A stretch of DNA of 64,000 bases from a virus, in the IMG/VR virus record IMGVR_UViG_3300028840_001107; one strand, given 5' to 3'. Positions 1 through 64,000 of the stretch are shown in pieces. A model generated the notes under the pieces. It did no database searches. It worked only from the letters and a program-made list of their open reading frames with translations, and had not been told where the DNA came from. Within the stretch, counting starts at the first letter, position 1. Every line of letters starts with the position of its first letter. A program made the position numbers and the translations under genes.

Positions 1-121
1 CAATCATAAGAACGTCGCACGGTAGCTTACCTCTCAATAGCACTACCTTCTTTCGAGTCTTCCAAAGCTCACACTTTTTACAGTTACTCCACTTCTTCTT
101 ATGAGTAGTCCATCGGCTCAT
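1..121 (-). CDS. Partial CDS (N-terminal ~40 aa, continues past window start): possible family-4-like uracil-DNA glycosylase
   Basis: Reverse-strand ATG at 121..119 overlaps the upstream stop (ATGA). Translation MSRWTTHKKKWSNCKKCELWKTRKKVVLLRGKLPCDVLMI resembles the CxxCxL...V.G.G....LMxxGE N-terminus of family 4 UDGs. Open at the window edge, so absent from the ORF track. Confidence 0.35.
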   Translation of the reverse strand, partial: MSRWTTHKKKWSNCKKCELWKTRKKVVLLRGKLPCDVLMI

Positions 122-345
122 TCTTCGAAACCTTCTGTAGCAAAGTTCGCTCCACACTCATCGTCTAAGATTACGTCTCCTTTGTAGGAAAACGAAACCC
201 ACGGAGAACCACAACAGCCGCAACCGCCAACGTTCATTTCTATCTCGTGTTCTTTGAGTATCTCCTTTATAGATTCGATTCTCTCTTCAACTTCTTCTTG
301 GTCCTTACACTTGCCGGTTTTGTAGGTCATCGGTTTGTTCTCCAA
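118..345 (-). CDS. Hypothetical small Cys-rich protein (75 aa)
   Basis: ORF track. Overlaps upstream and downstream genes in the same operon. GGCGCCGSPW motif, no family recognised. Confidence 0.5.
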   Translation of the reverse strand: MENKPMTYKTGKCKDQEEVEERIESIKEILKEHEIEMNVGGCGCCGSPWVSFSYKGDVILDDECGANFATEGFEE

Positions 346-812
346 CAGTACTCCGCGATGAGAAGAGCGTCACACGTCTTTAGCGTTAGCTTAGGAGCAG
401 CGTTACCGAAGTGCTGTTGGGCTGCTCCCTTAAGGAAGTTCTTCCACTGGCTACTCGTTTCGGTTTTCTTCCTAGTCCGAATACCTAAGCCCTTCATCCA
501 CTTACGTGGGACAGCTTCCTGGAAAGGAACTCCGAAAGAGATTAGACAACCGCGAATGAATCCGTAGTTGCGACCGAAGTTAAACGAGCTAGTTACGCCC
601 TGCTTAGGCATCGCGTTTACTTGTTCGAGTACCGCGCAGCATTCTTCGTCTACTACCCACTCTTCTAGAAGTTCCGCAATGTCGGTTTCAGTATCAGGCA
701 TTGGAGCTACGCCTATCTCTGAGAAGCGTAGTAGCTTAACGCTCGTATGAATACCTTCTCTTAGAAAGGCCAACCCACCACCCTTACCTGGGTCGATACC
801 GATATAAATCAT
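327..812 (-). CDS. RuvC-like Holliday junction resolvase
   Basis: N-terminal MIYIGIDPGKGGGLAFL (catalytic Asp motif), LEQVNAMPKQG (Glu), CDALLIAEY (C-terminal Asp). Size 161 aa is typical of phage RuvC. Confidence 0.75.
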   Translation of the reverse strand: MIYIGIDPGKGGGLAFLREGIHTSVKLLRFSEIGVAPMPDTETDIAELLEEWVVDEECCAVLEQVNAMPKQGVTSSFNFGRNYGFIRGCLISFGVPFQEAVPRKWMKGLGIRTRKKTETSSQWKNFLKGAAQQHFGNAAPKLTLKTCDALLIAEYCWRTNR

Positions 813-1045
813 TAGTCGTAAGCTCCTACCTGAATCGTTAGCATGTCTTCTTCGATTGTTATGCTTACCGACGTACCGCGTTCACTAGCTCTCGTACGAA
901 ACATAGCAGCCATCGCGTGTGGTTGGCATTCGAAGTCTCTATGCCGGTAGATGCTAAACGGTCTCTTTCGCTTAAACCAAGAGTCCCACGGATAGAGCGG
1001 TGCTGGACCGCGTTTACCTTTCTCTTTCTTCTGTCTTCTAATCAC
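812..1045 (-). CDS. Hypothetical protein (77 aa, basic)
   Basis: ORF track. First gene of the minus-strand block leaving the divergent control region. Stop overlaps the RuvC start. Confidence 0.5.
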   Translation of the reverse strand: MIRRQKKEKGKRGPAPLYPWDSWFKRKRPFSIYRHRDFECQPHAMAAMFRTRASERGTSVSITIEEDMLTIQVGAYD

Positions 1046-1130
1046 GGCGTTCTCCTTTGTTTAGTCTCACTAACTAATACCTAATATACCCGACCTCTAA
1101 ACGGCTAAACGTTCGCCTCTAGGTCCGCTT

Positions 1131-1193
1131 TTACGTAAGTTAGAAATCGATTATACTAATAGAGGGACGGTCTACTTACGTAAGATTACGTAA
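1131..1193. promoter_or_regulatory. Three copies of the perfect palindrome TTACGTAA (candidate operator sites) in a divergent intergenic region
   Basis: TTACGTAA at 1131-1138, 1176-1183 and 1186-1193. The last two are exactly 10 bp apart, and site 2 extends to CTTACGTAAG. A TATAAA -10-like hexamer lies at 1253-1258 upstream of the plus-strand gene at 1301. Confidence 0.45.
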
Positions 1194-1300
1194 GTAATCT
1201 AGTAGTAGAGGGCAGCCGTCTCTTCTCTCTTTACCCTCTACGCCTATTACGGTATAAATAGGTTTCTGCTATACGTACCCTAACGAAGAAGGAGCTAGTA

Positions 1301-1507
1301 ATGGTGCGAGTAGTCTCTACGGAGTTCCTAGGAGATTGTTTATCAGCCAATGAGTTAGCTGACGGTCTGCCTATGAACGAACAAGTATCGAAGCCACGTA
1401 AGAAGCGGAAAGGGACGAAACGAAAGATCAAGCTTCAAGAGACGGAGAAAGAGATTGGTTACCAGTATACCCCAGTAACGTTTAAGAAAGTCCGCAGGAG
1501 TAAGTAA
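1301..1507 (+). CDS. Hypothetical basic protein (68 aa)
   Basis: ATG preceded by GAAGGAGCTAGTA. Stop overlaps the next start (TAATG). Lys/Arg-rich. Confidence 0.55.
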   Translation: MVRVVSTEFLGDCLSANELADGLPMNEQVSKPRKKRKGTKRKIKLQETEKEIGYQYTPVTFKKVRRSK

Positions 1508-2763
1508 TGATCAAGAAAGTAGCGAACGGAAAGAAAACGGAAGCAACAGCTACGGCGAAACGGAGCCCACGTAAGAAGGAGTCCACTACATCAAAAACGT
1601 CGTCAACCCCTAAACGAAAGAGCAGCGGTAAGTCTAAAGCGAAGTCCGACGAGAGAGAGGTTGTCTATCCTCAAGTCGAACTCATGGTAGCGGATACTGA
1701 TGATCCGTTAACCGTAGACAAAGCTAAGAAGCTGCTCGGATGGAAGCAGGAAACTGATATCGACAAGTGGACTAACGATTATCTCTTCAAGCTTGATAGC
1801 GGCAAGAAGGTACGTTGTCTTAACAATCCTACTAACCGCCCTCTTCAACTAGGACGGGTTAAAGTTCTCGTTCAGGAGATACTTCAAAAGCGTTGGAGGC
1901 TAAACGGTGAACCGATTATCCTGGGGAAAACCGGCACGCTTCTTAACGGTCAGCATACTCTTATTGCTCTCATCTTAGCCGCAGAGAAGTGGGAGAAAAA
2001 CTCAGACGCTACGAAGTGGGATGAAGAACCTTGGCTAGAGAAAGTTATCGTCGCAGGTATCGACGAGTCCGACGAAACCGTCAATACGATGGATACGTGT
2101 AAGCCACGATCTATCTCGGACGTACTTTACCGCAGCGAGTTCTTTGCGGGTATCTCTAAGAAAGATCGCAACACGCTATCTAAGATGGCTGGTAACGCAG
2201 TACGTATCATGTGGGATCGAACCAGAGCTAAAGATGATGCGTTCGCTCCTATCCGTACCGTCTCTGAATCGGTTGACTTTTTAGAACGCCATCCAAAGCT
2301 CGTTGACGCCGTTAAGTTCGTCTACGAAGAAGACGGTAGTGAAGGAAAGGTATCACGTTTCGTTTCTCCCGGTTACGCAGCTGGCTTACTCTACCTCATG
2401 GGCGTTAGTAGCACGTCTGAAGATACGGAGTACGGAACTACTCCGGAAGAAACGAAAGAGACAACTCTCAACTTAGATCGTTGGGAGCAGGCAGAAGAGT
2501 TTTGGACGTTACTGGCTGGAGGTTCGTCGGACCTCTCCGCCGTTAAGCACGCACTGGCGGTGATGATCGAAGACGAGTATGGCGTATCGTTAAAGGAACG
2601 TCTAACGCTCATCGTCAAAGCGTGGAATACTTGGATAGCCGGTAAGAAGGTTACGGAGTCCGCAATCAGCTTAGACTACGAAACTGACGAGCACGGAATC
2701 CCCTGGCTAGTCGACTCTTCCAATCTAGGCGGCATCGACTTCGGACTAGAAAACGCCGAATAA
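1507..2763 (+). CDS. ParB/sulfiredoxin-like N-terminal domain protein with Lys/Ser/Thr-rich basic tail
   Basis: NRPLQLGRVKVLVQEILQKRWRLNGEPIILGKTGTLLNGQHTLIAL matches the ParB-like nuclease domain pattern (R...V..L...I.....PI......L.dGqHr..A). The first ~55 aa are a K/S/T-rich low-complexity tail. Confidence 0.6.
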   Translation: MIKKVANGKKTEATATAKRSPRKKESTTSKTSSTPKRKSSGKSKAKSDEREVVYPQVELMVADTDDPLTVDKAKKLLGWKQETDIDKWTNDYLFKLDSGKKVRCLNNPTNRPLQLGRVKVLVQEILQKRWRLNGEPIILGKTGTLLNGQHTLIALILAAEKWEKNSDATKWDEEPWLEKVIVAGIDESDETVNTMDTCKPRSISDVLYRSEFFAGISKKDRNTLSKMAGNAVRIMWDRTRAKDDAFAPIRTVSESVDFLERHPKLVDAVKFVYEEDGSEGKVSRFVSPGYAAGLLYLMGVSSTSEDTEYGTTPEETKETTLNLDRWEQAEEFWTLLAGGSSDLSAVKHALAVMIEDEYGVSLKERLTLIVKAWNTWIAGKKVTESAISLDYETDEHGIPWLVDSSNLGGIDFGLENAE

Positions 2764-2816
2764 CTTCTAGACTCTCCTCAGGATACGCTCGAAACGGGTA
2801 AAACCGCCCTACGAAT

Positions 2817-2859
2817 ACCGCCGAAAACCTCTTGTTTTAAGGTCTCCGGTGGTTTTTTT
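2817..2859 (+). terminator. Rho-independent terminator candidate after the ParB-like gene
   Basis: ACCGCCG (2817-2823) pairs with CGGTGGT (2847-2853, one G-U), with an inner AAAAC/GTTTT stem, followed by seven T (2853-2859). Confidence 0.55.
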
Positions 2860-2879
2860 CGTAAAATCTCGACTTTTTT

Positions 2880-3440
2880 ACCCGTTACGGGCGTAGTTCG
2901 CTTTACGAAAGTCGATAAATAGACTAACCTCTTAGTAGTCGGTTAGCTCTTTGATAACTTAAACGGCCTGAGACGGAAACGGAAACTTTCCTGAGCGTAC
3001 TTAGACCTAACGTCGAGACGACTGTTAGTGCTCCTTTGAGAAAGCCAACCGGAATACTCAGCCCCGATCACCGGATTCTACCCGGAACGATTCGGAAAGC
3101 AAACTAAGAAGTAGCCCATAGGGGTTACTTCGGTTAGACCTAACCTACCGCCGGATGAGGCGGGTTACTCTCTCGGACTTCTTCCGACTAAGAAGCTCAA
3201 GTAGCTACCAGAGTCAACGACGGGCTAAGTCGAGTCCTTACCATACGACGACGACTAAGCTCAACGAGACTACGCGAAACAGTAGAGAGTAATGCTAACC
3301 GAAGACGCAAGCTGACGAGCTTGGGGCTACTTCGCCTACGCCGAACTAAGGCACTGGATTACTACGGTAAGTCCTACTTGGTTCGGAACGGGTTGGTGGG
3401 GATTGGTACCCTACCCTGACGAGTAACCAAACGAAACCCG
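2880..3440 (+). other. Long ORF-free region with several stable hairpins (candidate structured non-coding RNA or cis-element)
   Basis: No ORF of 60 aa or more on either strand between 2764 and 3452. 10 bp hairpin at 3108-3131 (GAAGTAGCCC-ATAG-GGGTTACTTC), CCGCC/GGCGG hairpin at 3148-3163, CAAGCT-GACG-AGCTTG near 3308-3323, and TTAGACCTAAC repeated at 3001 and 3134. Confidence 0.3.
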
Positions 3441-3452
3441 AAGGAGATAGTA

Positions 3453-3659
3453 ATGACAACGAGAAAGCTAAGACGTTACGTAGAGAGAATTGACAAACGA
3501 ACTTTTCGCTACGGTAGCTGGACTATCGTGAAATGGTCTCGTTGTAATAACGAAGTTATTTGGATTGCAACTATCGGCAATGCAATGCGGATTGAAGTTA
3601 AGAGCGAAGTGATGGGGTGTATCCTAGATCGAATCGACCAAGCAGGCAAAGATAACTAA
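3453..3659 (+). CDS. Hypothetical protein (68 aa)
   Basis: ATG preceded by GAAGGAGATAGTA. ORF track. Confidence 0.55.
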   Translation: MTTRKLRRYVERIDKRTFRYGSWTIVKWSRCNNEVIWIATIGNAMRIEVKSEVMGCILDRIDQAGKDN

Positions 3660-3670
3660 GGAGATAAACA

Positions 3671-3873
3671 ATGAGTCGCAAGACTAACGAGACCGAAGAG
3701 ACGACTGGCTGACCGAAGACGTTACGACTATCTACCTTCAGCAGCAAGCTACCGGACTCTATACCGTTCTGACGGACTGCCGCTTGGTAGCCCAGATGAA
3801 GACTATCGAGTTGGTAGCCGAAGCCTTTCAGGCCGGTTGGGGTATGCGGACATTCGACGAAGATAACGAGTAG
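3671..3873 (+). pseudogene. Split small ORF: 13-codon ORF with strong RBS followed by a start-less 61-codon ORF in the -1 frame
   Basis: AGGAGATAAACA-ATG at 3671 stops at 3710-3712. The frame opening at 3688 reads ...DWLTEDVTTIYLQQQATGLYTVLTDCRLVAQMKTIELVAEAFQAGWGMRTFDEDNE* (stop 3871-3873) with no ATG/GTG near its 5' end. Could be an indel, recoding, or two unrelated ORFs. Confidence 0.3.
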
Positions 3874-3883
3874 GAGAAACGAG

Positions 3884-4099
3884 ATGGAAACTAAAGTAGT
3901 CAACTTTAACGGTGGTCGGATCGAGCGAAGAGTAATCAGTCGCCCAGTGTATATCAGGCAAGGTAGGAACAAGGGATGGCGAGACCGAACGGTTGTATGT
4001 TGGGTTGCTTATGATCGTAACGGTAACTTTTTGAGGAGCAAGGATAAAGGTCGTACACTGCGGGGGGCTAAAGCTGCTATCACCCGTGCCCACGAGTAG
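3884..4099 (+). CDS. Hypothetical protein (71 aa)
   Basis: ATG preceded by GTAGGAGAAACGAG, the identical 17-mer context seen again at 4122. Confidence 0.55.
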   Translation: METKVVNFNGGRIERRVISRPVYIRQGRNKGWRDRTVVCWVAYDRNGNFLRSKDKGRTLRGAKAAITRAHE

Positions 4100-4121
4100 T
4101 AATCAGCGTAGGAGAAACGAG

Positions 4122-4325
4122 ATGAGAACGATCACGGAGACAGGCTGCGCTCTCCAGGCGGTACGAAAAGTAAAACAGAACTTCCTACACGTCGTAGGAA
4201 AGCACGACACAGTAACTATCCCAATTACGAAGCTCCAAGCCAGAGAGATTTTGATGTCGGAAGTCGGAATAGAAGTAAGAGTAAACGACTCTGGTACTCG
4301 TGCCTACTTGGACCAGCAAATCTAG
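4122..4325 (+). CDS. Hypothetical protein (67 aa; start moved to the RBS-supported ATG)
   Basis: Track ORF is 4086..4325. The internal ATG at 4122 is preceded by GTAGGAGAAACGAG. Confidence 0.55.
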   Translation: MRTITETGCALQAVRKVKQNFLHVVGKHDTVTIPITKLQAREILMSEVGIEVRVNDSGTRAYLDQQI

Positions 4326-4335
4326 GAGAAGTAAG

Positions 4336-4437
4336 ATGACTGTTGGACTTCTTATCGCGTTAGGCGTCGCAATCGTTGCCGGGTTCATCGGTTGCGTCGT
4401 AGCTATCGGTTGTATCATCGAAGACGTAGACGATTAG
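4336..4437 (+). CDS. 33 aa single-pass membrane miniprotein
   Basis: CTAGGAGAAGTAAG-ATG. MTVGLLIALGVAIVAGFIGCVVAIGCIIEDVDD is a hydrophobic helix plus an acidic tail. Below the track cutoff. Confidence 0.4.
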   Translation: MTVGLLIALGVAIVAGFIGCVVAIGCIIEDVDD

Positions 4438-4447
4438 GAGAGAAGAA

Positions 4448-4753
4448 ATGAATACTGACGTCGAGTATATCGTACTCTACGGTCAACACGACCTGGGTAG
4501 CAAAGGCGGCAGGTTTCGTAGGAACGGTTTCGAGAACGCTCTACGCTCCGCCGAACTAATGAAGGAGTGTGGTTACCAGGCAGTGGTTATCGAAAACTGT
4601 TGTCAAGTTTGCGGAGAAGTCGCTACGTGTTTTCCTCCGACCCAGCTAGTGTCGGGTTACGAAGATCCAGAGGGTTTCGTTAACCTCTGCGACTCGTGCG
4701 CTAAAAACGACGACATCGACCCCAACGAGTATCGAGAAGAGAGAGAATTTTAA
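4448..4753 (+). CDS. Hypothetical Cys-rich protein (101 aa)
   Basis: TAGGAGAGAAGAA-ATG. CCQVCGE...CDSC is a possible zinc-binding pair. Confidence 0.6.
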   Translation: MNTDVEYIVLYGQHDLGSKGGRFRRNGFENALRSAELMKECGYQAVVIENCCQVCGEVATCFPPTQLVSGYEDPEGFVNLCDSCAKNDDIDPNEYREEREF

Positions 4754-4767
4754 CGGAGACCGGAAGC

Positions 4768-4851
4768 ATGGAAGCTCTACTCATCGTACTAACTATCACG
4801 GCGGTCATTGGTACCGCCGTCTTCGCTTACTTAGTCCTGAAGGAGAACTAG
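4768..4851 (+). CDS. 27 aa membrane miniprotein
   Basis: MEALLIVLTITAVIGTAVFAYLVLKEN. GGAG lies 9 nt upstream. Below the track cutoff. Confidence 0.35.
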   Translation: MEALLIVLTITAVIGTAVFAYLVLKEN

Positions 4852-4924
4852 AATGGCTATCCAAACTCGAACGCTGGAAGAAGCGTTTCCCAGCGATAAA
4901 CAATTTGGATTTTAGGAGAGTCCG

Positions 4925-5113
4925 ATGCGCCAACAGTACACCGTTCGCGAAGCAGCTAAGATTTTGAACGTCTCCCCCAGTTCCGTACGCCACGCGTGCG
5001 AGACTAAACGTCTTAAGGCTTATCGCATGCCCGGTAGCTTGGACGACTATCGTATCCTCAAAAAGGATCTGGCCGACTACTACACTAAATACAGAACAAG
5101 AGGAGTCCGATGA
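4925..5113 (+). CDS. Excisionase/MerR-type helix-turn-helix DNA-binding protein
   Basis: YTVREAAKILNVSPSSVRHACETKRLKAYRMPG...YRI matches the excisionase-family HTH_17 pattern. RBS is TAGGAGAGTCCG. Confidence 0.65.
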   Translation: MRQQYTVREAAKILNVSPSSVRHACETKRLKAYRMPGSLDDYRILKKDLADYYTKYRTRGVR

Positions 5114-5382
5114 AACGAGTACTCAAAGCAGACGTCATTCAGTTAGCCTGTCTCAAACGACAGATCAAACGACTCCAAGCCCAAGAGAAGGAGTTAACCG
5201 CCAAGCTCATCGAAGCCTTACCAGAAGGAGAGACGGTAATCAGAGACCGTTACGAAGTCCGTTGGACGTACGTATCCGGTCAACCGAAGGTTAAGGATGC
5301 CTTCATCGAAGCGTTAGGAGAAGAAGCCTATGAAGCACTACCGCGTACCGAATACCCTAGACTCTCGATCAAAGGAGTGTAG
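5110..5382 (+). CDS. Hypothetical protein (90 aa)
   Basis: ORF track. ATGA overlap with the upstream gene. Confidence 0.6.
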   Translation: MKRVLKADVIQLACLKRQIKRLQAQEKELTAKLIEALPEGETVIRDRYEVRWTYVSGQPKVKDAFIEALGEEAYEALPRTEYPRLSIKGV

Positions 5383-5384
5383 TC

Positions 5385-5687
5385 ATGATTATCTCTGGGA
5401 CCCTGTCGATAACCGTTCCCCAAGCAGACTACGACAACTTCAAATACTGCGTAGGTCTGATTCTAGATAGGACGCTATCCGAAGCCAAGATGGTAGGAGA
5501 ATGGAAGTCTAGGTTAGACGTTGCCGTTGACGCCGAAACCGTACGTATCATCGTTTGGTGTAAAGACGTAGGAGCTTACAACGGAAAGTATGCAGAAGAG
5601 AGGCACGCCAAAGACGAGCAATTCATCTGCGGTATTCTCAGCTTCATTTTCACTCTACTCACAACGGAAGGAACAACCAATGGTTAA
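5385..5687 (+). CDS. Hypothetical protein (100 aa)
   Basis: ORF track. Tightly packed in the operon. Confidence 0.55.
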   Translation: MIISGTLSITVPQADYDNFKYCVGLILDRTLSEAKMVGEWKSRLDVAVDAETVRIIVWCKDVGAYNGKYAEERHAKDEQFICGILSFIFTLLTTEGTTNG

Positions 5688-6012
5688 TATCGACGAAGAC
5701 AAGCTCCGTATGTTTCGGATGTACGATGCGGATCTATACCGCCGTATCGAGAACTTGGCTCCGGAAAATCTCATCGTAGAGACGATGAAGAACGTAACAG
5801 ACAGAGAGTGGACTGCCGTAGCTACTTACATCGGAGATACGGTAAGCGTTTGTATTACCTGTCTCGAAACCCCAGACCCAAAGAGCGGTCTTGAGTTTAT
5901 TACTTCCATGGCGGAAGTCACCTACTGGAAGTATATCCTTGAGGGTATCCTCGAAACCATCGACGTTATCCACGAGCGTATGCAACAACAAATTACGCAG
6001 GAGTCTAACTAA
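5680..6012 (+). CDS. Hypothetical protein (110 aa; start at MVNIDEDK)
   Basis: Track ORF is 5590..6012. The ATG at 5680 overlaps the upstream stop (ATGGTTAA) and follows GGAAGGAACAACCA. Confidence 0.55.
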   Translation: MVNIDEDKLRMFRMYDADLYRRIENLAPENLIVETMKNVTDREWTAVATYIGDTVSVCITCLETPDPKSGLEFITSMAEVTYWKYILEGILETIDVIHERMQQQITQESN

Positions 6013-6013
6013 G

Positions 6014-6190
6014 ATGGTAACGTTTGAAGCCGACACCGTTCAAGTAGAGTTTCGCGAAGCTCCCGGTGGCCTAAGAGGTAGGGTTCAAGTTCGTATCTAC
6101 TTGGACGGTGGAGAAGAAGAACTACAGATCAATAACGTCCGACTCCTAAATCTAGATGGAGTTTGGGTACATACGAAGGATAAAGACTAA
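6014..6190 (+). CDS. Hypothetical protein (58 aa; MVTFEADTVQVEF...)
   Basis: Track ORF is 5891..6190. The ATG at 6014 lies 2 nt after the upstream stop. Confidence 0.45.
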   Translation: MVTFEADTVQVEFREAPGGLRGRVQVRIYLDGGEEELQINNVRLLNLDGVWVHTKDKD

Positions 6191-6387
6191 TGAAACCAAG
6201 TGAAGCCGCAGCGATAATCGGCTGCGATGAAAGTCACGTCCGTCGTCTTATTCGAGAAGGTAGTATGGAAGCTACCTACATCGAAGTCAACGGTCGTAAG
6301 TTCTACGACGTAACGATGCGAGAGACAAAGCGTGTACGGGATAACGTATCCAATAGAGGTCGTGCCCGTGGTCCGTTAGAAAACTAG
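6190..6387 (+). CDS. Excisionase-type HTH DNA-binding protein
   Basis: MKPSEAAAIIGCDESHVRRLIREGSMEATYIEVNGRKFY fits the HTH_17 pattern. TAATG overlap (stop TAA 6188-6190, start ATG 6190-6192) with the upstream gene. Confidence 0.6.
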   Translation: MKPSEAAAIIGCDESHVRRLIREGSMEATYIEVNGRKFYDVTMRETKRVRDNVSNRGRARGPLEN

Positions 6388-6401
6388 TTAGGAGAAGTCC
6401 G

Positions 6402-8435
6402 ATGAAGAAGAAAGAAATCAAAGAGGGTGGTCGGTATATCGCAACGGTAAGCGGTAAGCGTACTATCGTCAAAGTCGAGTCGATAGTCAAACGGGAAAAG
6501 ACTAAGTATCGAAAGGGCGGTACTACCTACCTTTGTATCAACGAAGGTACTGGACGAGAAGTCGTCTTCAAGTCGGCTATGAAGTTCCAACGAGAAGCTC
6601 TAGACGGCGAACCCAAACCCGGCAGAAGTAAGAAGGACAAGCCCAGTAAACCGCCCATCGGTAGTAAGAGTATCCTCCAGGATAAGCTGGCGTCGAGGAA
6701 CGGCGGTAGTCATCTTATCGTCGAAGCGTTAGCCGGCACCGGTAAGACCTTCACGATGATCGTCGGAGTCGTTTGGTCGTTAGCCTATAGCCTCTGGCCG
6801 TCTCTGATGGACCGGATGCGAGAAGAGACGGGCAACCCTAACCTCGACATCGTACCTAGCGACCAGCAGCAGGCCGTCTGGGACTTCATGCGGAAGTTAG
6901 AAGGAAAGGTTACCAACGTCGTCTACTGCGCGTTTAACCGCTCTATCGTTTCGGACTTCGCTACCAAGTGGGGTTTCGTTCCGGACCTTCTCTCTACCGT
7001 AGGCATCTACCTCAAGTTCTCTACCGTTAACTCTCTAGGTAACCAAGCGTGCGCGAGAGTCTACGGACGTAAGCCACCTAGAGGCTATCATACGGAGAAC
7101 ATTTTAGCAGAGTATTGGAAGACCGATATTCGAGAGCTCAAGCGTAAAGACTTGGTAACCGTTACGGCTATCTGCCGGCTAGTCGATCTTTGTAAGCTAA
7201 CGATGACGGGTTGGACCGAAGAGAATGGTTTTGACGCCTCCACCGTAGACTTCGATGCGTTAGATGCTCTCACCTCCCACTTCGACATCGATCTAAACGG
7301 CAACCGCGATAAAGTCTACGAAACGGTCCCCACTATCTTGGAGCTGTCGAGAGACGTTAAGCGTTGGAACGAGATAGATTTCAACGACCAGAACTGGTTA
7401 CCTATCGTTAACAATCTTCCGATACCCAAGTGCGATCTTATTATGGTCGACGAAGGTCAAGACTTACCGCGTTGTAAGCAGGAGTTTGTACGTCGTGCCG
7501 GTCGTAACGTTATCGTCGTAGGAGACGTTAACCAAGCCATCTACGGTTTCGCCGGAGCAGACGTCGAATCTATCCCGCGTATGCGAACGCTCCTCAGCGA
7601 GTCAGTAGAAACGATGTACCTTACGGAGACTCGACGGTGCGGCAAAGCTATCGTCAAAGAAGCTAACGACGTTCTAGCTAGGTTAGCCGAAGACGGTAGC
7701 CAACCAATCTTCGTAGCCCACGAGTCTAATCCTGAAGGAGACGTAGGACTCGCCAAGAAAGATAAGCTGCTCGACTTAGCCGAAGACGGCGACATGGTTC
7801 TTAGTCGCGTCAACGCTCCTCTCGTCTCCCACGCTCTCCGCTTTCTTAAGGGCGGTACGAAAGTCGTCATTCGCGGTAGAGAGTTTGGTACGGAGATTAT
7901 CAATTTCATTAAACGTCTCAAGCCTACCGACATCGGAGACCTTTTGGAGAAAGTCGATAGTTGGTTCGACAAGGAAGCCCAGAAGGAGTCGAAGAAGAAG
8001 AACCCATCCGAAGCGAAACTCATCGGCCTGGAGGATAGGGTTAACTGTATCCAAGCGTTCGCAGACTCCGCGAAGAGTATTGACGAGATACTAGAAAACA
8101 TCTCCAAAGTCTTCGCCGGTAAACGCTGCCCTATCTGCGGACGTACCTACGACGAGTCTACGGAGCGATGCTATAACCGCGACTGTAAGACGGAGACTGA
8201 CCCTCTTAGCGGTTACCCTTGCGGACCTCGACTCGTTACGCCTAAAGGTATTCTCTTTAGTTCCGTCCATCGGGCTAAAGGCTTGGAGGCGGATAACGTC
8301 TTCTTACTTGCGTGCGATGGTTCGATGTTCCCTCACCCGATGGCTAGTAGCAAGTGGCAAGTTCTTCAGGAGTGGAACCTCAAGTACGTAGCCGTCACTA
8401 GAGCTATCCAACGTCTCACCTACGTCGTAGAGTAA
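6402..8435 (+). CDS. SF1 DNA helicase (UvrD/RecD-like) with inserted zinc ribbon
   Basis: Motif I EALAGTGKTF, II IMVDEGQDL, III VVGDVNQAIYGFAGAD, IV-like TETRRCG, V/VI SSVHRAKGLEADNVFLL and YVAVTRA. CPICGRTYDESTERCYNRDC insertion. Confidence 0.85.
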   Translation: MKKKEIKEGGRYIATVSGKRTIVKVESIVKREKTKYRKGGTTYLCINEGTGREVVFKSAMKFQREALDGEPKPGRSKKDKPSKPPIGSKSILQDKLASRNGGSHLIVEALAGTGKTFTMIVGVVWSLAYSLWPSLMDRMREETGNPNLDIVPSDQQQAVWDFMRKLEGKVTNVVYCAFNRSIVSDFATKWGFVPDLLSTVGIYLKFSTVNSLGNQACARVYGRKPPRGYHTENILAEYWKTDIRELKRKDLVTVTAICRLVDLCKLTMTGWTEENGFDASTVDFDALDALTSHFDIDLNGNRDKVYETVPTILELSRDVKRWNEIDFNDQNWLPIVNNLPIPKCDLIMVDEGQDLPRCKQEFVRRAGRNVIVVGDVNQAIYGFAGADVESIPRMRTLLSESVETMYLTETRRCGKAIVKEANDVLARLAEDGSQPIFVAHESNPEGDVGLAKKDKLLDLAEDGDMVLSRVNAPLVSHALRFLKGGTKVVIRGREFGTEIINFIKRLKPTDIGDLLEKVDSWFDKEAQKESKKKNPSEAKLIGLEDRVNCIQAFADSAKSIDEILENISKVFAGKRCPICGRTYDESTERCYNRDCKTETDPLSGYPCGPRLVTPKGILFSSVHRAKGLEADNVFLLACDGSMFPHPMASSKWQVLQEWNLKYVAVTRAIQRLTYVVE

Positions 8436-8510
8436 CGACGTTTGTAGTTTGAACCGTCGACTACGTTGTCGGCGGTTAGAGTTTGTTCAAGTTCGATAGG
8501 AGAATTAGAA

Positions 8511-8831
8511 ATGGCGAAGCGAAACGTAAACCAGTTGAAGGACGCAGAGAAGTACGCCGTGATTCGAATCTTGGCGCAGAACGATGGTAAGGAGTTCGAA
8601 AGTGTCGAGTCTCTTCTTAAGTACCTCCAAGTCAAAACCCAAGTAACGGTAACCCGATACAACCTCCAAGCGATGCTGAGAAACGCCGGTATCAAGATCA
8701 AGTTCCGGCATGAGGATGAGGTTAAGAAGAAGTCACCGATGGCTACTCTCTTCAAACGAGTCGACAGCCTCACCGAAGAAGTCGAAGAACTCAAACGTCG
8801 GGTAGATACTATCACCAACCTTCTCAAGTAG
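8511..8831 (+). CDS. Hypothetical protein (106 aa, C-terminal coiled coil)
   Basis: Track ORF is 8466..8831. The ATG at 8511 is preceded by TAGGAGAATTAGAA. Confidence 0.5.
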   Translation: MAKRNVNQLKDAEKYAVIRILAQNDGKEFESVESLLKYLQVKTQVTVTRYNLQAMLRNAGIKIKFRHEDEVKKKSPMATLFKRVDSLTEEVEELKRRVDTITNLLK

Positions 8832-8844
8832 AACGGAGTCTGGT

Positions 8845-9054
8845 ATGTATTACGTAGTCGTAGACGGTAACCGAAGTTGTAGTCATCGACATCGAACGTT
8901 AGACGCTGCGTTGAGTTGCCTCCAACGTAGTAACCGCTCTGGACCGTTCGCTCGTATCGAACGGATTGAAGGTGGTAAAAGGTTTCTACTCAATCGCGAA
9001 GAAGCTACCACGCTAATCGGTCTCCGGACGGCGAAGAAACCGAAAGTAAAGTAG
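8845..9054 (+). CDS. Hypothetical protein (69 aa)
   Basis: ORF track. Last gene of the plus-strand block. Confidence 0.55.
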   Translation: MYYVVVDGNRSCSHRHRTLDAALSCLQRSNRSGPFARIERIEGGKRFLLNREEATTLIGLRTAKKPKVK

Positions 9055-9355
9055 CGAACTAGACTTTATACCCCTCTAATAGGGGTAGAAGGTCGAGAAG
9101 CTCTGTATTCGCCGTGTAAGCAGCGTTCTCCGCCTAAGTCTATCGAATCGTCGGTAGAATCTAGGCGTGAGTACGCTCGATGTAGGTAGCTTGTACGCGG
9201 GATTTTCGGGGTTATCCGGACGTCCCGAAGCTACCGCCGTAGTCTAACGCCCGTATTCGCCGTCTAAGCTCTCCGAAGCCTAGACGAGTCGATAGCCGTA
9301 CGCGAACGCGAACGCTACGTACGCGGACGAACGAGAGACGACAGACGTGGTTTAA

Positions 9356-9411
9356 GCCCTAGCCAGTACCGTGAGAGGAGCGGCATTCTCTCGACGGATA
9401 CCGGCTAGGGC
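9356..9411. terminator. Long hairpin at the convergence point of plus and minus transcription (bidirectional terminator candidate)
   Basis: GCCCTAGCC (9356-9364) pairs with GGCTAGGGC (9403-9411), with an inner GAGAG/CTCTC stem. Followed by ATTTTT on the plus strand. Overlaps the stop codon (9405-9407) of the minus-strand glycosyltransferase gene. Confidence 0.6.
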
Positions 9412-10301
9412 ATTTTTCGTTGGATCGCTGCGAGTAACGTCTCGACTCTCCGCGTATACGTGAACTCTCCGCAGCGTTCGAAACCGGCTTGGCGTACTCG
9501 TTCGCGTTCGCTTTCTTTAGGTAGCCATTCAGTTATCTTCTCTAGCATCTCATCGAAGTTGTACTGCTCGAAACCGATGTAGTGTTTACCTTCTTCGAAC
9601 TCCGCTTCCAATCCCGGAGTACGGGGATAGAGTAGGAACGCCCCACGACCTAGCATCTCATAGATTCTATTAGACCAATAATTGGGTGAAGGGTAGGAGT
9701 CTCCAACTACGATCTTCACGCGGGACATCCAGCGATTCAAATTCATACCGCGTTTAGTTCGTATATGAAGAAACTTGTAATCGTAGACTTCGTTAAGAGC
9801 CTCTACTAGTAGCTTTCGATTGGGATGGCTATACGGAGTAAGCGAACCCACAAACGCTACGTCGTGAGTATATCCCCCAGACTTAACGATGTGATGTTCT
9901 GGTCCGTGGATACCTTGACGTAGTAAGCGGTGGTGCGCTAGTCCGTTAGACTCCCAAGCATCTTCGTTACCTCCATCGGTAGTAAAGAGTATATCCGAAT
10001 GAAACTGCGGAAAGACTTTGTTACGTAAGCCCCAAACTAAATCCCACATCCAACAAGCAGTTACGATTCCTGACGCTCTGAGCTTTGAGATAAGCTCAGC
10101 ATAGTAGGGGTGGAACGCTTTGGAGAATAGAACTACGTCTGGTCGATAGTGCCTGACTTGGCTTAAGTCGTTTTCTATGGATGGGTCTCTATTAGTAAAC
10201 TGGATAGGGATAACCTCTACCCCGTGTTGTTGTAAAGCATAACGTACCCAGTTTTCTGTTCGCCAAGCTTCAATGAACTTACCGAAGTATAAAATCCTCA
10301 C
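9405..10301 (-). CDS. Glycosyltransferase, CgeB-like (GT-B C-terminal type)
   Basis: MRILYFGKF start and C-terminal LLYPRTPGLEAEFEEGKHYIGFEQYNFDEMLEKITEWLPKESERERVRQAGFERC resemble the CgeB/Glyco_trans_1_2 family. Recollection-level match. Confidence 0.55.
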   Translation of the reverse strand: MRILYFGKFIEAWRTENWVRYALQQHGVEVIPIQFTNRDPSIENDLSQVRHYRPDVVLFSKAFHPYYAELISKLRASGIVTACWMWDLVWGLRNKVFPQFHSDILFTTDGGNEDAWESNGLAHHRLLRQGIHGPEHHIVKSGGYTHDVAFVGSLTPYSHPNRKLLVEALNEVYDYKFLHIRTKRGMNLNRWMSRVKIVVGDSYPSPNYWSNRIYEMLGRGAFLLYPRTPGLEAEFEEGKHYIGFEQYNFDEMLEKITEWLPKESERERVRQAGFERCGEFTYTRRVETLLAAIQRKMP

Positions 10302-10306
10302 AGCGT

Positions 10307-12049
10307 CTACCTCATCTTGATAACTAATGGATCGGGATTCTTACCGGTACGTACCAGTTCGGTAAACGCAGCTGCTCTATCTTTCCACTGCTCCGCCCTA
10401 GCCCACTCCCAAGCTCTACGACTCTCCGCCGTTAGGTCGGTTTTGTAGATCGACTTACAGGCTTCTACTATCGACTCTGGATCGCACTCTACCCAAGGCA
10501 TCGTACGTCCTACTTTTTGATACTTGAGACGATACTTAAGACGACGTATCGCAGGTATCTCATTCCATGGAGGAGCGTCAGGAGTTATTACCGGCATCCC
10601 GCTAGCCATCGCTTCACTAATCTCTAGCCCGATACCGTCTACGGTATGCGGAGCTAGTAGGACGTCACCTAGGTCGTAGAGGTCGGTTTCTAGTTCTGTA
10701 CGTTTGTTGTGGTAGATAACATCGTCCGTCCACTTGATGGGAATCTGAGAGCGGATTACTAAAGGCATCTCCGGCCATAGCTCTTTAGCTTGGCGTACGA
10801 ACTCTGATCCCTTACGACCTTTCCACCCGCCTAGTCCGTTGATGAATAGAAACTTTTCGCATCGTGGTCTTATCCTGAAGGAGAATCTACCAGTGTCTAC
10901 CGGCCAAGGAAAGTAGGAGCAGGGTAGGGTATCTTTGAGAAGGTTATAGCACTGCTCCGTAGGACAGATAAATTGGTCTACATATTTAGTCCAAGCCTTA
11001 TGAACGTTTTCGGGTAGCCACTCGACCATAGGGACGCATACGATACGCTTGTTTCGCTCCTGAGCTAGTTCTAAGAGTTGAGGGTAGTAGGGAACTTCGA
11101 AGAACAGTAGGACGTCTATGCGGTCTAGAAACTCTACAATCTTCTGCTTGTCGTTACCTCTACAAACGAAGGAGTCGACGTCTGGGTGTAGGGGCTTGGT
11201 CACTAGGTTGCGGTGAGGCTTAACCAACCAAGTGTCTATCTCTGCGTAGGTAGCCGTTTGGTAGTTAAGCATACCCAGCCCGCTAGCGCAGTTATAGCCG
11301 ACTAGTCCGATGCGATAGTTCTTAGGATCTACGCTCCGCTTCGGAGCTTTACTAACTAGCGTCATCGCGTCGAAGTCTTCTCCAGGAAAGGTATTGGCTT
11401 TCTGCTGAACGCTGTTCCCTATCGCTGAGACTTCTCCCGTATGCTGTAGGAGAGACGGAGTATGAACTAGCTCTACGCCGTTAGCTTTACGCATCGAGGT
11501 TACAACCGCACCGTCTATAGAACGATCATCGTTCTTACGACCACGTGGACGATTAGTCATATGCTCTGCGGCTAGCATCATTCGGAGAGAACGGTTAGAG
11601 AATACGAGACCGACGGCACCCTTTCCCATCTGGTCCGAACGATGCCAACCGTTAGTAGGTCGAACGTTATGAGGAAACGTGTAGAGGTTCCAGTATTCGT
11701 TTTTGCCTAGCTCGCATGTTTCGAGGTACTGGCGCATGTTTTGTACGCAAACCAAGTCGTCTTGGAATATAGCGTAGCGGTCTGCCTTCGGGAAACGCAG
11801 GAGTAGTTCCCACGCGGCGAGAATGAAATTCCCAAAGGCTCCAATCTTTGCTTGTCTCTGGACTACGTGGATAGATGGGCTGATATTCTTCAGCAATCCG
11901 GTTTCTCCGTTTCCATCGACGAAGACTACATCGCATTTGAAACCCCCATTAGATAGAGACTCTATCGTGCGGTTTAACAACTCATCGTTGATCCGTTTCG
12001 GTACTGTCGTTATTCCCACCGCCCACCTTACTTGCCGCTCGTCTCGCAT
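10307..12049 (-). CDS. Two-domain glycosyltransferase (N-terminal GT-A-like, C-terminal GT1/GT-B-like)
   Basis: N-terminal WAVGITTVPKR...VVFVDG...YAIFQDD (DxD-type motif). C-terminal GIGLEISEAMASGMPVITPD is the canonical GT1 E-x7-E region. Confidence 0.7.
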   Translation of the reverse strand: MRDERQVRWAVGITTVPKRINDELLNRTIESLSNGGFKCDVVFVDGNGETGLLKNISPSIHVVQRQAKIGAFGNFILAAWELLLRFPKADRYAIFQDDLVCVQNMRQYLETCELGKNEYWNLYTFPHNVRPTNGWHRSDQMGKGAVGLVFSNRSLRMMLAAEHMTNRPRGRKNDDRSIDGAVVTSMRKANGVELVHTPSLLQHTGEVSAIGNSVQQKANTFPGEDFDAMTLVSKAPKRSVDPKNYRIGLVGYNCASGLGMLNYQTATYAEIDTWLVKPHRNLVTKPLHPDVDSFVCRGNDKQKIVEFLDRIDVLLFFEVPYYPQLLELAQERNKRIVCVPMVEWLPENVHKAWTKYVDQFICPTEQCYNLLKDTLPCSYFPWPVDTGRFSFRIRPRCEKFLFINGLGGWKGRKGSEFVRQAKELWPEMPLVIRSQIPIKWTDDVIYHNKRTELETDLYDLGDVLLAPHTVDGIGLEISEAMASGMPVITPDAPPWNEIPAIRRLKYRLKYQKVGRTMPWVECDPESIVEACKSIYKTDLTAESRRAWEWARAEQWKDRAAAFTELVRTGKNPDPLVIKMR

Positions 12050-12467
12050 TACTAATAGCCCTTCTGATCAAAAGTTTTGCCGCGAAACCCCAATAGGGTA
12101 AGTCCTGAGCTTTGGCTTCTTCTCTTAACCAATTCTCGATCTTGTCTAGATTCTTCTCACAACCGTCTGGCCCCCAAACGTTCATTAGATGAATACGCGA
12201 TTTACACTTACACTTCTTCGTAGGGTTGATGCCTAGCTTTCCTAGGAGTGAATGTAGAAAGTCTCCTGGACCTGGCGTCTTAGTTTTCTTTACTACGTCT
12301 TGAGCTTTAACTAGATTCTGCCCTGGTCCTACTCCGGTTTCCCAAGCTTCAAAGTATACCTTATTGGTTTGACAAAGTTTTACCCAACGTGGGCCCTTAT
12401 ACATTCGGTGGCGGGGACACCAAATACTTTTACCGGTAGGATCGGGTTTACATTCGCAAGGGTTCAT
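11982..12467 (-). CDS. Hypothetical Cys-rich protein (161 aa)
   Basis: ORF track. CECKPD...CPRH and KCKCKSR motifs. 3' end overlaps the glycosyltransferase start by 68 nt. Confidence 0.5.
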   Translation of the reverse strand: MNPCECKPDPTGKSIWCPRHRMYKGPRWVKLCQTNKVYFEAWETGVGPGQNLVKAQDVVKKTKTPGPGDFLHSLLGKLGINPTKKCKCKSRIHLMNVWGPDGCEKNLDKIENWLREEAKAQDLPYWGFAAKLLIRRAISNARRAASKVGGGNNDSTETDQR

Positions 12468-13069
12468 TGAGTTATCGTTACAAATAGAGGGCAGGAGTAG
12501 TCATCGTAGTAGAGGCAGTTGTTAGGGTCGGTGTCTTGATCTTCTCGAAAGCAAGGACCTATGTCTGCCTGGACTGTTGTGGGACCCACGTATAGCGTCT
12601 TAGAGAACTCGATAGTAAACGGATCACAGTCGGCACTTATAAAATCCCACTCCCAATCGGTTGGTGCTACCGCCATGTCAGGTAGTTCTAAGCAACTACG
12701 ATCATCGTACTGTCCATGGTAGGGCCACCAACTAAGTTTCCATAGGGCATCGTTTTCGTAGTCGCATCTAAAGAACCATTGGATGTAGTGGTAGGTTGCT
12801 CCGGTCTCCGGCCCTGCCGCGCAGGGTAGGTAGTAAAGCTCTACTAAATCAGAGCTCCAGTAAACCATCGAACGGTAGACTTGGTTTATCGTATATTCCT
12901 GAGACCAAGGTAGTTGTTCGCAGCAGGGTAGCTCTGAACCCGTACCTGGATCAATCCCCTGAGTTAGAGTTAAAGTTAAGTCTCCGGTGAGACACTCTAC
13001 TAGGGTAGTTCCTTTACCAGAAGACTTACCGGAGATAGGAGCGTCAGAGATAGGGAATCTAGAAACCAT
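12464..13069 (-). CDS. Hypothetical distal tail/baseplate protein (201 aa)
   Basis: Position downstream of TMP. ATGA-type overlaps on both sides. LPCCEQLPW motif. Confidence 0.5.
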   Translation of the reverse strand: MVSRFPISDAPISGKSSGKGTTLVECLTGDLTLTLTQGIDPGTGSELPCCEQLPWSQEYTINQVYRSMVYWSSDLVELYYLPCAAGPETGATYHYIQWFFRCDYENDALWKLSWWPYHGQYDDRSCLELPDMAVAPTDWEWDFISADCDPFTIEFSKTLYVGPTTVQADIGPCFREDQDTDPNNCLYYDDYSCPLFVTITQ

Positions 13070-13761
13070 TACTCAAGAGCCTCACAGAAACAACCGGCCC
13101 ACGGACAAAGCGGATCATGGACCTCATGGTCGGACCACCAGAGAGTATCGAGGTAGATAGGATTAGTGCCGGCGTTAACGATCATAACCTGAGTAGATGC
13201 TTCTTTAGGGGGATCATAGCAACGCCAGAGTTCGTAGTGGTATCCGGTAGGGGTTGGTCCTTCGTTTATTCGAAAGGTGGTACGGTCGTATGAGATAGTT
13301 ACTCGTTTTGTACTGTCTTCGGCTACCGGCATCTGGTTAGTATTACAATCCGGTATTAGCTCTACGTTGTCTGGGTACCATCCTTGCTTTAGATCCCAAA
13401 GAGACGCTATCCAAAAGTCGGTACCAGAACCTACGGCAGGACTAGCAGCGAATGAAGCTTTTAGTGCCGGAACGGAAGGACTCTCGTGATAGAACCAGAA
13501 TTCAATCCAGTTACCTAACTTGATCTCAGCAAAGTAAATATCTAGATAGAACGCTCCTTGCTTATCGTCCAAGACGGTGTTAACTAGAACCGCTCCTTTA
13601 GTAATCTTCAAGCGGTGGTCTACTATCTCTGCGATAGTATCGTCTTGTTCGGTATAGTCCGGACCTAGCTCTGACGTGTACGTACCCGTACCGCTGCGAG
13701 TAAACTCGTCTTGGAAAATAATACACTCGGAACAACAACACCACCAACCGCTTCCAGCCAT
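13069..13761 (-). CDS. Hypothetical distal tail protein (230 aa from MAGSGWWCCCSEC)
   Basis: Track ORF is 13069..13809. The ATG at 13761 overlaps the upstream stop (TAATG), favouring the shorter form. Confidence 0.5.
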   Translation of the reverse strand: MAGSGWWCCCSECIIFQDEFTRSGTGTYTSELGPDYTEQDDTIAEIVDHRLKITKGAVLVNTVLDDKQGAFYLDIYFAEIKLGNWIEFWFYHESPSVPALKASFAASPAVGSGTDFWIASLWDLKQGWYPDNVELIPDCNTNQMPVAEDSTKRVTISYDRTTFRINEGPTPTGYHYELWRCYDPPKEASTQVMIVNAGTNPIYLDTLWWSDHEVHDPLCPWAGCFCEALE

Positions 13762-14408
13762 TAGGGACACTCCGGCAAGATACAGATCCACTCTTCTTCT
13801 TGATGCCAAAACGCCGTACCTCTATCACCTTCGTCGGCGTAGAATTCATACGTATCACTTGAGCCGTCGTGACGAAGAAGGTTGTAAACTTTAATAGAGA
13901 TACCGCTAGTTCCTGAGCCCGTACCCGTACCACCTTCGGTATGAGCTGTTCCAGGACCGTATTGAACTTCTATAGTAGCCCACCACCACTCATCTTCCTG
14001 GGTAAAATCTTCTTCAGCGATCCACCTACAGAACTTCTTCATCCGGGTCGATTCTTCAGAGGGTACGCCCGAAGCTATCCAAGGTCCGCCCTTTGTCCTT
14101 AGTACTGGAACGTAGCCCTCTTCAATCTCGTCTTCGCTAACGTTGAATATCTCTCGTTCGATACCTACTTCAGTGATGCTAGGAGTAAGTGGATCTATTC
14201 GATAGATGTCGCAGACAGCAGAGCCAGGGGTTGTATCTGAGAGAGCTTGGATACCTTCAGAAGTTACCTTGGCGATGTAGATGTCGTTCGCAGTCTGGCT
14301 CTTATCTAGCCACCGCTTCTTTTGGAGGCTATTCATATTACGATACATATGTACTATCCGTCTTAGTACATCTACATCGCTTTCAGAAAGAGTATAAAGA
14401 GCGGTCAT
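13761..14408 (-). CDS. Hypothetical distal tail protein (215 aa)
   Basis: ORF track. GGTGTGSGTSG motif. In the tail operon. Confidence 0.5.
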   Translation of the reverse strand: MTALYTLSESDVDVLRRIVHMYRNMNSLQKKRWLDKSQTANDIYIAKVTSEGIQALSDTTPGSAVCDIYRIDPLTPSITEVGIEREIFNVSEDEIEEGYVPVLRTKGGPWIASGVPSEESTRMKKFCRWIAEEDFTQEDEWWWATIEVQYGPGTAHTEGGTGTGSGTSGISIKVYNLLRHDGSSDTYEFYADEGDRGTAFWHQEEEWICILPECP

Positions 14409-14415
14409 GGTTTAC

Positions 14416-14946
14416 CTATTTAGGTATAAGAGTCAAACGAAACTTAGCTTGTTGGTATCTACATCGGATGATTAGTTTGTCGGCGTACTCCGTATGAGCT
14501 ACGAACGAACGTTTGGGGAAGATAGGCCACGGCGTTTCTTCTTGACCGAGGTGGGTAAGTTCTATGATCCGAGAGTTGATATGCTCTAGTTCCGCGTTCG
14601 AAGGATTTACTTGGTGGCGTCTACCCTCTAGATTTTGGATGACTATCATACCTACTTCGTGAGGTTCTAACCAACCGAAGTCTAGACTAACCCAATCGGT
14701 AGTAGCTAACTGACTTCGTGAGTAGGTTTCCTGAGGAGTAGTAAGTTCTGTAGTATACGAGTCCTGGACTGTACGCGGTTGTTCTCCTTCTAGTTGGTGA
14801 TGTACCGTATGGACTACGGTTAGTAGATTACGTTCCGGTTGGGTAGAGTTAAGAGGCTGGACTGGTTTACCTTTGTAGATAATCTCGTTATCTCTGCCGG
14901 TAATTGATCCTCTCTCTTCACTACCTTCGAATATCGTGCCGCTCAT
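14416..14946 (-). CDS. Hypothetical distal tail protein (176 aa)
   Basis: ORF track. Overlaps the upstream gene by 4 nt. Confidence 0.5.
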   Translation of the reverse strand: MSGTIFEGSEERGSITGRDNEIIYKGKPVQPLNSTQPERNLLTVVHTVHHQLEGEQPRTVQDSYTTELTTPQETYSRSQLATTDWVSLDFGWLEPHEVGMIVIQNLEGRRHQVNPSNAELEHINSRIIELTHLGQEETPWPIFPKRSFVAHTEYADKLIIRCRYQQAKFRLTLIPK

Positions 14947-15359
14947 CTTTCGAAAGCTCCTACGTAAACTTTACATGCCGCTGTATCCGCTTTAACGCGG
15001 AGAGTAACGCCGGTATCGGTCGTGCCTGTTCCCGTACCGAATTGGCTTCCTAGGTTTCGAGAGAGCTTGATAGTATAGAACTCTCCTGGGCCTACTTCTA
15101 AGAGCGGATGGAAACCGCCGTCGTCGTAGACTCCTACCTCAACGAAGTTTGTTGCGTCGTAGTTCTTTACTTCGCAGAAACCCGGTGTAGTTATCTCGGA
15201 CATATCTACGTCCGTACCGGCTACCGTAGCTAGGAAAGCTCCAGGGGTGGGGCCTAGCTCTCCGGTGACGTCGGCGTTAAACGCCGTAGGGTACGAACGA
15301 TGCTCGATGTTAGTCGTGGTTATTTGTAGACTACTGCGAATCTGCGCTTCGTTAGCCAT
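14943..15359 (-). CDS. Hypothetical tail protein (138 aa)
   Basis: ORF track. FGTGTGTTDTG motif. Beta-rich composition. Confidence 0.5.
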   Translation of the reverse strand: MANEAQIRSSLQITTTNIEHRSYPTAFNADVTGELGPTPGAFLATVAGTDVDMSEITTPGFCEVKNYDATNFVEVGVYDDGGFHPLLEVGPGEFYTIKLSRNLGSQFGTGTGTTDTGVTLRVKADTAACKVYVGAFER

Positions 15360-15369
15360 TGTATGTTCC

Positions 15370-16323
15370 TTAAGCTAAGACGGCTGGGACACCGTACTCT
15401 AGAAAATTGTATTCGTGGTAGAGTTCTACCGTACTTAGAAAGACTGGACTGTTGGGATCGGTTAGACGCCCACCGCTGCCGTCTAAAAGAGTCTCTTGAG
15501 GGGCGTTCTCGTCGTTAGCGTCTTTGGCTACGATAAAGTGGTCTGGGTCTTCGGGGTCTAAGCCAGAGTCTTGTTCCCAGGAGTAGGTAGCTCCATCTCC
15601 CGTACCGCTTTTATTCCACTTACCCCGTAAACACTTGAAGCCTTTGTCTACTAAGTCTTCTACGTCCCAACCTTCGTAGCGTACTTCGAATTGAAGATTC
15701 TTCGTGTAGTAGTAGTTACAAAGGCCATTCATCTTCCTTTCCCAGGAGACCGTAGTTAGCTTGATCTTTCTCGTGGTTAGGCCCCACATCGGTACGGAGT
15801 TAACGCCGTCTATCATACTAGAGATAGTGTCTAGAGCTAGGATCGGAGAGTTAAACGAGATATTTACTTGCGGGCGTGACGCGTCTTTCTCGATACCGCG
15901 TACTATCTCGTGAGAGCTACTCTTGATAAGAGCGTTATTGCGGTCACGTTCTATCTCCTTTTGGAACCGTGCGAAGCTACCGCTAATCTTCGGAGGTTCT
16001 AGGAGCGGATCATCTACGGACTCATCCTGACAACGATTTAGGGGTTTCGTTGAGAACGTCTGTTCTACTTCCCACCAGATGTTAGGTTCGCCGGTATTGA
16101 CCGGAGTAACCTTCATCGTCGGATAGCAGAACGCCCAGGGGTCGGTCTCGTTACCGAACGCCCAGAAGGAGCCTATAGAGGGTAGACCGCTTGCGGTCAT
16201 AACCGTAGCCGGACCATCGAGAGAAGAAGAACATTTGACTAAGCTCTGTAGCTTGTACGTACGATGACCTTCGTTGTCTCGGTCTAATCCCCAATCTATT
16301 CTTCCTTTAACAGTAGCACTCAT
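15370..16323 (-). CDS. Distal tail protein candidate (317 aa)
   Basis: Immediately downstream of TMP with a 4 nt overlap, which is the positional expectation for Dit. No motif recognised. Confidence 0.45.
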   Translation of the reverse strand: MSATVKGRIDWGLDRDNEGHRTYKLQSLVKCSSSLDGPATVMTASGLPSIGSFWAFGNETDPWAFCYPTMKVTPVNTGEPNIWWEVEQTFSTKPLNRCQDESVDDPLLEPPKISGSFARFQKEIERDRNNALIKSSSHEIVRGIEKDASRPQVNISFNSPILALDTISSMIDGVNSVPMWGLTTRKIKLTTVSWERKMNGLCNYYYTKNLQFEVRYEGWDVEDLVDKGFKCLRGKWNKSGTGDGATYSWEQDSGLDPEDPDHFIVAKDANDENAPQETLLDGSGGRLTDPNSPVFLSTVELYHEYNFLEYGVPAVLA

Positions 16324-19019
16324 GAGGTTAGTCCTGCTTCTTGAACTTCTACTTGGGGTTTGGTTACCATCTTTTGGGTTAGCTTTACGAGTTCGCTAAT
16401 ACCCCTAGAAATGTGCTCGGTGACCGTCAGTTGTTTCTGATTAGTAGCTTCGGCGGATTGAACCGGCGTAGCCGTAGCTGGAGTAGTCGCTGGCTGTACC
16501 TTAGAGAGTAAGTCGTAGTATTCTTGACTTCCCTTAGTAACGGCTGCGTTGGGTCCAACGAAAACTTCTTGAAGTTTCTTCTTGGTAGCGTCCGCCATCT
16601 CTCCGGCTTTGTCGGTGCCCGTCTTTACTCCGTCTATCGCCATCTTGTTAGCTTCATCCCAGACGTCTCCTAGAAAGCCTTTAACTCCGTTGAAGACTTC
16701 TCCATAGTTAGTCGGATCACCTGTGCCTTTGGCGAGATTCTCTCCAGCTAGATCACCGACCTCATTCGCCATACCCGCAAACTCCGTCTCGAACTCCGGC
16801 ATATCTAAGTCGTCGAAGACACCGTTGAGGGGATTCTCTAGGCCAGCGGTTTCTTCTTCGATAATCTTTTTAACTTGATCCATTAGACCGGCTGGGTTAG
16901 TACCTTCTTCAAAACCGGTCTTAAAGTCGTCTCCAAACTTCCCTAAGTCTACCCACTCTCCGGTGAAGATGCTCTTAAGAATATCCCATCCCTTCTTCGC
17001 CATGTCCGCGAAGAAAGTAAGCACAGACTTGAGACCTTCCCAAGCCCACTTTACTAAGTCTCCGGTGAAGAGTTTCTTGAAGATAGTAACTTGAAAGTTG
17101 ACCCAAGCCTTAAACATCTTAACGATGCCGCTGATGATAGCACCTACCGCTTTGAATACTAATCCAGGTAGAGCTTTGATTACTCCCCACGCCGCTTTGA
17201 ATACGGTGCCTACCATCGCTGGTATTTTAGAAAGTACCGACCAGATTATTTTGAGGACGCTCATAAATACCTTAGCAATGAACCCTGGTATCTTGGCGAT
17301 CATCTTAAACATAAACTGGATGGCTTTGGCTTGGATTTTCAACCAAGCTCCCCATGCGGTTATGACGATGCGTAGGATGATACGAAAGGCTGCGGCTACG
17401 GACTTCCAGAGAAAGAGTTGTGTCTTAGCCCAAGCCACAACCAAAGCCTTAAGGAGCTTAAGCCAATTCTCTTTGAGCCAGTCCCAAAGGATCTTAACGT
17501 TAGTCGAAAAGTTTTGTATAAACCCAAGACCTACTTTAGCCCAGTTCTTTATAGCCTCTAACGCTCCATCCCAACCTACAGTCATTTCGATAACGACGGC
17601 TATGATAGCAGTTACCGCTGCGATAGTTAGACTGATTGGACCCAGCATAGTAGCTAGCCCGATCTTTACAGCGGTGATAGCTTTCTTAAGACCTCCCATG
17701 GTAACGGTAGCAATCTGAGTCGTAACCGTTAACGAAGTTAGCATAGTTTTTGCCGCTTGAAACGCTTTCGTCATAAAGAGTACGCTGGTACCTACGGACT
17801 TGACGGCGGTAACCATCAGCGAGAAACTTATCAACGCTGGACCGATAGCCGCCACGACACCAGTGACGGCTACGGCGTTCTTCTTTACTTCGGGTGATAG
17901 CTTCGACCATTCTTTGATAGCTTTGGAAAGTAGTTCCCTCAACTTCATAAGAGTCGGAGCAAGAATTTTACCTATCTCGATCATCGCCACCGTGACTTCG
18001 TTCTTAAGTAGCTTCCACTGGTTAGCGAAGGATTTCATCTGCTTTTCCTTCACTTCTTCCATCGTGTCGGCTGCTTTTCTCTGACCGGCTTCAAACTCCT
18101 TCATCACGTCGGTCATACCAAGTAACGGCGTAATTGACTTCTGGGCCAACGCAGCGAATCCAAGTTCTTCTAGAGCAGCGTCCCGAATAGGTTCAGGCAT
18201 ATCCTCGAATGCCTTCTCCATATCTCCTATGATCTCGATGAAGTTTCGATACTTACCCGTAGACTTGTCGACTACATCGATACCATACTTCTTAAACGCC
18301 TCTCCATTTTCTCTAGATGCCTTAGTAAGCAACCGAGTAGCACGGCCCATAAGGTTACCGCCCTCAGCACCCTTCTTACCGGCAGAGGCGTAGGCACCTA
18401 GCACGGCCATCGTCGTTTCGATTTCCATACCGAAGTTTCTAGCAGCTACACCCGCGTCAGCCGTAATAGACTCAGAAAACTGTTGTACGGATGCGTTGGC
18501 TTGTCGTGCGGCTAAAACGATATGGTCTCCAAGACCTCTCATATTTGCGCCAGCGTCGTCAACTTCTATACCTAACGCCGTTTGGGCGTCGGTAAGTAAG
18601 TCGGTAGCTTGGGCCATATCAAAAGCTCCAGCCGTTGCGAAGTCTATCACCGTAGGTAACGCCGCCATAGACTTCTCTGCGTCTAAACCGGCAGAGGCTA
18701 GGAAGTAGTAAGACTTCGCAAGTTCAGCTGGACCTTTCGTAGAAGTTTTAGACAAGTTAAGAGCGGTTTGTTCCATCCGCTTAGTTTGCTCTTCACTAGC
18801 AGACATGATAGAGGTAGACTCTACCATAGCTTGATCGAAGTCTGCGAACGCTTTAACAGCTAATCCACGACCAGCCAGAATGGGACCGGTTACGGCCATG
18901 GTAAGTTGCTTACCCCAACGCATCGTAGAGGCACTTACCTTCTTAAGCATCTTCTGATATTGGCTGTCGTCACCTAGAAGTTTGACTAGTAGGTTTCCGA
19001 CGTTTTGAGTAGACGCCAT
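16320..19019 (-). CDS. Tail tape measure protein
   Basis: 899 aa. N-terminal TSIMSASEEQTKRMEQTALNLSKTSTKGPAELAKSYYFLASAGLDAEKSMAALPTVIDFATAGAFDMAQATDLLTDAQTALG is the TP901-type TMP core. Long hydrophobic/helical middle. Follows the chaperone genes. Confidence 0.9.
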   Translation of the reverse strand: MASTQNVGNLLVKLLGDDSQYQKMLKKVSASTMRWGKQLTMAVTGPILAGRGLAVKAFADFDQAMVESTSIMSASEEQTKRMEQTALNLSKTSTKGPAELAKSYYFLASAGLDAEKSMAALPTVIDFATAGAFDMAQATDLLTDAQTALGIEVDDAGANMRGLGDHIVLAARQANASVQQFSESITADAGVAARNFGMEIETTMAVLGAYASAGKKGAEGGNLMGRATRLLTKASRENGEAFKKYGIDVVDKSTGKYRNFIEIIGDMEKAFEDMPEPIRDAALEELGFAALAQKSITPLLGMTDVMKEFEAGQRKAADTMEEVKEKQMKSFANQWKLLKNEVTVAMIEIGKILAPTLMKLRELLSKAIKEWSKLSPEVKKNAVAVTGVVAAIGPALISFSLMVTAVKSVGTSVLFMTKAFQAAKTMLTSLTVTTQIATVTMGGLKKAITAVKIGLATMLGPISLTIAAVTAIIAVVIEMTVGWDGALEAIKNWAKVGLGFIQNFSTNVKILWDWLKENWLKLLKALVVAWAKTQLFLWKSVAAAFRIILRIVITAWGAWLKIQAKAIQFMFKMIAKIPGFIAKVFMSVLKIIWSVLSKIPAMVGTVFKAAWGVIKALPGLVFKAVGAIISGIVKMFKAWVNFQVTIFKKLFTGDLVKWAWEGLKSVLTFFADMAKKGWDILKSIFTGEWVDLGKFGDDFKTGFEEGTNPAGLMDQVKKIIEEETAGLENPLNGVFDDLDMPEFETEFAGMANEVGDLAGENLAKGTGDPTNYGEVFNGVKGFLGDVWDEANKMAIDGVKTGTDKAGEMADATKKKLQEVFVGPNAAVTKGSQEYYDLLSKVQPATTPATATPVQSAEATNQKQLTVTEHISRGISELVKLTQKMVTKPQVEVQEAGLTS

Positions 19020-19710
19020 TACTTGGGTCCCTTATAACCGCTGCGAGCAAACCAAACGGACTTAGCCGCTTTCATCAAGTTCGGTCCGATACCTTTTGGC
19101 TTATCGTCGTCGGACCATTCGAACTTGATTTTACAATCATCTAGCTTGGGTCTACGTTTGGCGAATAGACCGCGTATGTCTTGAGTAATCTGCATCAGAT
19201 AGTGATCGGTTCTACTGGGCGAATTAGCATCGAGCTTAAACCACTCCTGCCAAAGTTCGTACTCCCTAGAACTAACCTTATCCATACACTCGCCTAACGA
19301 CATACCCAAAAACTTGGCGAGTCTAAACCAACCGTCCCAAGCCTTTACTCGTTTTTTGTTTCTTCTTCGTCTTCGTCGGAGGTATCGATGCCGCTGATAC
19401 GTTTAGCTCTAGTAGCTAACGCTTCAACGATATGGCTCGGCCAACTACGTACCGTCTGCTCTTTGACGGGTAGATCGTTCTCATCCCTAAGACAGTTCGC
19501 TACGATCCATGGGTCGAGGTCGGCAAGGTTTCTAACCTTTACCGGCTTTGAGTCAGGACCAAGCTCCGTAGACGCCATGAGCTTATTCTTATATTGGGCC
19601 GCCACGTGACCCGTAGCTTCTCTCAGGACGTAGTGCTTTCCTGCGAGCTTAACGGGTACGCGAATAGGTTCCAACGAATCAAACTCGATACCTTGAATTA
19701 GATCGGTCAT
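19019..19710 (-). CDS. Tail assembly chaperone G-T fusion produced by -1 programmed frameshift
   Basis: Slippery A_AAA_AAC at 19357..19351 in the G zero frame. The -1 frame reads KKRVKAWDGWFRLAKFLGMSLGEC... with no stop, directly into the 19019..19309 ORF. That ORF's SSREYELWQEWFKLD...RTDHYLMQITQDI resembles the lambda gpT domain. Confidence 0.65.
19345..19710 (-). CDS. Tail assembly chaperone (G-like)
   Basis: 121 aa acidic-tailed ORF between major tail and TMP genes. Ends ...SDEDEEETKNE*. Confidence 0.7.
   Translation of the reverse strand: MTDLIQGIEFDSLEPIRVPVKLAGKHYVLREATGHVAAQYKNKLMASTELGPDSKPVKVRNLADLDPWIVANCLRDENDLPVKEQTVRSWPSHIVEALATRAKRISGIDTSDEDEEETKNE
19351..19357 (-). other. -1 ribosomal frameshift slippery heptamer A_AAA_AAC
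   Basis: Plus-strand GTTTTTT at 19351-19357. Zero-frame codons are aca aaa aac gag taa. Confidence 0.6.
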
Positions 19711-19735
19711 TTGCCGCTCCTAGTAGATACCCGCT

Positions 19736-19781
19736 AATAAAAATGCCCTAGGCTCCCGTGCGGGAATACAGGAGCCTAGGG
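19736..19781 (-). terminator. Rho-independent terminator after the major tail gene
   Basis: Perfect 11 bp stem CCCTAGGCTCC/GGAGCCTAGGG (19746-19756 / 19771-19781), followed on the minus strand by CATTTTTATT. Confidence 0.75.
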
Positions 19782-19798
19782 AGCACCTACCGGCGGCC

Positions 19799-20251
19799 CT
19801 ACGCGGTATAGGTCGGTCCAGTCTCAGCTCCGGTGCTATTCTCGTTCGTACAGACAATCTCGCACTCAGCTTCGGGTTGGGAACCCTCGACAATTTCTCC
19901 TGGAGCGAAGCTCTTGAGGTAACCCATAAAGTCAAGGGTAGAACCGTCCGGAAAATGAATCGTGATCCAACCTTCGACGTTAATCAACGCGACGATCTGA
20001 TCGTAGACGGCAGGATCATAAGCCGCAGTAAAGGAAGCATCGGTAAGCTCCTTCAACTGTCGGGCTGCCTTCGTTCGGTAGGTAGTGTTATGCATCGTCG
20101 AAGTTTCGACTGCGTCACCACCGTCTATTCCCGGAGGAGTTACTGCCTTTTCCCAAAGGCTAACGTCTGCGTCTTGGGCGAACGCGATCAAACATTGATA
20201 GCCGTCCCCCAACTTGGTACCGACGGGAGTACCTCTACTTGTGGTTACCAT
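19799..20251 (-). CDS. Major tail (tube) protein
   Basis: 150 aa ORF immediately upstream of the chaperone/TMP genes, followed by a strong terminator. Composition is typical of siphovirus tube proteins. Confidence 0.65.
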   Translation of the reverse strand: MVTTSRGTPVGTKLGDGYQCLIAFAQDADVSLWEKAVTPPGIDGGDAVETSTMHNTTYRTKAARQLKELTDASFTAAYDPAVYDQIVALINVEGWITIHFPDGSTLDFMGYLKSFAPGEIVEGSQPEAECEIVCTNENSTGAETGPTYTA

Positions 20252-20261
20252 AGTTTATCTC

Positions 20262-20723
20262 CTATGATGAAGAACCGGTTCCAGTCTGTATTACGCTTAA
20301 CGTACCGTTGATGGTATGTAAGTGTCTTCTCGTATCTTTATCGAAGCCGGCAGAGACGACTTCGGTTGTTCGGTTAAACGATTGGATTAGGTAGAGTACC
20401 GACCCCACCGTCACTTCCGTACGCCGTACCTGAGTATCTAACGCTCTAGCTATCCGATGAGCCTTGAGACGCCCGTTCGCTTTACCAGCGGAGCGTACGG
20501 CTACTTGAATGCCGTGAAACTCTACTGGCTCTCCGTCGTGTTGGATTCTACCTTGTATCGTACCTTCGGTGTTATAGACGCAGATGGAATCGTCGTCTTC
20601 TTCCGGTAGGTGGTCTACGAAAGCAGGCCAATCGTAGCCGTAGCTAGGCTCGTTGGCTAGGGATAAATCTAACAGAGCTTGGTGGATTACCTCTGCGGGC
20701 GAATGGAATAAAAAGCCAGTCAT
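20262..20723 (-). CDS. Tail terminator / neck protein candidate
   Basis: Position immediately upstream of the major tail gene. 153 aa. Confidence 0.45.
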   Translation of the reverse strand: MTGFLFHSPAEVIHQALLDLSLANEPSYGYDWPAFVDHLPEEDDDSICVYNTEGTIQGRIQHDGEPVEFHGIQVAVRSAGKANGRLKAHRIARALDTQVRRTEVTVGSVLYLIQSFNRTTEVVSAGFDKDTRRHLHTINGTLSVIQTGTGSSS

Positions 20724-20735
20724 CGTTTATCTCCT

Positions 20736-21164
20736 TTAGCGGTATGGGTCCGCTCCATGTTTCTTCTGTTCTGATTCAGCCCAAGCTCTACCCGCAGCCG
20801 CTTGGGCGTTAGACTCTTTCGCGGTATAGGCACTGGCCTTTAACGCTCCGGTATCTACCGGCGTTAGCAGTTGGCTTTCCCTTTGTAGCCGTAATCCTGC
20901 GTAGACTAGAGCATCTGTTAGTGAACCCCTCTGCTTGTAAACTGACGCGATAAGCCTGACTAGTTCTCGTCCTAGTTCCCTGAAAGGTTTCTCTAGGAAC
21001 TTCGCTTGCCCTACGTGATGGTAGGCTCCTAGATTCTCGTGGACGTGCATAGCGTAGTTCTGAGTATACGCTACGATAACGTCCTCACGATTCTCTTTAC
21101 GAGCTTTGAGGCGGAGCTTCTTTATAGCTTTGTCTACCCCTTTACTGTCTACAATTACAGCCAT
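20736..21164 (-). CDS. HK97 gp10-like tail completion / head-tail joining protein
   Basis: MAVIVDSKGVDKAIKKLRLKARKE...VIVAYTQNYAMHVHE...GQAKFLEKP resembles the HK97 gp10 family. Position fits. Confidence 0.55.
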   Translation of the reverse strand: MAVIVDSKGVDKAIKKLRLKARKENREDVIVAYTQNYAMHVHENLGAYHHVGQAKFLEKPFRELGRELVRLIASVYKQRGSLTDALVYAGLRLQRESQLLTPVDTGALKASAYTAKESNAQAAAGRAWAESEQKKHGADPYR

Positions 21165-21312
21165 CCCGTTGAACCCTCTCTAACCAACTCCTGAGCTCAT
21201 CTAACTTCGTCGAAACTTCGTCCAGCTTCGTTTCTAACTTCTTAACCCGTTCTATTAGTTTAGCTTGTTCCAAAGATCTGCTAGCCATTCCACGAGAATC
21301 TATACGTTCCAT
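21142..21312 (-). CDS. Small coiled-coil protein (56 aa)
   Basis: Own reading: MERIDSRGMASRSLEQAKLIERVKKLETKLDEVSTKLDELRSWLERVQRDGCNCRQ. Fills the 149 nt gap and overlaps the next start. Below the track cutoff. Confidence 0.4.
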   Translation of the reverse strand: MERIDSRGMASRSLEQAKLIERVKKLETKLDEVSTKLDELRSWLERVQRDGCNCRQ

Positions 21313-21313
21313 A

Positions 21314-21655
21314 CTACGTAAAGTTCAGTTTTACAATAACCTCTTTCGTACGCGCAGGCGTAGCGTCCGTAGACACCGTCACCTTTATTGAGTAAGGGCT
21401 ACTGCTTGAACTACCTCCTGTAACGGTAAACTGAACCGCTTGTCCTACAGCCACTTGGTTACCCGTATGAGCGTGCTCAAAAGCAGTTGTATTAACTCTT
21501 TTGCTAGCTAGGGTAAGGTCTGTCGTGGTAACTTCTACGACTGTAGGAGTACCAGTAAGTAGCTCTCCTTCGTCCAACCAGTCGGAGTAGTCGAGGGCTA
21601 CCGCTTCGGTATCTCCTTCACTTAGCGTAAATATTTCAGACAATTCTAAAGTCAT
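21314..21655 (-). CDS. Hypothetical beta-rich (Ig-like?) structural protein (113 aa)
   Basis: ORF track. T/V/S-rich with a GGSSSSSPYS segment. Confidence 0.5.
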   Translation of the reverse strand: MTLELSEIFTLSEGDTEAVALDYSDWLDEGELLTGTPTVVEVTTTDLTLASKRVNTTAFEHAHTGNQVAVGQAVQFTVTGGSSSSSPYSIKVTVSTDATPARTKEVIVKLNFT

Positions 21656-21939
21656 TGGCTTGTCTCCCTAACCGATAGATGGGGGCGGTTATCCGGTACG
21701 CTGTAGTGGGGTCGGTTATCCTCTACTGTCTCGTGGGGGCGGTTATCCTCTACTGTAAGTTGGGGCCGATTATCCTGGAGAAGATAATGAGGGCGGTTAT
21801 CCTCTACGGTTAACTCTACTCCAGGAACGAAGTCATACGCCGTGTCGGTACTATCTAACATCCCCATAGTAGCTACCAGATAAATACTACCTACACCCCA
21901 AGGTCCCATCCCGTTAAGAACTACACTAGCTATACTCAT
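21652..21939 (-). CDS. DNRPH-repeat protein (95 aa)
   Basis: Hydrophobic N-terminus followed by five repeats: VEDNRPH, LQDNRPQ, VEDNRPH, VEDNRPH, VPDNRPH. Confidence 0.6.
   Translation of the reverse strand: MSIASVVLNGMGPWGVGSIYLVATMGMLDSTDTAYDFVPGVELTVEDNRPHYLLQDNRPQLTVEDNRPHETVEDNRPHYSVPDNRPHLSVRETSQ
21679..21810. repeat. Five imperfect ~27 nt tandem repeats (plus-strand core GGNCGRTTATCC)
   Basis: gggggcggttatccgg / gggtcggttatcctc / gggggcggttatcctc / ggggccgattatcctg / gagggcggttatcctc, read directly. Confidence 0.85.
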
Positions 21940-23564
21940 TCGACTCTCTCCAGCGAAGTAGGATTGGAGACGTGGTTGTAGTCAAACTTACCTGCTATTG
22001 AGGTTCCATCGAGTTGGTAGACTGTTCTCCTTCCGTTTGTTATAGCAAACTGAGTTAGGAACTGCTGAAGCATGTAAAGCAGTTCAACGACTGAAGCTTC
22101 ACTTCCTTGACTTGCGTAGCTCTCCGTTCTAGCCGTCGTAAGTATCTCTTCAGTTGCTTTATCCCAGCGTTGACTATCTAGGAACGGCGTGAGCCTTTCT
22201 GCGATATTCGGTACCCAGCGTAGAGCTTCTAGCATCGACGGTTGTTTCATAACGGCGATACTCCAAGTCCCATCGTGCTTACAACCGAAGTAGGCTCTGA
22301 TCTCTCCGGCCTGAGTAAACTCTTGGTTGCGGATATCATCTCCTGCGAACGAAAGGATGTCTACCTCTTGGTTAGGATATTCGAAGTCTTGAGTAGACAT
22401 AATCGTGCTAACCGGCCTCCGCTTATCTCTCGGAAAGTCCGACGTAGGACATTCGTACAAACGAAATTGGGAGTAGTCGCTGTTAGGTCCGTACTCCGCT
22501 ACGGCGATATTGAATAGACCGGTTGAACCGTTACGAAAAGCGTTGCCCGAGTAGTAGCCGTGATAGGGTTGCCGTTCGTAGCCAGTATCGCTGGCTCCGA
22601 ATATCGGGTCACCGTCTTTAGTCCAGTCTTCCATATTAGTAGAGGTAGCTCTGCCGACCTTACGAGCGAACGCCGGAAACGTTAGACGCTGAGCGGTAGT
22701 CGCTAGATTAGTATAGTACATAACATACTTATTGATGTCGTCATCGTAGATAAGTCCGGTGCATTCGCAGCTATCGTGCTCCCAGCCTAACGACGGAGAC
22801 ATAACCGGGTTGTTCCCTTCGATGTTCAACCAATGACCGTTCGGACCGAGCCAACCCGCCAACCCGGATGACGATGAGTAGTAACCTACCGATACAACGG
22901 TTTGGGCTGCGTTACGTCCGGTAGCAATCATTCGCCAATCGCCACTACCAACCCTTGTCGGGATACCACACCATACGCCGTCTTCGTTCCACTCGCCAGA
23001 ACCACCGGCTGAGACGCAGGTAGTTCCAGTAGACCAGCCAGTCAAGCCGTCACTAGAAGTACGAACGCGGATGCAGTACTTGCCATTCCCATCTCTGGCA
23101 GTGTAGTAGCATCGCCATGGGGCTGGTTCTTCGTCTTGGTCGTAGACGATATAGGGCCAAGTAGCCAGTCCGTTGTCGTCCGGTTCAGTAGCGAACAGAA
23201 TAGTCTTTTTGTAGATCGGCCAATCCCGTACGCCGTACAGTTGCTTCGCTGCTTTAGTAAGAGGTTCGTCGGCGGTAATGATAGGAACTATCTCGCCGTA
23301 ACCCGATGCGGTATTCTTATAGAACTCGATGGCGAACTCTTCGTAGTCGGTCTCACCTTGAGTCGGTACGTACTTCCAAAGCCCGCCAGCGACGTGGGAG
23401 GGATTACCGTTAGCCGTAGCTGTTCGAGTAGTAGCACCCGTAACCGGATCAGTAACGATGTGGTATCCGGTTACCCCGCTGCCAATGCCTAGATTGTCCG
23501 CTGCGTTTCTGGGCTTGGCATAAACTGCCGGCGGATACAAAGCGTTTCGAGGGTATAGCAACAT
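21936..23564 (-). CDS. Beta-propeller glycoside-hydrolase-like protein (GH43/32/130-like fold suspected)
   Basis: 542 aa with repeated W/G-rich blade-like segments (SSDGLTGWS, SSSGLAGWLG, MEDWTKDGDPIF). Assignment by pattern only. Confidence 0.4.
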   Translation of the reverse strand: MLLYPRNALYPPAVYAKPRNAADNLGIGSGVTGYHIVTDPVTGATTRTATANGNPSHVAGGLWKYVPTQGETDYEEFAIEFYKNTASGYGEIVPIITADEPLTKAAKQLYGVRDWPIYKKTILFATEPDDNGLATWPYIVYDQDEEPAPWRCYYTARDGNGKYCIRVRTSSDGLTGWSTGTTCVSAGGSGEWNEDGVWCGIPTRVGSGDWRMIATGRNAAQTVVSVGYYSSSSGLAGWLGPNGHWLNIEGNNPVMSPSLGWEHDSCECTGLIYDDDINKYVMYYTNLATTAQRLTFPAFARKVGRATSTNMEDWTKDGDPIFGASDTGYERQPYHGYYSGNAFRNGSTGLFNIAVAEYGPNSDYSQFRLYECPTSDFPRDKRRPVSTIMSTQDFEYPNQEVDILSFAGDDIRNQEFTQAGEIRAYFGCKHDGTWSIAVMKQPSMLEALRWVPNIAERLTPFLDSQRWDKATEEILTTARTESYASQGSEASVVELLYMLQQFLTQFAITNGRRTVYQLDGTSIAGKFDYNHVSNPTSLERVE

Positions 23565-23597
23565 CGGTACTCTCCGGTTAGGCGGCTACTGGTTTGG

Positions 23598-23906
23598 TTA
23601 CTCTTCTTCGGGCTGGCTTCGAAGTTGGACTCTCATACGTACCTGAGCTTGAAGAGCGGTGTTGTCGGGTATCGTTTCCGGCGTAGTATACTCAGCCAAA
23701 GCTAAAGCGTCAGAGACCTTATCATTGTTCTCCAGAAACGCTTCGATAGTAGCCAACGGCGTATCGTCGGTCATCTCGATAAGTAGAGCTACGTAACGTT
23801 TACCAGTCTGTAGCGGTGCATCCTTTTGGGCGGTTGGTCCTTTCCTTCTCCAGCGTCGAAGAAGTTCGGCTTCAGTCGGATCTGTGATTACAATAGCGTC
23901 ACTCAT
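23598..23906 (-). CDS. Hypothetical protein (102 aa)
   Basis: ORF track. 4 nt overlap with the fibre gene stop. Confidence 0.55.
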   Translation of the reverse strand: MSDAIVITDPTEAELLRRWRRKGPTAQKDAPLQTGKRYVALLIEMTDDTPLATIEAFLENNDKVSDALALAEYTTPETIPDNTALQAQVRMRVQLRSQPEEE

Positions 23907-26900
23907 TTAACCCATTCCTCTCTACTACCCAGCGTATCCACTGGTATGTGAAAATCGAAACCATTGAAGTATGCGTCTCCGGTATAGTCATCGTTAGCGT
24001 GACTAGCATCGCGGAACAAACGACACTTCAATATAGAACTAATAGTTTTGCCGGTACCAGAAAGAGCAGACCAAGCAGCTACCTGTTGGTCCCAAGCGGT
24101 ACCACTTCCATCATCTTCGACGTAGACTGTAGTTGAAGCAGCAAACGCAGCATCAACGTTCGCCCATGAGTATTCTAATCCCCAGCGTACTGTTCCAGTT
24201 CCCGTTCCTCCGGGAGACCAGTGGACGTGAGGGTAGATGTCCTCTCCTTCTTTGTAGTCGTGGTTTAACTGAACGTCGAAAAACACTTCCTGCTCCGTAC
24301 TATCATCGAAGCCCATGGCTTCCAAGTTACCGCTTGGAGCAAACGATTCCCAGTCAGGTGCCGACGAACCACGGCGGATAGCGTTAGGTGGAACCAACTC
24401 ATCCTTATAGGCAACGCTAGCCAACCGCAAAGTTTTATCGCTGTCGGTACTAACTACGAAGTCTCCATCAACGTTTGATAGAGTAACTTCACCGGCAGTT
24501 ATAGTCGGGTCATTGGTATTGTCCGGCAGCGAAAGAGTTGAATCGTTGTTAGCTGTAGGTCCAGTGGCTCCGTCTAACATCAAGTTACCCATCAAGTAGG
24601 TATTCTCAATCTCAGAAGAACCGATACGGCATTCGTCTAATGCGGAGACAACTTGCTTGCCGATAGCTATTCCGTAATGACCGGTACAGTAGGCTTGATG
24701 GCCGATGCAAATTTGATAGTGTTTATCGTCTGCTGCCGAAGCGTTGTAGCCTGACTCGTTACCAATCCAAACGTTGTAGCTTCCAGTCTCGTTCGTTCGC
24801 CCTGCTTCGTTACCGATAGCAGTATTACGTACGCCCTCAGTCGTACCGAAGAGAGATACCGCACCGATAGCAACATTCTCGTAACCGGTCGTACAAGCGT
24901 TAAGAGCAGCGTACCCAATCGCCATACAGTAAAAGGCTTCTGTGGCGGCCGGCATCGTAGCCGCACCAAGGGCTACGTTTCGGTAACCAGTCGTTATCGA
25001 ATTGAGGCAGTTGTAGCCGATACCAACTAAACCTTCGCAGTGGGTTCCGGCTACCGTCGGATTCATCGTAAAGTTACCGGCGTTCTCTCCGATGAATACG
25101 TTAAAGCCATCCGAGTCGGTAGGAGTGAAGTCGTGTATCCAAGCGTTGGAACCTTTGTAAACGATACCCGTTTGATCCGCTTCGGTAGTTTCGTTTAGGT
25201 AGAGGTCAGCGGTGTCTACCGTTAGGTCTCCGTTAGCCGTAACCGCTCCACCAGCTTCGATAAGTAACTCATCCGCAGAAGTTCCCGCTGGGCGTAACGA
25301 TATATCCTCCCCAGAAGCAGAGGCTATAGCGGCAGTACCATCGGTGCCTACCCAAAGAGCCATCGCTTTAGCTGTTCCGCCGTCGTCTCCGTATATCCTG
25401 AGGAAAGGATTCTCTCCAGCAGCCGCAGCTCTAAAGAACGCCGCGTCACAATCCGCCGTGAGTTGTAAGTCTAATCCAGCTTCACCGGTAGCCGTAGAAT
25501 TACACTGGACTACGGCATACCCGCCCGAAGCGTAGATATCAACAAACTCCGCGTCATCTTCGTCGAAGACTTTGAACCGTCCGTACTCTGTACCTGCTCC
25601 TTTTACTTGGGCGGTGATGATCGCGTTTCCTAGAGACGAGTCACCGGTAAACTCGAAAGCTCCAGCGTTTGTCTCAAAGAGGTTTACCGTACCGCTATGA
25701 CTCATCCTAAAGAAGTCGCTGCCCGTAGAGTCGACCACCTTCAAGGAGTTACCGTCTCCCCAGATTGTATCCGCTTCGATTAGTACGTCATTACCCGGTT
25801 CTAGTTTTAGATCCTCACCGCCAGAAGTCGTTATATTCGCTGTACCGGTAGCGTCTACGTAGAACGCCAATGCCCGTGTAGCCGACTCTCCGGTGTCGTA
25901 ACCGTAAACTCTTAGTACGGGGTTTTCACCGCTACCGGCTGCTCTAAAGAAAGCCGCATCGCAATCGCCGGTAAGTTGTAGGTCAAGTCCGTTCTCGCCA
26001 GTACCGGTAGAGTTACATTGGACTACAGCGTAACCCCCATCCGCGTAGATGTCTACGTACTCATCGTCGTCTTCGTCAAAGACTTTGATTCTGCCGTAGC
26101 CCGTCCCGATACCTTTAACCTGAACCGTGATACCCGCATTAGTCAAAGAGCTATCGGCGGTAAACTCGAACGCTCCCGCATTCGTTTCGAATAAGTTGAC
26201 GCTACCGCTATGACTAATATTCATGAAGTCAGTATCGGTACTGTCGTAGATTTTAATAGCACCACCAGCGTCAATTTCGATATCACCGGCTGCGATTTCA
26301 AGATTACCGTCTACCACCTTAACAAGACCATCTTTGAAGAGGTAGTTAGAACAGTTAAGGAACGTGATGCGTGACTCACTAGTATCTCCGTAAGCCATAC
26401 CAGTGGTAAATTGTAGGCGATCAGTACTTGTACCAGCTTCATTAGGTGTTCGTATTCTTAAACCGTCGTGGTCGTAGGTGGTACGTTCAGACCTGATAGT
26501 ACCTACACTCGCACCGATGTTTATTGTACTTTCAAGGTATACCCCAAGCCATCTATCAGTACTGTCTCCGAGAGTGTAGGTGTTCGTGGCATCAGGAAGA
26601 ACATCACCGGCAACCGTAAGGTCGGCGGCAAAATAACCATCACCGTTGACTTCAAGCTGGTAACCAGGATCGTCAGTACCGATACCGATGTAACCAGTCG
26701 TGTCTTCAAAAGTCAGATAGTTATATCCTCCACCACTGTTTTCACTATACAAGCCATAATTATCCCCATCATAACGACAGAATAAATCTACGGAGTCTGT
26801 GGTATCACGTAGGTGAAATAGATCACCGGCAGCCCCACCAGATTGTCTAGCATCTAAGAGGGCTGATGGGCTAGATGTACCTATACCAACGTAACCGGTT

Positions 26901-29900
26901 GTTTCCTTTATCCAAACCGCTTCACCTAGGGTACCCACCTTAAAAATAACATCGTCTAGATTGGTATTACCAAGCAGCAAGTTATCAGTATTGCTTACTG
27001 TGATGGTACTACGATAACTCCCGCCAGAATCTTCCCAACCAATGTACTCAGCATTTTGAAGGTATAGGTTGTAAGCCCCAGTGATGTATAAGTTCCCACC
27101 ACTTACCGTTAACCCACCCTCGATATCCACATCGCCCTGAAGGTAGGTATCCGTGATAGAAGAGTTGCCGATCGTGACTGTATTAGAACCGTTGCCGGTT
27201 GTATTCGCTCCGATGACTATTTCATTATCAACTCCATCCTCAAGAGCCAAGGTACTCTTACCGATATAGACCCCGTTCGAACAATCAGTTAAGTCAAGGT
27301 CACCGGTATAGTACATCCCGGCTCGATAACCAACCGCTACTGAACTTGATCCGGTGGTTATTTTGTTTAACGCTTGATAGCCTATAGCTACGTGGTTGTG
27401 AACAGTTTGTATATTCGCTAGAGTATAGGGACCAAGAGCGACGCAGTACTGCGAAGTTTGAGCTGACTTCATAGCCGTCTTACCGACTGCTACGTTGCTA
27501 TGCCCGGTGGTGATAGACTGTAAACTATCAGCTCCGATCCCAACTAGTCGTGAACCGTGGTACGTTTGAGTAGCTGTTGAACCGACAGTAAAATTGCCCG
27601 CATCTTCACCAAGAAAAACGTTATTACCTTCTGGTACCGCCCCACCTCCAGTCGCGTCGTGGAAGTTGTGTAAGAACCGCGTCCCGCCTTTAGTAATAAC
27701 GCCCTCACTAGAATCGTCGGTGTCTAATAGGTCGAAGTTACCTGCGAGTAGGTTTAAGTCTCCTCCACTTTCTAGTTCGAGAACTTCCGTACCGTCGAAC
27801 GCTCCAGCTGACGCCATGAACTTTAGCTTGTCACTATCGTCCCCATCGTTCCCGATAGTCCAACGGGTGGTCCCTGCTTCCTGGAAGGAAAGTTGGGAGT
27901 CTGCTCCAGAGGCTGAATCTACTACGATACGAGCATAAGCTTCACCGTTACTCTGCCCGTTGAAGTCTGCGATAATAATATCACCACTCGCAGCGTAGAC
28001 GTTTAGCTTGGCGTAACATTCAAAGTCGTCGGCATCTAATCTAAGATCTGCGAAATCCAAGTAGCCGTTCCCGGCAGACTCAACGTATACATCCCCACCA
28101 AAATCATTCTTCAAGTAGAGGTCTTCATCGGCGTCCATATAGAGCGAAGCGTCAACCGTAAACGAAGTGGTACGACACCAATAGATACCTCCTTCACTTA
28201 ACCCGTCTCGCCCCAACGCTATCTTTCCCGCACCCGAAGAAGGATCACCGAAGATACCTTTGTAGGTCGTATCTACGTCATTGGTATCTACGGCTAGAGT
28301 ACCGGCGAAGTAGTATTCAGTGATCCCACTGTTACCAATAGTACAAGTAGCATCGCCGTGACCTATCGCTGCGTAGCCGATGACTATTTCGTTTGACGAA
28401 CCATCCTCTAGGACTTCGGCTTCACCGCCGATTACAACGCAGTAGTTGGAAGTCTCTAGGTTATTATTCCCAGTGTAGTAGCGACCAGCGTTATGCCCGA
28501 TGAAGATGTTATTCTTACCAGAGGATACGTAGTAGCCGGTATACGAACCTAGCCCGATGTTATACTCTCCGGCTGTAGAGGTATAGAAAGATCCAAAGCC
28601 TACGTGATTGTTATAGCCCCCGTTGACGTTGTTCTTACCCGCGTTAGCTCCAAGGTAGGAGTTAGATATACCATCCTCCACTGAGTACCCTGCCCGATAA
28701 CCAACTGCTGTGTTATATCTACCGTTGTCTAGAGCTACTAACGCTTTTGCCCCTAAGCCGGTATTGTACGAAGCGTGATATACTTTAGTCGCAGATGCTC
28801 CGCCGGTATGGTTGCCCGCGTACTCTCCTAAGAAAGTGTTCTTACCAGCGGGTACCGCAGTGTCTCCGGTCTCATGACTATAGCTATGTAGAAAGCGATT
28901 GCCGTCTACTTCAATAACTCCGGCAGAAGAACCGATACAAGCTTCAAGTTCTAAGTTCCCGTGGAGGTCGATGTTGTTAGCTACGTCGAGGTCTCCAGTA
29001 GAGTCCAGCGACATCCTAACGGCTGAGTCTGTATAGAACCGTAAGGCTTGGGCGTCGAGATTACCAAAGTGAGTAGTTCCAGATCCGGCAAAGAATATCT
29101 CGTTGGTATCCATCCCTAAGCCGGTAGTCGAATCTCCGATTAACAACCAAGCATTGTCGAGGTTGGAAATACCTATAGTGCCATTAGAGACGATAATGGT
29201 GTGGGCGTCAGGTTCTACCTTAACGCGGTAACCTGTTGAACCTTCCGGACGCAGTTCTATAGTCTCTCCTGAAGATGAAGCTAAACACGCAGCCCCATCC
29301 GTGGCTACGAAGAAAGCTAGAGCTTTGGCTGCTCCTGCTACCGTATCGTAGCCGTAGACTCTCAAGTAGGGGTTCTCGCCATCGGCTACCCCTCTAAAAA
29401 ACGCTGCGTCACAGTCTCCGGTTAGCTGTAGGTCTAATCCGCTTTCTCCGGTACCAGAGGAGTTACACTGAACGACGGCGTAGCCTCCAGAAGCGTAGAT
29501 GTCTACCCACTCTGCATCGTCTTCGTCGAATACGCGGAGCCTACCGTACTCATTACCGGCACCCGCTACGTCTACCGCGATAATCGCATCGCCTAGGCTA
29601 CTGTCTCCGGTAAAGCGGAACGCTCCTGCCGTCGTTTCGAATAGGTTGTAGGTTCCGTTATGAGAGATGTAGAAAACGTCGGTGCTATTTAGATCGTTGA
29701 TAGCTACCCTACCCTCATCGTTCATGAAGATAGTTCGCTTGGCTCCGACGACTAGCCAAACGTCTTTAGTACCGGCTGAGAAATTTACTCTGGAACCCGT
29801 AGAGGAACGAAGGAGCGTACCGCGACTAAGCGAAGTAGAAGCGTGGGTGTAGACGGACTCGCAGATTTCCCATTCATCTGCTTCTTGGTGACGGATATGG

Positions 29901-30037
29901 ATAACGCATTCACCGCCGTCCGCAACGGTATCGTTGAACGACTCGTGCCAAGTAGTCGCTCCACCTACCGTTAACGCTCCGGTGCCGGTCGTTGTAGTAG
30001 TCTCTTCTACAACATCAAATAGCTCGTCTATCGTCAT
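23903..30037 (-). CDS. Giant modular fibre/adhesin-like structural protein (2044 aa)
   Basis: A single ORF of 6.1 kb. It contains three ~140 aa repeats and three blocks of short G/N/A-rich beta-helix-type repeats (e.g. NTAVGYRAGYS, NVAVGKTAMKS, NVAIGAVSLFG, similar to YadA-head/Hep_Hag-like repeats). The C-terminal ~190 aa is a distinct globular domain (HVHWSPGGTGTGTVRWGLEYSW). Confidence 0.85.
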   Translation of the reverse strand: MTIDELFDVVEETTTTTGTGALTVGGATTWHESFNDTVADGGECVIHIRHQEADEWEICESVYTHASTSLSRGTLLRSSTGSRVNFSAGTKDVWLVVGAKRTIFMNDEGRVAINDLNSTDVFYISHNGTYNLFETTAGAFRFTGDSSLGDAIIAVDVAGAGNEYGRLRVFDEDDAEWVDIYASGGYAVVQCNSSGTGESGLDLQLTGDCDAAFFRGVADGENPYLRVYGYDTVAGAAKALAFFVATDGAACLASSSGETIELRPEGSTGYRVKVEPDAHTIIVSNGTIGISNLDNAWLLIGDSTTGLGMDTNEIFFAGSGTTHFGNLDAQALRFYTDSAVRMSLDSTGDLDVANNIDLHGNLELEACIGSSAGVIEVDGNRFLHSYSHETGDTAVPAGKNTFLGEYAGNHTGGASATKVYHASYNTGLGAKALVALDNGRYNTAVGYRAGYSVEDGISNSYLGANAGKNNVNGGYNNHVGFGSFYTSTAGEYNIGLGSYTGYYVSSGKNNIFIGHNAGRYYTGNNNLETSNYCVVIGGEAEVLEDGSSNEIVIGYAAIGHGDATCTIGNSGITEYYFAGTLAVDTNDVDTTYKGIFGDPSSGAGKIALGRDGLSEGGIYWCRTTSFTVDASLYMDADEDLYLKNDFGGDVYVESAGNGYLDFADLRLDADDFECYAKLNVYAASGDIIIADFNGQSNGEAYARIVVDSASGADSQLSFQEAGTTRWTIGNDGDDSDKLKFMASAGAFDGTEVLELESGGDLNLLAGNFDLLDTDDSSEGVITKGGTRFLHNFHDATGGGAVPEGNNVFLGEDAGNFTVGSTATQTYHGSRLVGIGADSLQSITTGHSNVAVGKTAMKSAQTSQYCVALGPYTLANIQTVHNHVAIGYQALNKITTGSSSVAVGYRAGMYYTGDLDLTDCSNGVYIGKSTLALEDGVDNEIVIGANTTGNGSNTVTIGNSSITDTYLQGDVDIEGGLTVSGGNLYITGAYNLYLQNAEYIGWEDSGGSYRSTITVSNTDNLLLGNTNLDDVIFKVGTLGEAVWIKETTGYVGIGTSSPSALLDARQSGGAAGDLFHLRDTTDSVDLFCRYDGDNYGLYSENSGGGYNYLTFEDTTGYIGIGTDDPGYQLEVNGDGYFAADLTVAGDVLPDATNTYTLGDSTDRWLGVYLESTINIGASVGTIRSERTTYDHDGLRIRTPNEAGTSTDRLQFTTGMAYGDTSESRITFLNCSNYLFKDGLVKVVDGNLEIAAGDIEIDAGGAIKIYDSTDTDFMNISHSGSVNLFETNAGAFEFTADSSLTNAGITVQVKGIGTGYGRIKVFDEDDDEYVDIYADGGYAVVQCNSTGTGENGLDLQLTGDCDAAFFRAAGSGENPVLRVYGYDTGESATRALAFYVDATGTANITTSGGEDLKLEPGNDVLIEADTIWGDGNSLKVVDSTGSDFFRMSHSGTVNLFETNAGAFEFTGDSSLGNAIITAQVKGAGTEYGRFKVFDEDDAEFVDIYASGGYAVVQCNSTATGEAGLDLQLTADCDAAFFRAAAAGENPFLRIYGDDGGTAKAMALWVGTDGTAAIASASGEDISLRPAGTSADELLIEAGGAVTANGDLTVDTADLYLNETTEADQTGIVYKGSNAWIHDFTPTDSDGFNVFIGENAGNFTMNPTVAGTHCEGLVGIGYNCLNSITTGYRNVALGAATMPAATEAFYCMAIGYAALNACTTGYENVAIGAVSLFGTTEGVRNTAIGNEAGRTNETGSYNVWIGNESGYNASAADDKHYQICIGHQAYCTGHYGIAIGKQVVSALDECRIGSSEIENTYLMGNLMLDGATGPTANNDSTLSLPDNTNDPTITAGEVTLSNVDGDFVVSTDSDKTLRLASVAYKDELVPPNAIRRGSSAPDWESFAPSGNLEAMGFDDSTEQEVFFDVQLNHDYKEGEDIYPHVHWSPGGTGTGTVRWGLEYSWANVDAAFAASTTVYVEDDGSGTAWDQQVAAWSALSGTGKTISSILKCRLFRDASHANDDYTGDAYFNGFDFHIPVDTLGSREEWVK
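25290..25720 (-). repeat. Fibre intragenic repeat copy 3
   Basis: FFRMSHSGTVNLFETNAGAFEFTGDSSLGNAIITAQVKGAGTEYGRFKVFDEDDAEFVDIYASGGYAVVQCNSTATGEAGLDLQLTADCDAAFFRA...NPFLRIYGDD. Approximate borders. Confidence 0.85.
25800..26230 (-). repeat. Fibre intragenic repeat copy 2
   Basis: FMNISHSGSVNLFETNAGAFEFTADSSLTNAGITVQVKGIGTGYGRIKVFDEDDDEYVDIYADGGYAVVQCNSTGTGENGLDLQLTGDCDAAFFRA...NPVLRVYGYD. Approximate borders. Confidence 0.85.
29258..29683 (-). repeat. Fibre intragenic repeat copy 1 (aa ~119-260)
   Basis: FYISHNGTYNLFETTAGAFRFTGDSSLGDAIIAVDVAGAGNEYGRLRVFDEDDAEWVDIYASGGYAVVQCNSSGTGESGLDLQLTGDCDAAFFRG...NPYLRVYGYD. Confidence 0.9.
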
Positions 30038-30054
30038 AGTCTATCCTACAGTTT

Positions 30055-30492
30055 CTACTCTTCGTCTTCTCTAGCTACAACAACTGACTTGATCTTCTTA
30101 ACGTCGTCGTGGACCGCGTCAATCTTATCCTCTTGAGTAGCGTGCTCTTTTTGAACGATACCCATAAACTTGTCGGTGTCTTTGCTTACTGAGGCTACGT
30201 CGTCTAGTTTGCCGATGATCTTCTTCTGAGATAAAACTAAGCTCTCCATAGCTTCTGTAGTCTTATCCAGAAACTTTAGGTGGCCGTCAACGACTCGTGG
30301 ACCTAGCTTCCATCCTAGGATGTAGCCTAAGCCGCAAAGTAATACGACAGAGATACCAACCCGTTCGATGATACTCACCCAAGAGGCTACTTCTGCGGTT
30401 TCCGCTAGCAGTATTAGTCCAGTTAGATACCCCATAGCACAGCATGTCCTTCTTCTACTAGCCGTCGGTTTAAACAAATACCGTCTATCCAC
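30055..30492 (-). CDS. Membrane protein with two predicted TM helices and C-terminal coiled coil (holin-like candidate)
   Basis: GYLTGLILLAETAEVASWVSII and GISVVLLCGLGYILGW hydrophobic segments. The real start is probably the internal ATG at 30435 (MGYLTG), reducing the overlap with the SNase gene to 13 nt. Confidence 0.5.
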   Translation of the reverse strand: MDRRYLFKPTASRRRTCCAMGYLTGLILLAETAEVASWVSIIERVGISVVLLCGLGYILGWKLGPRVVDGHLKFLDKTTEAMESLVLSQKKIIGKLDDVASVSKDTDKFMGIVQKEHATQEDKIDAVHDDVKKIKSVVVAREDEE

Positions 30493-30797
30493 ACGATTGC
30501 GAGGATACGCTTAAACGAACCACGCTTGTCGTAGATCGTTCGAATAAGAAAAGTTTCGCCGCCAGCTAAGAGTTCGATGACTCTGTTTCTGGCTTTGTCC
30601 CAAGCTACTCGTTCGGACCGTTCAACGCACTGTATCCCGAGTAGCCGTATGGCTTGGTTATGAAGAATAGCTTCAAACCCTAGGTCGATGTCTGCGACTA
30701 TCGTATCTCCATCTATCGTACGTACGGGCGCAAACTCGTATACGTAACGGTCGTGAGGACTAGGCCTGGGGCCGAACAATCTATCTAAGTCGTCCAT
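30423..30797 (-). CDS. Staphylococcal-nuclease-like (thermonuclease/SNase) protein
   Basis: RTIDGDTIVADIDLGF...IRLLGIQCVE...YDKRGSFKRILAIVWIDGICLNRRLVEEGHAV follows the SNase pattern V.DGDT...vRL.GIDaPE...D.YGR.La.v...g..vn..Lv..G.A. Confidence 0.75.
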   Translation of the reverse strand: MDDLDRLFGPRPSPHDRYVYEFAPVRTIDGDTIVADIDLGFEAILHNQAIRLLGIQCVERSERVAWDKARNRVIELLAGGETFLIRTIYDKRGSFKRILAIVWIDGICLNRRLVEEGHAVLWGI

Positions 30798-30807
30798 GAC
30801 TAGTCTC

Positions 30808-31086
30808 CTAGGTTTTGTTTGCCTCTTCTAACATACGCTCTAGTTCTTCTTCTCCGTACAGAACCTTAAGCTGAGCTAGGTTGATACGTCCTATCGTTTG
30901 TTGAACCCACTTTAAGGCAGGAGTAATCACGATCGGATTTTGTTGAAGGAGACTAGCAATTTGAGTCACTCTCGGATCGATGTTTAGCTGTCCGCTAACT
31001 CCAAACATCGATTGTTCCATGACCTGGTTTTCGACGTCGATCTTATCTAACTCTTCAAGCATCTTCTTCGCTGGATTGTCCGCCAT
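30808..31086 (-). CDS. Hypothetical protein (92 aa)
   Basis: ORF track. RBS is CAGGAGAGTAAGCG. Confidence 0.55.
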   Translation of the reverse strand: MADNPAKKMLEELDKIDVENQVMEQSMFGVSGQLNIDPRVTQIASLLQQNPIVITPALKWVQQTIGRINLAQLKVLYGEEELERMLEEANKT

Positions 31087-31234
31087 CGCTTACTCTCCTG
31101 GAGGAGATAACGCCAAGCCTATGGATAAGCTCGTTGTTCTCTGACGCTAGTTTCGTAACGCTGTCGAGGGCTACGCGGTCTATCTCACGTTGCTTCTCGA
31201 AATGGTTTTTTAAGAACTCCTCTTGGTACGTCAT
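31055..31234 (-). CDS. Small hypothetical protein (59 aa)
   Basis: Own reading: the ATG at 31234 overlaps the upstream stop (ATGA). MTYQEEFLKNHFEKQREIDRVALDSVTKLASENNELIHRLGVISSRRVSDGGQSSEEDA. One residue under the track cutoff. Confidence 0.4.
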   Translation of the reverse strand: MTYQEEFLKNHFEKQREIDRVALDSVTKLASENNELIHRLGVISSRRVSDGGQSSEEDA

Positions 31235-31701
31235 GGTAGGTGCTCTCCTCTATCTTCAAGGTACTGAAGCGGAGACTGGTATTGAGGAACTTCCTGCCTC
31301 TCTACTGCGGGTGTACTCTGGGACTCTGGCGGTTTCGTACCTGCAGCCCACCAGCCGAGAGTCCCAGCGGTTACTAGGGCAGCGGCAGACCCCAGTACCA
31401 TAGCTGCTTTTTTCCAAGGATCTGTATCTGAGGTTGCTACTACCGGTTGGGGCGTAGTCGGTTCTGCTACATCGGACTTGATGTGCTCTACTACGATACG
31501 TTCGGTTCTTGGTACCTCTACCGTCCGCTGTACCTCTACCGTTTGGGGTTCGATAGTATCGTTTGGATCTTGCGGAACGCCGTGCTTAGCTTGGGCGTTA
31601 TACCGGAAGAATCGGGTTAACTTGTTTCGTTCTGCGATAGCGTCGGATGCGACTCGCAGAACTTTGTTCCGGACGTCTGGATTTATAGTCGCATCGTTCA
31701 T
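31231..31701 (-). CDS. C-terminally membrane-anchored protein (156 aa)
   Basis: Hydrophobic AAMVLGSAAALVTAGTLGWWAA near the C-terminus. ORF track. Confidence 0.55.
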   Translation of the reverse strand: MNDATINPDVRNKVLRVASDAIAERNKLTRFFRYNAQAKHGVPQDPNDTIEPQTVEVQRTVEVPRTERIVVEHIKSDVAEPTTPQPVVATSDTDPWKKAAMVLGSAAALVTAGTLGWWAAGTKPPESQSTPAVERQEVPQYQSPLQYLEDRGEHLP

Positions 31702-31865
31702 GAGTTTTTTAACATCTCCTCCACGGACGTATCGTTGATAGTTTTCAACGCCGCGATGTTACCGATTGCTTCTTCGCAAAGGTATTGGTGATTCTTACCT
31801 ACCTGATGATTGGCGGCTATCTCCTTAAGGGCCTCATCCCAAATTTCGTCGATTTCTTCAGACAT
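31698..31865 (-). CDS. Small acidic protein (55 aa)
   Basis: Own reading: MSEEIDEIWDEALKEIAANHQVGKNHQYLCEEAIGNIAALKTINDTSVEEMLKNS. Stop overlaps the next start (ATGA). Confidence 0.45.
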   Translation of the reverse strand: MSEEIDEIWDEALKEIAANHQVGKNHQYLCEEAIGNIAALKTINDTSVEEMLKNS

Positions 31866-31878
31866 AGTACCGCTCCCA

Positions 31879-31920
31879 GTTTAGTAAAGCAGCGGTCCAC
31901 CCGCTAAGATAGACCGCTGC
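31879..31920 (-). terminator. Hairpin with weak U-tract after the 74 aa gene
   Basis: GCAGCGGTC/GACCGCTGC 9 bp stem (31889-31897 / 31912-31920), followed on the minus strand by TTTACTAAAC. Confidence 0.4.
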
Positions 31921-31964
31921 CCTAGCCCGTCATCCCTTAACATGGCTATAGTCTCAGTCGATGA

Positions 31965-32189
31965 CTAGGCTCCAACGTCACCCTTCGGGACGTATACCGA
32001 ACTACGCAACGCGGCCATCGTAGCTGCGTCGTCGGCTACTCCGCCAGCCTGCTGGATGAGCGTCGAGTTGATAACGCCCAAACCTTGAACCAAGTTTCTG
32101 TCGACCACGCCGGTCAACCTAGCACTCTCGCGTGCCCCAGCCATACCTTCCATCTTGAGAAGATCAGCAACGTTTTCGTCCAACGCCAT
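31965..32189 (-). CDS. Hypothetical protein (74 aa, Ala/Gly/Val-rich)
   Basis: ORF track. Followed by a hairpin. Confidence 0.55.
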   Translation of the reverse strand: MALDENVADLLKMEGMAGARESARLTGVVDRNLVQGLGVINSTLIQQAGGVADDAATMAALRSSVYVPKGDVGA

Positions 32190-32218
32190 TTCTAACTCCT
32201 TACCGCTATCGCGGAGCT

Positions 32219-33652
32219 TTAGGAATCGTCCTCACCAGGAGTCTTGATGTCGTCATCAAAATCCCCCCTGGTGATTCTATGAAGTGCATCCGTTACGTTT
32301 CGATAACCCGACCAATCCCTGATCGGCTTTCCTTTGTTATACGCTACCATCACTGGTAACGGCCCAATGTCTTTATCGTCCGGAGGTTCTATAACCCTAA
32401 GACGATGATAGTAGTCTTGAGCTTTATCTATCTGGCTATTTAGTCGGTCCCAATACTCAGCTTCTTGGGAAGCTACGACGACTAGATGAGACCAATTAGG
32501 TTCTATCTCTTGGTTGGTACGAAGTATAGCTAGGACTTCCGTGGCGAGAGCGTTAACGTCGGCTGGCGTACCGTCTCTGCCTGGAGGTCCGGTAGTCTTC
32601 GCGATAAACTCTTGATCGTTCTTTAGAGCTTGAGATATAGCCGCCAAATGCTCAGCGGTGATCTGGCCGTCTTGTCCCGGTGGTCCCATAGCACCGTCCG
32701 CACCATTAGCTCCGGCAGGACCGCGAAACTTATCAGCGTTCTCTTCCATCTTCGCGTAGACTTCGTTAATGATACGTTCATAGTCAACGCTCACTTGTTG
32801 AGGAGGACAAATAACCGGCGGATCCACTGGAGGCGTATCGGGTATAGGATCTACTGGAGGTGGGTCCGGACACGGAGCTTGGTATTCGTAGATAGGTTGA
32901 CTAGTCTCTACACGTACTTGAGTTTGCGGAGGTTTCTTACAAGGGAATAGCATGTGGAAGAGACGACACTTACGGCGGACCATCCCGGTAGTTATGACGG
33001 TTACGTTTGTCTTAGATTCGTCAGCCGTTATAACGCCGACTAGACGTCCGGTAGAATTCCAAACCGGCCCTCCACTATCTCCTTGACTACAAGCCTTACT
33101 AACGGTCACGGCGGTAGCTTGATAGTCCTTAAAGTGCGAACGGTACTTATACCGTTGTATGGTTCTACCTCTCCAACAGAGAAAGCCTTTGCGGGGTTTA
33201 CCCCCAAGTCCAGCGCAGTTTAGGCTTTCTCCTATTTTGACGTCTACCGTCGAGACTCTAATTGGCTTAACGTTCGGCGTAGTCTCCGGGATGATACTAC
33301 AAACGTCATGCTCTTTGTAGAATTTGTGAACCTTACCCTTACACCGAAAGCCGGTAGCGGGAAAGTAGATATCAACCTTAGACCTGGGGCAGCCGCTTAC
33401 CACGTGCCACGCGGTCAGGATGGCGTACTGCTTCGTTACCGGAGAGTAGCACCAAGCCCCAGAGCCTAGAGAGTTATCTTGGGTTTGGATCCTACAGATC
33501 ATCGGAACTTTGTTGATCGTTACGCTGGTACGGGTCGATCCAACCTGGACCGTCGTGGTAGTCTGCGGACTACAGCTACCACCTACATCCCACTGGCCGT
33601 ATCCGGTTGACGGAATAAGAGCCAGCAACAGAATAGCCGCTATGCTTTTCAT
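32219..33652 (-). CDS. Secreted trypsin-like serine protease with Pro-rich linker, collagen-like G-X-Y repeats and C-terminal domain
   Basis: Signal peptide MKSIAAILLLALIPSTGYGQ. Catalytic triad context LTAWHVV (His83), KEHDVCSI (Asp116), SQGDSGGPVW (Ser193). PCPDPPPVDPIPDTPPVDPPVICPP linker. GPAGANGADGAMGPPGQDG (6 G-X-Y, nt 32666-32722) and GPPGRDG. Confidence 0.8.
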   Translation of the reverse strand: MKSIAAILLLALIPSTGYGQWDVGGSCSPQTTTTVQVGSTRTSVTINKVPMICRIQTQDNSLGSGAWCYSPVTKQYAILTAWHVVSGCPRSKVDIYFPATGFRCKGKVHKFYKEHDVCSIIPETTPNVKPIRVSTVDVKIGESLNCAGLGGKPRKGFLCWRGRTIQRYKYRSHFKDYQATAVTVSKACSQGDSGGPVWNSTGRLVGVITADESKTNVTVITTGMVRRKCRLFHMLFPCKKPPQTQVRVETSQPIYEYQAPCPDPPPVDPIPDTPPVDPPVICPPQQVSVDYERIINEVYAKMEENADKFRGPAGANGADGAMGPPGQDGQITAEHLAAISQALKNDQEFIAKTTGPPGRDGTPADVNALATEVLAILRTNQEIEPNWSHLVVVASQEAEYWDRLNSQIDKAQDYYHRLRVIEPPDDKDIGPLPVMVAYNKGKPIRDWSGYRNVTDALHRITRGDFDDDIKTPGEDDS

Positions 33653-33661
33653 GCTACGCTC

Positions 33662-34021
33662 CTAGCTTGGAAGAGTGTCGTTAAACTTTCGGACTAAACA
33701 GACTCGTTCCGGGTGTCTACCTTTTATGTCGGGTATCTTCGTAAAGTCGATAACTTCGTAGAGGTCGGTAACCGGCGATGGGAGGTCGGACTTACCGCCC
33801 TGGTAAAGTAGTGAGTGGTTCGTTATATCTCGGTCTACCCAAACGATTCCATCCGCTTCTTTCGTAGTAGAGAATAGGTCGATGTTTAAAGCTACGCCTA
33901 ACTCCCACCTAGCGTCTATCTCTACGGCGGTAGATACTGTCTGCTCCCCGAACTTGTTAAAGCTCGACTTAGCGTACAGCACCGCTTTCTCGTGTAGTGA
34001 ACTGATCTCTAGGTTAGGCAT
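33662..34021 (-). CDS. Head-tail adaptor / head closure protein candidate
   Basis: 119 aa ORF in the second position after the capsid module. Positional call only. Confidence 0.4.
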   Translation of the reverse strand: MPNLEISSLHEKAVLYAKSSFNKFGEQTVSTAVEIDARWELGVALNIDLFSTTKEADGIVWVDRDITNHSLLYQGGKSDLPSPVTDLYEVIDFTKIPDIKGRHPERVCLVRKFNDTLPS

Positions 34022-34025
34022 GGCT

Positions 34026-34439
34026 CTAGTCGTAAGCTGGGTCGTTGCTATCGTGGTCTTTGTAGTTAGTTCCTAGCCAGAGTACCTTGGCTCTCGTCTT
34101 CTGTTCTTGGTACGTCCGGAGTCTGCCCGTCGTATCCATCATCAGAGCAGCTTGGCCGTAGTAGTTAAGCTCGAAATACTTTCCCATCTCGCCTTGGAAC
34201 GTAGCTCCGCTTCTACCAGTGTTCTTAGACATGAACGGTTGGTCGCGGAGACTATAGAGCCAAGCGGAGAGATAAGTTTCAATGTCCTTTAGAACGTCGT
34301 CACTCAGCTCTCCGCTCGTATCCTGGGAAGAAAGCCAATCCACGAGCCTACTAGCCGGACCAATAAACGGAGTCATGTTAATGGAGTCTTCGGTCTCCAA
34401 GACTTGTTTTACTTCGGTAGGCGTAGTTCGGATCGCCAT
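34026..34439 (-). CDS. Head-tail connector (gp6-like) candidate
   Basis: 137 aa ORF downstream of the capsid gene. Positional call. Confidence 0.4.
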   Translation of the reverse strand: MAIRTTPTEVKQVLETEDSINMTPFIGPASRLVDWLSSQDTSGELSDDVLKDIETYLSAWLYSLRDQPFMSKNTGRSGATFQGEMGKYFELNYYGQAALMMDTTGRLRTYQEQKTRAKVLWLGTNYKDHDSNDPAYD

Positions 34440-34450
34440 GACTTACTTCC

Positions 34451-34759
34451 TTACGCAAGGTCTAACGCTGCTCGGATTGTATTGAGGATTTCCGCTTTCT
34501 TCGTAGCCGTCCCCAAGTCGATTTCTTCGTCAGCCGCGAACGCTTTGAGCTCCGCTACCGTCATGTTTTGTAAACCGTCGGCTACTTCGGTATCGAGCTT
34601 GTTAGTAGGAGCTTCTTCAGTAGCCGATGCTCCTTCAAGAATCCGCACGAACTTGTTAGCCATGATTTTGTCGAGAGGTTTATCGGTCTCTACAATGTCG
34701 CCTTTTTGAAAGACCTTACCATCTTGACTGTGGTTGCCGCCCAGTACTCTAAACTTCAT
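34451..34759 (-). CDS. Hypothetical protein with C-terminal SAP/Rho-N-like helix-extended-helix motif
   Basis: MTVAELKAFAADEEIDLGTATKKAEILNTIRAAL resembles Rho termination factor N-terminal / SAP-type motifs. Confidence 0.5.
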   Translation of the reverse strand: MKFRVLGGNHSQDGKVFQKGDIVETDKPLDKIMANKFVRILEGASATEEAPTNKLDTEVADGLQNMTVAELKAFAADEEIDLGTATKKAEILNTIRAALDLA

Positions 34760-34782
34760 GCCGCTATCCTTTGAGAGAGTAG

Positions 34783-34820
34783 ATAAAAGGCCAGGGCTAA
34801 ACCCGAAAGCCTAGCCCTGG
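34783..34820 (-). terminator. Rho-independent terminator after the major capsid gene
   Basis: CCAGGGCTA/TAGCCCTGG 9 bp stem (34791-34799 / 34812-34820), followed on the minus strand by CCTTTTATCT. Confidence 0.65.
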
Positions 34821-34843
34821 TCCCGTCCGATGGAGAACCACTC

Positions 34844-35998
34844 CTACGAAGTGGTACCGTGAATGATTCCGCTCTTGCCGTTGTAGTCGGCTCGTATCTG
34901 CGGAACCTTGATCGCCATCACTTTGAAGTTGACTCTCATACCGCCCTGGGACTCCCATTGGACCGTAGTAAGTTCCATACCGTTAACGGCACGGGCTACG
35001 TCCGAAGTCATCTGGACGAGAAGGAGAGTAAACGTATTCGTCAAGAAGTCCAAACGGCGAACGTCTTGAATACCGTCGATCGCACGAAGACGATTACGCA
35101 ACGTTTGGGTAGGAGTCCCAGACGTGATATAATAATCGTTATCCATGTACGTGTCCCAGTCGCTCGAATGGTAGAGCATATAAGGTCCGTACATGTAGTT
35201 ATCGTACGCCAGCTGTCGCATCGCCAAAACTTCGGCCAACGTCGTATTCGAGTTGGTACCAGTCGGCGTTGTGATATCGGTCTTGGTCGTACGTTGCGGG
35301 TGCGTCGTATAACCGTAAACCTTCGGCGTTTGTCCGTAGTCGGAGGTGTTACCGTATTGAACGCCAGCGTTAATACCGATGAGCGTTTTCTCGATAGCTT
35401 CGGCAACACGACGTCCTGCGGCTTCGGCCATAGTCGAATCCAACGGCGTACCGGTGTTTCGGCTAACGGCTAAACGACGACTAGAGAACCAAAAGTCAGA
35501 GTGAGTAATAGGAAGCGGCAAACCTTCCAGCTGGAAGACGGGCGCATCCGTACGTCCCGGAGTCAGACCGTCCATATCGACGACGGCTTCACCCGGATCA
35601 CTCATCGTTTCGTGTTCCAGAATCATCTTCGACATACCGTTGAATCCGCCAAACGAATTGCGGGCTTCAAGGTCAGACCATGCGCGGAATCGTTGACGAG
35701 CAGCCTTCATGACTACTTGGTCGAACATCTTCCACTCGTCTTTACGGAGAGCGGTAGCGTTGATAACAAACTCCGGAACACCGTAGTCAATCATATCGCG
35801 TACGAGACGATTTTGGTAAACCGGTTTGCCGTCGTCGCCAACTCTACCCGTATTGACCGTGACGTATTTGCGTCCATCCTTTCCGACGAACGGACGTAAG
35901 AGCGTAGGCTCAAAACGACATCCGGCTAGTTGTTCGCCTACGTCGCCATGACCCGCTCCATTGAGAACGTAATCAGTAAACATTGAATAAACCTCCAT
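34844..35998 (-). CDS. Major capsid protein (HK97 fold, encapsulin-like/DUF2184-type)
   Basis: LRKDEWKMFDQVVMKAARQRFRAWSDL and LPLPITHSDFWFSSRRL mirror the encapsulin/linocin-like capsid motifs. It sits after the scaffold and decoration genes and is followed by a terminator. The true start is probably the ATG at 35983 (MFTDY), preceded by GGAGG. Confidence 0.8.
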   Translation of the reverse strand: MEVYSMFTDYVLNGAGHGDVGEQLAGCRFEPTLLRPFVGKDGRKYVTVNTGRVGDDGKPVYQNRLVRDMIDYGVPEFVINATALRKDEWKMFDQVVMKAARQRFRAWSDLEARNSFGGFNGMSKMILEHETMSDPGEAVVDMDGLTPGRTDAPVFQLEGLPLPITHSDFWFSSRRLAVSRNTGTPLDSTMAEAAGRRVAEAIEKTLIGINAGVQYGNTSDYGQTPKVYGYTTHPQRTTKTDITTPTGTNSNTTLAEVLAMRQLAYDNYMYGPYMLYHSSDWDTYMDNDYYITSGTPTQTLRNRLRAIDGIQDVRRLDFLTNTFTLLLVQMTSDVARAVNGMELTTVQWESQGGMRVNFKVMAIKVPQIRADYNGKSGIIHGTTS

Positions 35999-36037
35999 GA
36001 GGGTTTTGGTTATAGTCCGTGGCGAGACCAGCGAACA

Positions 36038-36517
36038 TTAATAGCCGGTAAACATACTCCAGACGAGCGCATCGGCGGTCAACGCGGTTTGGGCTTCCAG
36101 GCAGATGAACGGTTCGCTTTCCGGCGTACCGGTAGTTGCGACGAGCTTACCCGTTCCATCGTCTACCATCATGATGTCGGCAACAGCAAACGCATCGGAC
36201 GTACCGGAGATATTAGCGTAGAGCATGTTAAGCTCTTCGCCAGCGATAGGTACGTACAGGAAGCATCGCGTAGCCGTAACGTACGCGGTAGAGGCTAGCT
36301 GCCCGCTAAGAGCGTCAGGAAGCAGAACCGCGATAAGTCGTTGGTTGCCGTCGGCGGCAGCGTTATAGACTTCCCACGTATGCTTTCCGCTAGCATCTGC
36401 GGCGGTTGCCGCTTTAACTTGCATCACAGTACCAGGCTTCGGAGTACCGCTGACGATACCCTCAATAAACCTTCCTTGCGGTTCGGCACTGACGATGATT
36501 TCATTTCCTTTAGCCAT
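36038..36517 (-). CDS. Capsid decoration/cement protein candidate (DUF2190-like)
   Basis: 159 aa Ala/Gly-rich ORF between the scaffold/protease and capsid genes. Positional plus compositional call. Confidence 0.45.
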   Translation of the reverse strand: MAKGNEIIVSAEPQGRFIEGIVSGTPKPGTVMQVKAATAADASGKHTWEVYNAAADGNQRLIAVLLPDALSGQLASTAYVTATRCFLYVPIAGEELNMLYANISGTSDAFAVADIMMVDDGTGKLVATTGTPESEPFICLEAQTALTADALVWSMFTGY

Positions 36518-36564
36518 TGATTATATCCTCCAGGAAGATGGCTTGGGTCTAGTAACTCCGTTGA

Positions 36565-37782
36565 CTACTCGTCAGTATCAGCCCAGTTGATAGTGGGCGG
36601 AATCAACGGTTCAGTTTCTTCGTTCTGGTTCGCTACTCCTCCGGTAGGAGCAGGAGTCGACGCCCCAAGATAGTTCGCGATGGTCGGCTTGGCTTCCGGC
36701 TTGGCGAGTTTCGCCATACCTTGAAGGGTATCGACGTCCATGGCTTCCAGTTGATCTTTTGAGAACGGGTTTGTCTCGTTCTTCGTAATGACTTCGATAG
36801 CGTCAGCTTTCGCTTTCTGCTCCATCTGTACGGCGTTCGCTACCGTTCGGCGTACCGACTCCGGAGCACTCGCAAACCATTCGTCTTCGGTCTGAGGAGC
36901 AGGCGGACTAGCCGGAGCTTTGTTAACTGTCGGCTTGACTTCCGGCGGTTTCTCCTCTTTCTTCTTCACGTCAAACTCTCCTTTGGAATTGACGACCACT
37001 TTGATGGTCTTATCTTCGAAGCCTTTACGCGCAGCGTTAGCTACTTCAACTGCTTCGTTGGAACGAGTAACGTGCTCGTTCAGCGTTTGAAGCTTCTCTT
37101 CGGACATACCGTTGAGAATCTCCTTGTCGTCTTCGCTCCAGCAATCGCAGTTGGCGATAAGCGAAGCAATCAAGTCCTCTTTCTTACCCATGAGAGTATT
37201 CTCCTTTGTTGGGTCGGTTTCTTTCTTATTTATGAGAACTCCGCAGCCATCCTTCAGAGAACAAGCTCCAAGTTGGTCTGGGAGGATAGCTAGATGATCA
37301 GGTCGGTAGTTCGTAGCTATAGCCTTGTAGGTTTTGCTTGCGTATACGCCAGGCTTTTCTTTCTGGTCGAGACCTAGCCCAGTACTTAACTCGATAGGCG
37401 TATTGTTCGTCAGAGAATCGTATACTCTGCTATCAACTCTCTGAACGTGCTCTACGTCGAACCAACCTTCAGCTTGAAGCTTTCCGCTACCGTCCTGGGA
37501 AAGATGAGCGTTTAGAATAACGCCGATGCCTTGTTTATTGAGAACTTCGGGAGTCCTAGCCGATACCGCTTTGCCTTCCTTCACCGGATGGTAGACGACG
37601 ATAGGGATATGATCCCAAGAGCGGTAGTTAGCTGATATCTCCTCAGCGGGATAGTATAGCGGTCCATCGCTACCGGCTAGTACGCCAGGAACGATCATCG
37701 TAAGCGGAGCTACGATGTATTCCCTACCGCCCATCGTCTCTCGACGGATAGTACCGGTAAAGTTAGCAACCAAGGTTTCCAT
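36565..37782 (-). CDS. Prohead protease/scaffolding protein candidate (DUF2213-like)
   Basis: The N-terminal domain (GREYIVAPLTMIVPGVLAGSDGPLYYPAEEISANYRSWDHIPIVVYHP) resembles DUF2213. The C-terminal half is a charged, helical, Pro/Ala-rich scaffold-like region. Confidence 0.55.
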   Translation of the reverse strand: METLVANFTGTIRRETMGGREYIVAPLTMIVPGVLAGSDGPLYYPAEEISANYRSWDHIPIVVYHPVKEGKAVSARTPEVLNKQGIGVILNAHLSQDGSGKLQAEGWFDVEHVQRVDSRVYDSLTNNTPIELSTGLGLDQKEKPGVYASKTYKAIATNYRPDHLAILPDQLGACSLKDGCGVLINKKETDPTKENTLMGKKEDLIASLIANCDCWSEDDKEILNGMSEEKLQTLNEHVTRSNEAVEVANAARKGFEDKTIKVVVNSKGEFDVKKKEEKPPEVKPTVNKAPASPPAPQTEDEWFASAPESVRRTVANAVQMEQKAKADAIEVITKNETNPFSKDQLEAMDVDTLQGMAKLAKPEAKPTIANYLGASTPAPTGGVANQNEETEPLIPPTINWADTDE

Positions 37783-37878
37783 AGCGTTCTCCTTACTACT
37801 ATTATGGTTCTTCTTACTTGATATAGCTAGGTCGATATAGGCTGCGTAGAGTGGATAGAAAGAAAGTAGGTTTAAGGC

Positions 37879-38133
37879 TTACGACCTACCGTCATACGGA
37901 CTTTGCAAGAGTCTTACGTGTTGGTAATGTACCGACCTATTGAGGAGAACGCAAACAATGTTTTCTCCCTTAGGTTTTAGCTTAGTACGTATCGAGGATA
38001 CGTGTCTATAGACCGTTCCTCTTTCAGAGCTAGGTCCGCAACAAGCGTGTAGCTCTTTGCGGCGGTGAGGTCTACCATCACTAAGTATCTCTAGCATCTT
38101 CTTCTCCGTAGGAGTAAATTTAGTGCCGCTCAT
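37879..38133 (-). CDS. Stand-alone OmpR/PhoB-type winged-helix DNA-binding protein
   Basis: FTPTEKKMLEILSDGRPHRRKELHACC...RGTVYRHVSSIRTKLKPKGENIVCV aligns with the trans_reg_C pattern LTp.EfkLLelL...pgrv.sre.L......d.r.vdvhI..LRkKL. Confidence 0.6.
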   Translation of the reverse strand: MSGTKFTPTEKKMLEILSDGRPHRRKELHACCGPSSERGTVYRHVSSIRTKLKPKGENIVCVLLNRSVHYQHVRLLQSPYDGRS

Positions 38134-38315
38134 TTTTCCTCCTGCTTAAGTTTCTCCATATAACGGTCTGCTATATCCATCGCTTCGTCGTGAGTAGCTT
38201 GTTCGTCTCTAGCTGCGAAGTAGCCGAAGAACCAACGTTCTTCATCTCCGACCCAAGCTTTAGCTCTTAACGCAGTTTGTAAAGCTACTCGTTTTGTTTC
38301 TAGTGTAGAAGGCAT
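38130..38315 (-). CDS. Hypothetical protein (61 aa)
   Basis: ORF track. 4 nt overlap with the downstream gene and 1 nt with the upstream gene. Confidence 0.5.
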   Translation of the reverse strand: MPSTLETKRVALQTALRAKAWVGDEERWFFGYFAARDEQATHDEAMDIADRYMEKLKQEEK

Positions 38316-39700
38316 TAGTAAAGCCTCATTAGTTCGTGTACGATCTTACGGGCTACCCTCGACATAGCAGCTGGGCTCTTAGCAGAGGCTAGAAGAGATA
38401 CAGCTACAGAGCCTACCGGTAACCCTGGAACGGTAAAGTCTCCGATAGTCGCAGCGGTTAGAGCCATCTTGGCTACGGTAGGAGACACGCCTGCTTCCTT
38501 GGCTATTTCCGTAGCTAGGGTAGGTCCAAGATTACCGGCCTTGATAGCTAAACTAGCATGACGTTTAGCTTGGCTCTTTAGGCTTTCTCCTACTAGAGCT
38601 TTAGGACGTACTTTGGAAACGCTAAGATCGGCACCGTACCAACTAGACTTCTTCCTACCGATGGCTAAACGTTCTTTCTTGGTAAGTTTTCGCTTACCCT
38701 GCTTTATCGTACGTGGATCCTTTGGATCGTATTTAGGAGCTTCGGCGGTCAACGACTTATCCTTGGCTCGTTCAATACGTGCCTTAGACTTACGTTGGGA
38801 TAGTTTCTTCTTCTCTCCGACGTTAGCCGGTATCCAAGCGCAGCGGCAGTTAGGATGACGCGGTAACATACCACGAGCTTCTTTGAGCTTTAGCGTTACG
38901 CCGTCTAGAGGTAGGCAGAGTTGACAAACTCTATCGTCTCCAGTAGAAGACCATTCGACTAGTACGCCTAGCTCCTCTACGCCCAGCTTCTCTAGGGCAT
39001 CTAGTTGGCCTTCGGCGTGCGCTCGTATAGTCTCCGTCCTAGCTATCGTCCTAGCTCGTGTCGCTCCTATCTTGTCTACGGTACGGTTAAGCTCTCTAGC
39101 TACCTTACGGGGTGAGTCTCCGCGTATGATACCGTCTGTAAGCGTACGTCGCATCTGAGTAGCCATAGTAGCCGTTACGTTTACTAAGTCCGTATAGGCT
39201 CTGGAGGCTAAGAGTCTTACCTTGTCGGCGGAGACTGCTCGGTCAAACGCACTACGTAGAAACTCCTGTTTGGAACCTAGGTAGAAGTCAGCCGTAGAAG
39301 CATCCTGGGCGTAACCTTTACGATAGTCATCGAAAGCTCTGGCCTTTCCTTTCTCGTGAGCTTCTTCGATGTAGTTAGTCATCCAGTTATCGCCGGATAC
39401 GTTACTACCAATGACTCCTTCGTTAGACTGTTGAAGAACCCAGTCGTGGAACGCTTCTACACCTTCGCTATCGCTGCGAAATTGCCAGCGGTTAGTTACG
39501 GGCGTACGCCTAGAGCGTAAGCCTAGAGCATCTTCGTCGATAATAAGTTTGAGGATCTGTCCTTTGAGTAGACGAAACCTCTTATTCATTTCCCTTACGA
39601 AACGCTTTCGGAGCATCACCGTTCTTGTCGGATCCACCTTCAGCGGGTTTACCCTTCGGGGTTTCTTTGGCTTTCTTTCCGAACGGGTTATTGTCGCCAT
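38315..39700 (-). CDS. Head morphogenesis protein (SPP1 gp7 / Mu F family) with long C-terminal extension
   Basis: RTIARTETIRAHAEGQLDALEKLG...EWSSTGDDRVCQLCLPLDG...PRHPNCRCAWIP is the family signature. The start is ambiguous: 39700 overlaps the portal gene by 119 nt, and the alternative ATG at 39589 follows AAGGGAA. Confidence 0.85.
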   Translation of the reverse strand: MATITRSERKPKKPRRVNPLKVDPTRTVMLRKRFVREMNKRFRLLKGQILKLIIDEDALGLRSRRTPVTNRWQFRSDSEGVEAFHDWVLQQSNEGVIGSNVSGDNWMTNYIEEAHEKGKARAFDDYRKGYAQDASTADFYLGSKQEFLRSAFDRAVSADKVRLLASRAYTDLVNVTATMATQMRRTLTDGIIRGDSPRKVARELNRTVDKIGATRARTIARTETIRAHAEGQLDALEKLGVEELGVLVEWSSTGDDRVCQLCLPLDGVTLKLKEARGMLPRHPNCRCAWIPANVGEKKKLSQRKSKARIERAKDKSLTAEAPKYDPKDPRTIKQGKRKLTKKERLAIGRKKSSWYGADLSVSKVRPKALVGESLKSQAKRHASLAIKAGNLGPTLATEIAKEAGVSPTVAKMALTAATIGDFTVPGLPVGSVAVSLLASAKSPAAMSRVARKIVHELMRLY

Positions 39701-41210
39701 TAGACTCTCCTTGCTCTCTTTCGAAGGTAGCTTGGCTTTGCTCTAATTGCTGCTGTTCGAGTAGCTCCGCCGTAGTTGGTTCTTGCTCTTCAACGTACTC
39801 TGCCGTAGCGTCGATAATCTCTTTGGCTTCGTCTTCTTCGATACCTAGGATCTTAGTCAGAAACATCTCAGGTTCTATGAGGTTATCTCCGTTGCCTCCG
39901 ACGTACTTGACGATAGCTTCGGTCTTACGAGCAGCGATTTCAACTTGATCCTTCGGGCGTAGTTCGTCGAGATCAGGCCATTCGATGTGGTATTCCTCTT
40001 TAGGTTCTTGAAGAACGCCTAGCATGATTAGTCGATCAATAAAGGGTACGATGATACGTGGAGTTACGTAGTTCTTCTGTCTACCAACTAAACGCTCGTT
40101 CCACGTGTCTTTGTCTTGACCGCTAGAGAGTTCTCCGCGTTCGCTACCCATAAAGACTCTCTTAGGGATACCTAACTTGATACAGATAGCCTCTAGTATC
40201 TTGTCGATCTGGGCTGAAGGATCTACCACCTGCGGAGCTAACGTCTTAACTTGAGTACCGGCTACGGCTAGGTGACGTTGAAGACCATCCTTATAAGCCA
40301 TGACCGCTTCTCGTACGCCCTCTAGAGAATCGTCGGACCAATCGGCACCTAGCTGAGGATGCGTCTCGAACGCTAAACCCGGCAACGCTCCTAGCCAATA
40401 CATCTCCGCTGATCCAGCGTAGAGCTTTTGGAGGTCTTGGAGACGATTGAATACCGGACGCATTCTAGGTACGGCAAAGACTTCGCTACTCTCTAGAGTA
40501 TCTGCTACGTGGAGTACTCTAGTCCAATGAACGTTAACGGTCTCCGAAGGTTCGAATGCTACGACGTCGGAAACCTTCGAAGGATCGGAGAACTTTAGAT
40601 TGTAGGACGTCGGTTTACCGTATCGAGGTAGGCTTGGATCCGTTTCGAACGCAGCGATAGACGCTAGATGGTTACTAAAGCAACGTAGGAACGTTACCTT
40701 GTGGGCGTTACCTTCTACCGGTTCGTTGAGGGGTTTACCGTCGTCTAGTCCTAAGAGGAGTACGCCGTAGTAGCCGATACCGCTTAGTTTGTCGACTCTC
40801 CCTAGGTACTCCCATACGGGATTACCAGCTTCGTCTCCATACCAAGATTCTTCGCCTAGTAAACCTCTACAGAATTCTGTCCAGGACTCTTCAAACGACG
40901 TAGATGAATCTGGGTCTTCATCTTCGTAGATACTAGGTTGCACCTTCCACGTTTCTTCAGGAAGTACTTCGACGACTCGTTGGGCTATTCCTTCGGCGTC
41001 ATACATCGTCTGGTAGTGCTCTAGCGTTAGATCGGACACGCGGGTATATCCGCATTCAGCGTCGATGTCCCGCCTAGCGTCTAAGAGACGATTCATATAG
41101 TTCGAACGTTGAGTCATAGCATTGGCTATAAGCTCATCGACGACTAGCCGACGTTCTTTCAGTTCTTGATCTTTCTTCGCTAACTGGTTCTTTGTTATTC
41201 GAGTAGCCAT
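39582..41210 (-). CDS. Portal protein
   Basis: 542 aa ORF between TerL and the Mu F-like gene, with an acidic/low-complexity C-terminal tail. Consistent with DUF1073-type portals. Confidence 0.8.
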   Translation of the reverse strand: MATRITKNQLAKKDQELKERRLVVDELIANAMTQRSNYMNRLLDARRDIDAECGYTRVSDLTLEHYQTMYDAEGIAQRVVEVLPEETWKVQPSIYEDEDPDSSTSFEESWTEFCRGLLGEESWYGDEAGNPVWEYLGRVDKLSGIGYYGVLLLGLDDGKPLNEPVEGNAHKVTFLRCFSNHLASIAAFETDPSLPRYGKPTSYNLKFSDPSKVSDVVAFEPSETVNVHWTRVLHVADTLESSEVFAVPRMRPVFNRLQDLQKLYAGSAEMYWLGALPGLAFETHPQLGADWSDDSLEGVREAVMAYKDGLQRHLAVAGTQVKTLAPQVVDPSAQIDKILEAICIKLGIPKRVFMGSERGELSSGQDKDTWNERLVGRQKNYVTPRIIVPFIDRLIMLGVLQEPKEEYHIEWPDLDELRPKDQVEIAARKTEAIVKYVGGNGDNLIEPEMFLTKILGIEEDEAKEIIDATAEYVEEQEPTTAELLEQQQLEQSQATFEREQGESNGDNNPFGKKAKETPKGKPAEGGSDKNGDAPKAFRKGNE

Positions 41211-41220
41211 AACGATCTCC

Positions 41221-42810
41221 TTAGTATGACTTGAGTACGAGCTTGCGCTTGACGCGTTCCATAGCGAACGTAGCTAATACTAGGCTATCCGCCTCATCGG
41301 GAGAACAACCTAGCATCTCTTTCAGCGTTTGCTCTTTAGAGTCTTTTGAGCGTCTATCCTTTGGTGGTAAATACATCCGCCCTTCCTGATCGAATTGTAG
41401 AGGTAACGGACGTAGTTGGTTTAGTAGTTCGGTATACTGGGAAGGAATACCAAACGGTTTCTCTCTTAGCATCGGATTGATAAGCTCTCGGAGCATACCG
41501 TACATCTCCGCTCTACGATTGCGGTAGACGTACTTAACTTCGACTTGCTCCGTACGCTCCTGAGTCGATTTCATCCGCCTAGAGATAAACGGGTCAGTAG
41601 CAGCTTCTCCGAAGCCCATAGAGCGAACTTGATAACCGATCTTACGTAAGTAGTTTGTATGCTCGTACCCTCCTCCACCTCTATCAAATAGGACGTTCTT
41701 AGGATCTATCTGATACTGCTTTATAAGGTCTATCGTTTGGGTAGGTATAACTGACGTATCCGGAGTTTTGATAGCTTCCTGGAAGAGAATACCCTGCTCG
41801 TCGATAACCGTCCATACGGTATCGTCTCCACCTTCTCCTACGTCGATACCCATCCACCTATTCTTTGGTCTACGGCGAACGTCTAGAGCGTTACCAACCT
41901 TCTGAGCCTTACGTAACCAATCCGGAGGATAGAGCCTAACCTCTGACCCTTCGTAGAAATCTCCATCGAGAGATACGCACTGCTGAATAGGGTCCCACGT
42001 TAGTCGGTTCTTCTCGTACTCCTCTAAGTCTTTGACTCCCGGTATGATTTGGCGATAGCTTGGCTTTCTACCTTTAGCCTTTTCACTAAGACCCAAGCGA
42101 ACGTTTGGAGAATCTTCGGCCCTAATACGAATGACTCTACGATAGCAACGCCTGCCGTCTTCGCTAAATAGATTCCCTCCAGGATCATTGATAGACGGGT
42201 CACCTTTAACGCTCTTGAAGAAGAAGTTAGCACAGTCCCACGGGTTACCGATTATCAAAGCACGCTTAGCCCAAGTACGAGCCATCTTCCAATAATCGTC
42301 CGGAACGCTACTAGCTTCGTCAGCGATAAAGAGAGTACGCGGTATGCCGTCTCCTACGTTCGCTACGTGATGGCCCTGCATCGACGCTATAGAATCGGCA
42401 CTAGCTACCATACCGCGAATATAGGATACGGGACAGATACTACCGTCCGGTAGCCTACGCTTTATCTCTCGATGGTTAACTATTAGAGGTCCGCCTTTAT
42501 CGACGGTAAGCGGAAAACTAGACGTCTGGATATAGTTGTTTATTTCGCCCCAGAGAACTCTAAGGTGGTCGTCTTTAGCCGACGTAGTAACGATACGGCA
42601 AGGCTTACGACTAAGGAAGTACCATACAGCTATAAACGCTGCTACGAAATCCTTTCCTAGCATATTCCCTGCGGGAACAACCGTCATATCGTCGTCGACT
42701 ACGCTTTGGATAACGTCCTGCTGTTTATCGTAGAATCTAACGTTAGGCCACAACGCCGTCTGAAACGCTAGAGGGTCAGTAAGGAGTTCCGTCTCACTTC
42801 GTCTTATCAT
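41221..42810 (-). CDS. terL: Terminase large subunit
   Basis: Walker A-like VVPAGNMLGKDF, Walker B LFIADEASSV, RNaseH-like nuclease motif MGIDVGEGGDDTVWTV. 529 aa. Overlaps TerS by 4 nt. Confidence 0.85.
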   Translation of the reverse strand: MIRRSETELLTDPLAFQTALWPNVRFYDKQQDVIQSVVDDDMTVVPAGNMLGKDFVAAFIAVWYFLSRKPCRIVTTSAKDDHLRVLWGEINNYIQTSSFPLTVDKGGPLIVNHREIKRRLPDGSICPVSYIRGMVASADSIASMQGHHVANVGDGIPRTLFIADEASSVPDDYWKMARTWAKRALIIGNPWDCANFFFKSVKGDPSINDPGGNLFSEDGRRCYRRVIRIRAEDSPNVRLGLSEKAKGRKPSYRQIIPGVKDLEEYEKNRLTWDPIQQCVSLDGDFYEGSEVRLYPPDWLRKAQKVGNALDVRRRPKNRWMGIDVGEGGDDTVWTVIDEQGILFQEAIKTPDTSVIPTQTIDLIKQYQIDPKNVLFDRGGGGYEHTNYLRKIGYQVRSMGFGEAATDPFISRRMKSTQERTEQVEVKYVYRNRRAEMYGMLRELINPMLREKPFGIPSQYTELLNQLRPLPLQFDQEGRMYLPPKDRRSKDSKEQTLKEMLGCSPDEADSLVLATFAMERVKRKLVLKSY

Positions 42811-43424
42811 TTTCGCTCTTTCGCTTTCGCTTCAATATAGTCCCCATCGATAACCTTGCGCTCTGCTTCTACTTTCTCTAGGAGTTCTCCTAGAAAGTTA
42901 GGAGCTATGACTAGATTGTTCGTATTACCCTCTGGAGAGACTAGCCCTAGATGCTTAAGAGCGTTAGTCAACGCGGAGTCCTTACTCATAACTTCTACTT
43001 CAGTAGTTACGTCCGGTTCGCCGTCTACGTATCGAGTACGTTGCTTGATCTTCGTTATACAACGTCTAACGTGCGGCGGTATATCCTCTAGATTCTTAAC
43101 TACTTGAGAACCGTCGTTGCCTACTTCCATCAAGTCGATAGGATCTAAAAACAAAGCGGCAGCTAGGTGCTTAAGAACTTCGTCTGACGTCAACTTACAC
43201 CGCTCGATACGCTCTTGAAGAGCTTTACCGATTGCCGCTCTAACGACAGCGTTTTTCAAGTTCCTAGCACCTGCTACCGATGGATTCTTATACCCAGCTT
43301 TCCTCGCAGCTGAAGTAGCATTAAACGACTCGTCAGCAAGTAGCTCCTCAACGAAGACTCTTTGCATACCCTTTAGCCTAGCTAAATTGGCTCCTCTCAG
43401 CTTCGGTTCAATACTACTCCCCAT
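42807..43424 (-). CDS. terS: Terminase small subunit
   Basis: MQRVFVEELLADESFNATSAARKAGYKNPSVAGARNLKNAVVRAAI matches the Terminase_2-type HTH (FveeYl...nat.AaikAGYs...A...g.rLl.n..v..aI). Confidence 0.75.
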   Translation of the reverse strand: MGSSIEPKLRGANLARLKGMQRVFVEELLADESFNATSAARKAGYKNPSVAGARNLKNAVVRAAIGKALQERIERCKLTSDEVLKHLAAALFLDPIDLMEVGNDGSQVVKNLEDIPPHVRRCITKIKQRTRYVDGEPDVTTEVEVMSKDSALTNALKHLGLVSPEGNTNNLVIAPNFLGELLEKVEAERKVIDGDYIEAKAKERK

Positions 43425-43459
43425 CTTTCACTATCCTCCTTACTCTATATACTATAGGA

Positions 43460-43870
43460 CTATCCAGCGTCGAAACTGTAGAAGTTAGGATCCAAGTTAG
43501 CTGGAGACTCCTTACAAACCTTGAGTATATCCCGCGTTACCTCTGGGTCAATCACTATCGGTTTACCGTCCCAACTACTTCGTACTCGACAACCGTAGTG
43601 AAGAGAGAACGCTACCAACTCTTCAAGAAACGGCTGATAGTCAGCTGTCGCTCTTGGTTCGACTAGTACCTCTCTTATCTTCACCTGAAGTAACATTCCC
43701 CTAGGCCTGAGCAGCTCTCGACGTGCTTCACTTAACGTCGAGTGTAGGAAGCATTCTTCGCAGATATGACCTACGGTTATATCGCACTCGCACTCGATAC
43801 CCACCATTCGATTAGTAGGGCTGAGTAAAGCCAACGCTTGATCAATGCGTTCTATAAGATCCGACATCAT
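43460..43870 (-). CDS. Hypothetical protein (136 aa)
   Basis: ORF track. CECDITVGHICEEC motif. Confidence 0.5.
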   Translation of the reverse strand: MMSDLIERIDQALALLSPTNRMVGIECECDITVGHICEECFLHSTLSEARRELLRPRGMLLQVKIREVLVEPRATADYQPFLEELVAFSLHYGCRVRSSWDGKPIVIDPEVTRDILKVCKESPANLDPNFYSFDAG

Positions 43871-44127
43871 TAGTCCTCCACGATAGCTTCTTGGGCGTTG
43901 GTAATGTTCAGGACAGGTCCGTCGGTTAGTACAACCACAGAATACCGCTTACCCTTATAGATGACCGGTCTATCTCCGAATACCGCGTGGACTGTCTTAG
44001 TCAACTTAGTCCTCATAGAGTCTCTTGTTTCTCCGGCCAACTTCGCCGCCATCTCCGCTTCTCTAGCCGACACTTCAGCCTGCTCGAAATTAGCCACCGC
44101 GTTCTTAAACTTCTCGTGTTGATTCAT
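43870..44127 (-). CDS. Hypothetical protein (85 aa)
   Basis: ORF track. 1 nt overlap with the downstream gene. Confidence 0.5.
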   Translation of the reverse strand: MNQHEKFKNAVANFEQAEVSAREAEMAAKLAGETRDSMRTKLTKTVHAVFGDRPVIYKGKRYSVVVLTDGPVLNITNAQEAIVED

Positions 44128-44147
44128 GCCGCTCTCCTTCGGACTAT

Positions 44148-44531
44148 CTACTTTTCGTAAGTACCCTCTACGCCTCTAGCAACGCGATCACGTGTACGCT
44201 TATGAAGCCACATCATCGCCTCTTGTAACTTAGTTAGAGCCAAAGCGTTTTCCCTACAAGCGTATTCTCCTGATTGAAAACCTTGGAGACGATGCTCTAC
44301 AACTGCGAGTAACGCTTCGTTACTAATACCGTTTACCCCAACCTCTTGAATCGGACCTTTCTGAAATCCAATATTACATATGACCGAACCATTTAGTTCT
44401 TCGTTGAACTCGTCATTCGGACAGTAAATGGTATAAGCATGACAAGCGTTACCTTTCCCAGGCTCATCTAACACTGAAATCTCTAGAGTCTTGTTCAGAC
44501 CATTTACTTTATGACTAGTGATTCTTTCCAC
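44148..44531 (-). CDS. N4 gp49 / Sf6 gp66-like family protein
   Basis: FQKGPIQEVGVNGISNEALLAVVEHRLQGFQSGEYACRENALALTKLQEAMMWLHKRTRDRVARGVEGT matches my recollection of the Phage_gp49_66 family signature. Confidence 0.55.
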   Translation of the reverse strand: MERITSHKVNGLNKTLEISVLDEPGKGNACHAYTIYCPNDEFNEELNGSVICNIGFQKGPIQEVGVNGISNEALLAVVEHRLQGFQSGEYACRENALALTKLQEAMMWLHKRTRDRVARGVEGTYEK

Positions 44532-44547
44532 AGCTTTCTCCTTCGGA

Positions 44548-45219
44548 TTATTTCCAGTAACCGAACTTCAACATCATCTTACCGCAGTACAACTTAAATG
44601 TAGTTCGCTGCTTAGCATCCCAATCGTCCCACGAAGGTATCGTATATTCGTAGCACTTATTGAGCTTCTCCTTCTTCATCGAGGTCCAGGTGTACTCGTC
44701 TAACTTTATCCCGGTAGGCTCCAGGATATGTTTCCTGAAGGAAGGATAGCCCGAGAGTAGATCCTCCAAGCGTATCGCCGTCTTTACGTAACGGCTAACA
44801 TACTCTACCTCAGTCCCCCAGTAGCGACATACGGCGGTAAAGTCTCCGCCTAGTACGTTACGACTAACCATCGAGCGTACCACGTCTCTACCGTCCCTAA
44901 CGAGATGGAACGTTAGTAGCGGTCCCAGTAAGCCCTTAAAGTGCGGGACCGTCCTACGAAGGAACGAGTTAACCTCACCGAAGATAGGCGTACCCACCTT
45001 CTTAGCTTGAGCCTTTATCCACCGAGAGCGAACGCTAGCAAAGTTCTTCGCTTGAGCTTCGCTCTTAGTCGAAACGGAGTAGGGTAGGGCATCGTTAAGA
45101 GGCTCATGGTATATCGTAGCGTTCTTCGCTTGGTTTAGAAGCGTAGCTAGAAATAGCGAACCACTACGACCTTGGCCGGTTACGTAGACGAACTTAGTCA
45201 CGATACTCTCTCCTATCAA
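44548..45219 (-). CDS. Sulfotransferase-family protein
   Basis: 5'-PSB-like loop YVTGQGRSGSLFLATLL and 3'-PB-like HLVRDGRDVVRSMV, the two PAPS-binding motifs of sulfotransferases. Confidence 0.6.
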   Translation of the reverse strand: MIGESIVTKFVYVTGQGRSGSLFLATLLNQAKNATIYHEPLNDALPYSVSTKSEAQAKNFASVRSRWIKAQAKKVGTPIFGEVNSFLRRTVPHFKGLLGPLLTFHLVRDGRDVVRSMVSRNVLGGDFTAVCRYWGTEVEYVSRYVKTAIRLEDLLSGYPSFRKHILEPTGIKLDEYTWTSMKKEKLNKCYEYTIPSWDDWDAKQRTTFKLYCGKMMLKFGYWK

Positions 45220-45478
45220 CTCTACCGTTTGTTACGAAGGTAGCTATTTTCGTTTCTACTCTCTTCTCTTGAGTTATACCTGCTCTGGAGAGGTGTTCCC
45301 GATTAGACCAACCCATCCGTATCCTAGCCGTAGCTTCTTCAATATACTGTTCGCTAGGTTGGTAGAAGCCGCACCTAGAACAGGTGTTGGCTCCTTCTCG
45401 CATTAACGCTCCGCAGTAATCGCAGCTGACTTTAGAATCGATCACTGGAGACTCCTTACAAAAGTACCTTGGCGTCAT
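45194..45478 (-). CDS. Zinc-ribbon protein (94 aa)
   Basis: CDYCGALMREGANTCSRCG. ORF track. Confidence 0.5.
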   Translation of the reverse strand: MTPRYFCKESPVIDSKVSCDYCGALMREGANTCSRCGFYQPSEQYIEEATARIRMGWSNREHLSRAGITQEKRVETKIATFVTNGRVDRREYRD

Positions 45479-47597
45479 TGTCGACTGCTTCTAGCATCTC
45501 TACTGTCGTCGGATCTAACTTCCAAACTTTTTTGTTATCCTTCTTCACGCAACGTACCGCTCCTATCTTACGAAGGAACGAGAGTAGACCAGAAACTTTA
45601 GAGCGGTTAAGTCCGGTAAGTACGTGGATCGACTCGTTAGATACGCCGTCGTCGAAAGCGTAAAGATGCTTACATATCTCTAGCGTCGGACCTCTACTCG
45701 TATCGAGAGCTACCCTAGCTACTCGTTCGGTAACTAGCTCGTCGTTAACGTCCCGATTGAGAACTACGGCTAGACACTTAGAGAGTCTAATCAGTTGAGA
45801 GGTGAGGCGGGTAGATACTTCTCTCTCAACGCTTTCGTCCTGCATCTTCGAAGGTCTAGCACGCATAACCGCTACTAACTTAGCTAGCCAATAGATGTAT
45901 TCAGCGAACTCTTCTGTTATATCGCCCATCCCGTTCAACGTTTCTATCGCCGTCTCTTTGAGATGGTTAATATAACCTCCGGTCATCGCCATCGCTTTCG
46001 TTAGCTCCGGTTCTTGTTGGCTTTCGGGTTTACCGTTCGCTTCTACGTTAACTGACTGCCAAGCCTTGATAGCCTTTCTAATTGCTATCTCTCGTTCCAT
46101 ATCTTGGTCGATACGATCCATGATAACGCAGTCAAGAAAGCGTTCTCCTAGTTCGCTGGAGTCGATAGAGCGCAAGGAGTTCGTACCGCAGAGTATCCAA
46201 GTCATTCGGATACCGTTGTAGTCGTTTTGAACGCGGTTACGATAATGAGCCCTACTCGTACCGTCGTAGATGTCTCTAGCCTCTGCTAGGATCTGTCCTA
46301 GGTTAGGAGTTTGAAGAAGCGTGTCGCCGTCTTTCGTTACTAGCGTCTTACCGCGTAACCGATCTATCAACGAGTTATCTTGGCTTCCGTCCCCATAGCC
46401 ACTATGGAACCCGCGTATCGTACTCTTAGGGATAACGTGAGTAAGGTTAGTACTCAACGCTTCGCATAGGGTACTCTTACCGCAGCTAGCAGGACCGATA
46501 ACTTTCAGCCAAAGCTGGTCTCCTTGCATCTTCGTAGAGACTACGCTAGCAAGCATAACCGATAAAGCGTAGTCTAGACCATCGGTCCACTTTAACGCTC
46601 TCTTCCACGACATCGTCAACGCTCTATAGCTTTTACAGTTTAACGGGTTGACGGTCTCTTTGTTAGAAGTCTTATCGTTTGGATCTACCCACTCGTTAGG
46701 TACTGAGCGGATGTCGTCGGAAAGCTCGTTGAACTTATCCAACCTTCTGATAGTCGTCTTCTTCGAAGTTAGGTAGTCTCGAATATCGTAGCCAGAAGAA
46801 AGCTCAGGGTTCCATTGGTTGCCTTTAGCACTCCAATCTAAATACCTAACGTCACTAGCCGTACCGTAGAGAGCGTTGGCTACTTTCTTTATACCAGCTA
46901 ACGCTGCCGGCTCAGGGTTATGCTTTGTTGGGTGGTCGTTATCGAATAACACCCAGACCTCTTTACCCTTGAATAGGCGTAGCCATTCTTCCTTGAATAT
47001 CTTACAACCGGGAGTAGCTACGACCGTATAAGGTACGCTATGAGATCTGAATACCTCATCTAACGCCATAGCGTCCCAAGCTCCCTCAACTAATACTACA
47101 ACTTGGTTAGACTTTCGATAGAGCTTACGACCGAACAGACACGTCCGGAGTCGATGGCTACCGTCGTCGAAAACTAGCGGGCTACTAAAACACTTCGACT
47201 CGTACTTGTAGAGGTTGGCTAAAACGCAACTACCTTGCTTCTTTGAGTAAGTATGTCCCGGAATCAGCCACTTACTACTGATAGCTGACTTAACGACTCC
47301 CCAACGTTTAAGCGTACTAGTCCGTACCAGCCCACGTTCAGTAGCTAGGCGTTTATAATCTGCCGTGGTAGTCGTCTTTAGACTCTCCTTCCATAGACGC
47401 TCAATAAACGTAGCTTGGTTAAACCCGCCGCAACGAAAGCATTGGCCTACACCTTTTTCAACGTTTACGCGAAACTTCTCAGTATCTCCGCACCACGGAC
47501 ACTCTCCACCGCATCTTAGATTCCCTTCTCTATACTCTAGGTTGACTCCGTGAAAATCGTATAGCTTAAGACTATCCGGCAGTTCCTTCTTTCCCAT
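45456..47597 (-). CDS. Bifunctional DNA primase / P-loop helicase
   Basis: Zinc finger CPWCGDTEKFRVNVEKGVGQCFRCG, TOPRIM VVLVEGAWDAMAL and VLFDNDHP, Walker A IGPASCGKSTL. Confidence 0.85.
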   Translation of the reverse strand: MGKKELPDSLKLYDFHGVNLEYREGNLRCGGECPWCGDTEKFRVNVEKGVGQCFRCGGFNQATFIERLWKESLKTTTTADYKRLATERGLVRTSTLKRWGVVKSAISSKWLIPGHTYSKKQGSCVLANLYKYESKCFSSPLVFDDGSHRLRTCLFGRKLYRKSNQVVVLVEGAWDAMALDEVFRSHSVPYTVVATPGCKIFKEEWLRLFKGKEVWVLFDNDHPTKHNPEPAALAGIKKVANALYGTASDVRYLDWSAKGNQWNPELSSGYDIRDYLTSKKTTIRRLDKFNELSDDIRSVPNEWVDPNDKTSNKETVNPLNCKSYRALTMSWKRALKWTDGLDYALSVMLASVVSTKMQGDQLWLKVIGPASCGKSTLCEALSTNLTHVIPKSTIRGFHSGYGDGSQDNSLIDRLRGKTLVTKDGDTLLQTPNLGQILAEARDIYDGTSRAHYRNRVQNDYNGIRMTWILCGTNSLRSIDSSELGERFLDCVIMDRIDQDMEREIAIRKAIKAWQSVNVEANGKPESQQEPELTKAMAMTGGYINHLKETAIETLNGMGDITEEFAEYIYWLAKLVAVMRARPSKMQDESVEREVSTRLTSQLIRLSKCLAVVLNRDVNDELVTERVARVALDTSRGPTLEICKHLYAFDDGVSNESIHVLTGLNRSKVSGLLSFLRKIGAVRCVKKDNKKVWKLDPTTVEMLEAVDNDAKVLL

Positions 47598-48289
47598 CAG
47601 TTAGACCTCTTCAGATTCAGCCGCTCTATTTTACCAGTCGTTACATTTATCTTTGTCTCTACTTCGAACTGACCTTCGCAGTTAGGGCAACCGCCGTTAG
47701 GAGTAAGCCCAAGGTAGACTCGTTTGACTACAGCGTCACTAACCGGCGTACCGCAGGTAGGGCAGTTCTTATTACTACAAAGAATGCGTAGCTCCGTCTC
47801 CATGTCGGTAACGTCATGTACTCGTTCCTCCGATCCGCAGGAAGGACAGCTACAGGCATCCGGAGAAGTAACCTCTAGAGTATCGCTGACCGCTTGTATC
47901 TCTTCCTTACGGTCTCTACGTTCTTCGTCGGCCAGCTCTGAGATAAACTTATCAGGGTAACGCTTCTTGAGCTTGGCGATGTTAGTCGCCATAACGTTTC
48001 CCATGTCTATATCGAGAGCGTTACACATCTGGGCGATATACCAAAGACAGTCGCCAAGTTCTTCGATGAGGTTCAGCCTATCGAAGTCTCTACCGTAGTA
48101 GAGCCAACGCTCTATACAAGCAGCGACTTCTCCGGCATCAGAGGTTAGACCTAACGCCGCGTGGATCATTCGTATCGCCGTTGGACCTTCTTCCCCGATA
48201 CGGTCGTAGGATCTACTTTGATTACACTCTGTACGCTTCGCCAGCTTCTGATATTCGAACGGGTCCATCAGTATTTTCTCACTTCCCAA
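47597..48289 (-). CDS. MazG-like nucleoside triphosphate pyrophosphohydrolase with C-terminal zinc-ribbon region
   Basis: YQKLAKRTE...LGLTSDAGEVA...EELGDCLWYIAQMCNALDIDM...NIAKLKKRYP. C-terminal CSCPSCG...CPTCG...CPNC. Confidence 0.8.
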   Translation of the reverse strand: MGSEKILMDPFEYQKLAKRTECNQSRSYDRIGEEGPTAIRMIHAALGLTSDAGEVAACIERWLYYGRDFDRLNLIEELGDCLWYIAQMCNALDIDMGNVMATNIAKLKKRYPDKFISELADEERRDRKEEIQAVSDTLEVTSPDACSCPSCGSEERVHDVTDMETELRILCSNKNCPTCGTPVSDAVVKRVYLGLTPNGGCPNCEGQFEVETKINVTTGKIERLNLKRSN

Positions 48290-48831
48290 AAGACTGTATT
48301 GAAGTTAGGTAGTGTTCCCCAAGGTTTGGAGTAGGTAGAGAATTCAACGACGTGGTCTAGGTAGCGGTTAAGTAGTTCCCACAACCACCACCAGCTGTTA
48401 TCATCTAGGTTTGCCCTGAGAAGGTTATACGCTCCGTACCAGTTCGCGTGTTTTGTCTCCGTAGCTAACGCCGTACGCATCGGAGCTACAACCGTACTAT
48501 AAGTTAGATCCAAGTAGTCAACACTTCTTCGGACTTCTCCTTGGATCACGGTGAGCTTAGTAGGAGCCATCGCAGAGATATACAGATTAGACTCTCCGAT
48601 TTTCTTCTTCGCTCGATACCAAAGCCTAGGTATATTATACCCCGGTACGTCGTACCACGTCTCTCCTCCGGCTATCCGGTTACGGATATGGTATAGCGTT
48701 CTAGGACTAGGCATAGAACAAGCCCAAGCCTCTATCGTCGGCCAAGTAGGAGAACGGTTACCAAACTCTCCCTTCTCATATCTCCTAACGAAATCCTTTT
48801 TGGTTAGTACCGGTTTATACTTAGTTTCCAT
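48268..48831 (-). CDS. Hypothetical Trp-rich protein (187 aa)
   Basis: ORF track. Overlaps the MazG-like and ThyA-like genes. No family recognised. Confidence 0.55.
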   Translation of the reverse strand: METKYKPVLTKKDFVRRYEKGEFGNRSPTWPTIEAWACSMPSPRTLYHIRNRIAGGETWYDVPGYNIPRLWYRAKKKIGESNLYISAMAPTKLTVIQGEVRRSVDYLDLTYSTVVAPMRTALATETKHANWYGAYNLLRANLDDNSWWWLWELLNRYLDHVVEFSTYSKPWGTLPNFNTVFWEVRKY

Positions 48832-49885
48832 TCTTCTTTCTCCAATTCTCTTCTCGTTTCCTGAGCCAAGCCTTACCGGCTATACTCCACTGTTCGTCCA
48901 AAACTAGATTCACAGCTTCGAAAGCTCTTTGATAGTCCCGTTCCTTATGGTGGCGGAAAGCTAGTACCATCGGAGAGACTACCCTAGCTAAGTAGGGTTC
49001 ATGGAGTAGGGTTTCGTTGCCGTCGATAAAAGCGTTGGCTTCGTCGAAGAATCTATCTGGGTCTTCAACTAAAGGTATCGGACAAGATTTATCCGCAGCG
49101 AAGCGTAGGTCAGAAACCAAAGAACCTACTTTCCACTTCTCTGGAGTCCACGTCTTTTTGTAGACGTGAAGGTTGTTAGTAAATTGGTGGTAGTAACCTA
49201 CCGGCAACTTTATACAGTTAGCTACATACTCCTGTAGGTAGGAGAAGTGTACGACGTTCGCTCCTAGCATACCCCAGACCATATCGTTAGACCGATTAGT
49301 AACGGTCATGTCTAACCTATCGTTCACTACTCGAAAGTAAGCCTGGGTATTACAAGGTACGTCTTTACCGCCGTGAGTAGCCGTCCAAAGGTCGTGTCGT
49401 TTTTCATCCCTATAGATACGTTCTATATCTGAAGCATCCCACATCTGTATAACGCAGCGACGACTCGTTGGATCCTTCTTTAGTTCTTCGATTATGACTT
49501 TCAACTGATCGTATCCGAACTGATGACGCCAACGATAGCCGTACGCTCCGTGAAATGTTTCTCCGTCATCGGAGAACTCTCGCATCCTGGGAAGAAAGTA
49601 AGCCAATGAGTCGACGTCTTGGCGACCAGCTAACATCCAGATGGATTCGAACAGATGGAAGAACGGATTACAGTCTCTACCTTCGTTGAATAAGACTCTT
49701 TGGGTTGGGCTAACGTACGTCACGGTTACGGGGTCACGGTAAGCGTAGACGTCCCCATACCGGCTAGGCGTTGCTACGATTTTGAGGCTAGTCTTCTCCG
49801 GATGGTTGTGGATTCTAATCTGCTCGTTCATGTCGAGAACTAGTCCACGGAAAGCGTGATTGACGTTAGGATAGTACAAGTGCAT
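48821..49885 (-). CDS. Thymidylate synthase-fold enzyme (candidate dUMP hydroxymethylase or divergent ThyA)
   Basis: By-eye alignment to E. coli ThyA. ESIWMLAGRQD matches ELLWFLQGDTN. YGYRWR...DQL...LKKDPTSRRCVIQMWD matches YGKQWR...DQI...LKNDPDSRRIIVSAWN. PCNTQAYFRV matches PCHAFFQFYV (nucleophile Cys kept). TNRSNDMVWGMLGANVVHFSYL matches [20 protein letters not shown] (Asn177 equivalent kept, implying a uracil substrate). Confidence 0.8.
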   Translation of the reverse strand: MHLYYPNVNHAFRGLVLDMNEQIRIHNHPEKTSLKIVATPSRYGDVYAYRDPVTVTYVSPTQRVLFNEGRDCNPFFHLFESIWMLAGRQDVDSLAYFLPRMREFSDDGETFHGAYGYRWRHQFGYDQLKVIIEELKKDPTSRRCVIQMWDASDIERIYRDEKRHDLWTATHGGKDVPCNTQAYFRVVNDRLDMTVTNRSNDMVWGMLGANVVHFSYLQEYVANCIKLPVGYYHQFTNNLHVYKKTWTPEKWKVGSLVSDLRFAADKSCPIPLVEDPDRFFDEANAFIDGNETLLHEPYLARVVSPMVLAFRHHKERDYQRAFEAVNLVLDEQWSIAGKAWLRKREENWRKKNGN

Positions 49886-50438
49886 TGAGTTGCTCCTTTA
49901 CGTAAGGAATCGGGTTTGCCGCTTCGTGAAACATCGCGTTACCTCTACTTGGAAATAGAACGCCCTTACCTCCATGACGTTCGAACTTAAACAAGTTCTC
50001 TTCGCTATCGTCTATGAGGATTCTATCCGCTTGGGCGAAGAGTTCTTTGTACGGAGTGATGAAGAACCTATCGAACTGCGTGCCGAAGTAGTTGCGTATC
50101 CAAATACACTTTCCTAGATGAGCTGAAGGAGATACCGAAGGACTCGACAAGAGAAACCATTCCGACTCCGTTTGGTCGTTAAGTCCTTCAAGAACTGCTA
50201 GTAGTTCTTCGAACCAAGGTAGCGGTTTTATGTCGATCCAAAACCGCGTACCTAAAGCGTTGATAGGCTCCCAAAATTCGTTCGTACTCAAGCCCATCGT
50301 TTTCTCGATACTCCACTGGCCTGGACTCCGCTCTCGTTCGAGTTGATTTCTCGTCCAGCGGTGGATTTCTACGGCGGGTGTAGTAAAATCCGCTAAAACT
50401 TCGTCTATGTCTACGAAAATAATCCTGGAATTTTTCAT
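49866..50438 (-). CDS. HAD-superfamily 5'(3')-deoxyribonucleotidase (NT5C-like)
   Basis: N-terminal IIFVDIDEVLADF (DxDxV motif I, typical NT5C context). 190 aa. Confidence 0.65.
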   Translation of the reverse strand: MKNSRIIFVDIDEVLADFTTPAVEIHRWTRNQLERERSPGQWSIEKTMGLSTNEFWEPINALGTRFWIDIKPLPWFEELLAVLEGLNDQTESEWFLLSSPSVSPSAHLGKCIWIRNYFGTQFDRFFITPYKELFAQADRILIDDSEENLFKFERHGGKGVLFPSRGNAMFHEAANPIPYVKEQLNALVLS

Positions 50439-50536
50439 TTTTCTGGGTCTATCCCTATTTACTTTGGGTGCTCTATCCCGATACTAGTAGGTAGTCGGTT
50501 ACTACTTTTTACTCTTTCCTTTTAAGGAGCGGCAAA

Positions 50537-50941
50537 ATGGCTACGAAGAAAACGACGAAGGCAGTGGCGGCGAAGAAGACGGTTGCGAAGAAAGCTACGG
50601 CGAAGAAAGCTACGGCGAAGAAGACGGTCAAGAAGACGACGACGAAGAAAGCTACCGCTAAGAAAGAGGTCGGAGAGCTTACCGGTACTCAGCTGAGGAT
50701 TCTGGCTTACCTCAAGAAGGTTCGTAAGTCCGTTACCCGCCCGCAGGTCTGCGAAGCTATCGACCTTCGAACGGAAGTTTTCGGTAACCAAACCGGTTAC
50801 GTCAACGACGAAATCAATCAACGAAAGGTTCACGCTCATAACCTCATCAACCGCAAGCTCGTTCGGAAGTCCGAAGCAGAAGTAGACGGCAAAAAAGTCG
50901 TCGTCTATACGATAACTCCCGCAGGAAAGAAGAAAGTCTAA
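50537..50941 (+). CDS. Histone H1-like Lys/Ala/Thr-repeat protein fused to a winged-helix domain
   Basis: MATKKTTKAVAAKKTVAKKATAKKATAKKTVKKTTTKKATAKKE, then LTGTQLRILAYLKKVRKSVTRPQVCEAI... AAGGAG lies 8 nt upstream, and the gene has its own terminator. It is the only plus-strand gene between 9.4 and 64 kb. Confidence 0.7.
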   Translation: MATKKTTKAVAAKKTVAKKATAKKATAKKTVKKTTTKKATAKKEVGELTGTQLRILAYLKKVRKSVTRPQVCEAIDLRTEVFGNQTGYVNDEINQRKVHAHNLINRKLVRKSEAEVDGKKVVVYTITPAGKKKV

Positions 50942-50961
50942 CGGCCACCGCCGTTCGCCTC

Positions 50962-50988
50962 AGCCCGTCCTAATCGACGGGCTTTTTT
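50962..50988 (+). terminator. Rho-independent terminator of the H1-like gene
   Basis: AGCCCGTC/GACGGGCT 8 bp stem (50962-50969 / 50976-50983) followed by TTTTTT. Confidence 0.8.
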
Positions 50989-50992
50989 CGTC

Positions 50993-51967
50993 TCAAGAAT
51001 AACAGTCTATCCCGAGAGGATTAGGTGACTGATACTTTGGGTTCAGCCACTCGTACCGTTCGCTTACGTCATCGAACTCTCCGTCAAGAATCGTCGCTAC
51101 GTTCGCCTCTACCTCCGGACGTTTCGTTTTTGAAATCGACGTAGCTTTCCAACGCTTCTCCATCCAGTGCTCGTAGATTCTATCGAGCTTAGGAAAGTCA
51201 ACGTCAGCGTAGTAAGCGTTGAAGAGTTTCGTTGCCGAGTGTCCTTCTAGTGCGGCTTCAAGATAGTCGCGACACCAGGAGATTGAGTTGTAGAGTTCGG
51301 TCTCGTCAACGACTCCCGGAAAGTGTCGAAACTCAATCGTATCGGTTTGGAGAAGCTGACGAAGGTTAACTGCCGCTCTAGCTTGAGCGTGCCACAAAAC
51401 TTTACCCTCTCTACTTCGCGGCACTTCTGCTTCTAAGAACTCTTGAACCGTCGATGCCGCCAGCTGCTTCTCCACTCGGTTGAGAGGTATCCTAGAAAAG
51501 TGACTCATACGCATCCAGTGGTAACGCTTACGTGCCGCCTTGAGTTCTTCCTTCTCCGGATACTGTTCTCCGGTTGGGTACGGTAGCGGATCAACTAAGT
51601 CAAAGACCTCATAGTTTTCCGACACGTACTTTTGAATCCGCTTAAGTAGCTTAAGATCCTTCGACAGTCCAGGTATCCGGATATGAACTTGCATCCCGGT
51701 ACGATAGTTCACCGTGGCTCTAGGATACCGACGAAGAAACCTAGTCATCAAGTCGACTTGTTCGTCAACCGTATCCGTAGGTGGTGTATTGATTTCTCCT
51801 CCGAATGGATACGAGATGAGTCTAGGATCTGCCGCGATGCCGTTGCTATTACAGATGTTCGGTTCTGGATCGCGTTCGTATCCTTCCCAACCGTTTCTAG
51901 TATCCCAATCGGCATACTCTAGTTCCACGCCGTAGGTCCAATACTTAACGTTAGATTTAGTTTTCAT
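50993..51967 (-). CDS. Glutamine-synthetase-like amidoligase (Amidoligase_2 family)
   Basis: YGVELEY near the N-terminus, FGGEINTPP, then NYRTGMQVHIRIPG. This follows the family pattern fGvEiE ... E.vSP ... cG.HVHv. Confidence 0.6.
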   Translation of the reverse strand: MKTKSNVKYWTYGVELEYADWDTRNGWEGYERDPEPNICNSNGIAADPRLISYPFGGEINTPPTDTVDEQVDLMTRFLRRYPRATVNYRTGMQVHIRIPGLSKDLKLLKRIQKYVSENYEVFDLVDPLPYPTGEQYPEKEELKAARKRYHWMRMSHFSRIPLNRVEKQLAASTVQEFLEAEVPRSREGKVLWHAQARAAVNLRQLLQTDTIEFRHFPGVVDETELYNSISWCRDYLEAALEGHSATKLFNAYYADVDFPKLDRIYEHWMEKRWKATSISKTKRPEVEANVATILDGEFDDVSERYEWLNPKYQSPNPLGIDCYS

Positions 51968-51969
51968 TA

Positions 51970-52761
51970 CTAACTCCTTGCCGGTTTTGCTCTACCTACC
52001 TGCCGCCAGTTGGGCACGTCTACTTCTTCTCTCTTATGCTTAGGACCAACCATAACCTTACGATAGCCGTTGAGTTTTACTGATCCTGCGAAGCGTTCTA
52101 AGATAATCTCTTCATCTATCTTAGCGTCTACTAAACTCCCTTCTCTAGGTCGTACAGGGTTCTGTACCGCTCTAGTCTTATCGAAACCGATATAGTGTAT
52201 CCGCCCTACCGCACCGTCTGCCTCTCGGTGAGCGCAGACTCTATAAACGTCTTCGGTGTAGATGATTCTAGGATCTAAGTAGAACTCTGGAGGGTGAACT
52301 ACCCTAAACATCTGAAGACCCCCGGAGATATGACCGGCCGATCTACCGTAACCGGGTTTCAACCAAGTTCGATTAGATGTAGAATTCGGACCTACTAGCG
52401 TTACGTCGTGCTCCTCCATACACCGTCGTGAAATACTTATAAGCGTATCGACGTCAGTGTAGAAAGGCTTACGCATCGTTATCGTTTTACTATCCAAGTC
52501 ATCATCCATACGGAACGCATAGCGAAACTTACTACGCTTAACGAGACGATAGCAGTGAATTATTTGAGCGGTGAGCCCGCTACGACCTTTCTTCACCTCT
52601 ACGTTTTTGAAATTCTGTTCCTTCACCCAACGTCGATGATCGGCGTAGACTTCTGGATCAGAGATTACCCATACCTTACAGGATGGTCGGTGGTTAACTA
52701 AAGTCTTGATTGGGGCTGGTCGTTTAGCCGGAATAACGACGACTACGTTGCGAAAATACAT
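51970..52761 (-). CDS. GT-A-like glycosyltransferase candidate (TET/JBP-associated glycosyltransferase-like)
   Basis: N-terminal beta-strand VVVVIPAKRP and acidic FRMDDDLD motif ~85 aa later (DxD-like). Weak, pattern-level only. Confidence 0.4.
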   Translation of the reverse strand: MYFRNVVVVIPAKRPAPIKTLVNHRPSCKVWVISDPEVYADHRRWVKEQNFKNVEVKKGRSGLTAQIIHCYRLVKRSKFRYAFRMDDDLDSKTITMRKPFYTDVDTLISISRRCMEEHDVTLVGPNSTSNRTWLKPGYGRSAGHISGGLQMFRVVHPPEFYLDPRIIYTEDVYRVCAHREADGAVGRIHYIGFDKTRAVQNPVRPREGSLVDAKIDEEIILERFAGSVKLNGYRKVMVGPKHKREEVDVPNWRQVGRAKPARS

Positions 52762-53588
52762 TAGCCTATATTCCAGAAAAGTGTTAGGTACTTCTTAAAA
52801 TTGTTATGCTCTCTCATCCACCAACGAAACGCTTTGAGATCGTAGTATGGGTTACAAGGCCATGGGGGACTTGGTCCGGATACCGCTTTGTCTTTGTAAG
52901 CGTAACCTTCGTCGATAATCGTTAGTGGATACTTCGCCGGTAGATTAGTCTTTTGGCGAATGTATCGATCCACTTGGTCGTGGGAACGAGTATAACCTAA
53001 ATGGATTATAAACATCGGAGGTGTTCGACCCAGTTTTAGAAAGCCTTTAATCACTCCGGCAGCTAACGTAGCACTACTAGCTGGAATGATAACCCGACGA
53101 ACTTTGGCTAAGTCTCTAGTCACCTCTTTCGCGGTTTCGATTACCGACTCTTCAAGCTTCAGAGCGTTAGGCATCATGTAGCCACCTTCTCCTTCGCAGA
53201 TCTTTCGAGCTTGGTGAAAGAGAATAGCCGAACGCCCAGCTGGTAAACCCACTAGCTCCGCTCCTAACGCTTTCGCTTGAAGCTGGGGAGGTCTTGGTCC
53301 CGGTTCGTACTTATACTCAGGGTAGAAGTTTATACACCTTCTTCCCAGGATCTTACAGGCACGAGCTACCGCATGACCTGCTTGAGAGTGATACGTATCG
53401 AGAACTCCTACAGGGATGAGAGCATCGAGTTTCTTGACGTGGGCGTAAACTCCTCTGGTTTTCGAGAAGTACGGACCTGGGGGCGTACAACTCTTGTCTT
53501 CGCGTTTTACTAGAAGTTGGTACTTGCTACGATGGTCTTCGACAGGCGTACCGCGTACTAGCATGCCTTGAGCGATAATCTTAGCCAC
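52761..53588 (-). CDS. Fold-type II PLP-dependent enzyme (ACC deaminase / Trp-synthase beta-like)
   Basis: TPVEDHRSKYQLLVKREDKS...FSKTRG (candidate Schiff-base Lys), HSQAGHAVARACKILGRRC, IIPASSATLAAGVIKG. These parallel TP....l.vKReDl...gNK.RK, SNh.ra.A.aa..lGl.c and G.GgT.aG. Confidence 0.65.
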   Translation of the reverse strand: MAKIIAQGMLVRGTPVEDHRSKYQLLVKREDKSCTPPGPYFSKTRGVYAHVKKLDALIPVGVLDTYHSQAGHAVARACKILGRRCINFYPEYKYEPGPRPPQLQAKALGAELVGLPAGRSAILFHQARKICEGEGGYMMPNALKLEESVIETAKEVTRDLAKVRRVIIPASSATLAAGVIKGFLKLGRTPPMFIIHLGYTRSHDQVDRYIRQKTNLPAKYPLTIIDEGYAYKDKAVSGPSPPWPCNPYYDLKAFRWWMREHNNFKKYLTLFWNIG

Positions 53589-54369
53589 TTGGTAATCTCC
53601 TTCGGATAGCTTTGAGGATTCCCACCAGTTTCTTATTAGTAGAGCAAGGGAACTTAAGACAACCGTGGATTAGTTCTCTCGTATCTTTTCCAATCGGGTA
53701 GTGCCCCCCTAGATGAGATTTCCACTTACAGAAAATAGTCTCTGTTTCCTGAACGTTGATAGTACGCTCGTGAATAGGTGGGGCGGTTAGATACCCTAAG
53801 TTTTCAATGAGGTATTCGTGAGCGGAAAGAAGCGAATCGGCGGAGTCGATACCGCACGCTTCACAAGTTACCTCAGCTCCTTGCTTAGACGTCTTAAACA
53901 TCTGTCGCAAGTCTTCGGTACGAAACTCAACCCTACCTACCTCCAATCGATCTAGCATGTCGGGCACTTTCCACTTTATCCATTCTCCGAAGCCGTGTAA
54001 CTCCGTTACCCGTTTCATGATCTTATCGGCCCTAGGTCCGACTTCTAGGAGCCACTCTACTATCTCCGTAGCGTCCGAGAATCGCTGCCTAAGAGACTCT
54101 ACGGAATCTTCGGCTAGTTTACCCCGAAAGTGTCTACGCTCCGTACCGCGTGGGTATAGCGTACCTCCTAGGGCTATTTTCCGTAACTCTCCGAAGAAGT
54201 CTCTGCTCTCAGCTACTCTCGAACATAAACCCGCGTGGTAATAGCACCAGTAGGCTACTAGCCACCGGTCTAATTTACGTTTCGGCATCTTCGCTCGATA
54301 GAGAGCAACGTACAGTGGATCCAAGTCTTCGGTCGTGACTAGGATCTTACCGAACTCTAGCACGTCCAT
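53581..54369 (-). CDS. Second candidate DNA base hypermodification protein (aGPT-pyrophosphorylase clade 2/3-like?)
   Basis: EDLDPLYVALYRA...DRWLVAYWCYYHAGL...PRGTERRHFRG. Recollection-level similarity, plus location inside the cluster. Confidence 0.35.
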   Translation of the reverse strand: MDVLEFGKILVTTEDLDPLYVALYRAKMPKRKLDRWLVAYWCYYHAGLCSRVAESRDFFGELRKIALGGTLYPRGTERRHFRGKLAEDSVESLRQRFSDATEIVEWLLEVGPRADKIMKRVTELHGFGEWIKWKVPDMLDRLEVGRVEFRTEDLRQMFKTSKQGAEVTCEACGIDSADSLLSAHEYLIENLGYLTAPPIHERTINVQETETIFCKWKSHLGGHYPIGKDTRELIHGCLKFPCSTNKKLVGILKAIRRRLPSG

Positions 54370-54370
54370 A

Positions 54371-55750
54371 CTAACCCCCCATCGGAATTTTAAGATGCTT
54401 AGGCTTGATCGCGATAGCCGTGCCGGCTAACTCATCTCCGCACGGCGGTTCACCGTTATCGTCTACGCAATAGAGGCAACCGCTTGGGGGACAAACCGAT
54501 AGAGGTTTGAACTTTTCTTCGGAACTACTCCGCGTATAGACAGGAACGCGATGGCCGTGGCACTGGTCCGAAGTCGTATACTCTCTACCGATACTAACTC
54601 CGGTCTTGTCGACGATTTTACCACTTTCGTTTCGCTCGTAACGATACTCATAGCAAACGGAGTACGTTAACCCGTAGTCAGAAGCCCAACGAATATACTT
54701 ATCGTGAGCCGCCATTCTATACGCTTCGTTTACTGTCCGTTGTCCGCCGATATTCTCCTGGAAGAGAGACTCGAATGCTCCGCCACGCTCTGGGCCGAAG
54801 CGTTTAGTAATACGATCTACCATCGCTGGGGCCCAAGAGTATCCAGCTTCAACGAACTTAACGATGACGTGATCTGCTCCGGCGTTCGCTAACTTGCGAA
54901 ATAGAGACTTAACGTGACCGTGCGTAGTCACTCCCGGTATGATCGGGTTGACTTGTATAGAAACGTAGATGTCGTTTTTCTTTAGCCGTCGTATATCTTT
55001 GAAGTGGTCGGCTAACGGTAGAGCACCTGGAGATAGCTTTCTCCAGTCGGAGCTACTACAAGTGTTAATCGATTTCTGCGCGTAGCTATGCTTATTCTTT
55101 CGAAGAAGACGTATAGCCCAAGAAGGGTAGCGCAGTCGACTCAAGAAGAAGATAGGCAACCCCACTTCTACGCAAGCTTCAGCTGCCTCCTCTGAGTTAT
55201 GGTAGAGTTCTTCTAGTGGAAGAAACGGATCAGTAAAACTACTGAAGTAAACTGCCGCTCCACGACGTACTGGACGCAGCTGCTTCCTAATCTGTTCGCC
55301 GTAGTTATTCGGAACGGTTATAAGGCCGGTACCACGGTATCCGCGAAATCCAGAGTTTACGTAGCAGAACGCGCAGCCTACCGCGCACCAACCGCCGTAG
55401 GGTTCAGTAAGAATAGCCTCAGTAAAACACGGTCTTGGTCTAACACCCTTTGGTTCGTGCTTATTCTTATACCAACCCTGAAGAGGTTTCGCTTTATCAA
55501 TCCTCATATGAGGGTACGGTTCTAAGTAGGCTAAGACGGTTTTGCGATTCTCCTCAGATGCGTTACGCGTCATGCCGATCTTGATCTCTCGTACCTTGAT
55601 CTTTCTTTTCAAGACCTTGTCGTAAACAGTCTTGATCGGACCTAAGTTATCCCTAGGTTCAGGACGCATAAAATATTCGTAGTTGGTGGCGGCAGCGTTG
55701 TCGTCTTCTCCAACCATCTTCGTCGTTATCCAAGATTGTTCCTGATCCAT
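54371..55750 (-). CDS. Radical SAM enzyme (SplB/COG1533-like)
   Basis: EPYGGWCAVGCAFCYVN carries the CX3CX2C motif at Cys122/126/129. Extra C-terminal Cys cluster (CHGH...CPPSGCLYC...PPC). Confidence 0.8.
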   Translation of the reverse strand: MDQEQSWITTKMVGEDDNAAATNYEYFMRPEPRDNLGPIKTVYDKVLKRKIKVREIKIGMTRNASEENRKTVLAYLEPYPHMRIDKAKPLQGWYKNKHEPKGVRPRPCFTEAILTEPYGGWCAVGCAFCYVNSGFRGYRGTGLITVPNNYGEQIRKQLRPVRRGAAVYFSSFTDPFLPLEELYHNSEEAAEACVEVGLPIFFLSRLRYPSWAIRLLRKNKHSYAQKSINTCSSSDWRKLSPGALPLADHFKDIRRLKKNDIYVSIQVNPIIPGVTTHGHVKSLFRKLANAGADHVIVKFVEAGYSWAPAMVDRITKRFGPERGGAFESLFQENIGGQRTVNEAYRMAAHDKYIRWASDYGLTYSVCYEYRYERNESGKIVDKTGVSIGREYTTSDQCHGHRVPVYTRSSSEEKFKPLSVCPPSGCLYCVDDNGEPPCGDELAGTAIAIKPKHLKIPMGG

Positions 55751-55762
55751 TTCTTTCTCCTA

Positions 55763-56314
55763 TCAGCGTGAAGCCTGATCTACCCACTTGAGAACTGTTC
55801 GATGAGCTTGAGTCGATGCTCTACGTACGCATTTTATGTTCGCGGCAGTTAGCTTAACTCTAGCCCGTTCAATAACTCCTACCCGATTGGTCGTATTGGC
55901 TGGGTTTAGTGGTTTAGTATTACCAGCGGCACTTCTCCTTTGTTTTATTCTATCTAAGCACTGGTCGAGTGGGGTTGTTAGGAATACAACCTGTAGAGAC
56001 TCTCCTAAGACATCCCCCATCTGTAACGCCCACTTCGTATCTTCGCTTAGGAGTAATCCTTCAGCGAGAATAACTTCAGCGTCTACCTCTTTCATCACGT
56101 CGAAGACTTGGCGAGCACTACCTATTGTATCGCAACCGCCGCACGCTAGTCCTTCGTAATGACCTAAGACCGCAATCTTTCCTTTCTTCGCTGTGTAAAA
56201 TAGTGGATTCTTTCTACCGTCGATAAAGTGCTTAGCCCACTTGTACTCCTCCATAACTTTACGCATGACGGTAGTCTTACCGCTACCGCTCGTGCCCCTA
56301 ATCTGAATAACCAT
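55763..56314 (-). CDS. P-loop kinase (candidate 5-hydroxymethyl-dU DNA kinase)
   Basis: MVIQIRGTSGSGKTTVMRKV Walker A. 183 aa. Flanked by radical SAM and pyrophosphorylase-like genes. Confidence 0.6.
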   Translation of the reverse strand: MVIQIRGTSGSGKTTVMRKVMEEYKWAKHFIDGRKNPLFYTAKKGKIAVLGHYEGLACGGCDTIGSARQVFDVMKEVDAEVILAEGLLLSEDTKWALQMGDVLGESLQVVFLTTPLDQCLDRIKQRRSAAGNTKPLNPANTTNRVGVIERARVKLTAANIKCVRRASTQAHRTVLKWVDQASR

Positions 56315-57185
56315 TGTATCTCCTCTTCATCTTACCATCGCCTAGCCTAGCTCGTTCGTACTTATCGAACTCGCAGAGGCTATGCTCTATCTCTCGCATC
56401 TCCAGCCTAGGCTTCGTATGAATCTTCTTACGAGCTAACGTGAGAAGTTTCTTCATACGCTTTAGCCAATCCTTAGGCCACGCCGGAGAACTAGAGTTGT
56501 TAGCTTTACCGGTTGGCTCCTCAGCGATACGGTATAGACCGCGTATAGCTCCGGGACCAGGGTTACACCACGTCAGAACGTCCGTAGCGTCTCTTAGTAG
56601 GTTCGTATACCGGAGGTCGCACACGACTTCGTAAGCCATGAATCCGCCTAGCCCGTCGTAAGCGGTTAACGCTTCGTGAGCTTCCTGGAGAGAAGATACC
56701 TCTACAATCTTCGCGGTTAAGTTCTTACGATCTACCCAGACGTTCTGAATACGCTCGCAGATAGCTTCCAGCTTAGGCTTACCCGCTGGAGAGTTTATCA
56801 TAAACGCTCCGGTGAATACTTTCTCTTTACGGTCTCGTATCTTTCCCAAGATACGGAGAGTCTTAGCCTTACTCCACTTTACGAGCAGCCCTTGGTCGAG
56901 CAGTATCTCTCCGGTTGGTATGTAGTTAAACCAACGGAAGATAATCGTAGCCATCACTTGATCGACGTCGGGATGGTAGGCGAACGGTTCACGGATATTC
57001 TCTCTGAACCATACCGTCGTCTTATCGTTTTCGCGGTACGGATTGGTAAAGAAATACTCACGCATAACCGGATCAGTTGTCCAGGGTTTTGGTTCTCCTC
57101 TCTCTTTACGTAGGTGGATCGCGTGGCGTTCCTTTATCCAGTATAGAAAACGTTCGGTTGGGTCTTCAGGGATCATACTACTCAC
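56298..57185 (-). CDS. Candidate alpha-glutamyl/putrescinyl thymine pyrophosphorylase-family (aGPT-Pplase) DNA base hypermodification protein
   Basis: RHAIHLRKERGEPKPWTTDPVMREYFFTNPYRENDKTTVW matches my recollection of the family signature (G.p.PWT.Dpil..yrFcNv.RE.Dr.T.w). Confidence 0.5.
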   Translation of the reverse strand: MSSMIPEDPTERFLYWIKERHAIHLRKERGEPKPWTTDPVMREYFFTNPYRENDKTTVWFRENIREPFAYHPDVDQVMATIIFRWFNYIPTGEILLDQGLLVKWSKAKTLRILGKIRDRKEKVFTGAFMINSPAGKPKLEAICERIQNVWVDRKNLTAKIVEVSSLQEAHEALTAYDGLGGFMAYEVVCDLRYTNLLRDATDVLTWCNPGPGAIRGLYRIAEEPTGKANNSSSPAWPKDWLKRMKKLLTLARKKIHTKPRLEMREIEHSLCEFDKYERARLGDGKMKRRYNGYSD

Positions 57186-59259
57186 TCCAGTTGTTCTTAT
57201 GGTATTCGATACTTACCGGCGTAGGTATGCCGATGTCGTTGCCTCCTTCTTCCATCAGCTTGGCTACCTTCTTGACGATTGATAGGTTGCGTTTATCCGG
57301 TCTATACGGAAAGTCAAATACAATCTCGTCGTGGACTTGCATAATCATTTTATACTCCTTCCGACGTCTACGACTGAGATCAGTAAGGTAGTTATAGCAA
57401 CGTATCATCGCTTTCATCATCCACCACATCGCCGTACCCTGAACGTGGTAGTTAAGAGGTACTGTAGGTTTGACCCTACCGTACTGTCTTTCGCATTCGA
57501 GCGGATACCCTCTAGAAGGATCTACGGTCTTATCGGGTATCGTCTCTACGTAACCATACTTCGTAGCGTGTTCTACCATCCTATCGTTGAGCTTTTTCAT
57601 CTTAGCAAAACGAGCTTGAACTAGCTCTTGCGCTCCGGCTTTATGATAAGCTCTATCCGCCGTACCGCTTTCTGGTACAGCTCCGTATTGTACTGCGAAG
57701 TTTCCATTCTTCGTCCATTGGTAGTTTGTACTTGCGTACTTCTTCTTTGCTTTTAGAAGGTATTCTGGATCGCTTGTATCTAGTTTAAGACGCTTAGTCC
57801 AAAGAATATCGAATACGAGTAGATGATTGCTACCGAAGTATGGAGGCTCATCGGGTTTCTCGAATAGGACTATCATCTCATCTTCTTCTGCTTCGTACGC
57901 TGGTATTCGTAGTTCGATGTTATTAGCGTCGAGAGACCACCACTCTCTACCTTTAGCCGGACCAAAACAGTAGCGTAGGTTGAAACCCTCTTGCTTACTG
58001 ATATTTTGTTCGTTGGGATTACTACTCGACCAACGTAACGTATTTGTACCGGTTGTATTCAACGACGGGTGAAGGACTCTCGCATCTCTCTTTTTAGGGA
58101 GAGAGAATTTGACGTAACTATTCATGTAGGTTATTGCCGTGTCTCGTCTACGCTTCTCTAGTAAGCTCTCCAAGAATCTAGGTATTCGTTGGTCTTCGGA
58201 TAAAACTTTAGCAGCTTCTAGACAAGCTAACAGATCCGCCCTACCCATGCGAAGTTTTCCAGTCGGTGTTCTTATGTTTTTCCTCTTTGCTACGTCTTTA
58301 CCTTTGGCCCCTGAGCCTACAAAACCGGAAGCATCTACTATCCCCATAAAGGGCTCAAGATACTTTTCTCCAAACTCTAATAGAGAGGTATTTGTACCGC
58401 TCTTTGGTAAGGTTACTTCACTGCCGATACTTTTAGATAGACTAACGCAATCGTCATTAAGGGCAGCTGATTGGTTTTGATACTCTCCTAGTAACTCGTT
58501 TAACCTAGACTCTGAATAGGTTACGCCAAAGTCTTCCATGTCGACAACGATAGGAAGGAGCTTAAGGCGTTCTCTATAGATAGCTAGTAGCTTACGTTCC
58601 TTCATCTTACGAAGATGCTTTTTGTAGAGACGAATCGTAGCGGCACTATCCATGTTCGCGTAGTTCTCTAGGACGGTAAACCACTCGTGGTCCGGAGGAT
58701 ACTCTGACGCTTCAGCTATTTGTCTAGGTAACCAGGCATCGTATTTCCAAACGCTGCCCTTAGCACTCGGCATTCCCTTCAGACCTGCCTCAGCGATCTT
58801 CCATTTGGGAAACTCCTTCTTCGCTATCCGCCTAGCCTTTTGACAGGCATCCTTTAGAGCTTCGTTATAGCCGTCTATATCGATACCTAGATAAACTAGC
58901 GACATCGTAGAGAGGTCGTGACGGTTAAGACTCGATAAGAGATGTCCGCTTAGTAGAGTATCCCGTACTTTCGACCAGTCCCAACGAAACTTTACGTGGT
59001 TAGCTTCGAATACGTTTCTCAAAGCGTGGTAGTCAAACTTAGCGTTTTGCAATACGACGATTTTCGCAGCGTCGATAAGTCTTTGAATCTCGATGAGGTC
59101 TTGTCTGGGGACGATAGGTTGACGCGTAGCCGGACAGACTCTCCAGTGCCAGTAGAGTTGGTTATCTTTATCGTCGCAAGTCGTAACGAAGTACGGCATA
59201 GCATCGTGGTAGAGGTCTAAACCAGTCGTCTCAGTATCTAACGCTAGAACCTTAGGCAT
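57178..59259 (-). CDS. Family A DNA polymerase with 3'-5' exonuclease domain
   Basis: Exo I LALDTETTGLD, Exo II LQNAKFDYHAL, Exo III YANMDSAATIRLY. Pol motif A SLDANNIELRIPAY, motif B TKNGNFAVQYGA, motif C IMQVHDEIVFD. Confidence 0.9.
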   Translation of the reverse strand: MPKVLALDTETTGLDLYHDAMPYFVTTCDDKDNQLYWHWRVCPATRQPIVPRQDLIEIQRLIDAAKIVVLQNAKFDYHALRNVFEANHVKFRWDWSKVRDTLLSGHLLSSLNRHDLSTMSLVYLGIDIDGYNEALKDACQKARRIAKKEFPKWKIAEAGLKGMPSAKGSVWKYDAWLPRQIAEASEYPPDHEWFTVLENYANMDSAATIRLYKKHLRKMKERKLLAIYRERLKLLPIVVDMEDFGVTYSESRLNELLGEYQNQSAALNDDCVSLSKSIGSEVTLPKSGTNTSLLEFGEKYLEPFMGIVDASGFVGSGAKGKDVAKRKNIRTPTGKLRMGRADLLACLEAAKVLSEDQRIPRFLESLLEKRRRDTAITYMNSYVKFSLPKKRDARVLHPSLNTTGTNTLRWSSSNPNEQNISKQEGFNLRYCFGPAKGREWWSLDANNIELRIPAYEAEEDEMIVLFEKPDEPPYFGSNHLLVFDILWTKRLKLDTSDPEYLLKAKKKYASTNYQWTKNGNFAVQYGAVPESGTADRAYHKAGAQELVQARFAKMKKLNDRMVEHATKYGYVETIPDKTVDPSRGYPLECERQYGRVKPTVPLNYHVQGTAMWWMMKAMIRCYNYLTDLSRRRRKEYKMIMQVHDEIVFDFPYRPDKRNLSIVKKVAKLMEEGGNDIGIPTPVSIEYHKNNWSE

Positions 59260-59803
59260 AATGTCTATCCGCTTCTGCTTCGGTTTTGAATTTCGGTGGG
59301 TACTCTTTACCGTCTACGACTAGTCGCCAATCTTCCCAAGCGGCTAACGCTCCGTTAGCTATTAGACTCTTAAGCTCTACGACTCGTTCTGCCGCCGTTA
59401 GGCGTACTAGTCCAGCTTCTCTCAGGACGGTATTACCATGGCGGATAATCCGCGTAAACTCTTGGTGCCTGATCTTCCTAGTATCGAGTAGCCACTGAAG
59501 TCTACCGTCGTGAATAAAGTTGTGGCAGTCTTTACAAAGAGGCACCGCTTCAATGTAGTAGAGCTTACCACTAAGGTAGTCGACTTCGTAACGCTCGTGA
59601 GCGTCCAGTACTCCCTGCTTCGTTTGGTACTTTGAAATACCGCAAGCCTTACAATGAAAGTTCGTAGACTCGTATGCCTCTCTCCGAACTTTATCCCACC
59701 ACGGCGTACCTAAAACTACTCTAGGAGCTACGCCGTGGAGAGGTTTCGGTATGTTACATCCAAGTAGTAGTTTAGGCTCACGTTTCCATTTCCATCTAGC
59801 CAC
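59252..59803 (-). CDS. HNH-like zinc-binding nuclease candidate
   Basis: HCKACG...HERYEVDY...CKDCHNFIH arrangement. Confidence 0.45.
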   Translation of the reverse strand: MARWKWKREPKLLLGCNIPKPLHGVAPRVVLGTPWWDKVRREAYESTNFHCKACGISKYQTKQGVLDAHERYEVDYLSGKLYYIEAVPLCKDCHNFIHDGRLQWLLDTRKIRHQEFTRIIRHGNTVLREAGLVRLTAAERVVELKSLIANGALAAWEDWRLVVDGKEYPPKFKTEAEADRHYA

Positions 59804-60008
59804 TGGTAATCCTTTCTAGCCGACTACTACCGCACCGTTTACACGTCAGCTTCCTGGAAGAGATAGACCTACAGTCTAGGCAACGATAGAGGGATTGGCT
59901 ACCGCTACCGTTACAAGGTACACATCTACCTCCGGAGCTACTAACGCCGGTGCCGCTACACGCGATACACTTAACCTTCTTCAGGCGTAGTTTCTTTGCT
60001 CCTCCCAT
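59796..60008 (-). CDS. DnaJ-type CxxCxGxG zinc-finger miniprotein (70 aa)
   Basis: CIACSGTG...CVPCNGSG, plus CLDC...CKRCG. Confidence 0.5.
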   Translation of the reverse strand: MGGAKKLRLKKVKCIACSGTGVSSSGGRCVPCNGSGSQSLYRCLDCRSISSRKLTCKRCGSSRLERITSG

Positions 60009-60348
60009 CTGCGTCTATATCCTTTCTCGGCAGGTTTCTACGGTCAGCCTCTTTACGAAACTCTTCGTACACGTTCTCTGAAACGATGATTTGGTTATCC
60101 GATAGCATCGGGTTGCTGATAACGTGGATCTGTCCTCTCCAACAATCTAATATACCGATAGCTAACGAAGCGTTCATCCGCTGTTGGTTAGCCTTCATAC
60201 CTTTTGAGGCTTTATCCATTAGCTGTTTCAGTTCTTTTGGGTCAGTTACTTGGTTCTTCTCCTGAGGCCCCGTCGTTGCTTGGCTCATCCGGCGTTCGAA
60301 TTGATTGTAACGTTCTGGCGATGACGGGTGCGAGTCCTTCTCGTTCAT
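59971..60348 (-). CDS. Hypothetical protein (start ambiguous)
   Basis: The track ORF overlaps the upstream gene by 107 nt. The internal ATG at ~60219 (MDKASKG) would remove the overlap. Confidence 0.4.
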   Translation of the reverse strand: MNEKDSHPSSPERYNQFERRMSQATTGPQEKNQVTDPKELKQLMDKASKGMKANQQRMNASLAIGILDCWRGQIHVISNPMLSDNQIIVSENVYEEFRKEADRRNLPRKDIDADGRSKETTPEEG

Positions 60349-60557
60349 AGGTTTCCTTTAGCTCTTTGATAAAGTCGACGGGATGCTTGTCGAGTACCAA
60401 CTCAACCGTATCCTCGATGACGATCTGGTTTTGTTGAATAGCTACCTTAGACCGTGAAGCTTTAGCTATACGAAAGATGCGAACATCCGTCCCGTACGCT
60501 ATATTGACCGCAGCAGCCGGTTCTTCCTTCTTCCCTTCAAACTTAAGTATATCACTC
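60242..60557 (-). CDS. Hypothetical protein (about 105 aa from GTG at 60557)
   Basis: Track ORF is 60242..60790, but its 5' part overlaps the better-supported 60552..61217 ORF. A GTG overlaps that ORF's stop (AGTGAGTGA). Confidence 0.4.
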
Positions 60558-61217
60558 ACTCTTCTTTCCCTTTCTGGCAAGTTTCCTTCTTTGTTGACGT
60601 CGAGTCTCTTCTTCAACCATCTTCTCGAACTCTTCAGCACAGCACGGTACTCCCGGAGGTAATAATGGAGTCTCTTCTTTAGTAGGCTCCGTATTAGTTT
60701 CCGAGATACGAGTAAAGACGTCAGCATTCCTATTGAGTAGCACGACTTCGGCCCCACCGTAGTCGATAGTATCACCTTGGTGCTTACCATCTATCGTAGG
60801 AGTCCCAGTACCTCCGGAGCCTACCTCTACGCCGACCTCTTTTTGCCCGTCTACTAGCTTCATAACTGTAGGAGAGAATAACGTTTGGAAGACGTTTCGA
60901 TAGTGGTTGAAATCGTTTTCGAATCTACGCTGGTTCTCGCGTAGCTCTCGAAATTCGTTGTAGACTTTGTTACTATCCCGCGTTTGCTTCGTATAGCGTT
61001 CGACAACTTCTTTCAGAATAGTTAGCTGCTCTTCAAACGCCTCCAATCGTTTCTCTAACTCCGTAGCGTAGTCGTAGAGCTTGACCGTAGGTTGCTCTCT
61101 TCTCTCCGTAGCTTTCGTGCCGGACTTAACGGAACTGAACGCAACGATGATAAACCCTACGATACAGACTAGGGCAAGTACCAAAACAAAATCCAGTAGA
61201 GTAAACTCAACTATCAT
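60552..61217 (-). CDS. N-terminally membrane-anchored coiled-coil protein (221 aa)
   Basis: FTLLDFVLVLALVCIVGFIIVAF TM helix, then a heptad-like charged region, and a basic C-terminal tail. Confidence 0.55.
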   Translation of the reverse strand: MIVEFTLLDFVLVLALVCIVGFIIVAFSSVKSGTKATERREQPTVKLYDYATELEKRLEAFEEQLTILKEVVERYTKQTRDSNKVYNEFRELRENQRRFENDFNHYRNVFQTLFSPTVMKLVDGQKEVGVEVGSGGTGTPTIDGKHQGDTIDYGGAEVVLLNRNADVFTRISETNTEPTKEETPLLPPGVPCCAEEFEKMVEEETRRQQRRKLARKGKKSE

Positions 61218-61506
61218 CCCGTTCTCCTTGTCTACTTGCGCCTATAGCGGTGCCGATAGTTCGTAGTATCCAGACAAACGCGTCAGTGTCTTCTTCGATC
61301 CAATCAGCGATACGTCGTGGGATAGGGCTACCGAAGATGTGAGAGCCTATTACATACTCTCCGTCTTCTTTACCTGTACAGTCGTCTCCGAACACGAAGC
61401 AATTATCGACTCCAGGTACAACGTCTGCGTTGAGACCGACGATAGTGCTGTTGGTCGTTTCCTTTTTTCCTCCGGTCATTTCGGTTTTCTCCTTCGTAGC
61501 TTCCAA
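61207..61506 (-). CDS. Hypothetical protein (99 aa)
   Basis: ORF track. Confidence 0.5.
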   Translation of the reverse strand: MEATKEKTEMTGGKKETTNSTIVGLNADVVPGVDNCFVFGDDCTGKEDGEYVIGSHIFGSPIPRRIADWIEEDTDAFVWILRTIGTAIGASRQGERDDS

Positions 61507-61545
61507 GTAAAGTTCTCATCTTCGGGTAGTAGATCCTGGGGAGAA

Positions 61546-61704
61546 GTTAGTCCCACATCGTCCGACGACTTTGTTCTACTACCTTGTTCTCTTCTTCCCT
61601 GAAGGGTTGGAGCTTTCCCATGATGTCGGGGTCCCAACTATGAAAGATGTCCAACCAGATTTTAGAGTAGAACAGAAACGAAACTAGAAGACGTATGATA
61701 TTCA
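61546..61704 (-). CDS. Small hydrophobic-N-terminus protein (52 aa)
   Basis: Own reading: AAGGAGAACGCG-ATG. MNIIRLLVSFLFYSKIWLDIFHSWDPDIMGKLQPFREEENKVVEQSRRTMWD. Confidence 0.45.
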
Positions 61705-61716
61705 TCGCGTTCTCCT

Positions 61717-62760
61717 TTAGAGGTTAAGCCAGTACTTCAGTTGCCGTTCGTGTTCCGCTATCCAATCGTATAGATTTTCAAACGTATTACATACGGATAT
61801 ACGGGGTTCCCAAGCAAAGTCCCGTGAGATCCTTTCGATGTTTGAAACGAATACGTGTTGATCGTACGGACGTGGACGGGCGTTATCTTTTTCAACTACT
61901 ATCTTCGTTATATTTTCGCAGAGGGTAGCAGCCTCTCTAAGACTAATAGTGTTATTGATACCCCCACCCACGTCGTAGGTTTCGCAGATAGAACCACTAC
62001 GGAGTAAGGCGTGGGCTTGAGCGTTGATAAGCCTACACAAGTCACCTACGTAAAGAACGTCTCTGACCTGCTTACCTCCCCATCCGTAGTAAGTGAACGG
62101 TAAGTCAAAGTAGTGAGCTAGCATTAAACGCATCGCCCAACCCTGCTCTACCGAAGCCATCTGGTTGGGACCGGCGATACAAGAGAATCGGTTAATGATT
62201 ACTCTGAGATCGTAAGCCCGGGCCCACTCCTTGATTACTTCTTCGGCTACATACTTAGAGTTACCGTAGATAGTACGCGGTAAGCCTGAGGCCGCATTGT
62301 AACTATCGGAAACCTTGAACGTAGTCTCGACTCTGAATCGCGTAAGCTCTTCAACCAGATTAAACTCGTTAACGTACTCTCCAGGGTAGACCTTATTAGA
62401 CGACCATTGAATCAGAGAACAGTCGAGTTCCCGACAGAGCTTAAGAATCCAGACTACTTCGGCTACGTTGTTATCGAAGTCAGTAGTAGGATTCTCCATA
62501 CTAGCTACCGCCGAACTCTGAGCAGCGCAGTTGAGGATGATATGCGGTTTACTGGAACCATCGCTTAGATATGAGGCAGTCATATCCCCGATAGGGCATT
62601 CTTTGACGGCGATACCGTTGAGTCGTAGATACTGATAGTTACGTTGATTCTCTGGTCGGTAGATAGGATCTACGCAGAGAACTTTATGACCTAGCTTCGT
62701 AAAATACAAAGCCAAATTAGTCCCGACAAAACCGCACCCGCCTGGGATAAGTATATTCAC
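61717..62760 (-). CDS. NAD-dependent nucleotide-sugar epimerase/dehydratase (extended SDR)
   Basis: MNILIPGGCGFVGTNLALYF (GxxGxxG) and YGNSKYVAEE (YxxxK). 347 aa. Confidence 0.8.
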   Translation of the reverse strand: MNILIPGGCGFVGTNLALYFTKLGHKVLCVDPIYRPENQRNYQYLRLNGIAVKECPIGDMTASYLSDGSSKPHIILNCAAQSSAVASMENPTTDFDNNVAEVVWILKLCRELDCSLIQWSSNKVYPGEYVNEFNLVEELTRFRVETTFKVSDSYNAASGLPRTIYGNSKYVAEEVIKEWARAYDLRVIINRFSCIAGPNQMASVEQGWAMRLMLAHYFDLPFTYYGWGGKQVRDVLYVGDLCRLINAQAHALLRSGSICETYDVGGGINNTISLREAATLCENITKIVVEKDNARPRPYDQHVFVSNIERISRDFAWEPRISVCNTFENLYDWIAEHERQLKYWLNL

Positions 62761-63176
62761 TTCTCATCTTCCTTTGTCTGGTTGAGGCCCCTCAGAAACT
62801 CCTCAAGCTCTACGCCGAACTTGGTAAGCTCTTGGGTCTCGTATTCAACTACATTCAAAAGAGCGTTAGAGTCCTGACCTAGTAATCTTAAAATGATCCC
62901 TGTCTTGATTTGCATCAGTTCGGAGAGCATTAAAACGCACCCGATAATCCGGTCAGGATTTCTCACGAGTATGTCTTTCAAGAACTGGAATCGTTTTTCT
63001 AGATTCGCTTCTTGAATCAAACAAAGGTCATCCAACTTACGAAGGATCTTATTAACGCATTCAAAGTCGTCTAGATTAGATACCACTGTTTGGGCCCTGA
63101 GATAGAAATAAGAAAAGAGAAGGATACCAGCCGGCAACAAGTTACCCACATCCCACCAAGCCGGTATCCTTCTCAC
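62757..63176 (-). CDS. Hypothetical protein with N-terminal hydrophobic segment (139 aa)
   Basis: ORF track. 4 nt overlap with the epimerase gene. Confidence 0.5.
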   Translation of the reverse strand: MRRIPAWWDVGNLLPAGILLFSYFYLRAQTVVSNLDDFECVNKILRKLDDLCLIQEANLEKRFQFLKDILVRNPDRIIGCVLMLSELMQIKTGIILRLLGQDSNALLNVVEYETQELTKFGVELEEFLRGLNQTKEDEK

Positions 63177-63197
63177 GGAGAAACGAAACGACCAAGA

Positions 63198-64000
63198 TCA
63201 ATCTTCGCTGAGATCGTCCCAGCTAACGCCCTTGTAAACTTTGCCGTTGTCGTGGTTCTTGAGGTTAACCGTTTTAGCTTTCGGGAATACGGCGGTTACC
63301 TCGCAGTCGTAGGACTTCCGAGAACGTGGCGGCTTGTAGCTGTAAACTTCTTCCTTCTCAGGAACAAATTCATCGCCGTCGTCGTCTTCATCCTCCTCAT
63401 CGTCTTCTTCTTCTTCTTCGTCGTCTTCGTCGACTTCTTTACGAGCTTCGATGATAGCGTCACCGAGTTCTACCCAAGTCGGGTAGTCATCCGGTTCAAG
63501 CTCGAACTCCGCTGCGAGTTCGGTGAGCTTCTCTGCTAAATCTTCGTGCCCGTCGTCTGCGAGTTCGCCAGCGTCGTGCGGGTTGATATCTTCGTCTGGA
63601 TCAAACTCCGGTTCTTCGTCTTCGTCTTCGTCTTCGTCTTCGTCTTCTTCGTCTTCTTCGTCTTCTTCGTCTTCTTCGTCGTCTTCCAACTCTTCGTCTT
63701 CTTCCGGTTCTTCGTCGTCGTCGGTATCGTCGTCAACGTCGTCAGGGATGTCTTCGTCGAAACCTTCGGCTACTCCGCCCCAGACGTGGTTAACACGCGG
63801 GTTGGGGTACTGCTTCGTAGCCTCACCTTGCCAGGTTCGAAAACGGAAGTAAACGCCGGACTCTTTGAGTTCTTGGGCGAGTGCTTCGACTTCTTCTCCG
63901 CTCTCGACTTCTTCGGTTTCCGCTCCCAACTTTCGAAGTTCGTTAAGCACCCAATCGAAGTGTTCGTCAATCGTCTTGCGAGAGCGGTTAGGCGTATCGC
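63198..64000 (-). CDS. Extremely acidic Asp/Glu-repeat protein (possibly 5'-truncated by the window edge)
   Basis: Two poly-acidic tracts (DDVDDDTDDDEEPEEDEELEDDEEDEEDEEDEEDEDEDEDEDEEPEFDPDEDI and EVDEDDEEEEEDDEEDEDDDGDEF). The track start is a GTG at 63950, but the frame stays open to position 64000. Confidence 0.7.
   Translation of the reverse strand, partial: DTPNRSRKTIDEHFDWVLNELRKLGAETEEVESGEEVEALAQELKESGVYFRFRTWQGEATKQYPNPRVNHVWGGVAEGFDEDIPDDVDDDTDDDEEPEEDEELEDDEEDEEDEEDEEDEDEDEDEDEEPEFDPDEDINPHDAGELADDGHEDLAEKLTELAAEFELEPDDYPTWVELGDAIIEARKEVDEDDEEEEEDDEEDEDDDGDEFVPEKEEVYSYKPPRSRKSYDCEVTAVFPKAKTVNLKNHDNGKVYKGVSWDDLSED
63612..63735. repeat. Tri/hexa/nonanucleotide microsatellite-like tract (CTTCGT / CTTCTTCGT units) encoding the acidic run
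   Basis: cttcgtcttcgtcttcgtcttcgtcttcttcgtcttcttcgtcttcttcgtcttcttcgtcgtc, read directly. A shorter tract lies at 63373-63433. Confidence 0.85.

Follow-up and report, generated by a model that had tools for sequence, protein, structure and literature searches.

A tightly packed run of minus-strand genes at positions 48821-57185 of a 64,000-nucleotide stretch of viral DNA (IMG/VR record IMGVR_UViG_3300028840_001107; hereafter the window), immediately downstream of the gene for a family-A DNA polymerase, is a cluster for thymidine (5-hmdU-derived) hypermodification, confirming the observation made in the initial annotation. The pathway is probably a post-replicative one that combines an M6-type core with two added tailoring enzymes and yields a thymine derivative, or a mixture of derivatives, unlike any characterised. 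The most likely products, we infer, are N-acylated 5-(2-aminoethyl)-dU and/or glycosylated 5-hmdU, and the virion DNA probably contains a thymine derivative new to description. No nucleotide similarity of this uncultured phage to deposited phages was found.

Layout of the gene array

The polymerase gene (57178..59259, minus strand; PF00476, E = 1.6e-31, plus a 3'-5' exonuclease domain) is the first of the array and shares 8 nt with the gene that follows; its product is context and not a modification enzyme. Successive spacings from the polymerase to the amidoligase gene are -8, -17, +12, +1, -8, -1, and +2 nt, and junctions in this range (-17 to +12 nt) mark it as one operon-like array rather than a grouping by chance. 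The amidoligase gene is the last of this first transcription unit and converges on an antisense ORF, with an intrinsic-terminator-like hairpin between the two (50962..50983, plus strand; 8-bp stem with six G-C pairs, followed by TTTTTT). The antisense ORF (50537..50941, plus strand), which is also a gene call in the ENA contig, encodes an H1-like, Lys/Ala/Thr-rich protein of 134 residues with a weak match to PF07382 (HC2). This protein probably binds DNA, and a 44% identical homolog has the same position in an uncultured locus, L010.

All six proteins on which the initial annotation was built (a ThyA-fold enzyme, a P-loop kinase, a radical SAM enzyme, a PLP enzyme, and two aGPT-Pplase-like proteins) were recovered at their original minus-strand positions, and profile searches placed each in the expected family; none of the kinase, the two Pplase-like proteins, the radical SAM enzyme, or the PLP enzyme fell outside thymidine-hypermodification families. 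Also encoded within 48821-57185 are an NT5C-type nucleotidase, the antisense H1-like ORF, an Amidoligase_2 enzyme, and a GT-A glycosyltransferase-like protein. The earlier suggestion of an M6-like core in a larger gene set, and hence of a possibly new base, was borne out; the extra genes encode the amidoligase and a TAGT-like glycosyltransferase.

Core enzymes and precursor supply

Full-length homologs were found for all five M6 core proteins, four of which have been characterised biochemically. The closest cultured-phage relatives of the kinase, both Pplase-like proteins, the radical SAM enzyme, and the PLP enzyme are enzymes of M6 and PaMx11, and each grouped with its M6 or PaMx11 counterpart by Pfam, PHROG, and BLAST. 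The functions of these M6 and PaMx11 proteins are experimentally established (PMC8989533).

The initial annotation assigned both aGPT-Pplase-like proteins to the substitution step. Their families were confirmed (PF18723 and PF18724), but of the two only the clade-2 protein (ADDT) acts as a transferase; current classification makes the clade-1 protein the helical partner of the kinase, and its M6 counterpart, gp55, is dispensable in vitro (PMC8989533). This helical-domain protein, formerly aGPT-Pplase1 (56298..57185, minus strand; PF18723, HMUDK_hel, E = 9.1e-55), is 43% identical to PaMx11 gp50 and 35% to M6 gp55, and its gene has 17 nt in common with that of the kinase. The P-loop 5-hmdU DNA kinase (55763..56314, minus strand; Walker A motif GTSGSGKTT) shows 42% identity to PaMx11 gp49 and 27% to M6 gp54, but scored 18.9 bits against Pfam HMUDK_HMUD1, under the 27-bit cut-off, which is a point against the proposed pathway. 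It is predicted to turn 5-hmdU in DNA into 5-phosphomethyl-dU (5-PmdU); the pyrophosphorylation proposed earlier has to be replaced by the addition of a single phosphate (PMC8989533).

The amino-acid:DNA transferase ADDT, formerly aGPT-Pplase2 (53581..54369, minus strand; PF18724, E = 1.1e-14), is 39% identical to M6 gp51 and 37% to PaMx11 gp46, both glycine transferases, and only 26% to PhiW-14 gp109; no match of the ViI type was found for it. On these identities it appears to belong to the glycine-transferring clade. The radical SAM enzyme (54371..55750, minus strand; phrog_9252, E = 5e-186) has the motif CAVGCAFC at residues 122-129, with its cysteines spaced C122-x3-C126-x2-C129, and additional conserved cysteines at 108, 366, 397, 420, 425, 428, and 437. 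With 57% identity to M6 gp53 over 96% of its length, it is an ortholog of that isomerase, which converts Nα-glycinylthymidine to Cα-glycinylthymidine. Similarly, the fold-type II PLP enzyme (52761..53588, minus strand; PALP, E = 9e-12) is an ortholog of the M6 gp52 decarboxylase, to which it is 45% identical and with whose K36 its Schiff-base Lys43 (FSKTRG) aligns.

The PHROG and GenBank labels of these proteins (thymidylate synthase, DNA-repair photolyase/spore photoproduct lyase-like, threonine dehydratase, and small terminase) point instead to ordinary metabolism, repair, and packaging. It is extremely improbable that these labels are right, as M6 and PaMx11 proteins with the same labels are biochemically a 5-hmdU kinase, an isomerase, and a decarboxylase (PMC8989533), a separate Terminase_2 gene is present elsewhere in the window (42807-43424), and the ThyA-like protein has a hydroxymethylase as its best solved relative. 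We consider ordinary functions refuted by this published biochemistry on orthologs.

The ThyA-fold protein, a predicted dUMP hydroxymethylase (48821..49885, minus strand; PF00303, E = 3.6e-21), is 44% identical to PaMx11 gp51 and 41% to M6 gp58. The retention of the nucleophile Cys and of the Asn, noted previously, held on alignment, with Cys178 and Asn210 matching E. coli C146 and N177; that best solved relative, the CMP hydroxymethylase MilA, has an Asp at the position of the Asn. The predicted product of the enzyme is 5-hmdUMP, to be incorporated during replication. The NT5C-type 5'(3')-deoxyribonucleotidase (49866..50438, minus strand; PF06941, E = 3e-9), which is paired with a ThyA-like gene in L010, L013, and L027 as well, likely lowers dTMP in the nucleotide pool, and a MazG-type nucleoside-triphosphate pyrophosphohydrolase with a zinc-ribbon tail (47597..48289, minus strand; PF03819, E = 9e-11) likely serves in pool sanitation, keeping out dTTP or dUTP. 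Between the MazG and ThyA-like genes lies a gene for a conserved protein of 187 residues (48268..48831, minus strand) that had no match in Pfam, PHROGs, NCBIfam, or the PDB; in many 5-hmdU clusters it is encoded after the ThyA-like gene, with homologs at the same position in 12 of the loci compared.

By homology to characterised enzymes, the first five steps of the pathway can be proposed. The ThyA-fold enzyme would provide 5-hmdUMP, the pool probably being biased against dTTP by NT5C and MazG, and the adjacent polymerase would incorporate 5-hmdU. The kinase, with its helical partner, would convert 5-hmdU in DNA to 5-PmdU, from which glycine would displace the phosphate via ADDT to give Nα-glycinyl-T. 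Isomerisation to Cα-glycinyl-T by the radical SAM enzyme and decarboxylation by the PLP enzyme would then produce 5-(2-aminoethyl)-dU (5-NedU).

Two additional tailoring enzymes

The amidoligase gene (50993..51967, minus strand) encodes an Amidoligase_2 enzyme, an ATP-dependent carboxylate-amine ligase (PF12224, 30.1 bits; cut-off 22). Among its 539 homologs are fusions with the 5-hmdU kinase (P0073, P0100), and nearly all of 80 IMG/VR amidoligase loci are in hypermodification clusters, where its position next to PLP or FAD genes is conserved. The clusters are of FAD type (~20 loci), radical SAM plus PLP type (~9), or GATase plus Tet/JBP type (~41), and a GATase co-occurs with FAD in 0 of 20 loci and with PLP in 0 of 8, an exclusion pattern that fits three alternative routes to a DNA-borne amine, as judged from gene content. 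The FAD-type order, ADDT-FAD-amidoligase-(LMWPc)-kinase-hel-ThyA, puts the amidoligase exactly at the place of the PaMx11 acetyltransferase, and in the radical SAM/PLP type it comes directly after the PLP gene in seven of eight loci. LMWPc is its most frequent partner (65 of the 80 loci), and the absence of LMWPc within the window counts against the proposed pathway; GATase, FAD lyase, and acetyltransferase are absent as well. In a sixth step, the primary amine of 5-NedU would be acylated by the amidoligase in an ATP-dependent reaction with a free carboxylic acid, perhaps an amino acid, to give N-acyl-5-NedU. The acetylation of 5-aminomethyl-dU by PaMx11 gp48 is an analogous step.

A different possible target of the amidoligase is the carboxylate that Nα- or Cα-glycinyl-T carries on the DNA. 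Its amidation, whether by ammonia, an amine, or an amino acid, would yield a glycinamide- or peptide-type side chain and would compete with or replace decarboxylation. GS-like amidoligases convert carboxylates into activated acyl phosphates, the class-II GATase is a classic ammonia donor, and the two are found together in the ~41 loci above; moreover, L095 and ~17 loci with ADDT (including loci with only ADDT and LMWPc) have the amidoligase and no amine-generating enzyme. However, the FAD-type loci lose the carboxylate as glyoxylate before amide formation and yet keep the amidoligase at the acetyltransferase position, the window has no GATase, and the M6 decarboxylase ortholog, with its catalytic Lys, is in the same operon. 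We regard amidation of the carboxylate as rather unlikely, and favor N-acylation of 5-NedU.

The second added gene (51970..52761, minus strand), inserted between the PLP and amidoligase genes, encodes a protein of 263 residues with no direct match in Pfam, including to TAGT. PF20691 (TAGT) was matched by 12 of 36 aligned sequences (members of its family and two bridging relatives), and hhalign against TAGT gave 99.2% (E = 1.7e-19) at ~17% profile identity. The top Foldseek matches of its AlphaFold (AF2) model (pLDDT 94) were GT-A glycosyltransferases and phage TAGT proteins. Conserved in the family are R14, D86-D87-D88, and E170-D171, an R…DDD…ED motif common to phage DNA GT-A enzymes and the trypanosome base-J glucosyltransferase JGT. 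Judged on profiles and the predicted fold, the protein is a divergent TET-associated-glycosyltransferase-like GT-A enzyme.

GT-A folds also include nucleotidyltransferases, which, like the lack of a direct Pfam TAGT match, counts against a glycosyltransferase identity.

A search of the genomes of 50,697 deposited phages found no homolog of the glycosyltransferase. Wherever a locus extends far enough to include flanking genes (~25 loci, allowing for duplicate contigs), the glycosyltransferase gene adjoins 5-hmdU cluster genes (kinase, hel, ThyA-like, or ADDT). These ~25 loci are of a different cluster type that has no radical SAM, PLP, or amidoligase gene, so the acceptor cannot depend on those enzymes; in this phage the gene lacks the ADDT' partner that usually accompanies it. 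Both cluster types have in common two known DNA-borne groups, 5-hmdU, which bears a hydroxyl, and its phosphate ester 5-PmdU. In a seventh step the enzyme would glycosylate DNA. Its likelier acceptor is 5-hmdU left unphosphorylated by the kinase, which would give a branch product resembling base J; the alternative is a hydroxyl on the acyl side chain. An SDR-family NDP-sugar epimerase/dehydratase (61717..62760, minus strand; PF01370, E = 2e-27; PF16363, E = 3e-22), with matches under the cut-offs to NCBIfam dTDP-glucose 4,6-dehydratase/GalE-like models, possibly supplies the sugar donor; no homolog was found in the other fetched loci, and co-occurrence thus gives this link no support.

It is possible, if doubtful, that the glycosyltransferase works in series, adding the sugar to a hydroxyl or amine of the built side chain to make a single composite amino-acid-plus-sugar base. 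Its gene is flanked by those for the PLP enzyme and the amidoligase, a TAGT member (the T2/T6 β-glucosyl-HMC-α-glucosyltransferase) uses an already modified base, GT-B genes accompany the amidoligase in ~20 Tet/JBP-type loci, and L095 has an amidoligase with two TAGT-like genes. Set against this are the ~25 loci with the glycosyltransferase and none of the side-chain enzymes, and the fact that 5-NedU has no hydroxyl.

Alternatively, both added enzymes might act off DNA, on protein, a metabolite, or the cell envelope, leaving 5-NedU as the final base. All the 5-NedU enzymes are present and closest to those of M6, M6 itself needs neither an amidoligase nor a glycosyltransferase (PMC8989533), and the phage has other sugar genes, maybe with non-DNA roles. 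We think this improbable, since the two genes form part of the operon (their junctions are -1 and +2 nt) and since the kinase fusions, the contexts of the 80 amidoligase loci, and the neighbours of the glycosyltransferase all tie them to hypermodification.

Comparison with known systems

The 5-NedU pathway of M6 and YuA (Lee et al. 2018, 2021) comprises gp51 (AADT), gp52 (PLP decarboxylase), gp53 (radical SAM isomerase), gp54 (5-HMUDK), gp55, and gp58 (ThyA-like), and all six have full-length homologs in the window (39, 45, 57, 27, 35, and 41% identity, respectively), with the catalytic Lys and Fe-S cysteines conserved and the cluster likewise in the replication module near PolA. The gene order differs, however, being hel-kinase-rSAM-ADDT-PLP in the window and ADDT-PLP-rSAM-kinase-hel in M6, and the window adds the amidoligase and GT-A genes and has NT5C and MazG in place of the M6 HD hydrolase.

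Among cultured phages, the closest kinase, hel, and ThyA-like proteins (42-44% identity) are those of the 5-AcNmdU pathway of PaMx11 (gp46 AADT, gp47 FAD lyase, gp48 acetyltransferase, gp49 kinase, gp50, and gp51), in which a primary amine is made and then N-acylated, as proposed for this phage. In the window, which has no FAD lyase or acetyltransferase, the amine would come from the radical SAM and PLP enzymes and acylation would be ATP-dependent, via the amidoligase. Phage Simon (PQ683277) and ~20 IMG/VR loci (ADDT-FAD-amidoligase-LMWPc-kinase-hel-ThyA) also have an amidoligase, 42% identical, inside a 5-hmdU kinase cluster, but use the PaMx11-type FAD route with an LMW phosphatase, and have no radical SAM, PLP, or glycosyltransferase genes.

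The TAGT family (PF20691, including the T2/T6 enzyme and the phage GT-A DNA glycosyltransferases of Pyle et al.) and JGT share with the window protein a GT-A fold, the R…DDD…ED motif, and a length of ~250-270 residues, the phage enzymes also sharing a DNA-modification context. The window protein, only ~17% identical at the profile level, is instead found with a ThyA-like enzyme and a 5-hmdU kinase, in contrast to the Tet/JBP and methyltransferase of TAGT.

Nearest in gene content are seven uncultured loci with M6-like clusters plus amidoligase, which have the same gene set at 48-66% identity. Two of them, L027 and L010, have the order of the window (PolA-hel-kinase-rSAM-ADDT-PLP-amidoligase-NT5C-ThyA-unk187), with the PLP and amidoligase genes directly adjacent in L010 and their aligned segments ~86 nt apart in L027; unlike the window, all seven are without a TAGT-like gene. 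Clusters of kinase, Pplase2, radical SAM, PLP, and amidoligase have already been recorded, as uncharacterised (PMC8989533), and the novelty is therefore narrower than the initial annotation implied: among the loci compared, it is the combination of M6-like core, amidoligase, and glycosyltransferase that occurs only in this phage.

Source of the phage and organization of the gene array

The phage is known from metagenome contigs only. The ENA metagenome contig ERZ27256783 k141_1493281 (66.9 kb) agrees with the window at both ends of the 20.8-kb stretch that was fetched, and two JGI samples (3300017991 and 3300018080) hold fragments of the same locus, each with an identical copy of a 263-residue protein encoded at 51970-52761. 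The genome is that of a tailed phage, having terminase, portal, Mu-F-like, tape-measure and tail-terminator genes. A megablast search of the 8.4-kb modification region against 50,697 deposited phage records returned no nucleotide match; no close relative of the phage has been sequenced.

From 45.4 to 59.3 kb the genes are tightly packed, and all real ones except one are on the minus strand. The first in transcription order encodes the family-A polymerase PolA (57178-59259) and is followed by genes for HMUDK_hel (formerly aGPT-Pplase1; 56298-57185), a P-loop kinase whose gene overlaps that of HMUDK_hel (55763-56314), a radical SAM enzyme (54371-55750), the amino-acid:DNA transferase ADDT (formerly aGPT-Pplase2; 53581-54369), a PLP enzyme (52761-53588), the 263-residue protein, and an amidoligase (50993-51967), with consecutive junctions of -8, -17, +12, +1, -8, -1, and +2 nt. 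A gap of 554 nt then precedes the genes for NT5C (49866-50438), a ThyA-like protein (48821-49885), a conserved protein of 187 residues (48268-48831), MazG (47597-48289), and a primase-helicase (45456-47597), whose junctions are -20, -11, -22, and -1 nt. This gap, the only one in the cluster, contains an antisense ORF (50537-50941, plus strand) for a Lys/Ala/Thr-rich product of 134 residues with a weak match to the histone-H1-like HC2 family and its own strong hairpin terminator (50962-50983). A 44% identical homolog is present in the same antisense position in the related locus L010, and the product of the ORF may serve the module in DNA binding or regulation.

Two other minus-strand genes lie outside this array. 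A 127-residue protein (44148-44531) contains a hairpin domain of the Acb2/Tad1 kind (E 6e-7), which suggests a cyclic-nucleotide sponge against CBASS or Thoeris defence, and a 250-residue ORF (63198-63950) with very long Asp/Glu runs (DEEDEEDEEDEEDEDEDEDEDEE…) may encode a DNA mimic or other highly acidic early protein.

An M6-type core and its probable precursor supply

In phage M6, the kinase gp54 phosphorylates 5-hydroxymethyl-dU (5-hmdU) in DNA by transfer of a single phosphate rather than a pyrophosphate (Lee et al., 2021; PMC8989533), so that the pyrophosphorylation step proposed in the initial annotation has to be replaced by monophosphorylation. By BLASTP the kinase encoded in the window is 42% identical (E 1e-34) to PaMx11 gp49 and 27% identical (E 3e-9) to M6 gp54; its match to the Pfam family HMUDK_HMUD1 is sub-threshold (18.9 bits vs. 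27). HMUDK_hel is well above the cut-off for PF18723 (186 bits vs. 25, E 9e-55) and has 43 and 35% identity to PaMx11 gp50 and M6 gp55, respectively. The phosphate in M6 DNA is then replaced by glycine through gp51 (PMC8989533). ADDT (PF18724, 55 bits vs. a cut-off of 26, E 1e-14) has as its nearest cultured relatives the glycine transferases M6 gp51 (39%) and PaMx11 gp46, with identities in the range of 37-40%, and is predicted to be a clade-2 transferase of the glycine type. The two proteins that had been annotated as aGPT-Pplases were thus placed in the right families; only one of them is a transferase, the clade-1 protein being the partner of the kinase.

The next two steps in M6 are the isomerization of Nα- to Cα-glycinylthymidine by gp53, a radical SAM enzyme with the motif CTVGCAFC and about 9 Fe, and decarboxylation by the PLP enzyme gp52 (with K36) to yield 5-(2-aminoethyl)-dU, 5-NedU (PMC8989533). 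The radical SAM protein of the window is 57% identical to gp53 over 96% of its length, with CAVGCAFC in place of CTVGCAFC and seven more cysteines conserved, and the PLP enzyme is 45% identical to gp52, its Lys43 being aligned with the Schiff-base K36; a search for a significant PDB sequence match to the latter found none. The full M6 enzyme set is therefore present, despite a different gene order, and the steps up to 5-NedU are well supported by orthology. We consider it very likely that the cluster specifies an M6-type 5-hmdU hypermodification pathway, as the initial annotation had proposed in calling the core M6-like: all of the core enzymes have counterparts in M6 or PaMx11, every motif and family named for the six proteins was recovered in our searches, and the larger gene set is accounted for by the amidoligase and the 263-residue protein.

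Pathways of the ViI, PhiW-14, and SP10 types were considered and rejected, as the glycine transferases are the nearest relatives of ADDT, which has only 26% identity to PhiW-14 gp109 (putrescine) and no match to the ViI-type serine transferases, and the presence of the radical SAM isomerase points to the M6 route. The cluster also differs from the PaMx11 type, whose product is 5-AcNmdU, in that an FAD-dependent lyase and a GNAT acetyltransferase were not found: tblastn searches of the window with PaMx11 gp47 and gp48 and the FAD enzyme of phage Simon had no matches. Public labels for several of these proteins are misleading, as seen in the M6 and PaMx11 loci and in PHROGs, where the 5-hmdU DNA kinase appears as "terminase small subunit" (phrog_800), the radical SAM isomerase as "DNA repair photolyase", and the PLP decarboxylase as "threonine dehydratase".

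The ThyA-like protein (PF00303, E 3.6e-21) is 41-44% identical to M6 gp58 and PaMx11 gp51. The nucleophile Cys and uracil-specifying Asn initially ascribed to it are borne out by alignment, in which Cys178 and Asn210 coincide with C146 and N177 of E. coli. Among solved proteins its best match is MilA (E 1e-18), a CMP hydroxymethylase with Asp at the position of Asn210, a difference consistent with the predicted role of the ThyA-like protein as a uracil-specific hydroxymethylase. By analogy with classical hmU-phage biology, the adjacent NT5C and MazG proteins would probably deplete dTMP and dTTP. The 187-residue protein had no match in Pfam, PHROG, or NCBIfam and no significant PDB sequence match. 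Its gene is conserved directly after the ThyA-like gene in 12 or more independent 5-hmdU clusters, both M6-like and of the type that carries homologs of the 263-residue protein, and the protein is an unrecognised conserved component of 5-hmdU pathways.

Two additional enzymes: an amidoligase and a predicted glycosyltransferase

The amidoligase scores above the curated cut-off for Pfam Amidoligase_2 (PF12224; 30.1 bits vs. 22), and residues E15, E17, E58, H95, R197, E212, and R214 are identical in all of the 38 homologs compared. Searches of the PDB with the single sequence and with a profile gave no significant match, there being no solved relative detectable by sequence. Metagenomic homologs number 539, some of them fused to a 5-hmdU kinase or an LMW phosphatase. 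Among deposited phage records, the sole near-full-length match is in phage Simon (42% identity), whose cluster has the order ADDT-FAD-amidoligase-LMWPc-kinase-hel-Nmad5-ThyA (LMWPc, LMW phosphatase gene; hel, HMUDK_hel); a weaker match (30%) occurs in a Vibrio jumbo phage. Clusters containing an amidoligase were previously flagged as uncharacterised by Lee et al. (PMC8989533), in a 2026 PNAS paper the products of GATase/kinase/AADT clusters are still given as unknown, and our literature search found no amidoligase from a hypermodification cluster that has been characterised.

To examine the context of these genes we fetched 80 amidoligase loci from IMG/VR (L025-L104) and typed their neighbours. 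Type I (about 41 of the 80) combines Tet/JBP, ADDT, a class-II glutamine-amidotransferase-type gene (GATase), and LMWPc, with or without a GT-B gene; type II (about 20) combines ThyA, kinase, hel, ADDT, and FAD genes, with or without LMWPc; and type III (about nine, including the window) has ThyA, kinase, hel, ADDT, radical SAM, and PLP genes. GATase was found with neither FAD (0/20) nor PLP (0/8), the amidoligase gene of type II occupies the exact place of the PaMx11 acetyltransferase gene gp48, and in type III it directly follows the PLP gene in seven of eight loci. Together, these features make N-acylation of a DNA-borne amine the simplest reading. We lean toward the view that each type makes a DNA-borne primary amine in its own way, which the amidoligase would then N-acylate with ATP. 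A less probable rival explanation, that the carboxylate activated by the enzyme is the one on the appended glycine, is supported by the pairing of GATase with the amidoligase and by loci that have no amine-generating enzyme, namely L095 and those with ADDT and LMWPc only. As these same loci do not fit neatly with a single acylating role, acylation of a DNA-borne amine in every case is favoured but not settled. The LMW phosphotyrosine-phosphatase-fold gene accompanies the amidoligase, at times as a fusion, in 65 of the 80 loci. The window was searched for LMWPc, GATase, Tet/JBP, FAD lyase, acetyltransferase, HAD, and HD partners and none was found.

The 263-residue protein, which is encoded between the PLP enzyme and the amidoligase, had no direct match in Pfam (E<0.1), PHROGs, or NCBIfam. 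A word-indexed search produced a single non-identical homolog, and an exhaustive profile search produced 46 representatives. Twelve of 36 aligned sequences (the subfamily plus two bridging relatives) matched PF20691, the TET-associated glycosyltransferase (TAGT) family, with a best E of 1.7e-10, and comparison of the subfamily profile with a bona fide TAGT profile gave a probability of 99.2% (E 1.7e-19) over 240 columns. An AlphaFold model based on an alignment of two sequences was unusable (pLDDT 39); repeated with the 36 sequences, modelling gave a pLDDT of 94 and a pTM of 0.91. Foldseek matched this model to the GT-A glycosyltransferases RmlT, TarS, TarP, and SpsA in the PDB and to phage TAGT proteins in BFVD, including a β-glucosyl-HMC-α-glucosyltransferase. 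A search of PDB sequences with the profile gave no significant match. Within the subfamily D86 and D87 are invariant, R14, D88, and D171 are nearly so, and E170 precedes D171 in EDVY, matching the R…DDD…EDY/F motif described for phage DNA GT-A enzymes and the trypanosome base-J glucosyltransferase (Pyle et al.). On the basis of the profile comparisons, the model and these residues, the protein is a predicted DNA-type, TAGT-like GT-A glycosyltransferase (GT).

The subfamily is best described as a sister of TAGT. In contrast to TAGT, no association with a Tet/JBP dioxygenase was seen, the window included, and its neighbours are instead ThyA-like, kinase, hel, and ADDT genes. The homolog P0163 (468 residues), which bridges the subfamily and TAGT, is a single-polypeptide hydroxylase-glycosyltransferase with a fused C-terminal Tet_JBP-like 2OG-Fe(II) dioxygenase domain, and it is the only one of the GT relatives to have such a fusion.

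A hybrid cluster and its predicted DNA chemistry

Other loci with the GT subfamily come from three sets, in part duplicate contigs: L004 and L014, eight IMG/VR loci obtained in a scan with an eight-sequence alignment, and eighteen JGI metagenome loci. In every case where a contig extends far enough to show neighbours, these are 5-hmdU cluster genes, usually in the order HAD-ADDT'-GT-HD(YfbR-like)-kinase-hel-ThyA-unk187, where ADDT' is a divergent-clade ADDT and unk187 the 187-residue protein. Radical SAM and PLP genes are in none of these other loci and an amidoligase is in L095 only. The subfamily had no tblastn match in the deposited phage collection. The HAD-ADDT'-GT-HD order recurs in about 25 metagenome and IMG/VR loci (L004, L014, L017-L024, L106-L123), and this set is apparently a second, undescribed type of thymidine-hypermodification cluster. 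Conversely, in three loci syntenic with the window (L027, L010, and L013; identities of 44-54% for PolA, 59-66% for the radical SAM enzyme, and 48-61% for the amidoligase) the amidoligase gene lies next to the PLP gene and no GT gene separates them. The cluster in the window is thus a hybrid, of M6-plus-amidoligase type but with one GT gene inserted from another type of hypermodification cluster.

The GT gene moved without its usual ADDT' partner, and the DNA-borne hydroxyl common to both contexts is that of 5-hmdU. From this shared hydroxyl we infer that a parallel, base-J-like branch yielding glycosyl-hmdU is slightly favoured over glycosylation of the acyl side chain. An SDR-family NDP-sugar epimerase/dehydratase (61717-62760, minus strand), which resembles GalE/RmlB but scores below equivalog cut-offs, has its gene 2.5 kb upstream of that for the polymerase and some 4.5 kb away from the first of the modification genes. 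The enzyme could provide a sugar donor, a speculative link to the cluster; when co-occurrence with the GT subfamily was tested, no SDR homolog was found in any of the fetched loci. A GT-B-like gene (Glyco_trans_1_2, E 8e-17; 9405-10301, minus strand) at the end of the tail-gene block could also be related to the modification cluster.

We think it probable that 5-NedU is not the end point of the DNA chemistry. More tentatively, the product may be a composite acyl-plus-glycosyl thymine, in which an ATP-dependently N-acylated 5-(2-aminoethyl)uracil would be additionally glycosylated, or else one genome may carry acyl-NedU plus a bacterial-virus analogue of base J. If so, the 263-residue protein would be the founding member of a 5-hmU-pathway subfamily of DNA glycosyltransferases and the amidoligase would be the first DNA-base amide ligase. 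The initial suggestion that the final base may be new is supported, with the qualification that the general class, an M6-like core plus an amidoligase, has been noted before as a type yet to be characterised. The novelty lies in the identification of the GT-A enzyme within the cluster and of the subfamily to which it belongs, in the division of amidoligase clusters into three types, and in a combination unique to this phage.

Hypermodified thymines protect the DNA of phages against CRISPR nucleases and restriction enzymes, and enzymes with which to functionalise DNA site-selectively can be drawn from their pathways. Those of M6, ViI, and PaMx11 have been solved. The locus described here is a compact, fully syntenic test case, with a characterised M6-type core and exactly two extra enzymes, and comparison of its GT-free relatives (L027 and L010) with the approximately 25 GT loci of the other type should assign the part played by each. 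The GT subfamily is tied to the 5-hmdU kinase pathway and has not been found in deposited phage genomes; if the enzyme glycosylates 5-hmU, it would be a phage counterpart of the trypanosome base-J glucosyltransferase.

Follow-up and report, generated by a model that had tools for sequence, protein, structure and literature searches.

What do two further enzymes do at the 3' end of a phage operon whose core resembles a known thymidine hypermodification pathway? The question is raised by a 64,000-nt window of viral DNA (IMG/VR record IMGVR_UViG_3300028840_001107), the whole of the stretch analysed here. Thymidine hypermodifications shield phage DNA from restriction enzymes, and hypermodification pathways are a source of new enzymes acting on the DNA polymer. 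To our knowledge, only a handful of thymidine hypermodification pathways have been solved. The hypermodification genes of the window form one minus-strand array (48821-57185), and its sole interruption is a plus-strand gene of 134 aa. The features of the region are:

47597..48289, minus strand: MazG-type nucleotide pyrophosphohydrolase, a nucleotide-pool accessory (Pfam MazG, E 9e-11)
48821..49885, minus strand: thymidylate-synthase-like enzyme, presumed dUMP hydroxymethylase (Pfam Thymidylat_synt; phrog_5131; 41% identity to M6 gp58)
49866..50438, minus strand: NT5C-type 5'-deoxynucleotidase, a nucleotide-pool accessory (Pfam NT5C, E 3e-9)
50940..50983, no strand: two terminator-like hairpins, flanked by the convergent amidoligase and plus-strand 134-aa genes, operon end by position
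50993..51967, minus strand: amidoligase ORF of 324 aa, Amidoligase_2 family, predicted GS-like carboxylate-amine ligase, last gene of the operon
51970..52761, minus strand: ORF263 of 263 aa, predicted divergent TAGT-like GT-A glycosyltransferase, between the PLP and amidoligase genes
52761..53588, minus strand: PLP-dependent enzyme, homologue of the M6 gp52 decarboxylase (Pfam PALP; phrog_7093; 45% identity to gp52)
53581..54369, minus strand: ADDT/aGPT-Pplase2 amino acid:DNA transferase, homologue of M6 gp51 (Pfam ADDT, E 1.1e-14; 39% identity)
54371..55750, minus strand: radical SAM enzyme, homologue of the M6 gp53 glycinyl-thymine isomerase (57% identity; phrog_9252, E 4.6e-186)
55763..56314, minus strand: P-loop 5-hmdU DNA kinase, homologue of M6 gp54 and PaMx11 gp49 (Pfam AAA_33, dNK, HMUDK_HMUD1)
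56298..57185, minus strand: HMUDK_hel protein, homologue of M6 gp55 and PaMx11 gp50 (Pfam PF18723, E 9e-55)
61717..62760, minus strand: NAD-dependent nucleotide-sugar epimerase/dehydratase (Pfam Epimerase, E 2e-27; GDP_Man_Dehyd, E 2.7e-22; phrog_540)

In Pseudomonas phage M6, gp51 is a glycine:DNA transferase, gp52 a PLP decarboxylase, gp53 a radical SAM isomerase and gp54 a 5-hmdU DNA kinase (PMC8989533). The core proteins of the window were 27-57% identical to M6 gp51-55 and gp58, and the kinase also matched PaMx11 gp49 (phmmer, E 8.9e-31). Homologues of the kinase, ADDT, radical SAM isomerase, PLP decarboxylase and dUMP hydroxymethylase are co-located in the window, as expected of an M6-type 5-NedU cluster, and the thymidylate-synthase-like enzyme is the presumed supplier of 5-hmdU. 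As in M6, all four enzymes and the gp55-like and gp58-like proteins lie in one operon; the difference is that the window has two more enzymes after the PLP gene. Both were absent from M6 and from 76 cultured phages with a gp53-like radical SAM enzyme. The initial annotation held that neither enzyme class belongs to the characterised pathways. This stands for M6, which has neither the amidoligase nor ORF263. For the amidoligase it carries a caveat: Lee et al. 2021 (PMC8989533) had already reported this enzyme class as a frequent companion of thymidine hypermodification clusters, with its function then unexplained, so its presence here is no novelty by class.

The 324-aa protein had more than 539 homologues (best E 1e-120). 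For ORF263, an exhaustive search of 1.84 billion proteins gave 46 cluster representatives, 35 of them at E<=1e-30. JGI, ENA and Logan data each gave, in independent assemblies, the order PLP-ORF263-amidoligase. These homologue numbers and independent assemblies of the same arrangement indicate that both ORFs are real genes. Their coordinates, lengths and minus strand agree with the initial annotation, and the motifs that it quoted were found in the 324-aa ORF (YGVELEY, FGGEINTPP, GMQVHIRIPG) and in the 263-aa ORF (VVVVIPAKRP, FRMDDDLD). It had also placed the pair directly downstream of the PLP gene, which the coordinates and the gene junctions confirm. The PLP stop and the ORF263 start overlap (TAATG), and a gap of two bases separates the ORF263 stop from the amidoligase ATG, with GGAG present; the PLP, ORF263 and amidoligase genes are translationally coupled. 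The hairpins at 50940-50983 mark the operon end by position only, because terminator-like sites in the scanned region did not exceed chance (7 observed, 8.0 expected). At the nucleotide level, no match to the region was found in 50,697 phage records, and ORF263 had no tblastn match in phage records.

The 324-aa product had been called a GS-like amidoligase, and the profile and structure searches agreed. It matched Pfam Amidoligase_2 (PF12224) with 30.1 bits (cut-off 22, E 5.9e-7), over residues 58-233 only, and the same precomputed match was present in many of its homologues. The AF2 model was confident (pLDDT 93.1). All 50 PDB matches listed by Foldseek were GS, GshF/GCL, YbdK or PafA, with weak scores (E 2.5e-4 to 2e-2, TMq 0.27-0.39). 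In 37 sequences, the invariant residues included E15, E17, E58, H95, R197, R203, E212 and R214. The profile match and the model support a GS-like carboxylate-amine ligase by class. The ORF resembles the Amidoligase_2/GS/GCL/YbdK/PafA superfamily in passing the Pfam threshold and in fold matches exclusive to this superfamily, and its conserved Glu, His and Arg residues are candidates for metal, ATP and acyl-phosphate chemistry. It differs in that its structural matches are distant (TMq <=0.39) and that no sequence relative has a solved structure. Its clade is specialised to phage hmdU clusters, and it presumably acts on the side chain of a DNA base rather than on a metabolite or protein. Searching PDB sequences with the profiles of both the amidoligase and the ORF263 families gave nothing meaningful, and no sequence-related solved structure was found for either. 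PHROGs and NCBIfam gave no match for the two ORFs, and our literature search found no paper characterising either family.

The genomic company of the amidoligase was then read from sampled loci, which are neighbourhoods of +/-10 kb. A kinase was present in 75 of the 85 amidoligase loci and an ADDT of one of two types in 70. In P0073, P0100 and P0070, the amidoligase is fused to a 5-hmdU DNA kinase. The gene order in 21 metagenomic loci was ADDT, gp47-like FAD lyase, amidoligase, LMWPc and kinase. PaMx11 has the corresponding order gp46-gp47-gp48(acetyltransferase)-gp49; in the 21 loci the amidoligase takes the acetyltransferase slot, and no gp48-like acetyltransferase was found in any of these amidoligase loci. 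One clade of the amidoligase tree interleaves FAD-lyase with rSAM/PLP contexts, and the end product of either kind of context is a primary amine that has no carboxylate. A homologue with 30% identity adjoins QueF in Vibrio phage 2.275.O. QueF makes the aminomethyl group of preQ1. Since relatives occupy the acetyltransferase slot after an amine-exposing enzyme, we believe that the amidoligase of the window may acylate the amine of 5-aminoethyl-dU. Acylation of an aminoalkyl-dU amine was the first option of the initial annotation, and comparative genomics (the gene neighbourhoods, the gp48 slot and the tree) favours it.

The nearest logic for the amidoligase is the PaMx11 5-AcNmdU pathway (gp46 ADDT, gp47 FAD lyase, gp48 acetyltransferase, gp49 kinase), in which unmasking of a primary amine at the C5 side chain precedes its acylation. 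The donor in PaMx11 is acetyl-CoA, whereas that of the window amidoligase would be an ATP-activated free carboxylate. PaMx11 gp48 has a GNAT fold and the window amidoligase a predicted GS-like fold. The amine of PaMx11 is an aminomethyl made by the FAD route, and that of the window would be an aminoethyl made by the M6 route. Against these likenesses, the usual partners of the amidoligase, LMWPc phosphatase (70/85 loci) or class-II glutamine amidotransferase (48/85), are missing from the window. A search among the window genes found no LMWPc, glutamine amidotransferase, FAD lyase, second TAGT or gp48-like acetyltransferase.

The carboxylate could instead be carried by the DNA. The amidoligase would then amidate or extend the carboxylate of DNA-borne N-alpha-GlyT or C-alpha-GlyT and give a branch product that replaces 5-NedU or stands beside it. 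Carboxylate activation is the chemistry of GS-like ligases. An M6/PaMx11-type glycine transferase starts every one of the loci grouped as contexts A and C, so the glycinyl-thymine carboxylate is common to both and could serve as this partner. In addition, a class-II glutamine amidotransferase accompanies the amidoligase in the large B clade, the classic arrangement for ATP-dependent amidation; the lack of an amidotransferase in the window speaks against extending this to our phage. In contexts A and C, moreover, the glycyl unit is cleaved off by the FAD lyase, and the PLP enzyme catalyses a decarboxylation. The carboxylate is thus removed or needed by the next enzymes, and its modification would be futile or blocking. 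The slot taken by the amidoligase is also that of gp48, which acetylates an amine. We consider a DNA-borne carboxylate substrate unlikely, and retain acylation of the 5-aminoethyl-dU amine as the working role of the amidoligase.

ORF263 had been described as GT-A-like, and its model has a GT-A fold. The AF2 model was confident (pLDDT 94.1), and the AlphaFold and Foldseek check proposed by the initial annotation gave GT-A matches for ORF263 and GS-type matches for the amidoligase. Against PDB, Foldseek returned GT2 GT-A enzymes (E about 1e-6), and against BFVD the best, and closest viral, matches were TAGT proteins (TMq 0.58-0.70). TAGT proteins are DNA-base glycosyltransferases. The relation to TAGT that the initial annotation had suggested checking by profile was found for the family and not for the window protein. 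ORF263 itself had no Pfam match at E<=0.1 and missed the TAGT (PF20691) gathering score of 27.5 bits. At E<=0.1, the TAGT profile was matched by 12 of 36 family members, with 41.6 bits for P0163, which is fused to a dioxygenase-like C-terminal domain. In hhalign, the ORF263 family aligned with Pfam-verified TAGT with a probability of 86.4% (E 4.6e-6) over 194 columns, with DDDL on DDDL. Within the family, D86 and D87 are invariant and D88 is nearly so. The profile alignment and the model support a GT-A glycosyltransferase that is a remote TAGT homologue at the family level.

ORF263 and TAGT share the GT-A fold, the N-terminal IP(S/T)xxR strand, the DDD motif and the ED motif. The differences are that ORF263 does not match the TAGT HMM and that a divergent ADDT gene usually lies upstream of its family members. 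The hydroxymethyl base is cytosine in TAGT systems, whereas in the window it would be uracil, from the presumed dUMP hydroxymethylase. No TET/JBP-like gene was found among the window ORFs in a weak single-query test with the dioxygenase-like C-terminus of P0163. Glycosylation of 5-hmdU by ORF263 would give a base of the type of base J (beta-D-glucosyl-hydroxymethyluracil) of kinetoplastids. The organisms are unrelated, and the hmU of base J comes from JBP oxidation of T in DNA, whereas hmU in the window would be made at the nucleotide level.

The ORF263 family is rare, with about 14 lineages, and hmdU-cluster genes were present in every locus long enough to judge. Most of these loci contain a kinase; L093-type loci have an ORF263-family protein and a second TAGT with no detectable kinase. 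A single-sequence phmmer search had suggested loci of this family without ADDT. This was rejected, as Pfam identifies the upstream neighbour as a divergent ADDT, which an iterated HMM found in 62 loci. In the window, ORF263 sits exactly between the PLP and amidoligase genes, and the syntenic relative L010 has no ORF263 there. No second case of the window's gene combination was found among the sampled loci. ORF263 may have joined the operon recently, as a module. Base composition was considered as a sign of recent transfer and rejected, the GC of ORF263 (0.470) being equal to that of the neighbouring genes. The epimerase/dehydratase (61717-62760) is a candidate supplier of the sugar donor for ORF263. 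The block that holds its gene is missing from the corresponding location of L010, and the syntenic stretches of that relative contain neither sugar gene. This putative link comes from one comparison, with a partial relative. As for the acceptor, 5-NedU has no hydroxyl, and a glycosyltransferase acting on 5-hmdU would compete with the kinase.

One or both enzymes could also have a target other than DNA. The amidoligase would produce or alter a free metabolite (e.g. the ADDT donor) or attach a tag to a protein, and the glycosyltransferase would act on a virion protein or a host surface polymer. Literature listings place Amidoligase_2 proteins also in phages without a known hmdU system. Two further GT-like genes adjoin the structural module of the window (9405-12049), so glycosylation of something other than DNA may occur in this phage. 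The operon context argues the other way, with the amidoligase and ORF263 genes translationally coupled in it and amidoligase-DNA kinase fusions in some relatives. Among the sampled loci, the ORF263 family is confined to hmdU clusters, and the nearest fold relatives of ORF263 are TAGT proteins. A target outside DNA seems very unlikely to us.

It is most improbable that ORF263 is a GT-A-fold nucleotidyltransferase that adenylylates or cytidylylates phosphorylated 5-hmdU to give a better leaving group: GMPPA/B, UAP, IspD and KdsB are among its lower-ranked Foldseek matches, its N-terminal IPAKRP bears a loose resemblance to the cytidylyltransferase IPAR motif, and a kinase accompanies most of the family, but the top PDB and BFVD matches are glycosyltransferases, the GT-A metal/diphosphate motif is present as an invariant DDD that follows strand 4, the family shares ancestry with TAGT, and the L093-type loci combine a second TAGT with no detectable kinase.

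We believe, with somewhat more confidence than doubt, that both ORFs encode tailoring enzymes and close an M6-type operon at its 3' end, the amidoligase acylating 5-NedU and ORF263 glycosylating DNA. The substrates, the reaction order and the products are those that we infer from the comparisons above. By homology with M6, the thymidylate-synthase-like enzyme would make 5-hmdUMP, which would then be built into DNA. The kinase would phosphorylate 5-hmdU in DNA, ADDT would join glycine to it, the radical SAM enzyme would isomerise the adduct, and the PLP enzyme would decarboxylate it to 5-(2-aminoethyl)-dU (5-NedU). The amidoligase may then convert a small free carboxylate to its acyl phosphate at the expense of ATP. 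This carboxylate is likely to be that of an amino acid, the precedent in the superfamily being the gamma-carboxyl of glutamate. Joining of the acyl group to the primary amine of 5-NedU would give N-acyl-aminoethyl-dU, and the enzyme would be the counterpart of PaMx11 gp48, which acts on 5-aminomethyl-dU. ORF263 would be a metal-dependent (DDD motif), TAGT-like GT-A enzyme that glycosylates DNA with a nucleotide sugar as donor. As acceptor it may use the hydroxymethyl group of 5-hmdU, for a base-J-like product, or a group that belongs to the tailored side chain.

With two extra enzymes in the operon, 5-NedU would be an intermediate and not the final base. Because an amidoligase and a DNA-type glycosyltransferase close a known aminoethyl-uracil operon, the phage DNA probably contains an as yet undescribed modified base, as it would if either enzyme acts as proposed. 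A further step is distinctly unlikely, namely that the amidoligase adds an amino acid to the 5-aminoethyl-dU amine and the glycosyltransferase then adds a sugar from the phage's nucleotide-sugar enzyme, giving a glyco-aminoacyl thymidine. We know of no such glycopeptide-like DNA base described so far. The comparison defines the operon and gives the amidoligase a concrete putative role, ATP-dependent acylation of an unmasked amine, equivalent to that of the PaMx11 acetyltransferase. With the ORF263 family, TAGT-like DNA glycosyltransferases would be found not only in TET/5hmC systems but also in dUMP-hydroxymethylase/5-hmdU systems. If the proposed roles are true, the enzymes could be used for site-defined attachment of carboxylates or sugars to DNA.

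The pI values of ORF263 and the amidoligase were 9.9 and 5.8, respectively. This was rejected as a clue to DNA binding because M6 gp51-53, which are proven to act on DNA, are also acidic.

The initial annotation had proposed an amidoligase and a GT-A-like enzyme downstream of the PLP gene. The two adjacent minus-strand ORFs were present in the window, together with every peptide motif quoted for them. They end a long minus-strand array that includes DNA polymerase A. The members of this array are as follows, with identities to proteins of Pseudomonas phage M6.

57178-59259, minus strand, DNA polymerase A
56298-57185, minus strand, HMUDK_hel (35% identity to M6 gp55)
55763-56314, minus strand, P-loop kinase (27% to gp54)
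54371-55750, minus strand, radical SAM enzyme (57% to gp53)
53581-54369, minus strand, amino acid:DNA transferase, ADDT (39% to gp51)
52761-53588, minus strand, PLP enzyme (45% to gp52)
51970-52761, minus strand, ORF263 (263 aa)
50993-51967, minus strand, amidoligase (324 aa)

The ATG of ORF263 overlaps the PLP stop codon (TAATG), and the amidoligase ATG, preceded by GGAG, lies two bases past the ORF263 stop. Between the amidoligase and a convergent plus-strand gene lie hairpins (50940-50983). The identical arrangement was found in independent assemblies from JGI, ENA and Logan samples, so it is not an assembly chimera. A 134-aa gene on the opposite strand (50537-50941, plus), between the amidoligase and NT5C genes, encodes a lysine/alanine-rich, histone H1/HC2-like protein (pI 10.5); its place and orientation are kept in the related viral loci L009-L011.

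The TS-like enzyme of the window is 41% identical to M6 gp58. Lee et al. 2021 (PMC8989533) showed that gp54 is a 5-hmdU DNA kinase, gp51 a glycine:DNA transferase, gp53 a glycinyl-thymine isomerase, and gp52 a decarboxylase whose product is 5-NedU. By homology to M6, the window phage should be able to synthesize 5-NedU. M6 has no counterpart of the amidoligase or ORF263, whereas the window has both, and neither was matched in any of 76 phage records carrying a gp53-like enzyme. A 187-aa protein without a family match (48268-48831, minus) overlaps the TS-like gene at its end. L010 and nine loci of the ORF263 family have homologues at the equivalent position, which marks this protein as a conserved companion of the dUMP-hydroxymethylase-like enzyme.

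The 324-aa protein scored above the Pfam Amidoligase_2 threshold (30.1 bits, cut-off 22). More than 539 homologues were found, most from phage-sized contigs, and the residues invariant among 37 aligned homologues include G13, E15, E17, N40, G56, E58, H95, R197, R203, E212, F213 and R214. A PDB sequence search found no related solved structure. The AF2 model was confident (pLDDT 93.1), and the Foldseek PDB matches listed were all glutamine synthetase, glutamate-cysteine ligase/GshF, YbdK or PafA, with low scores (TMq <=0.39). Because the listed matches all fall in this superfamily, at low scores, the model supports the GS-type fold class, though as a distant branch. The amidoligase class given by the initial annotation is thus upheld by both profile and fold.

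Eighty viral loci with relatives were fetched, and their neighbouring genes were typed by locally built iterated HMMs with Pfam spot checks. The P-loop kinase was present in 75 of 85 amidoligase loci and an ADDT in 70; this ADDT is M6-like or belongs to a divergent group still passing Pfam ADDT. Three architectures recurred. Architecture A (21 loci, including phage Simon) consists of ADDT, gp47-like FAD lyase, amidoligase, LMWPc phosphatase, kinase, HMUDK_hel and TS-like genes. Architecture B (48 loci) consists of class-II glutamine amidotransferase, amidoligase, LMWPc, divergent ADDT and kinase, and some of its loci also carry TAGT (TET-associated glycosyltransferase) or GT4. Architecture C, with kinase, rSAM, ADDT, PLP and amidoligase, is that of the window, L009-L011 and variants. 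LMWPc lies directly 3' of the amidoligase or forms a fusion with it in 70/85 loci (e.g., L012:10863-11327 and L048:10885-11454; fusions P0058 and L013:9671-11350); the window and its closest relatives lack it. Fusions of the amidoligase to a 5-hmdU DNA kinase were also found (P0073, HMUDK_HMUD1, E 1.7e-12; P0100 and P0070 similar). A neighbour-joining tree interleaved contexts A and C in one clade and set B apart; the window amidoligase clustered with L008-L011.

In phage PaMx11, gp47 exposes the 5-aminomethyl-dU amine, which gp48 then acetylates (Lee et al. 2021, PMC8989533). The PaMx11 order of gp46 ADDT, gp47 FAD lyase, gp48 acetyltransferase and gp49 kinase is shared by architecture A, except that the amidoligase (with LMWPc) takes the place of gp48. 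Homologues of gp46, gp47, gp49 and gp50 numbered 26, 21, 60 and 41 in the fetched loci, and a gp48-like protein was found in none of them. In architecture C, the PLP decarboxylase step would likewise yield a primary amine with the carboxylate gone, by homology. From this position we infer that the amidoligase would acylate a DNA-borne primary amine with an ATP-activated free carboxylate. Gamma-glutamylation, as in GS, GCL and PafA, is the superfamily precedent for the acyl group. The main rival is that the enzyme acts on the glycyl carboxylate, which agrees with the amidotransferase pairing in clade B but fits poorly with A and C, whose subsequent enzymes require or remove that carboxylate.

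A 30%-identical amidoligase homologue of Vibrio phage 2.275.O (MG592671, 7866-8978) adjoins QueF and neighbours QueC-like, GTP cyclohydrolase I and Ntn amidohydrolase genes, which together form a 7-deazaguanine DNA modification cluster. QueF produces the aminomethyl group of preQ1. Given this context, preQ1 aminomethyl in DNA may be a further acylation target of the family. A DNA-borne primary amine would be the simplest acceptor shared by contexts A, C and the QueF neighbour.

ORF263 matched nothing in Pfam, PHROG or NCBIfam, or in phages by tblastn. A word-indexed search recovered only itself and one relative, and an exhaustive HMMER search recovered 46 cluster representatives. Among 36 aligned sequences, D86, D87 and G124 are invariant and H42, G59, G62, Q66, Y71, D88, G147, D171, H178 and G183 nearly so. 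The very confident AF2 model (pLDDT 94.1, pTM 0.91) matched the GT-A family-2 glycosyltransferases RmlT, TarS, TarP, SpsA and AvpGT in the PDB (E ~1e-6, TMq 0.4-0.55). In BFVD, phage glycosyltransferases were best, many annotated as TAGT (TMq 0.58-0.70), and a T-even beta-glucosyl-HMC alpha-glucosyltransferase was also matched. Pfam TAGT was matched by 12/36 family members; P0163, at 41.6 bits, has a C-terminal 2OG-dioxygenase-like extension. Aligned to Pfam-verified TAGTs by hhalign (probability 86%, E 4.6e-6), the family paired DDDL with DDDL and EDVYR with EDFH. The proposed GT-A class therefore agrees with the modelled fold, the BFVD matches and the family-level homology. We class ORF263 as a divergent sister of TAGT rather than a member: the window protein itself fails the TAGT HMM, and a weak test with a single query turned up no TET/JBP-like gene in the window.

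The 24 recovered ORF263-family loci form 16 clusters at 95% identity and about 14 lineages. Twelve lineages have a divergent ADDT immediately 5' of the homologue, sometimes with a radical SAM/SPASM enzyme between them, followed over the next few kb by kinase, HMUDK_hel and TS-like genes. This SPASM enzyme, unrelated to M6 gp53 (L091:9015-10004, L089:9018-10010, L090:8636-9634), points to yet another tailoring chemistry. In L089, GT2 and GT64-like genes follow the homologue. One lineage, the L093 type (L093:9139-12692; L094, L105, L106), has the gene order HD hydrolase, HMUDK_hel, ORF263 homologue, Pfam-positive TAGT and TS-like; neither an ADDT nor a P-loop kinase turned up within 10 kb, and the cluster is a candidate for di-glycosylated 5-hmdU. 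No other sampled locus combined the family with an amidoligase or an M6-type rSAM/PLP pair. Synteny between L010 and the window runs from the DNA polymerase to the primase. The L010 PLP gene has the same C-terminal end (...LFWNIG) and the amidoligase begins 14 bases on, so ORF263 is a precise insertion in the window's lineage. The base composition of ORF263 is that of neighbouring genes.

The sole acceptor common to all ORF263-family contexts, L093 type included, is 5-hmdU. For this reason we tentatively favour its glycosylation by ORF263 to a base-J-like product. Against this, the GT and the kinase would compete for one hydroxyl, and residual hmdU is not reported in related phages; the study of SH-Ab 15599 (PMC13458397) reported dT and the modified base alone. 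Alternatively, the acceptor might sit on the tailored side chain, a reading held almost as strongly as the first and suggested by the family's genes usually coming directly after ADDT or other tailoring genes.

The window phage also encodes an NAD-dependent nucleotide-sugar epimerase/dehydratase, which may supply the sugar donor and which scores far under all NCBIfam equivalog cut-offs:

61717-62760, minus strand, epimerase/dehydratase (Pfam Epimerase 2e-27)

It lies in a ~3.9 kb block (59252-63176) that encodes an HNH endonuclease (59252-59803) as well, and the block is missing at the syntenic place in L010, between a 250-aa gene and DNA polymerase. That this gene and ORF263 are both in the window and both missing from the corresponding stretches of L010 is only suggestive, as a single comparison with a partial contig. 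Two further glycosyltransferase-like genes (9405-10301 and 10307-12049, both minus; Pfam Glyco_trans_1_2 7.7e-17, phrog_2170 8e-9) lie at the end of the structural module and could serve virion-protein glycosylation or DNA-glycan extension.

Lee et al. (PMC8989533) already noted amidoligases in company with these clusters, with no function assigned, and do not mention glycosyltransferases. A 2026 PNAS paper (PMC13229309) linked phage T-dioxygenases either with a set of amidotransferases, kinases and ADDTs or with glycosyltransferases. In our literature search, no paper was found that characterises such an enzyme, amidoligase or TAGT-like, in a pathway with a 5-hmdU kinase. Three points go beyond the published work: the amidoligase in the PaMx11 acetyltransferase position, with the putative amine acylation that follows from it; a small TAGT-related glycosyltransferase family dedicated to dUMP-hydroxymethylase-type hmdU clusters; and the combination of M6 core, amidoligase and ORF263, seen only in this phage among ~110 sampled loci. 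Substrates, reaction order and products of both enzymes are what we infer, and the window phage is a good candidate for carrying an undescribed DNA base. Elsewhere in the window, a 127-aa protein (44148-44531, minus) matched the Pfam Acb2/Tad1 hairpin domain (30.1 bits, cut-off 27) and is a candidate anti-CBASS/anti-Thoeris sponge that would sequester cyclic-nucleotide immune signals.
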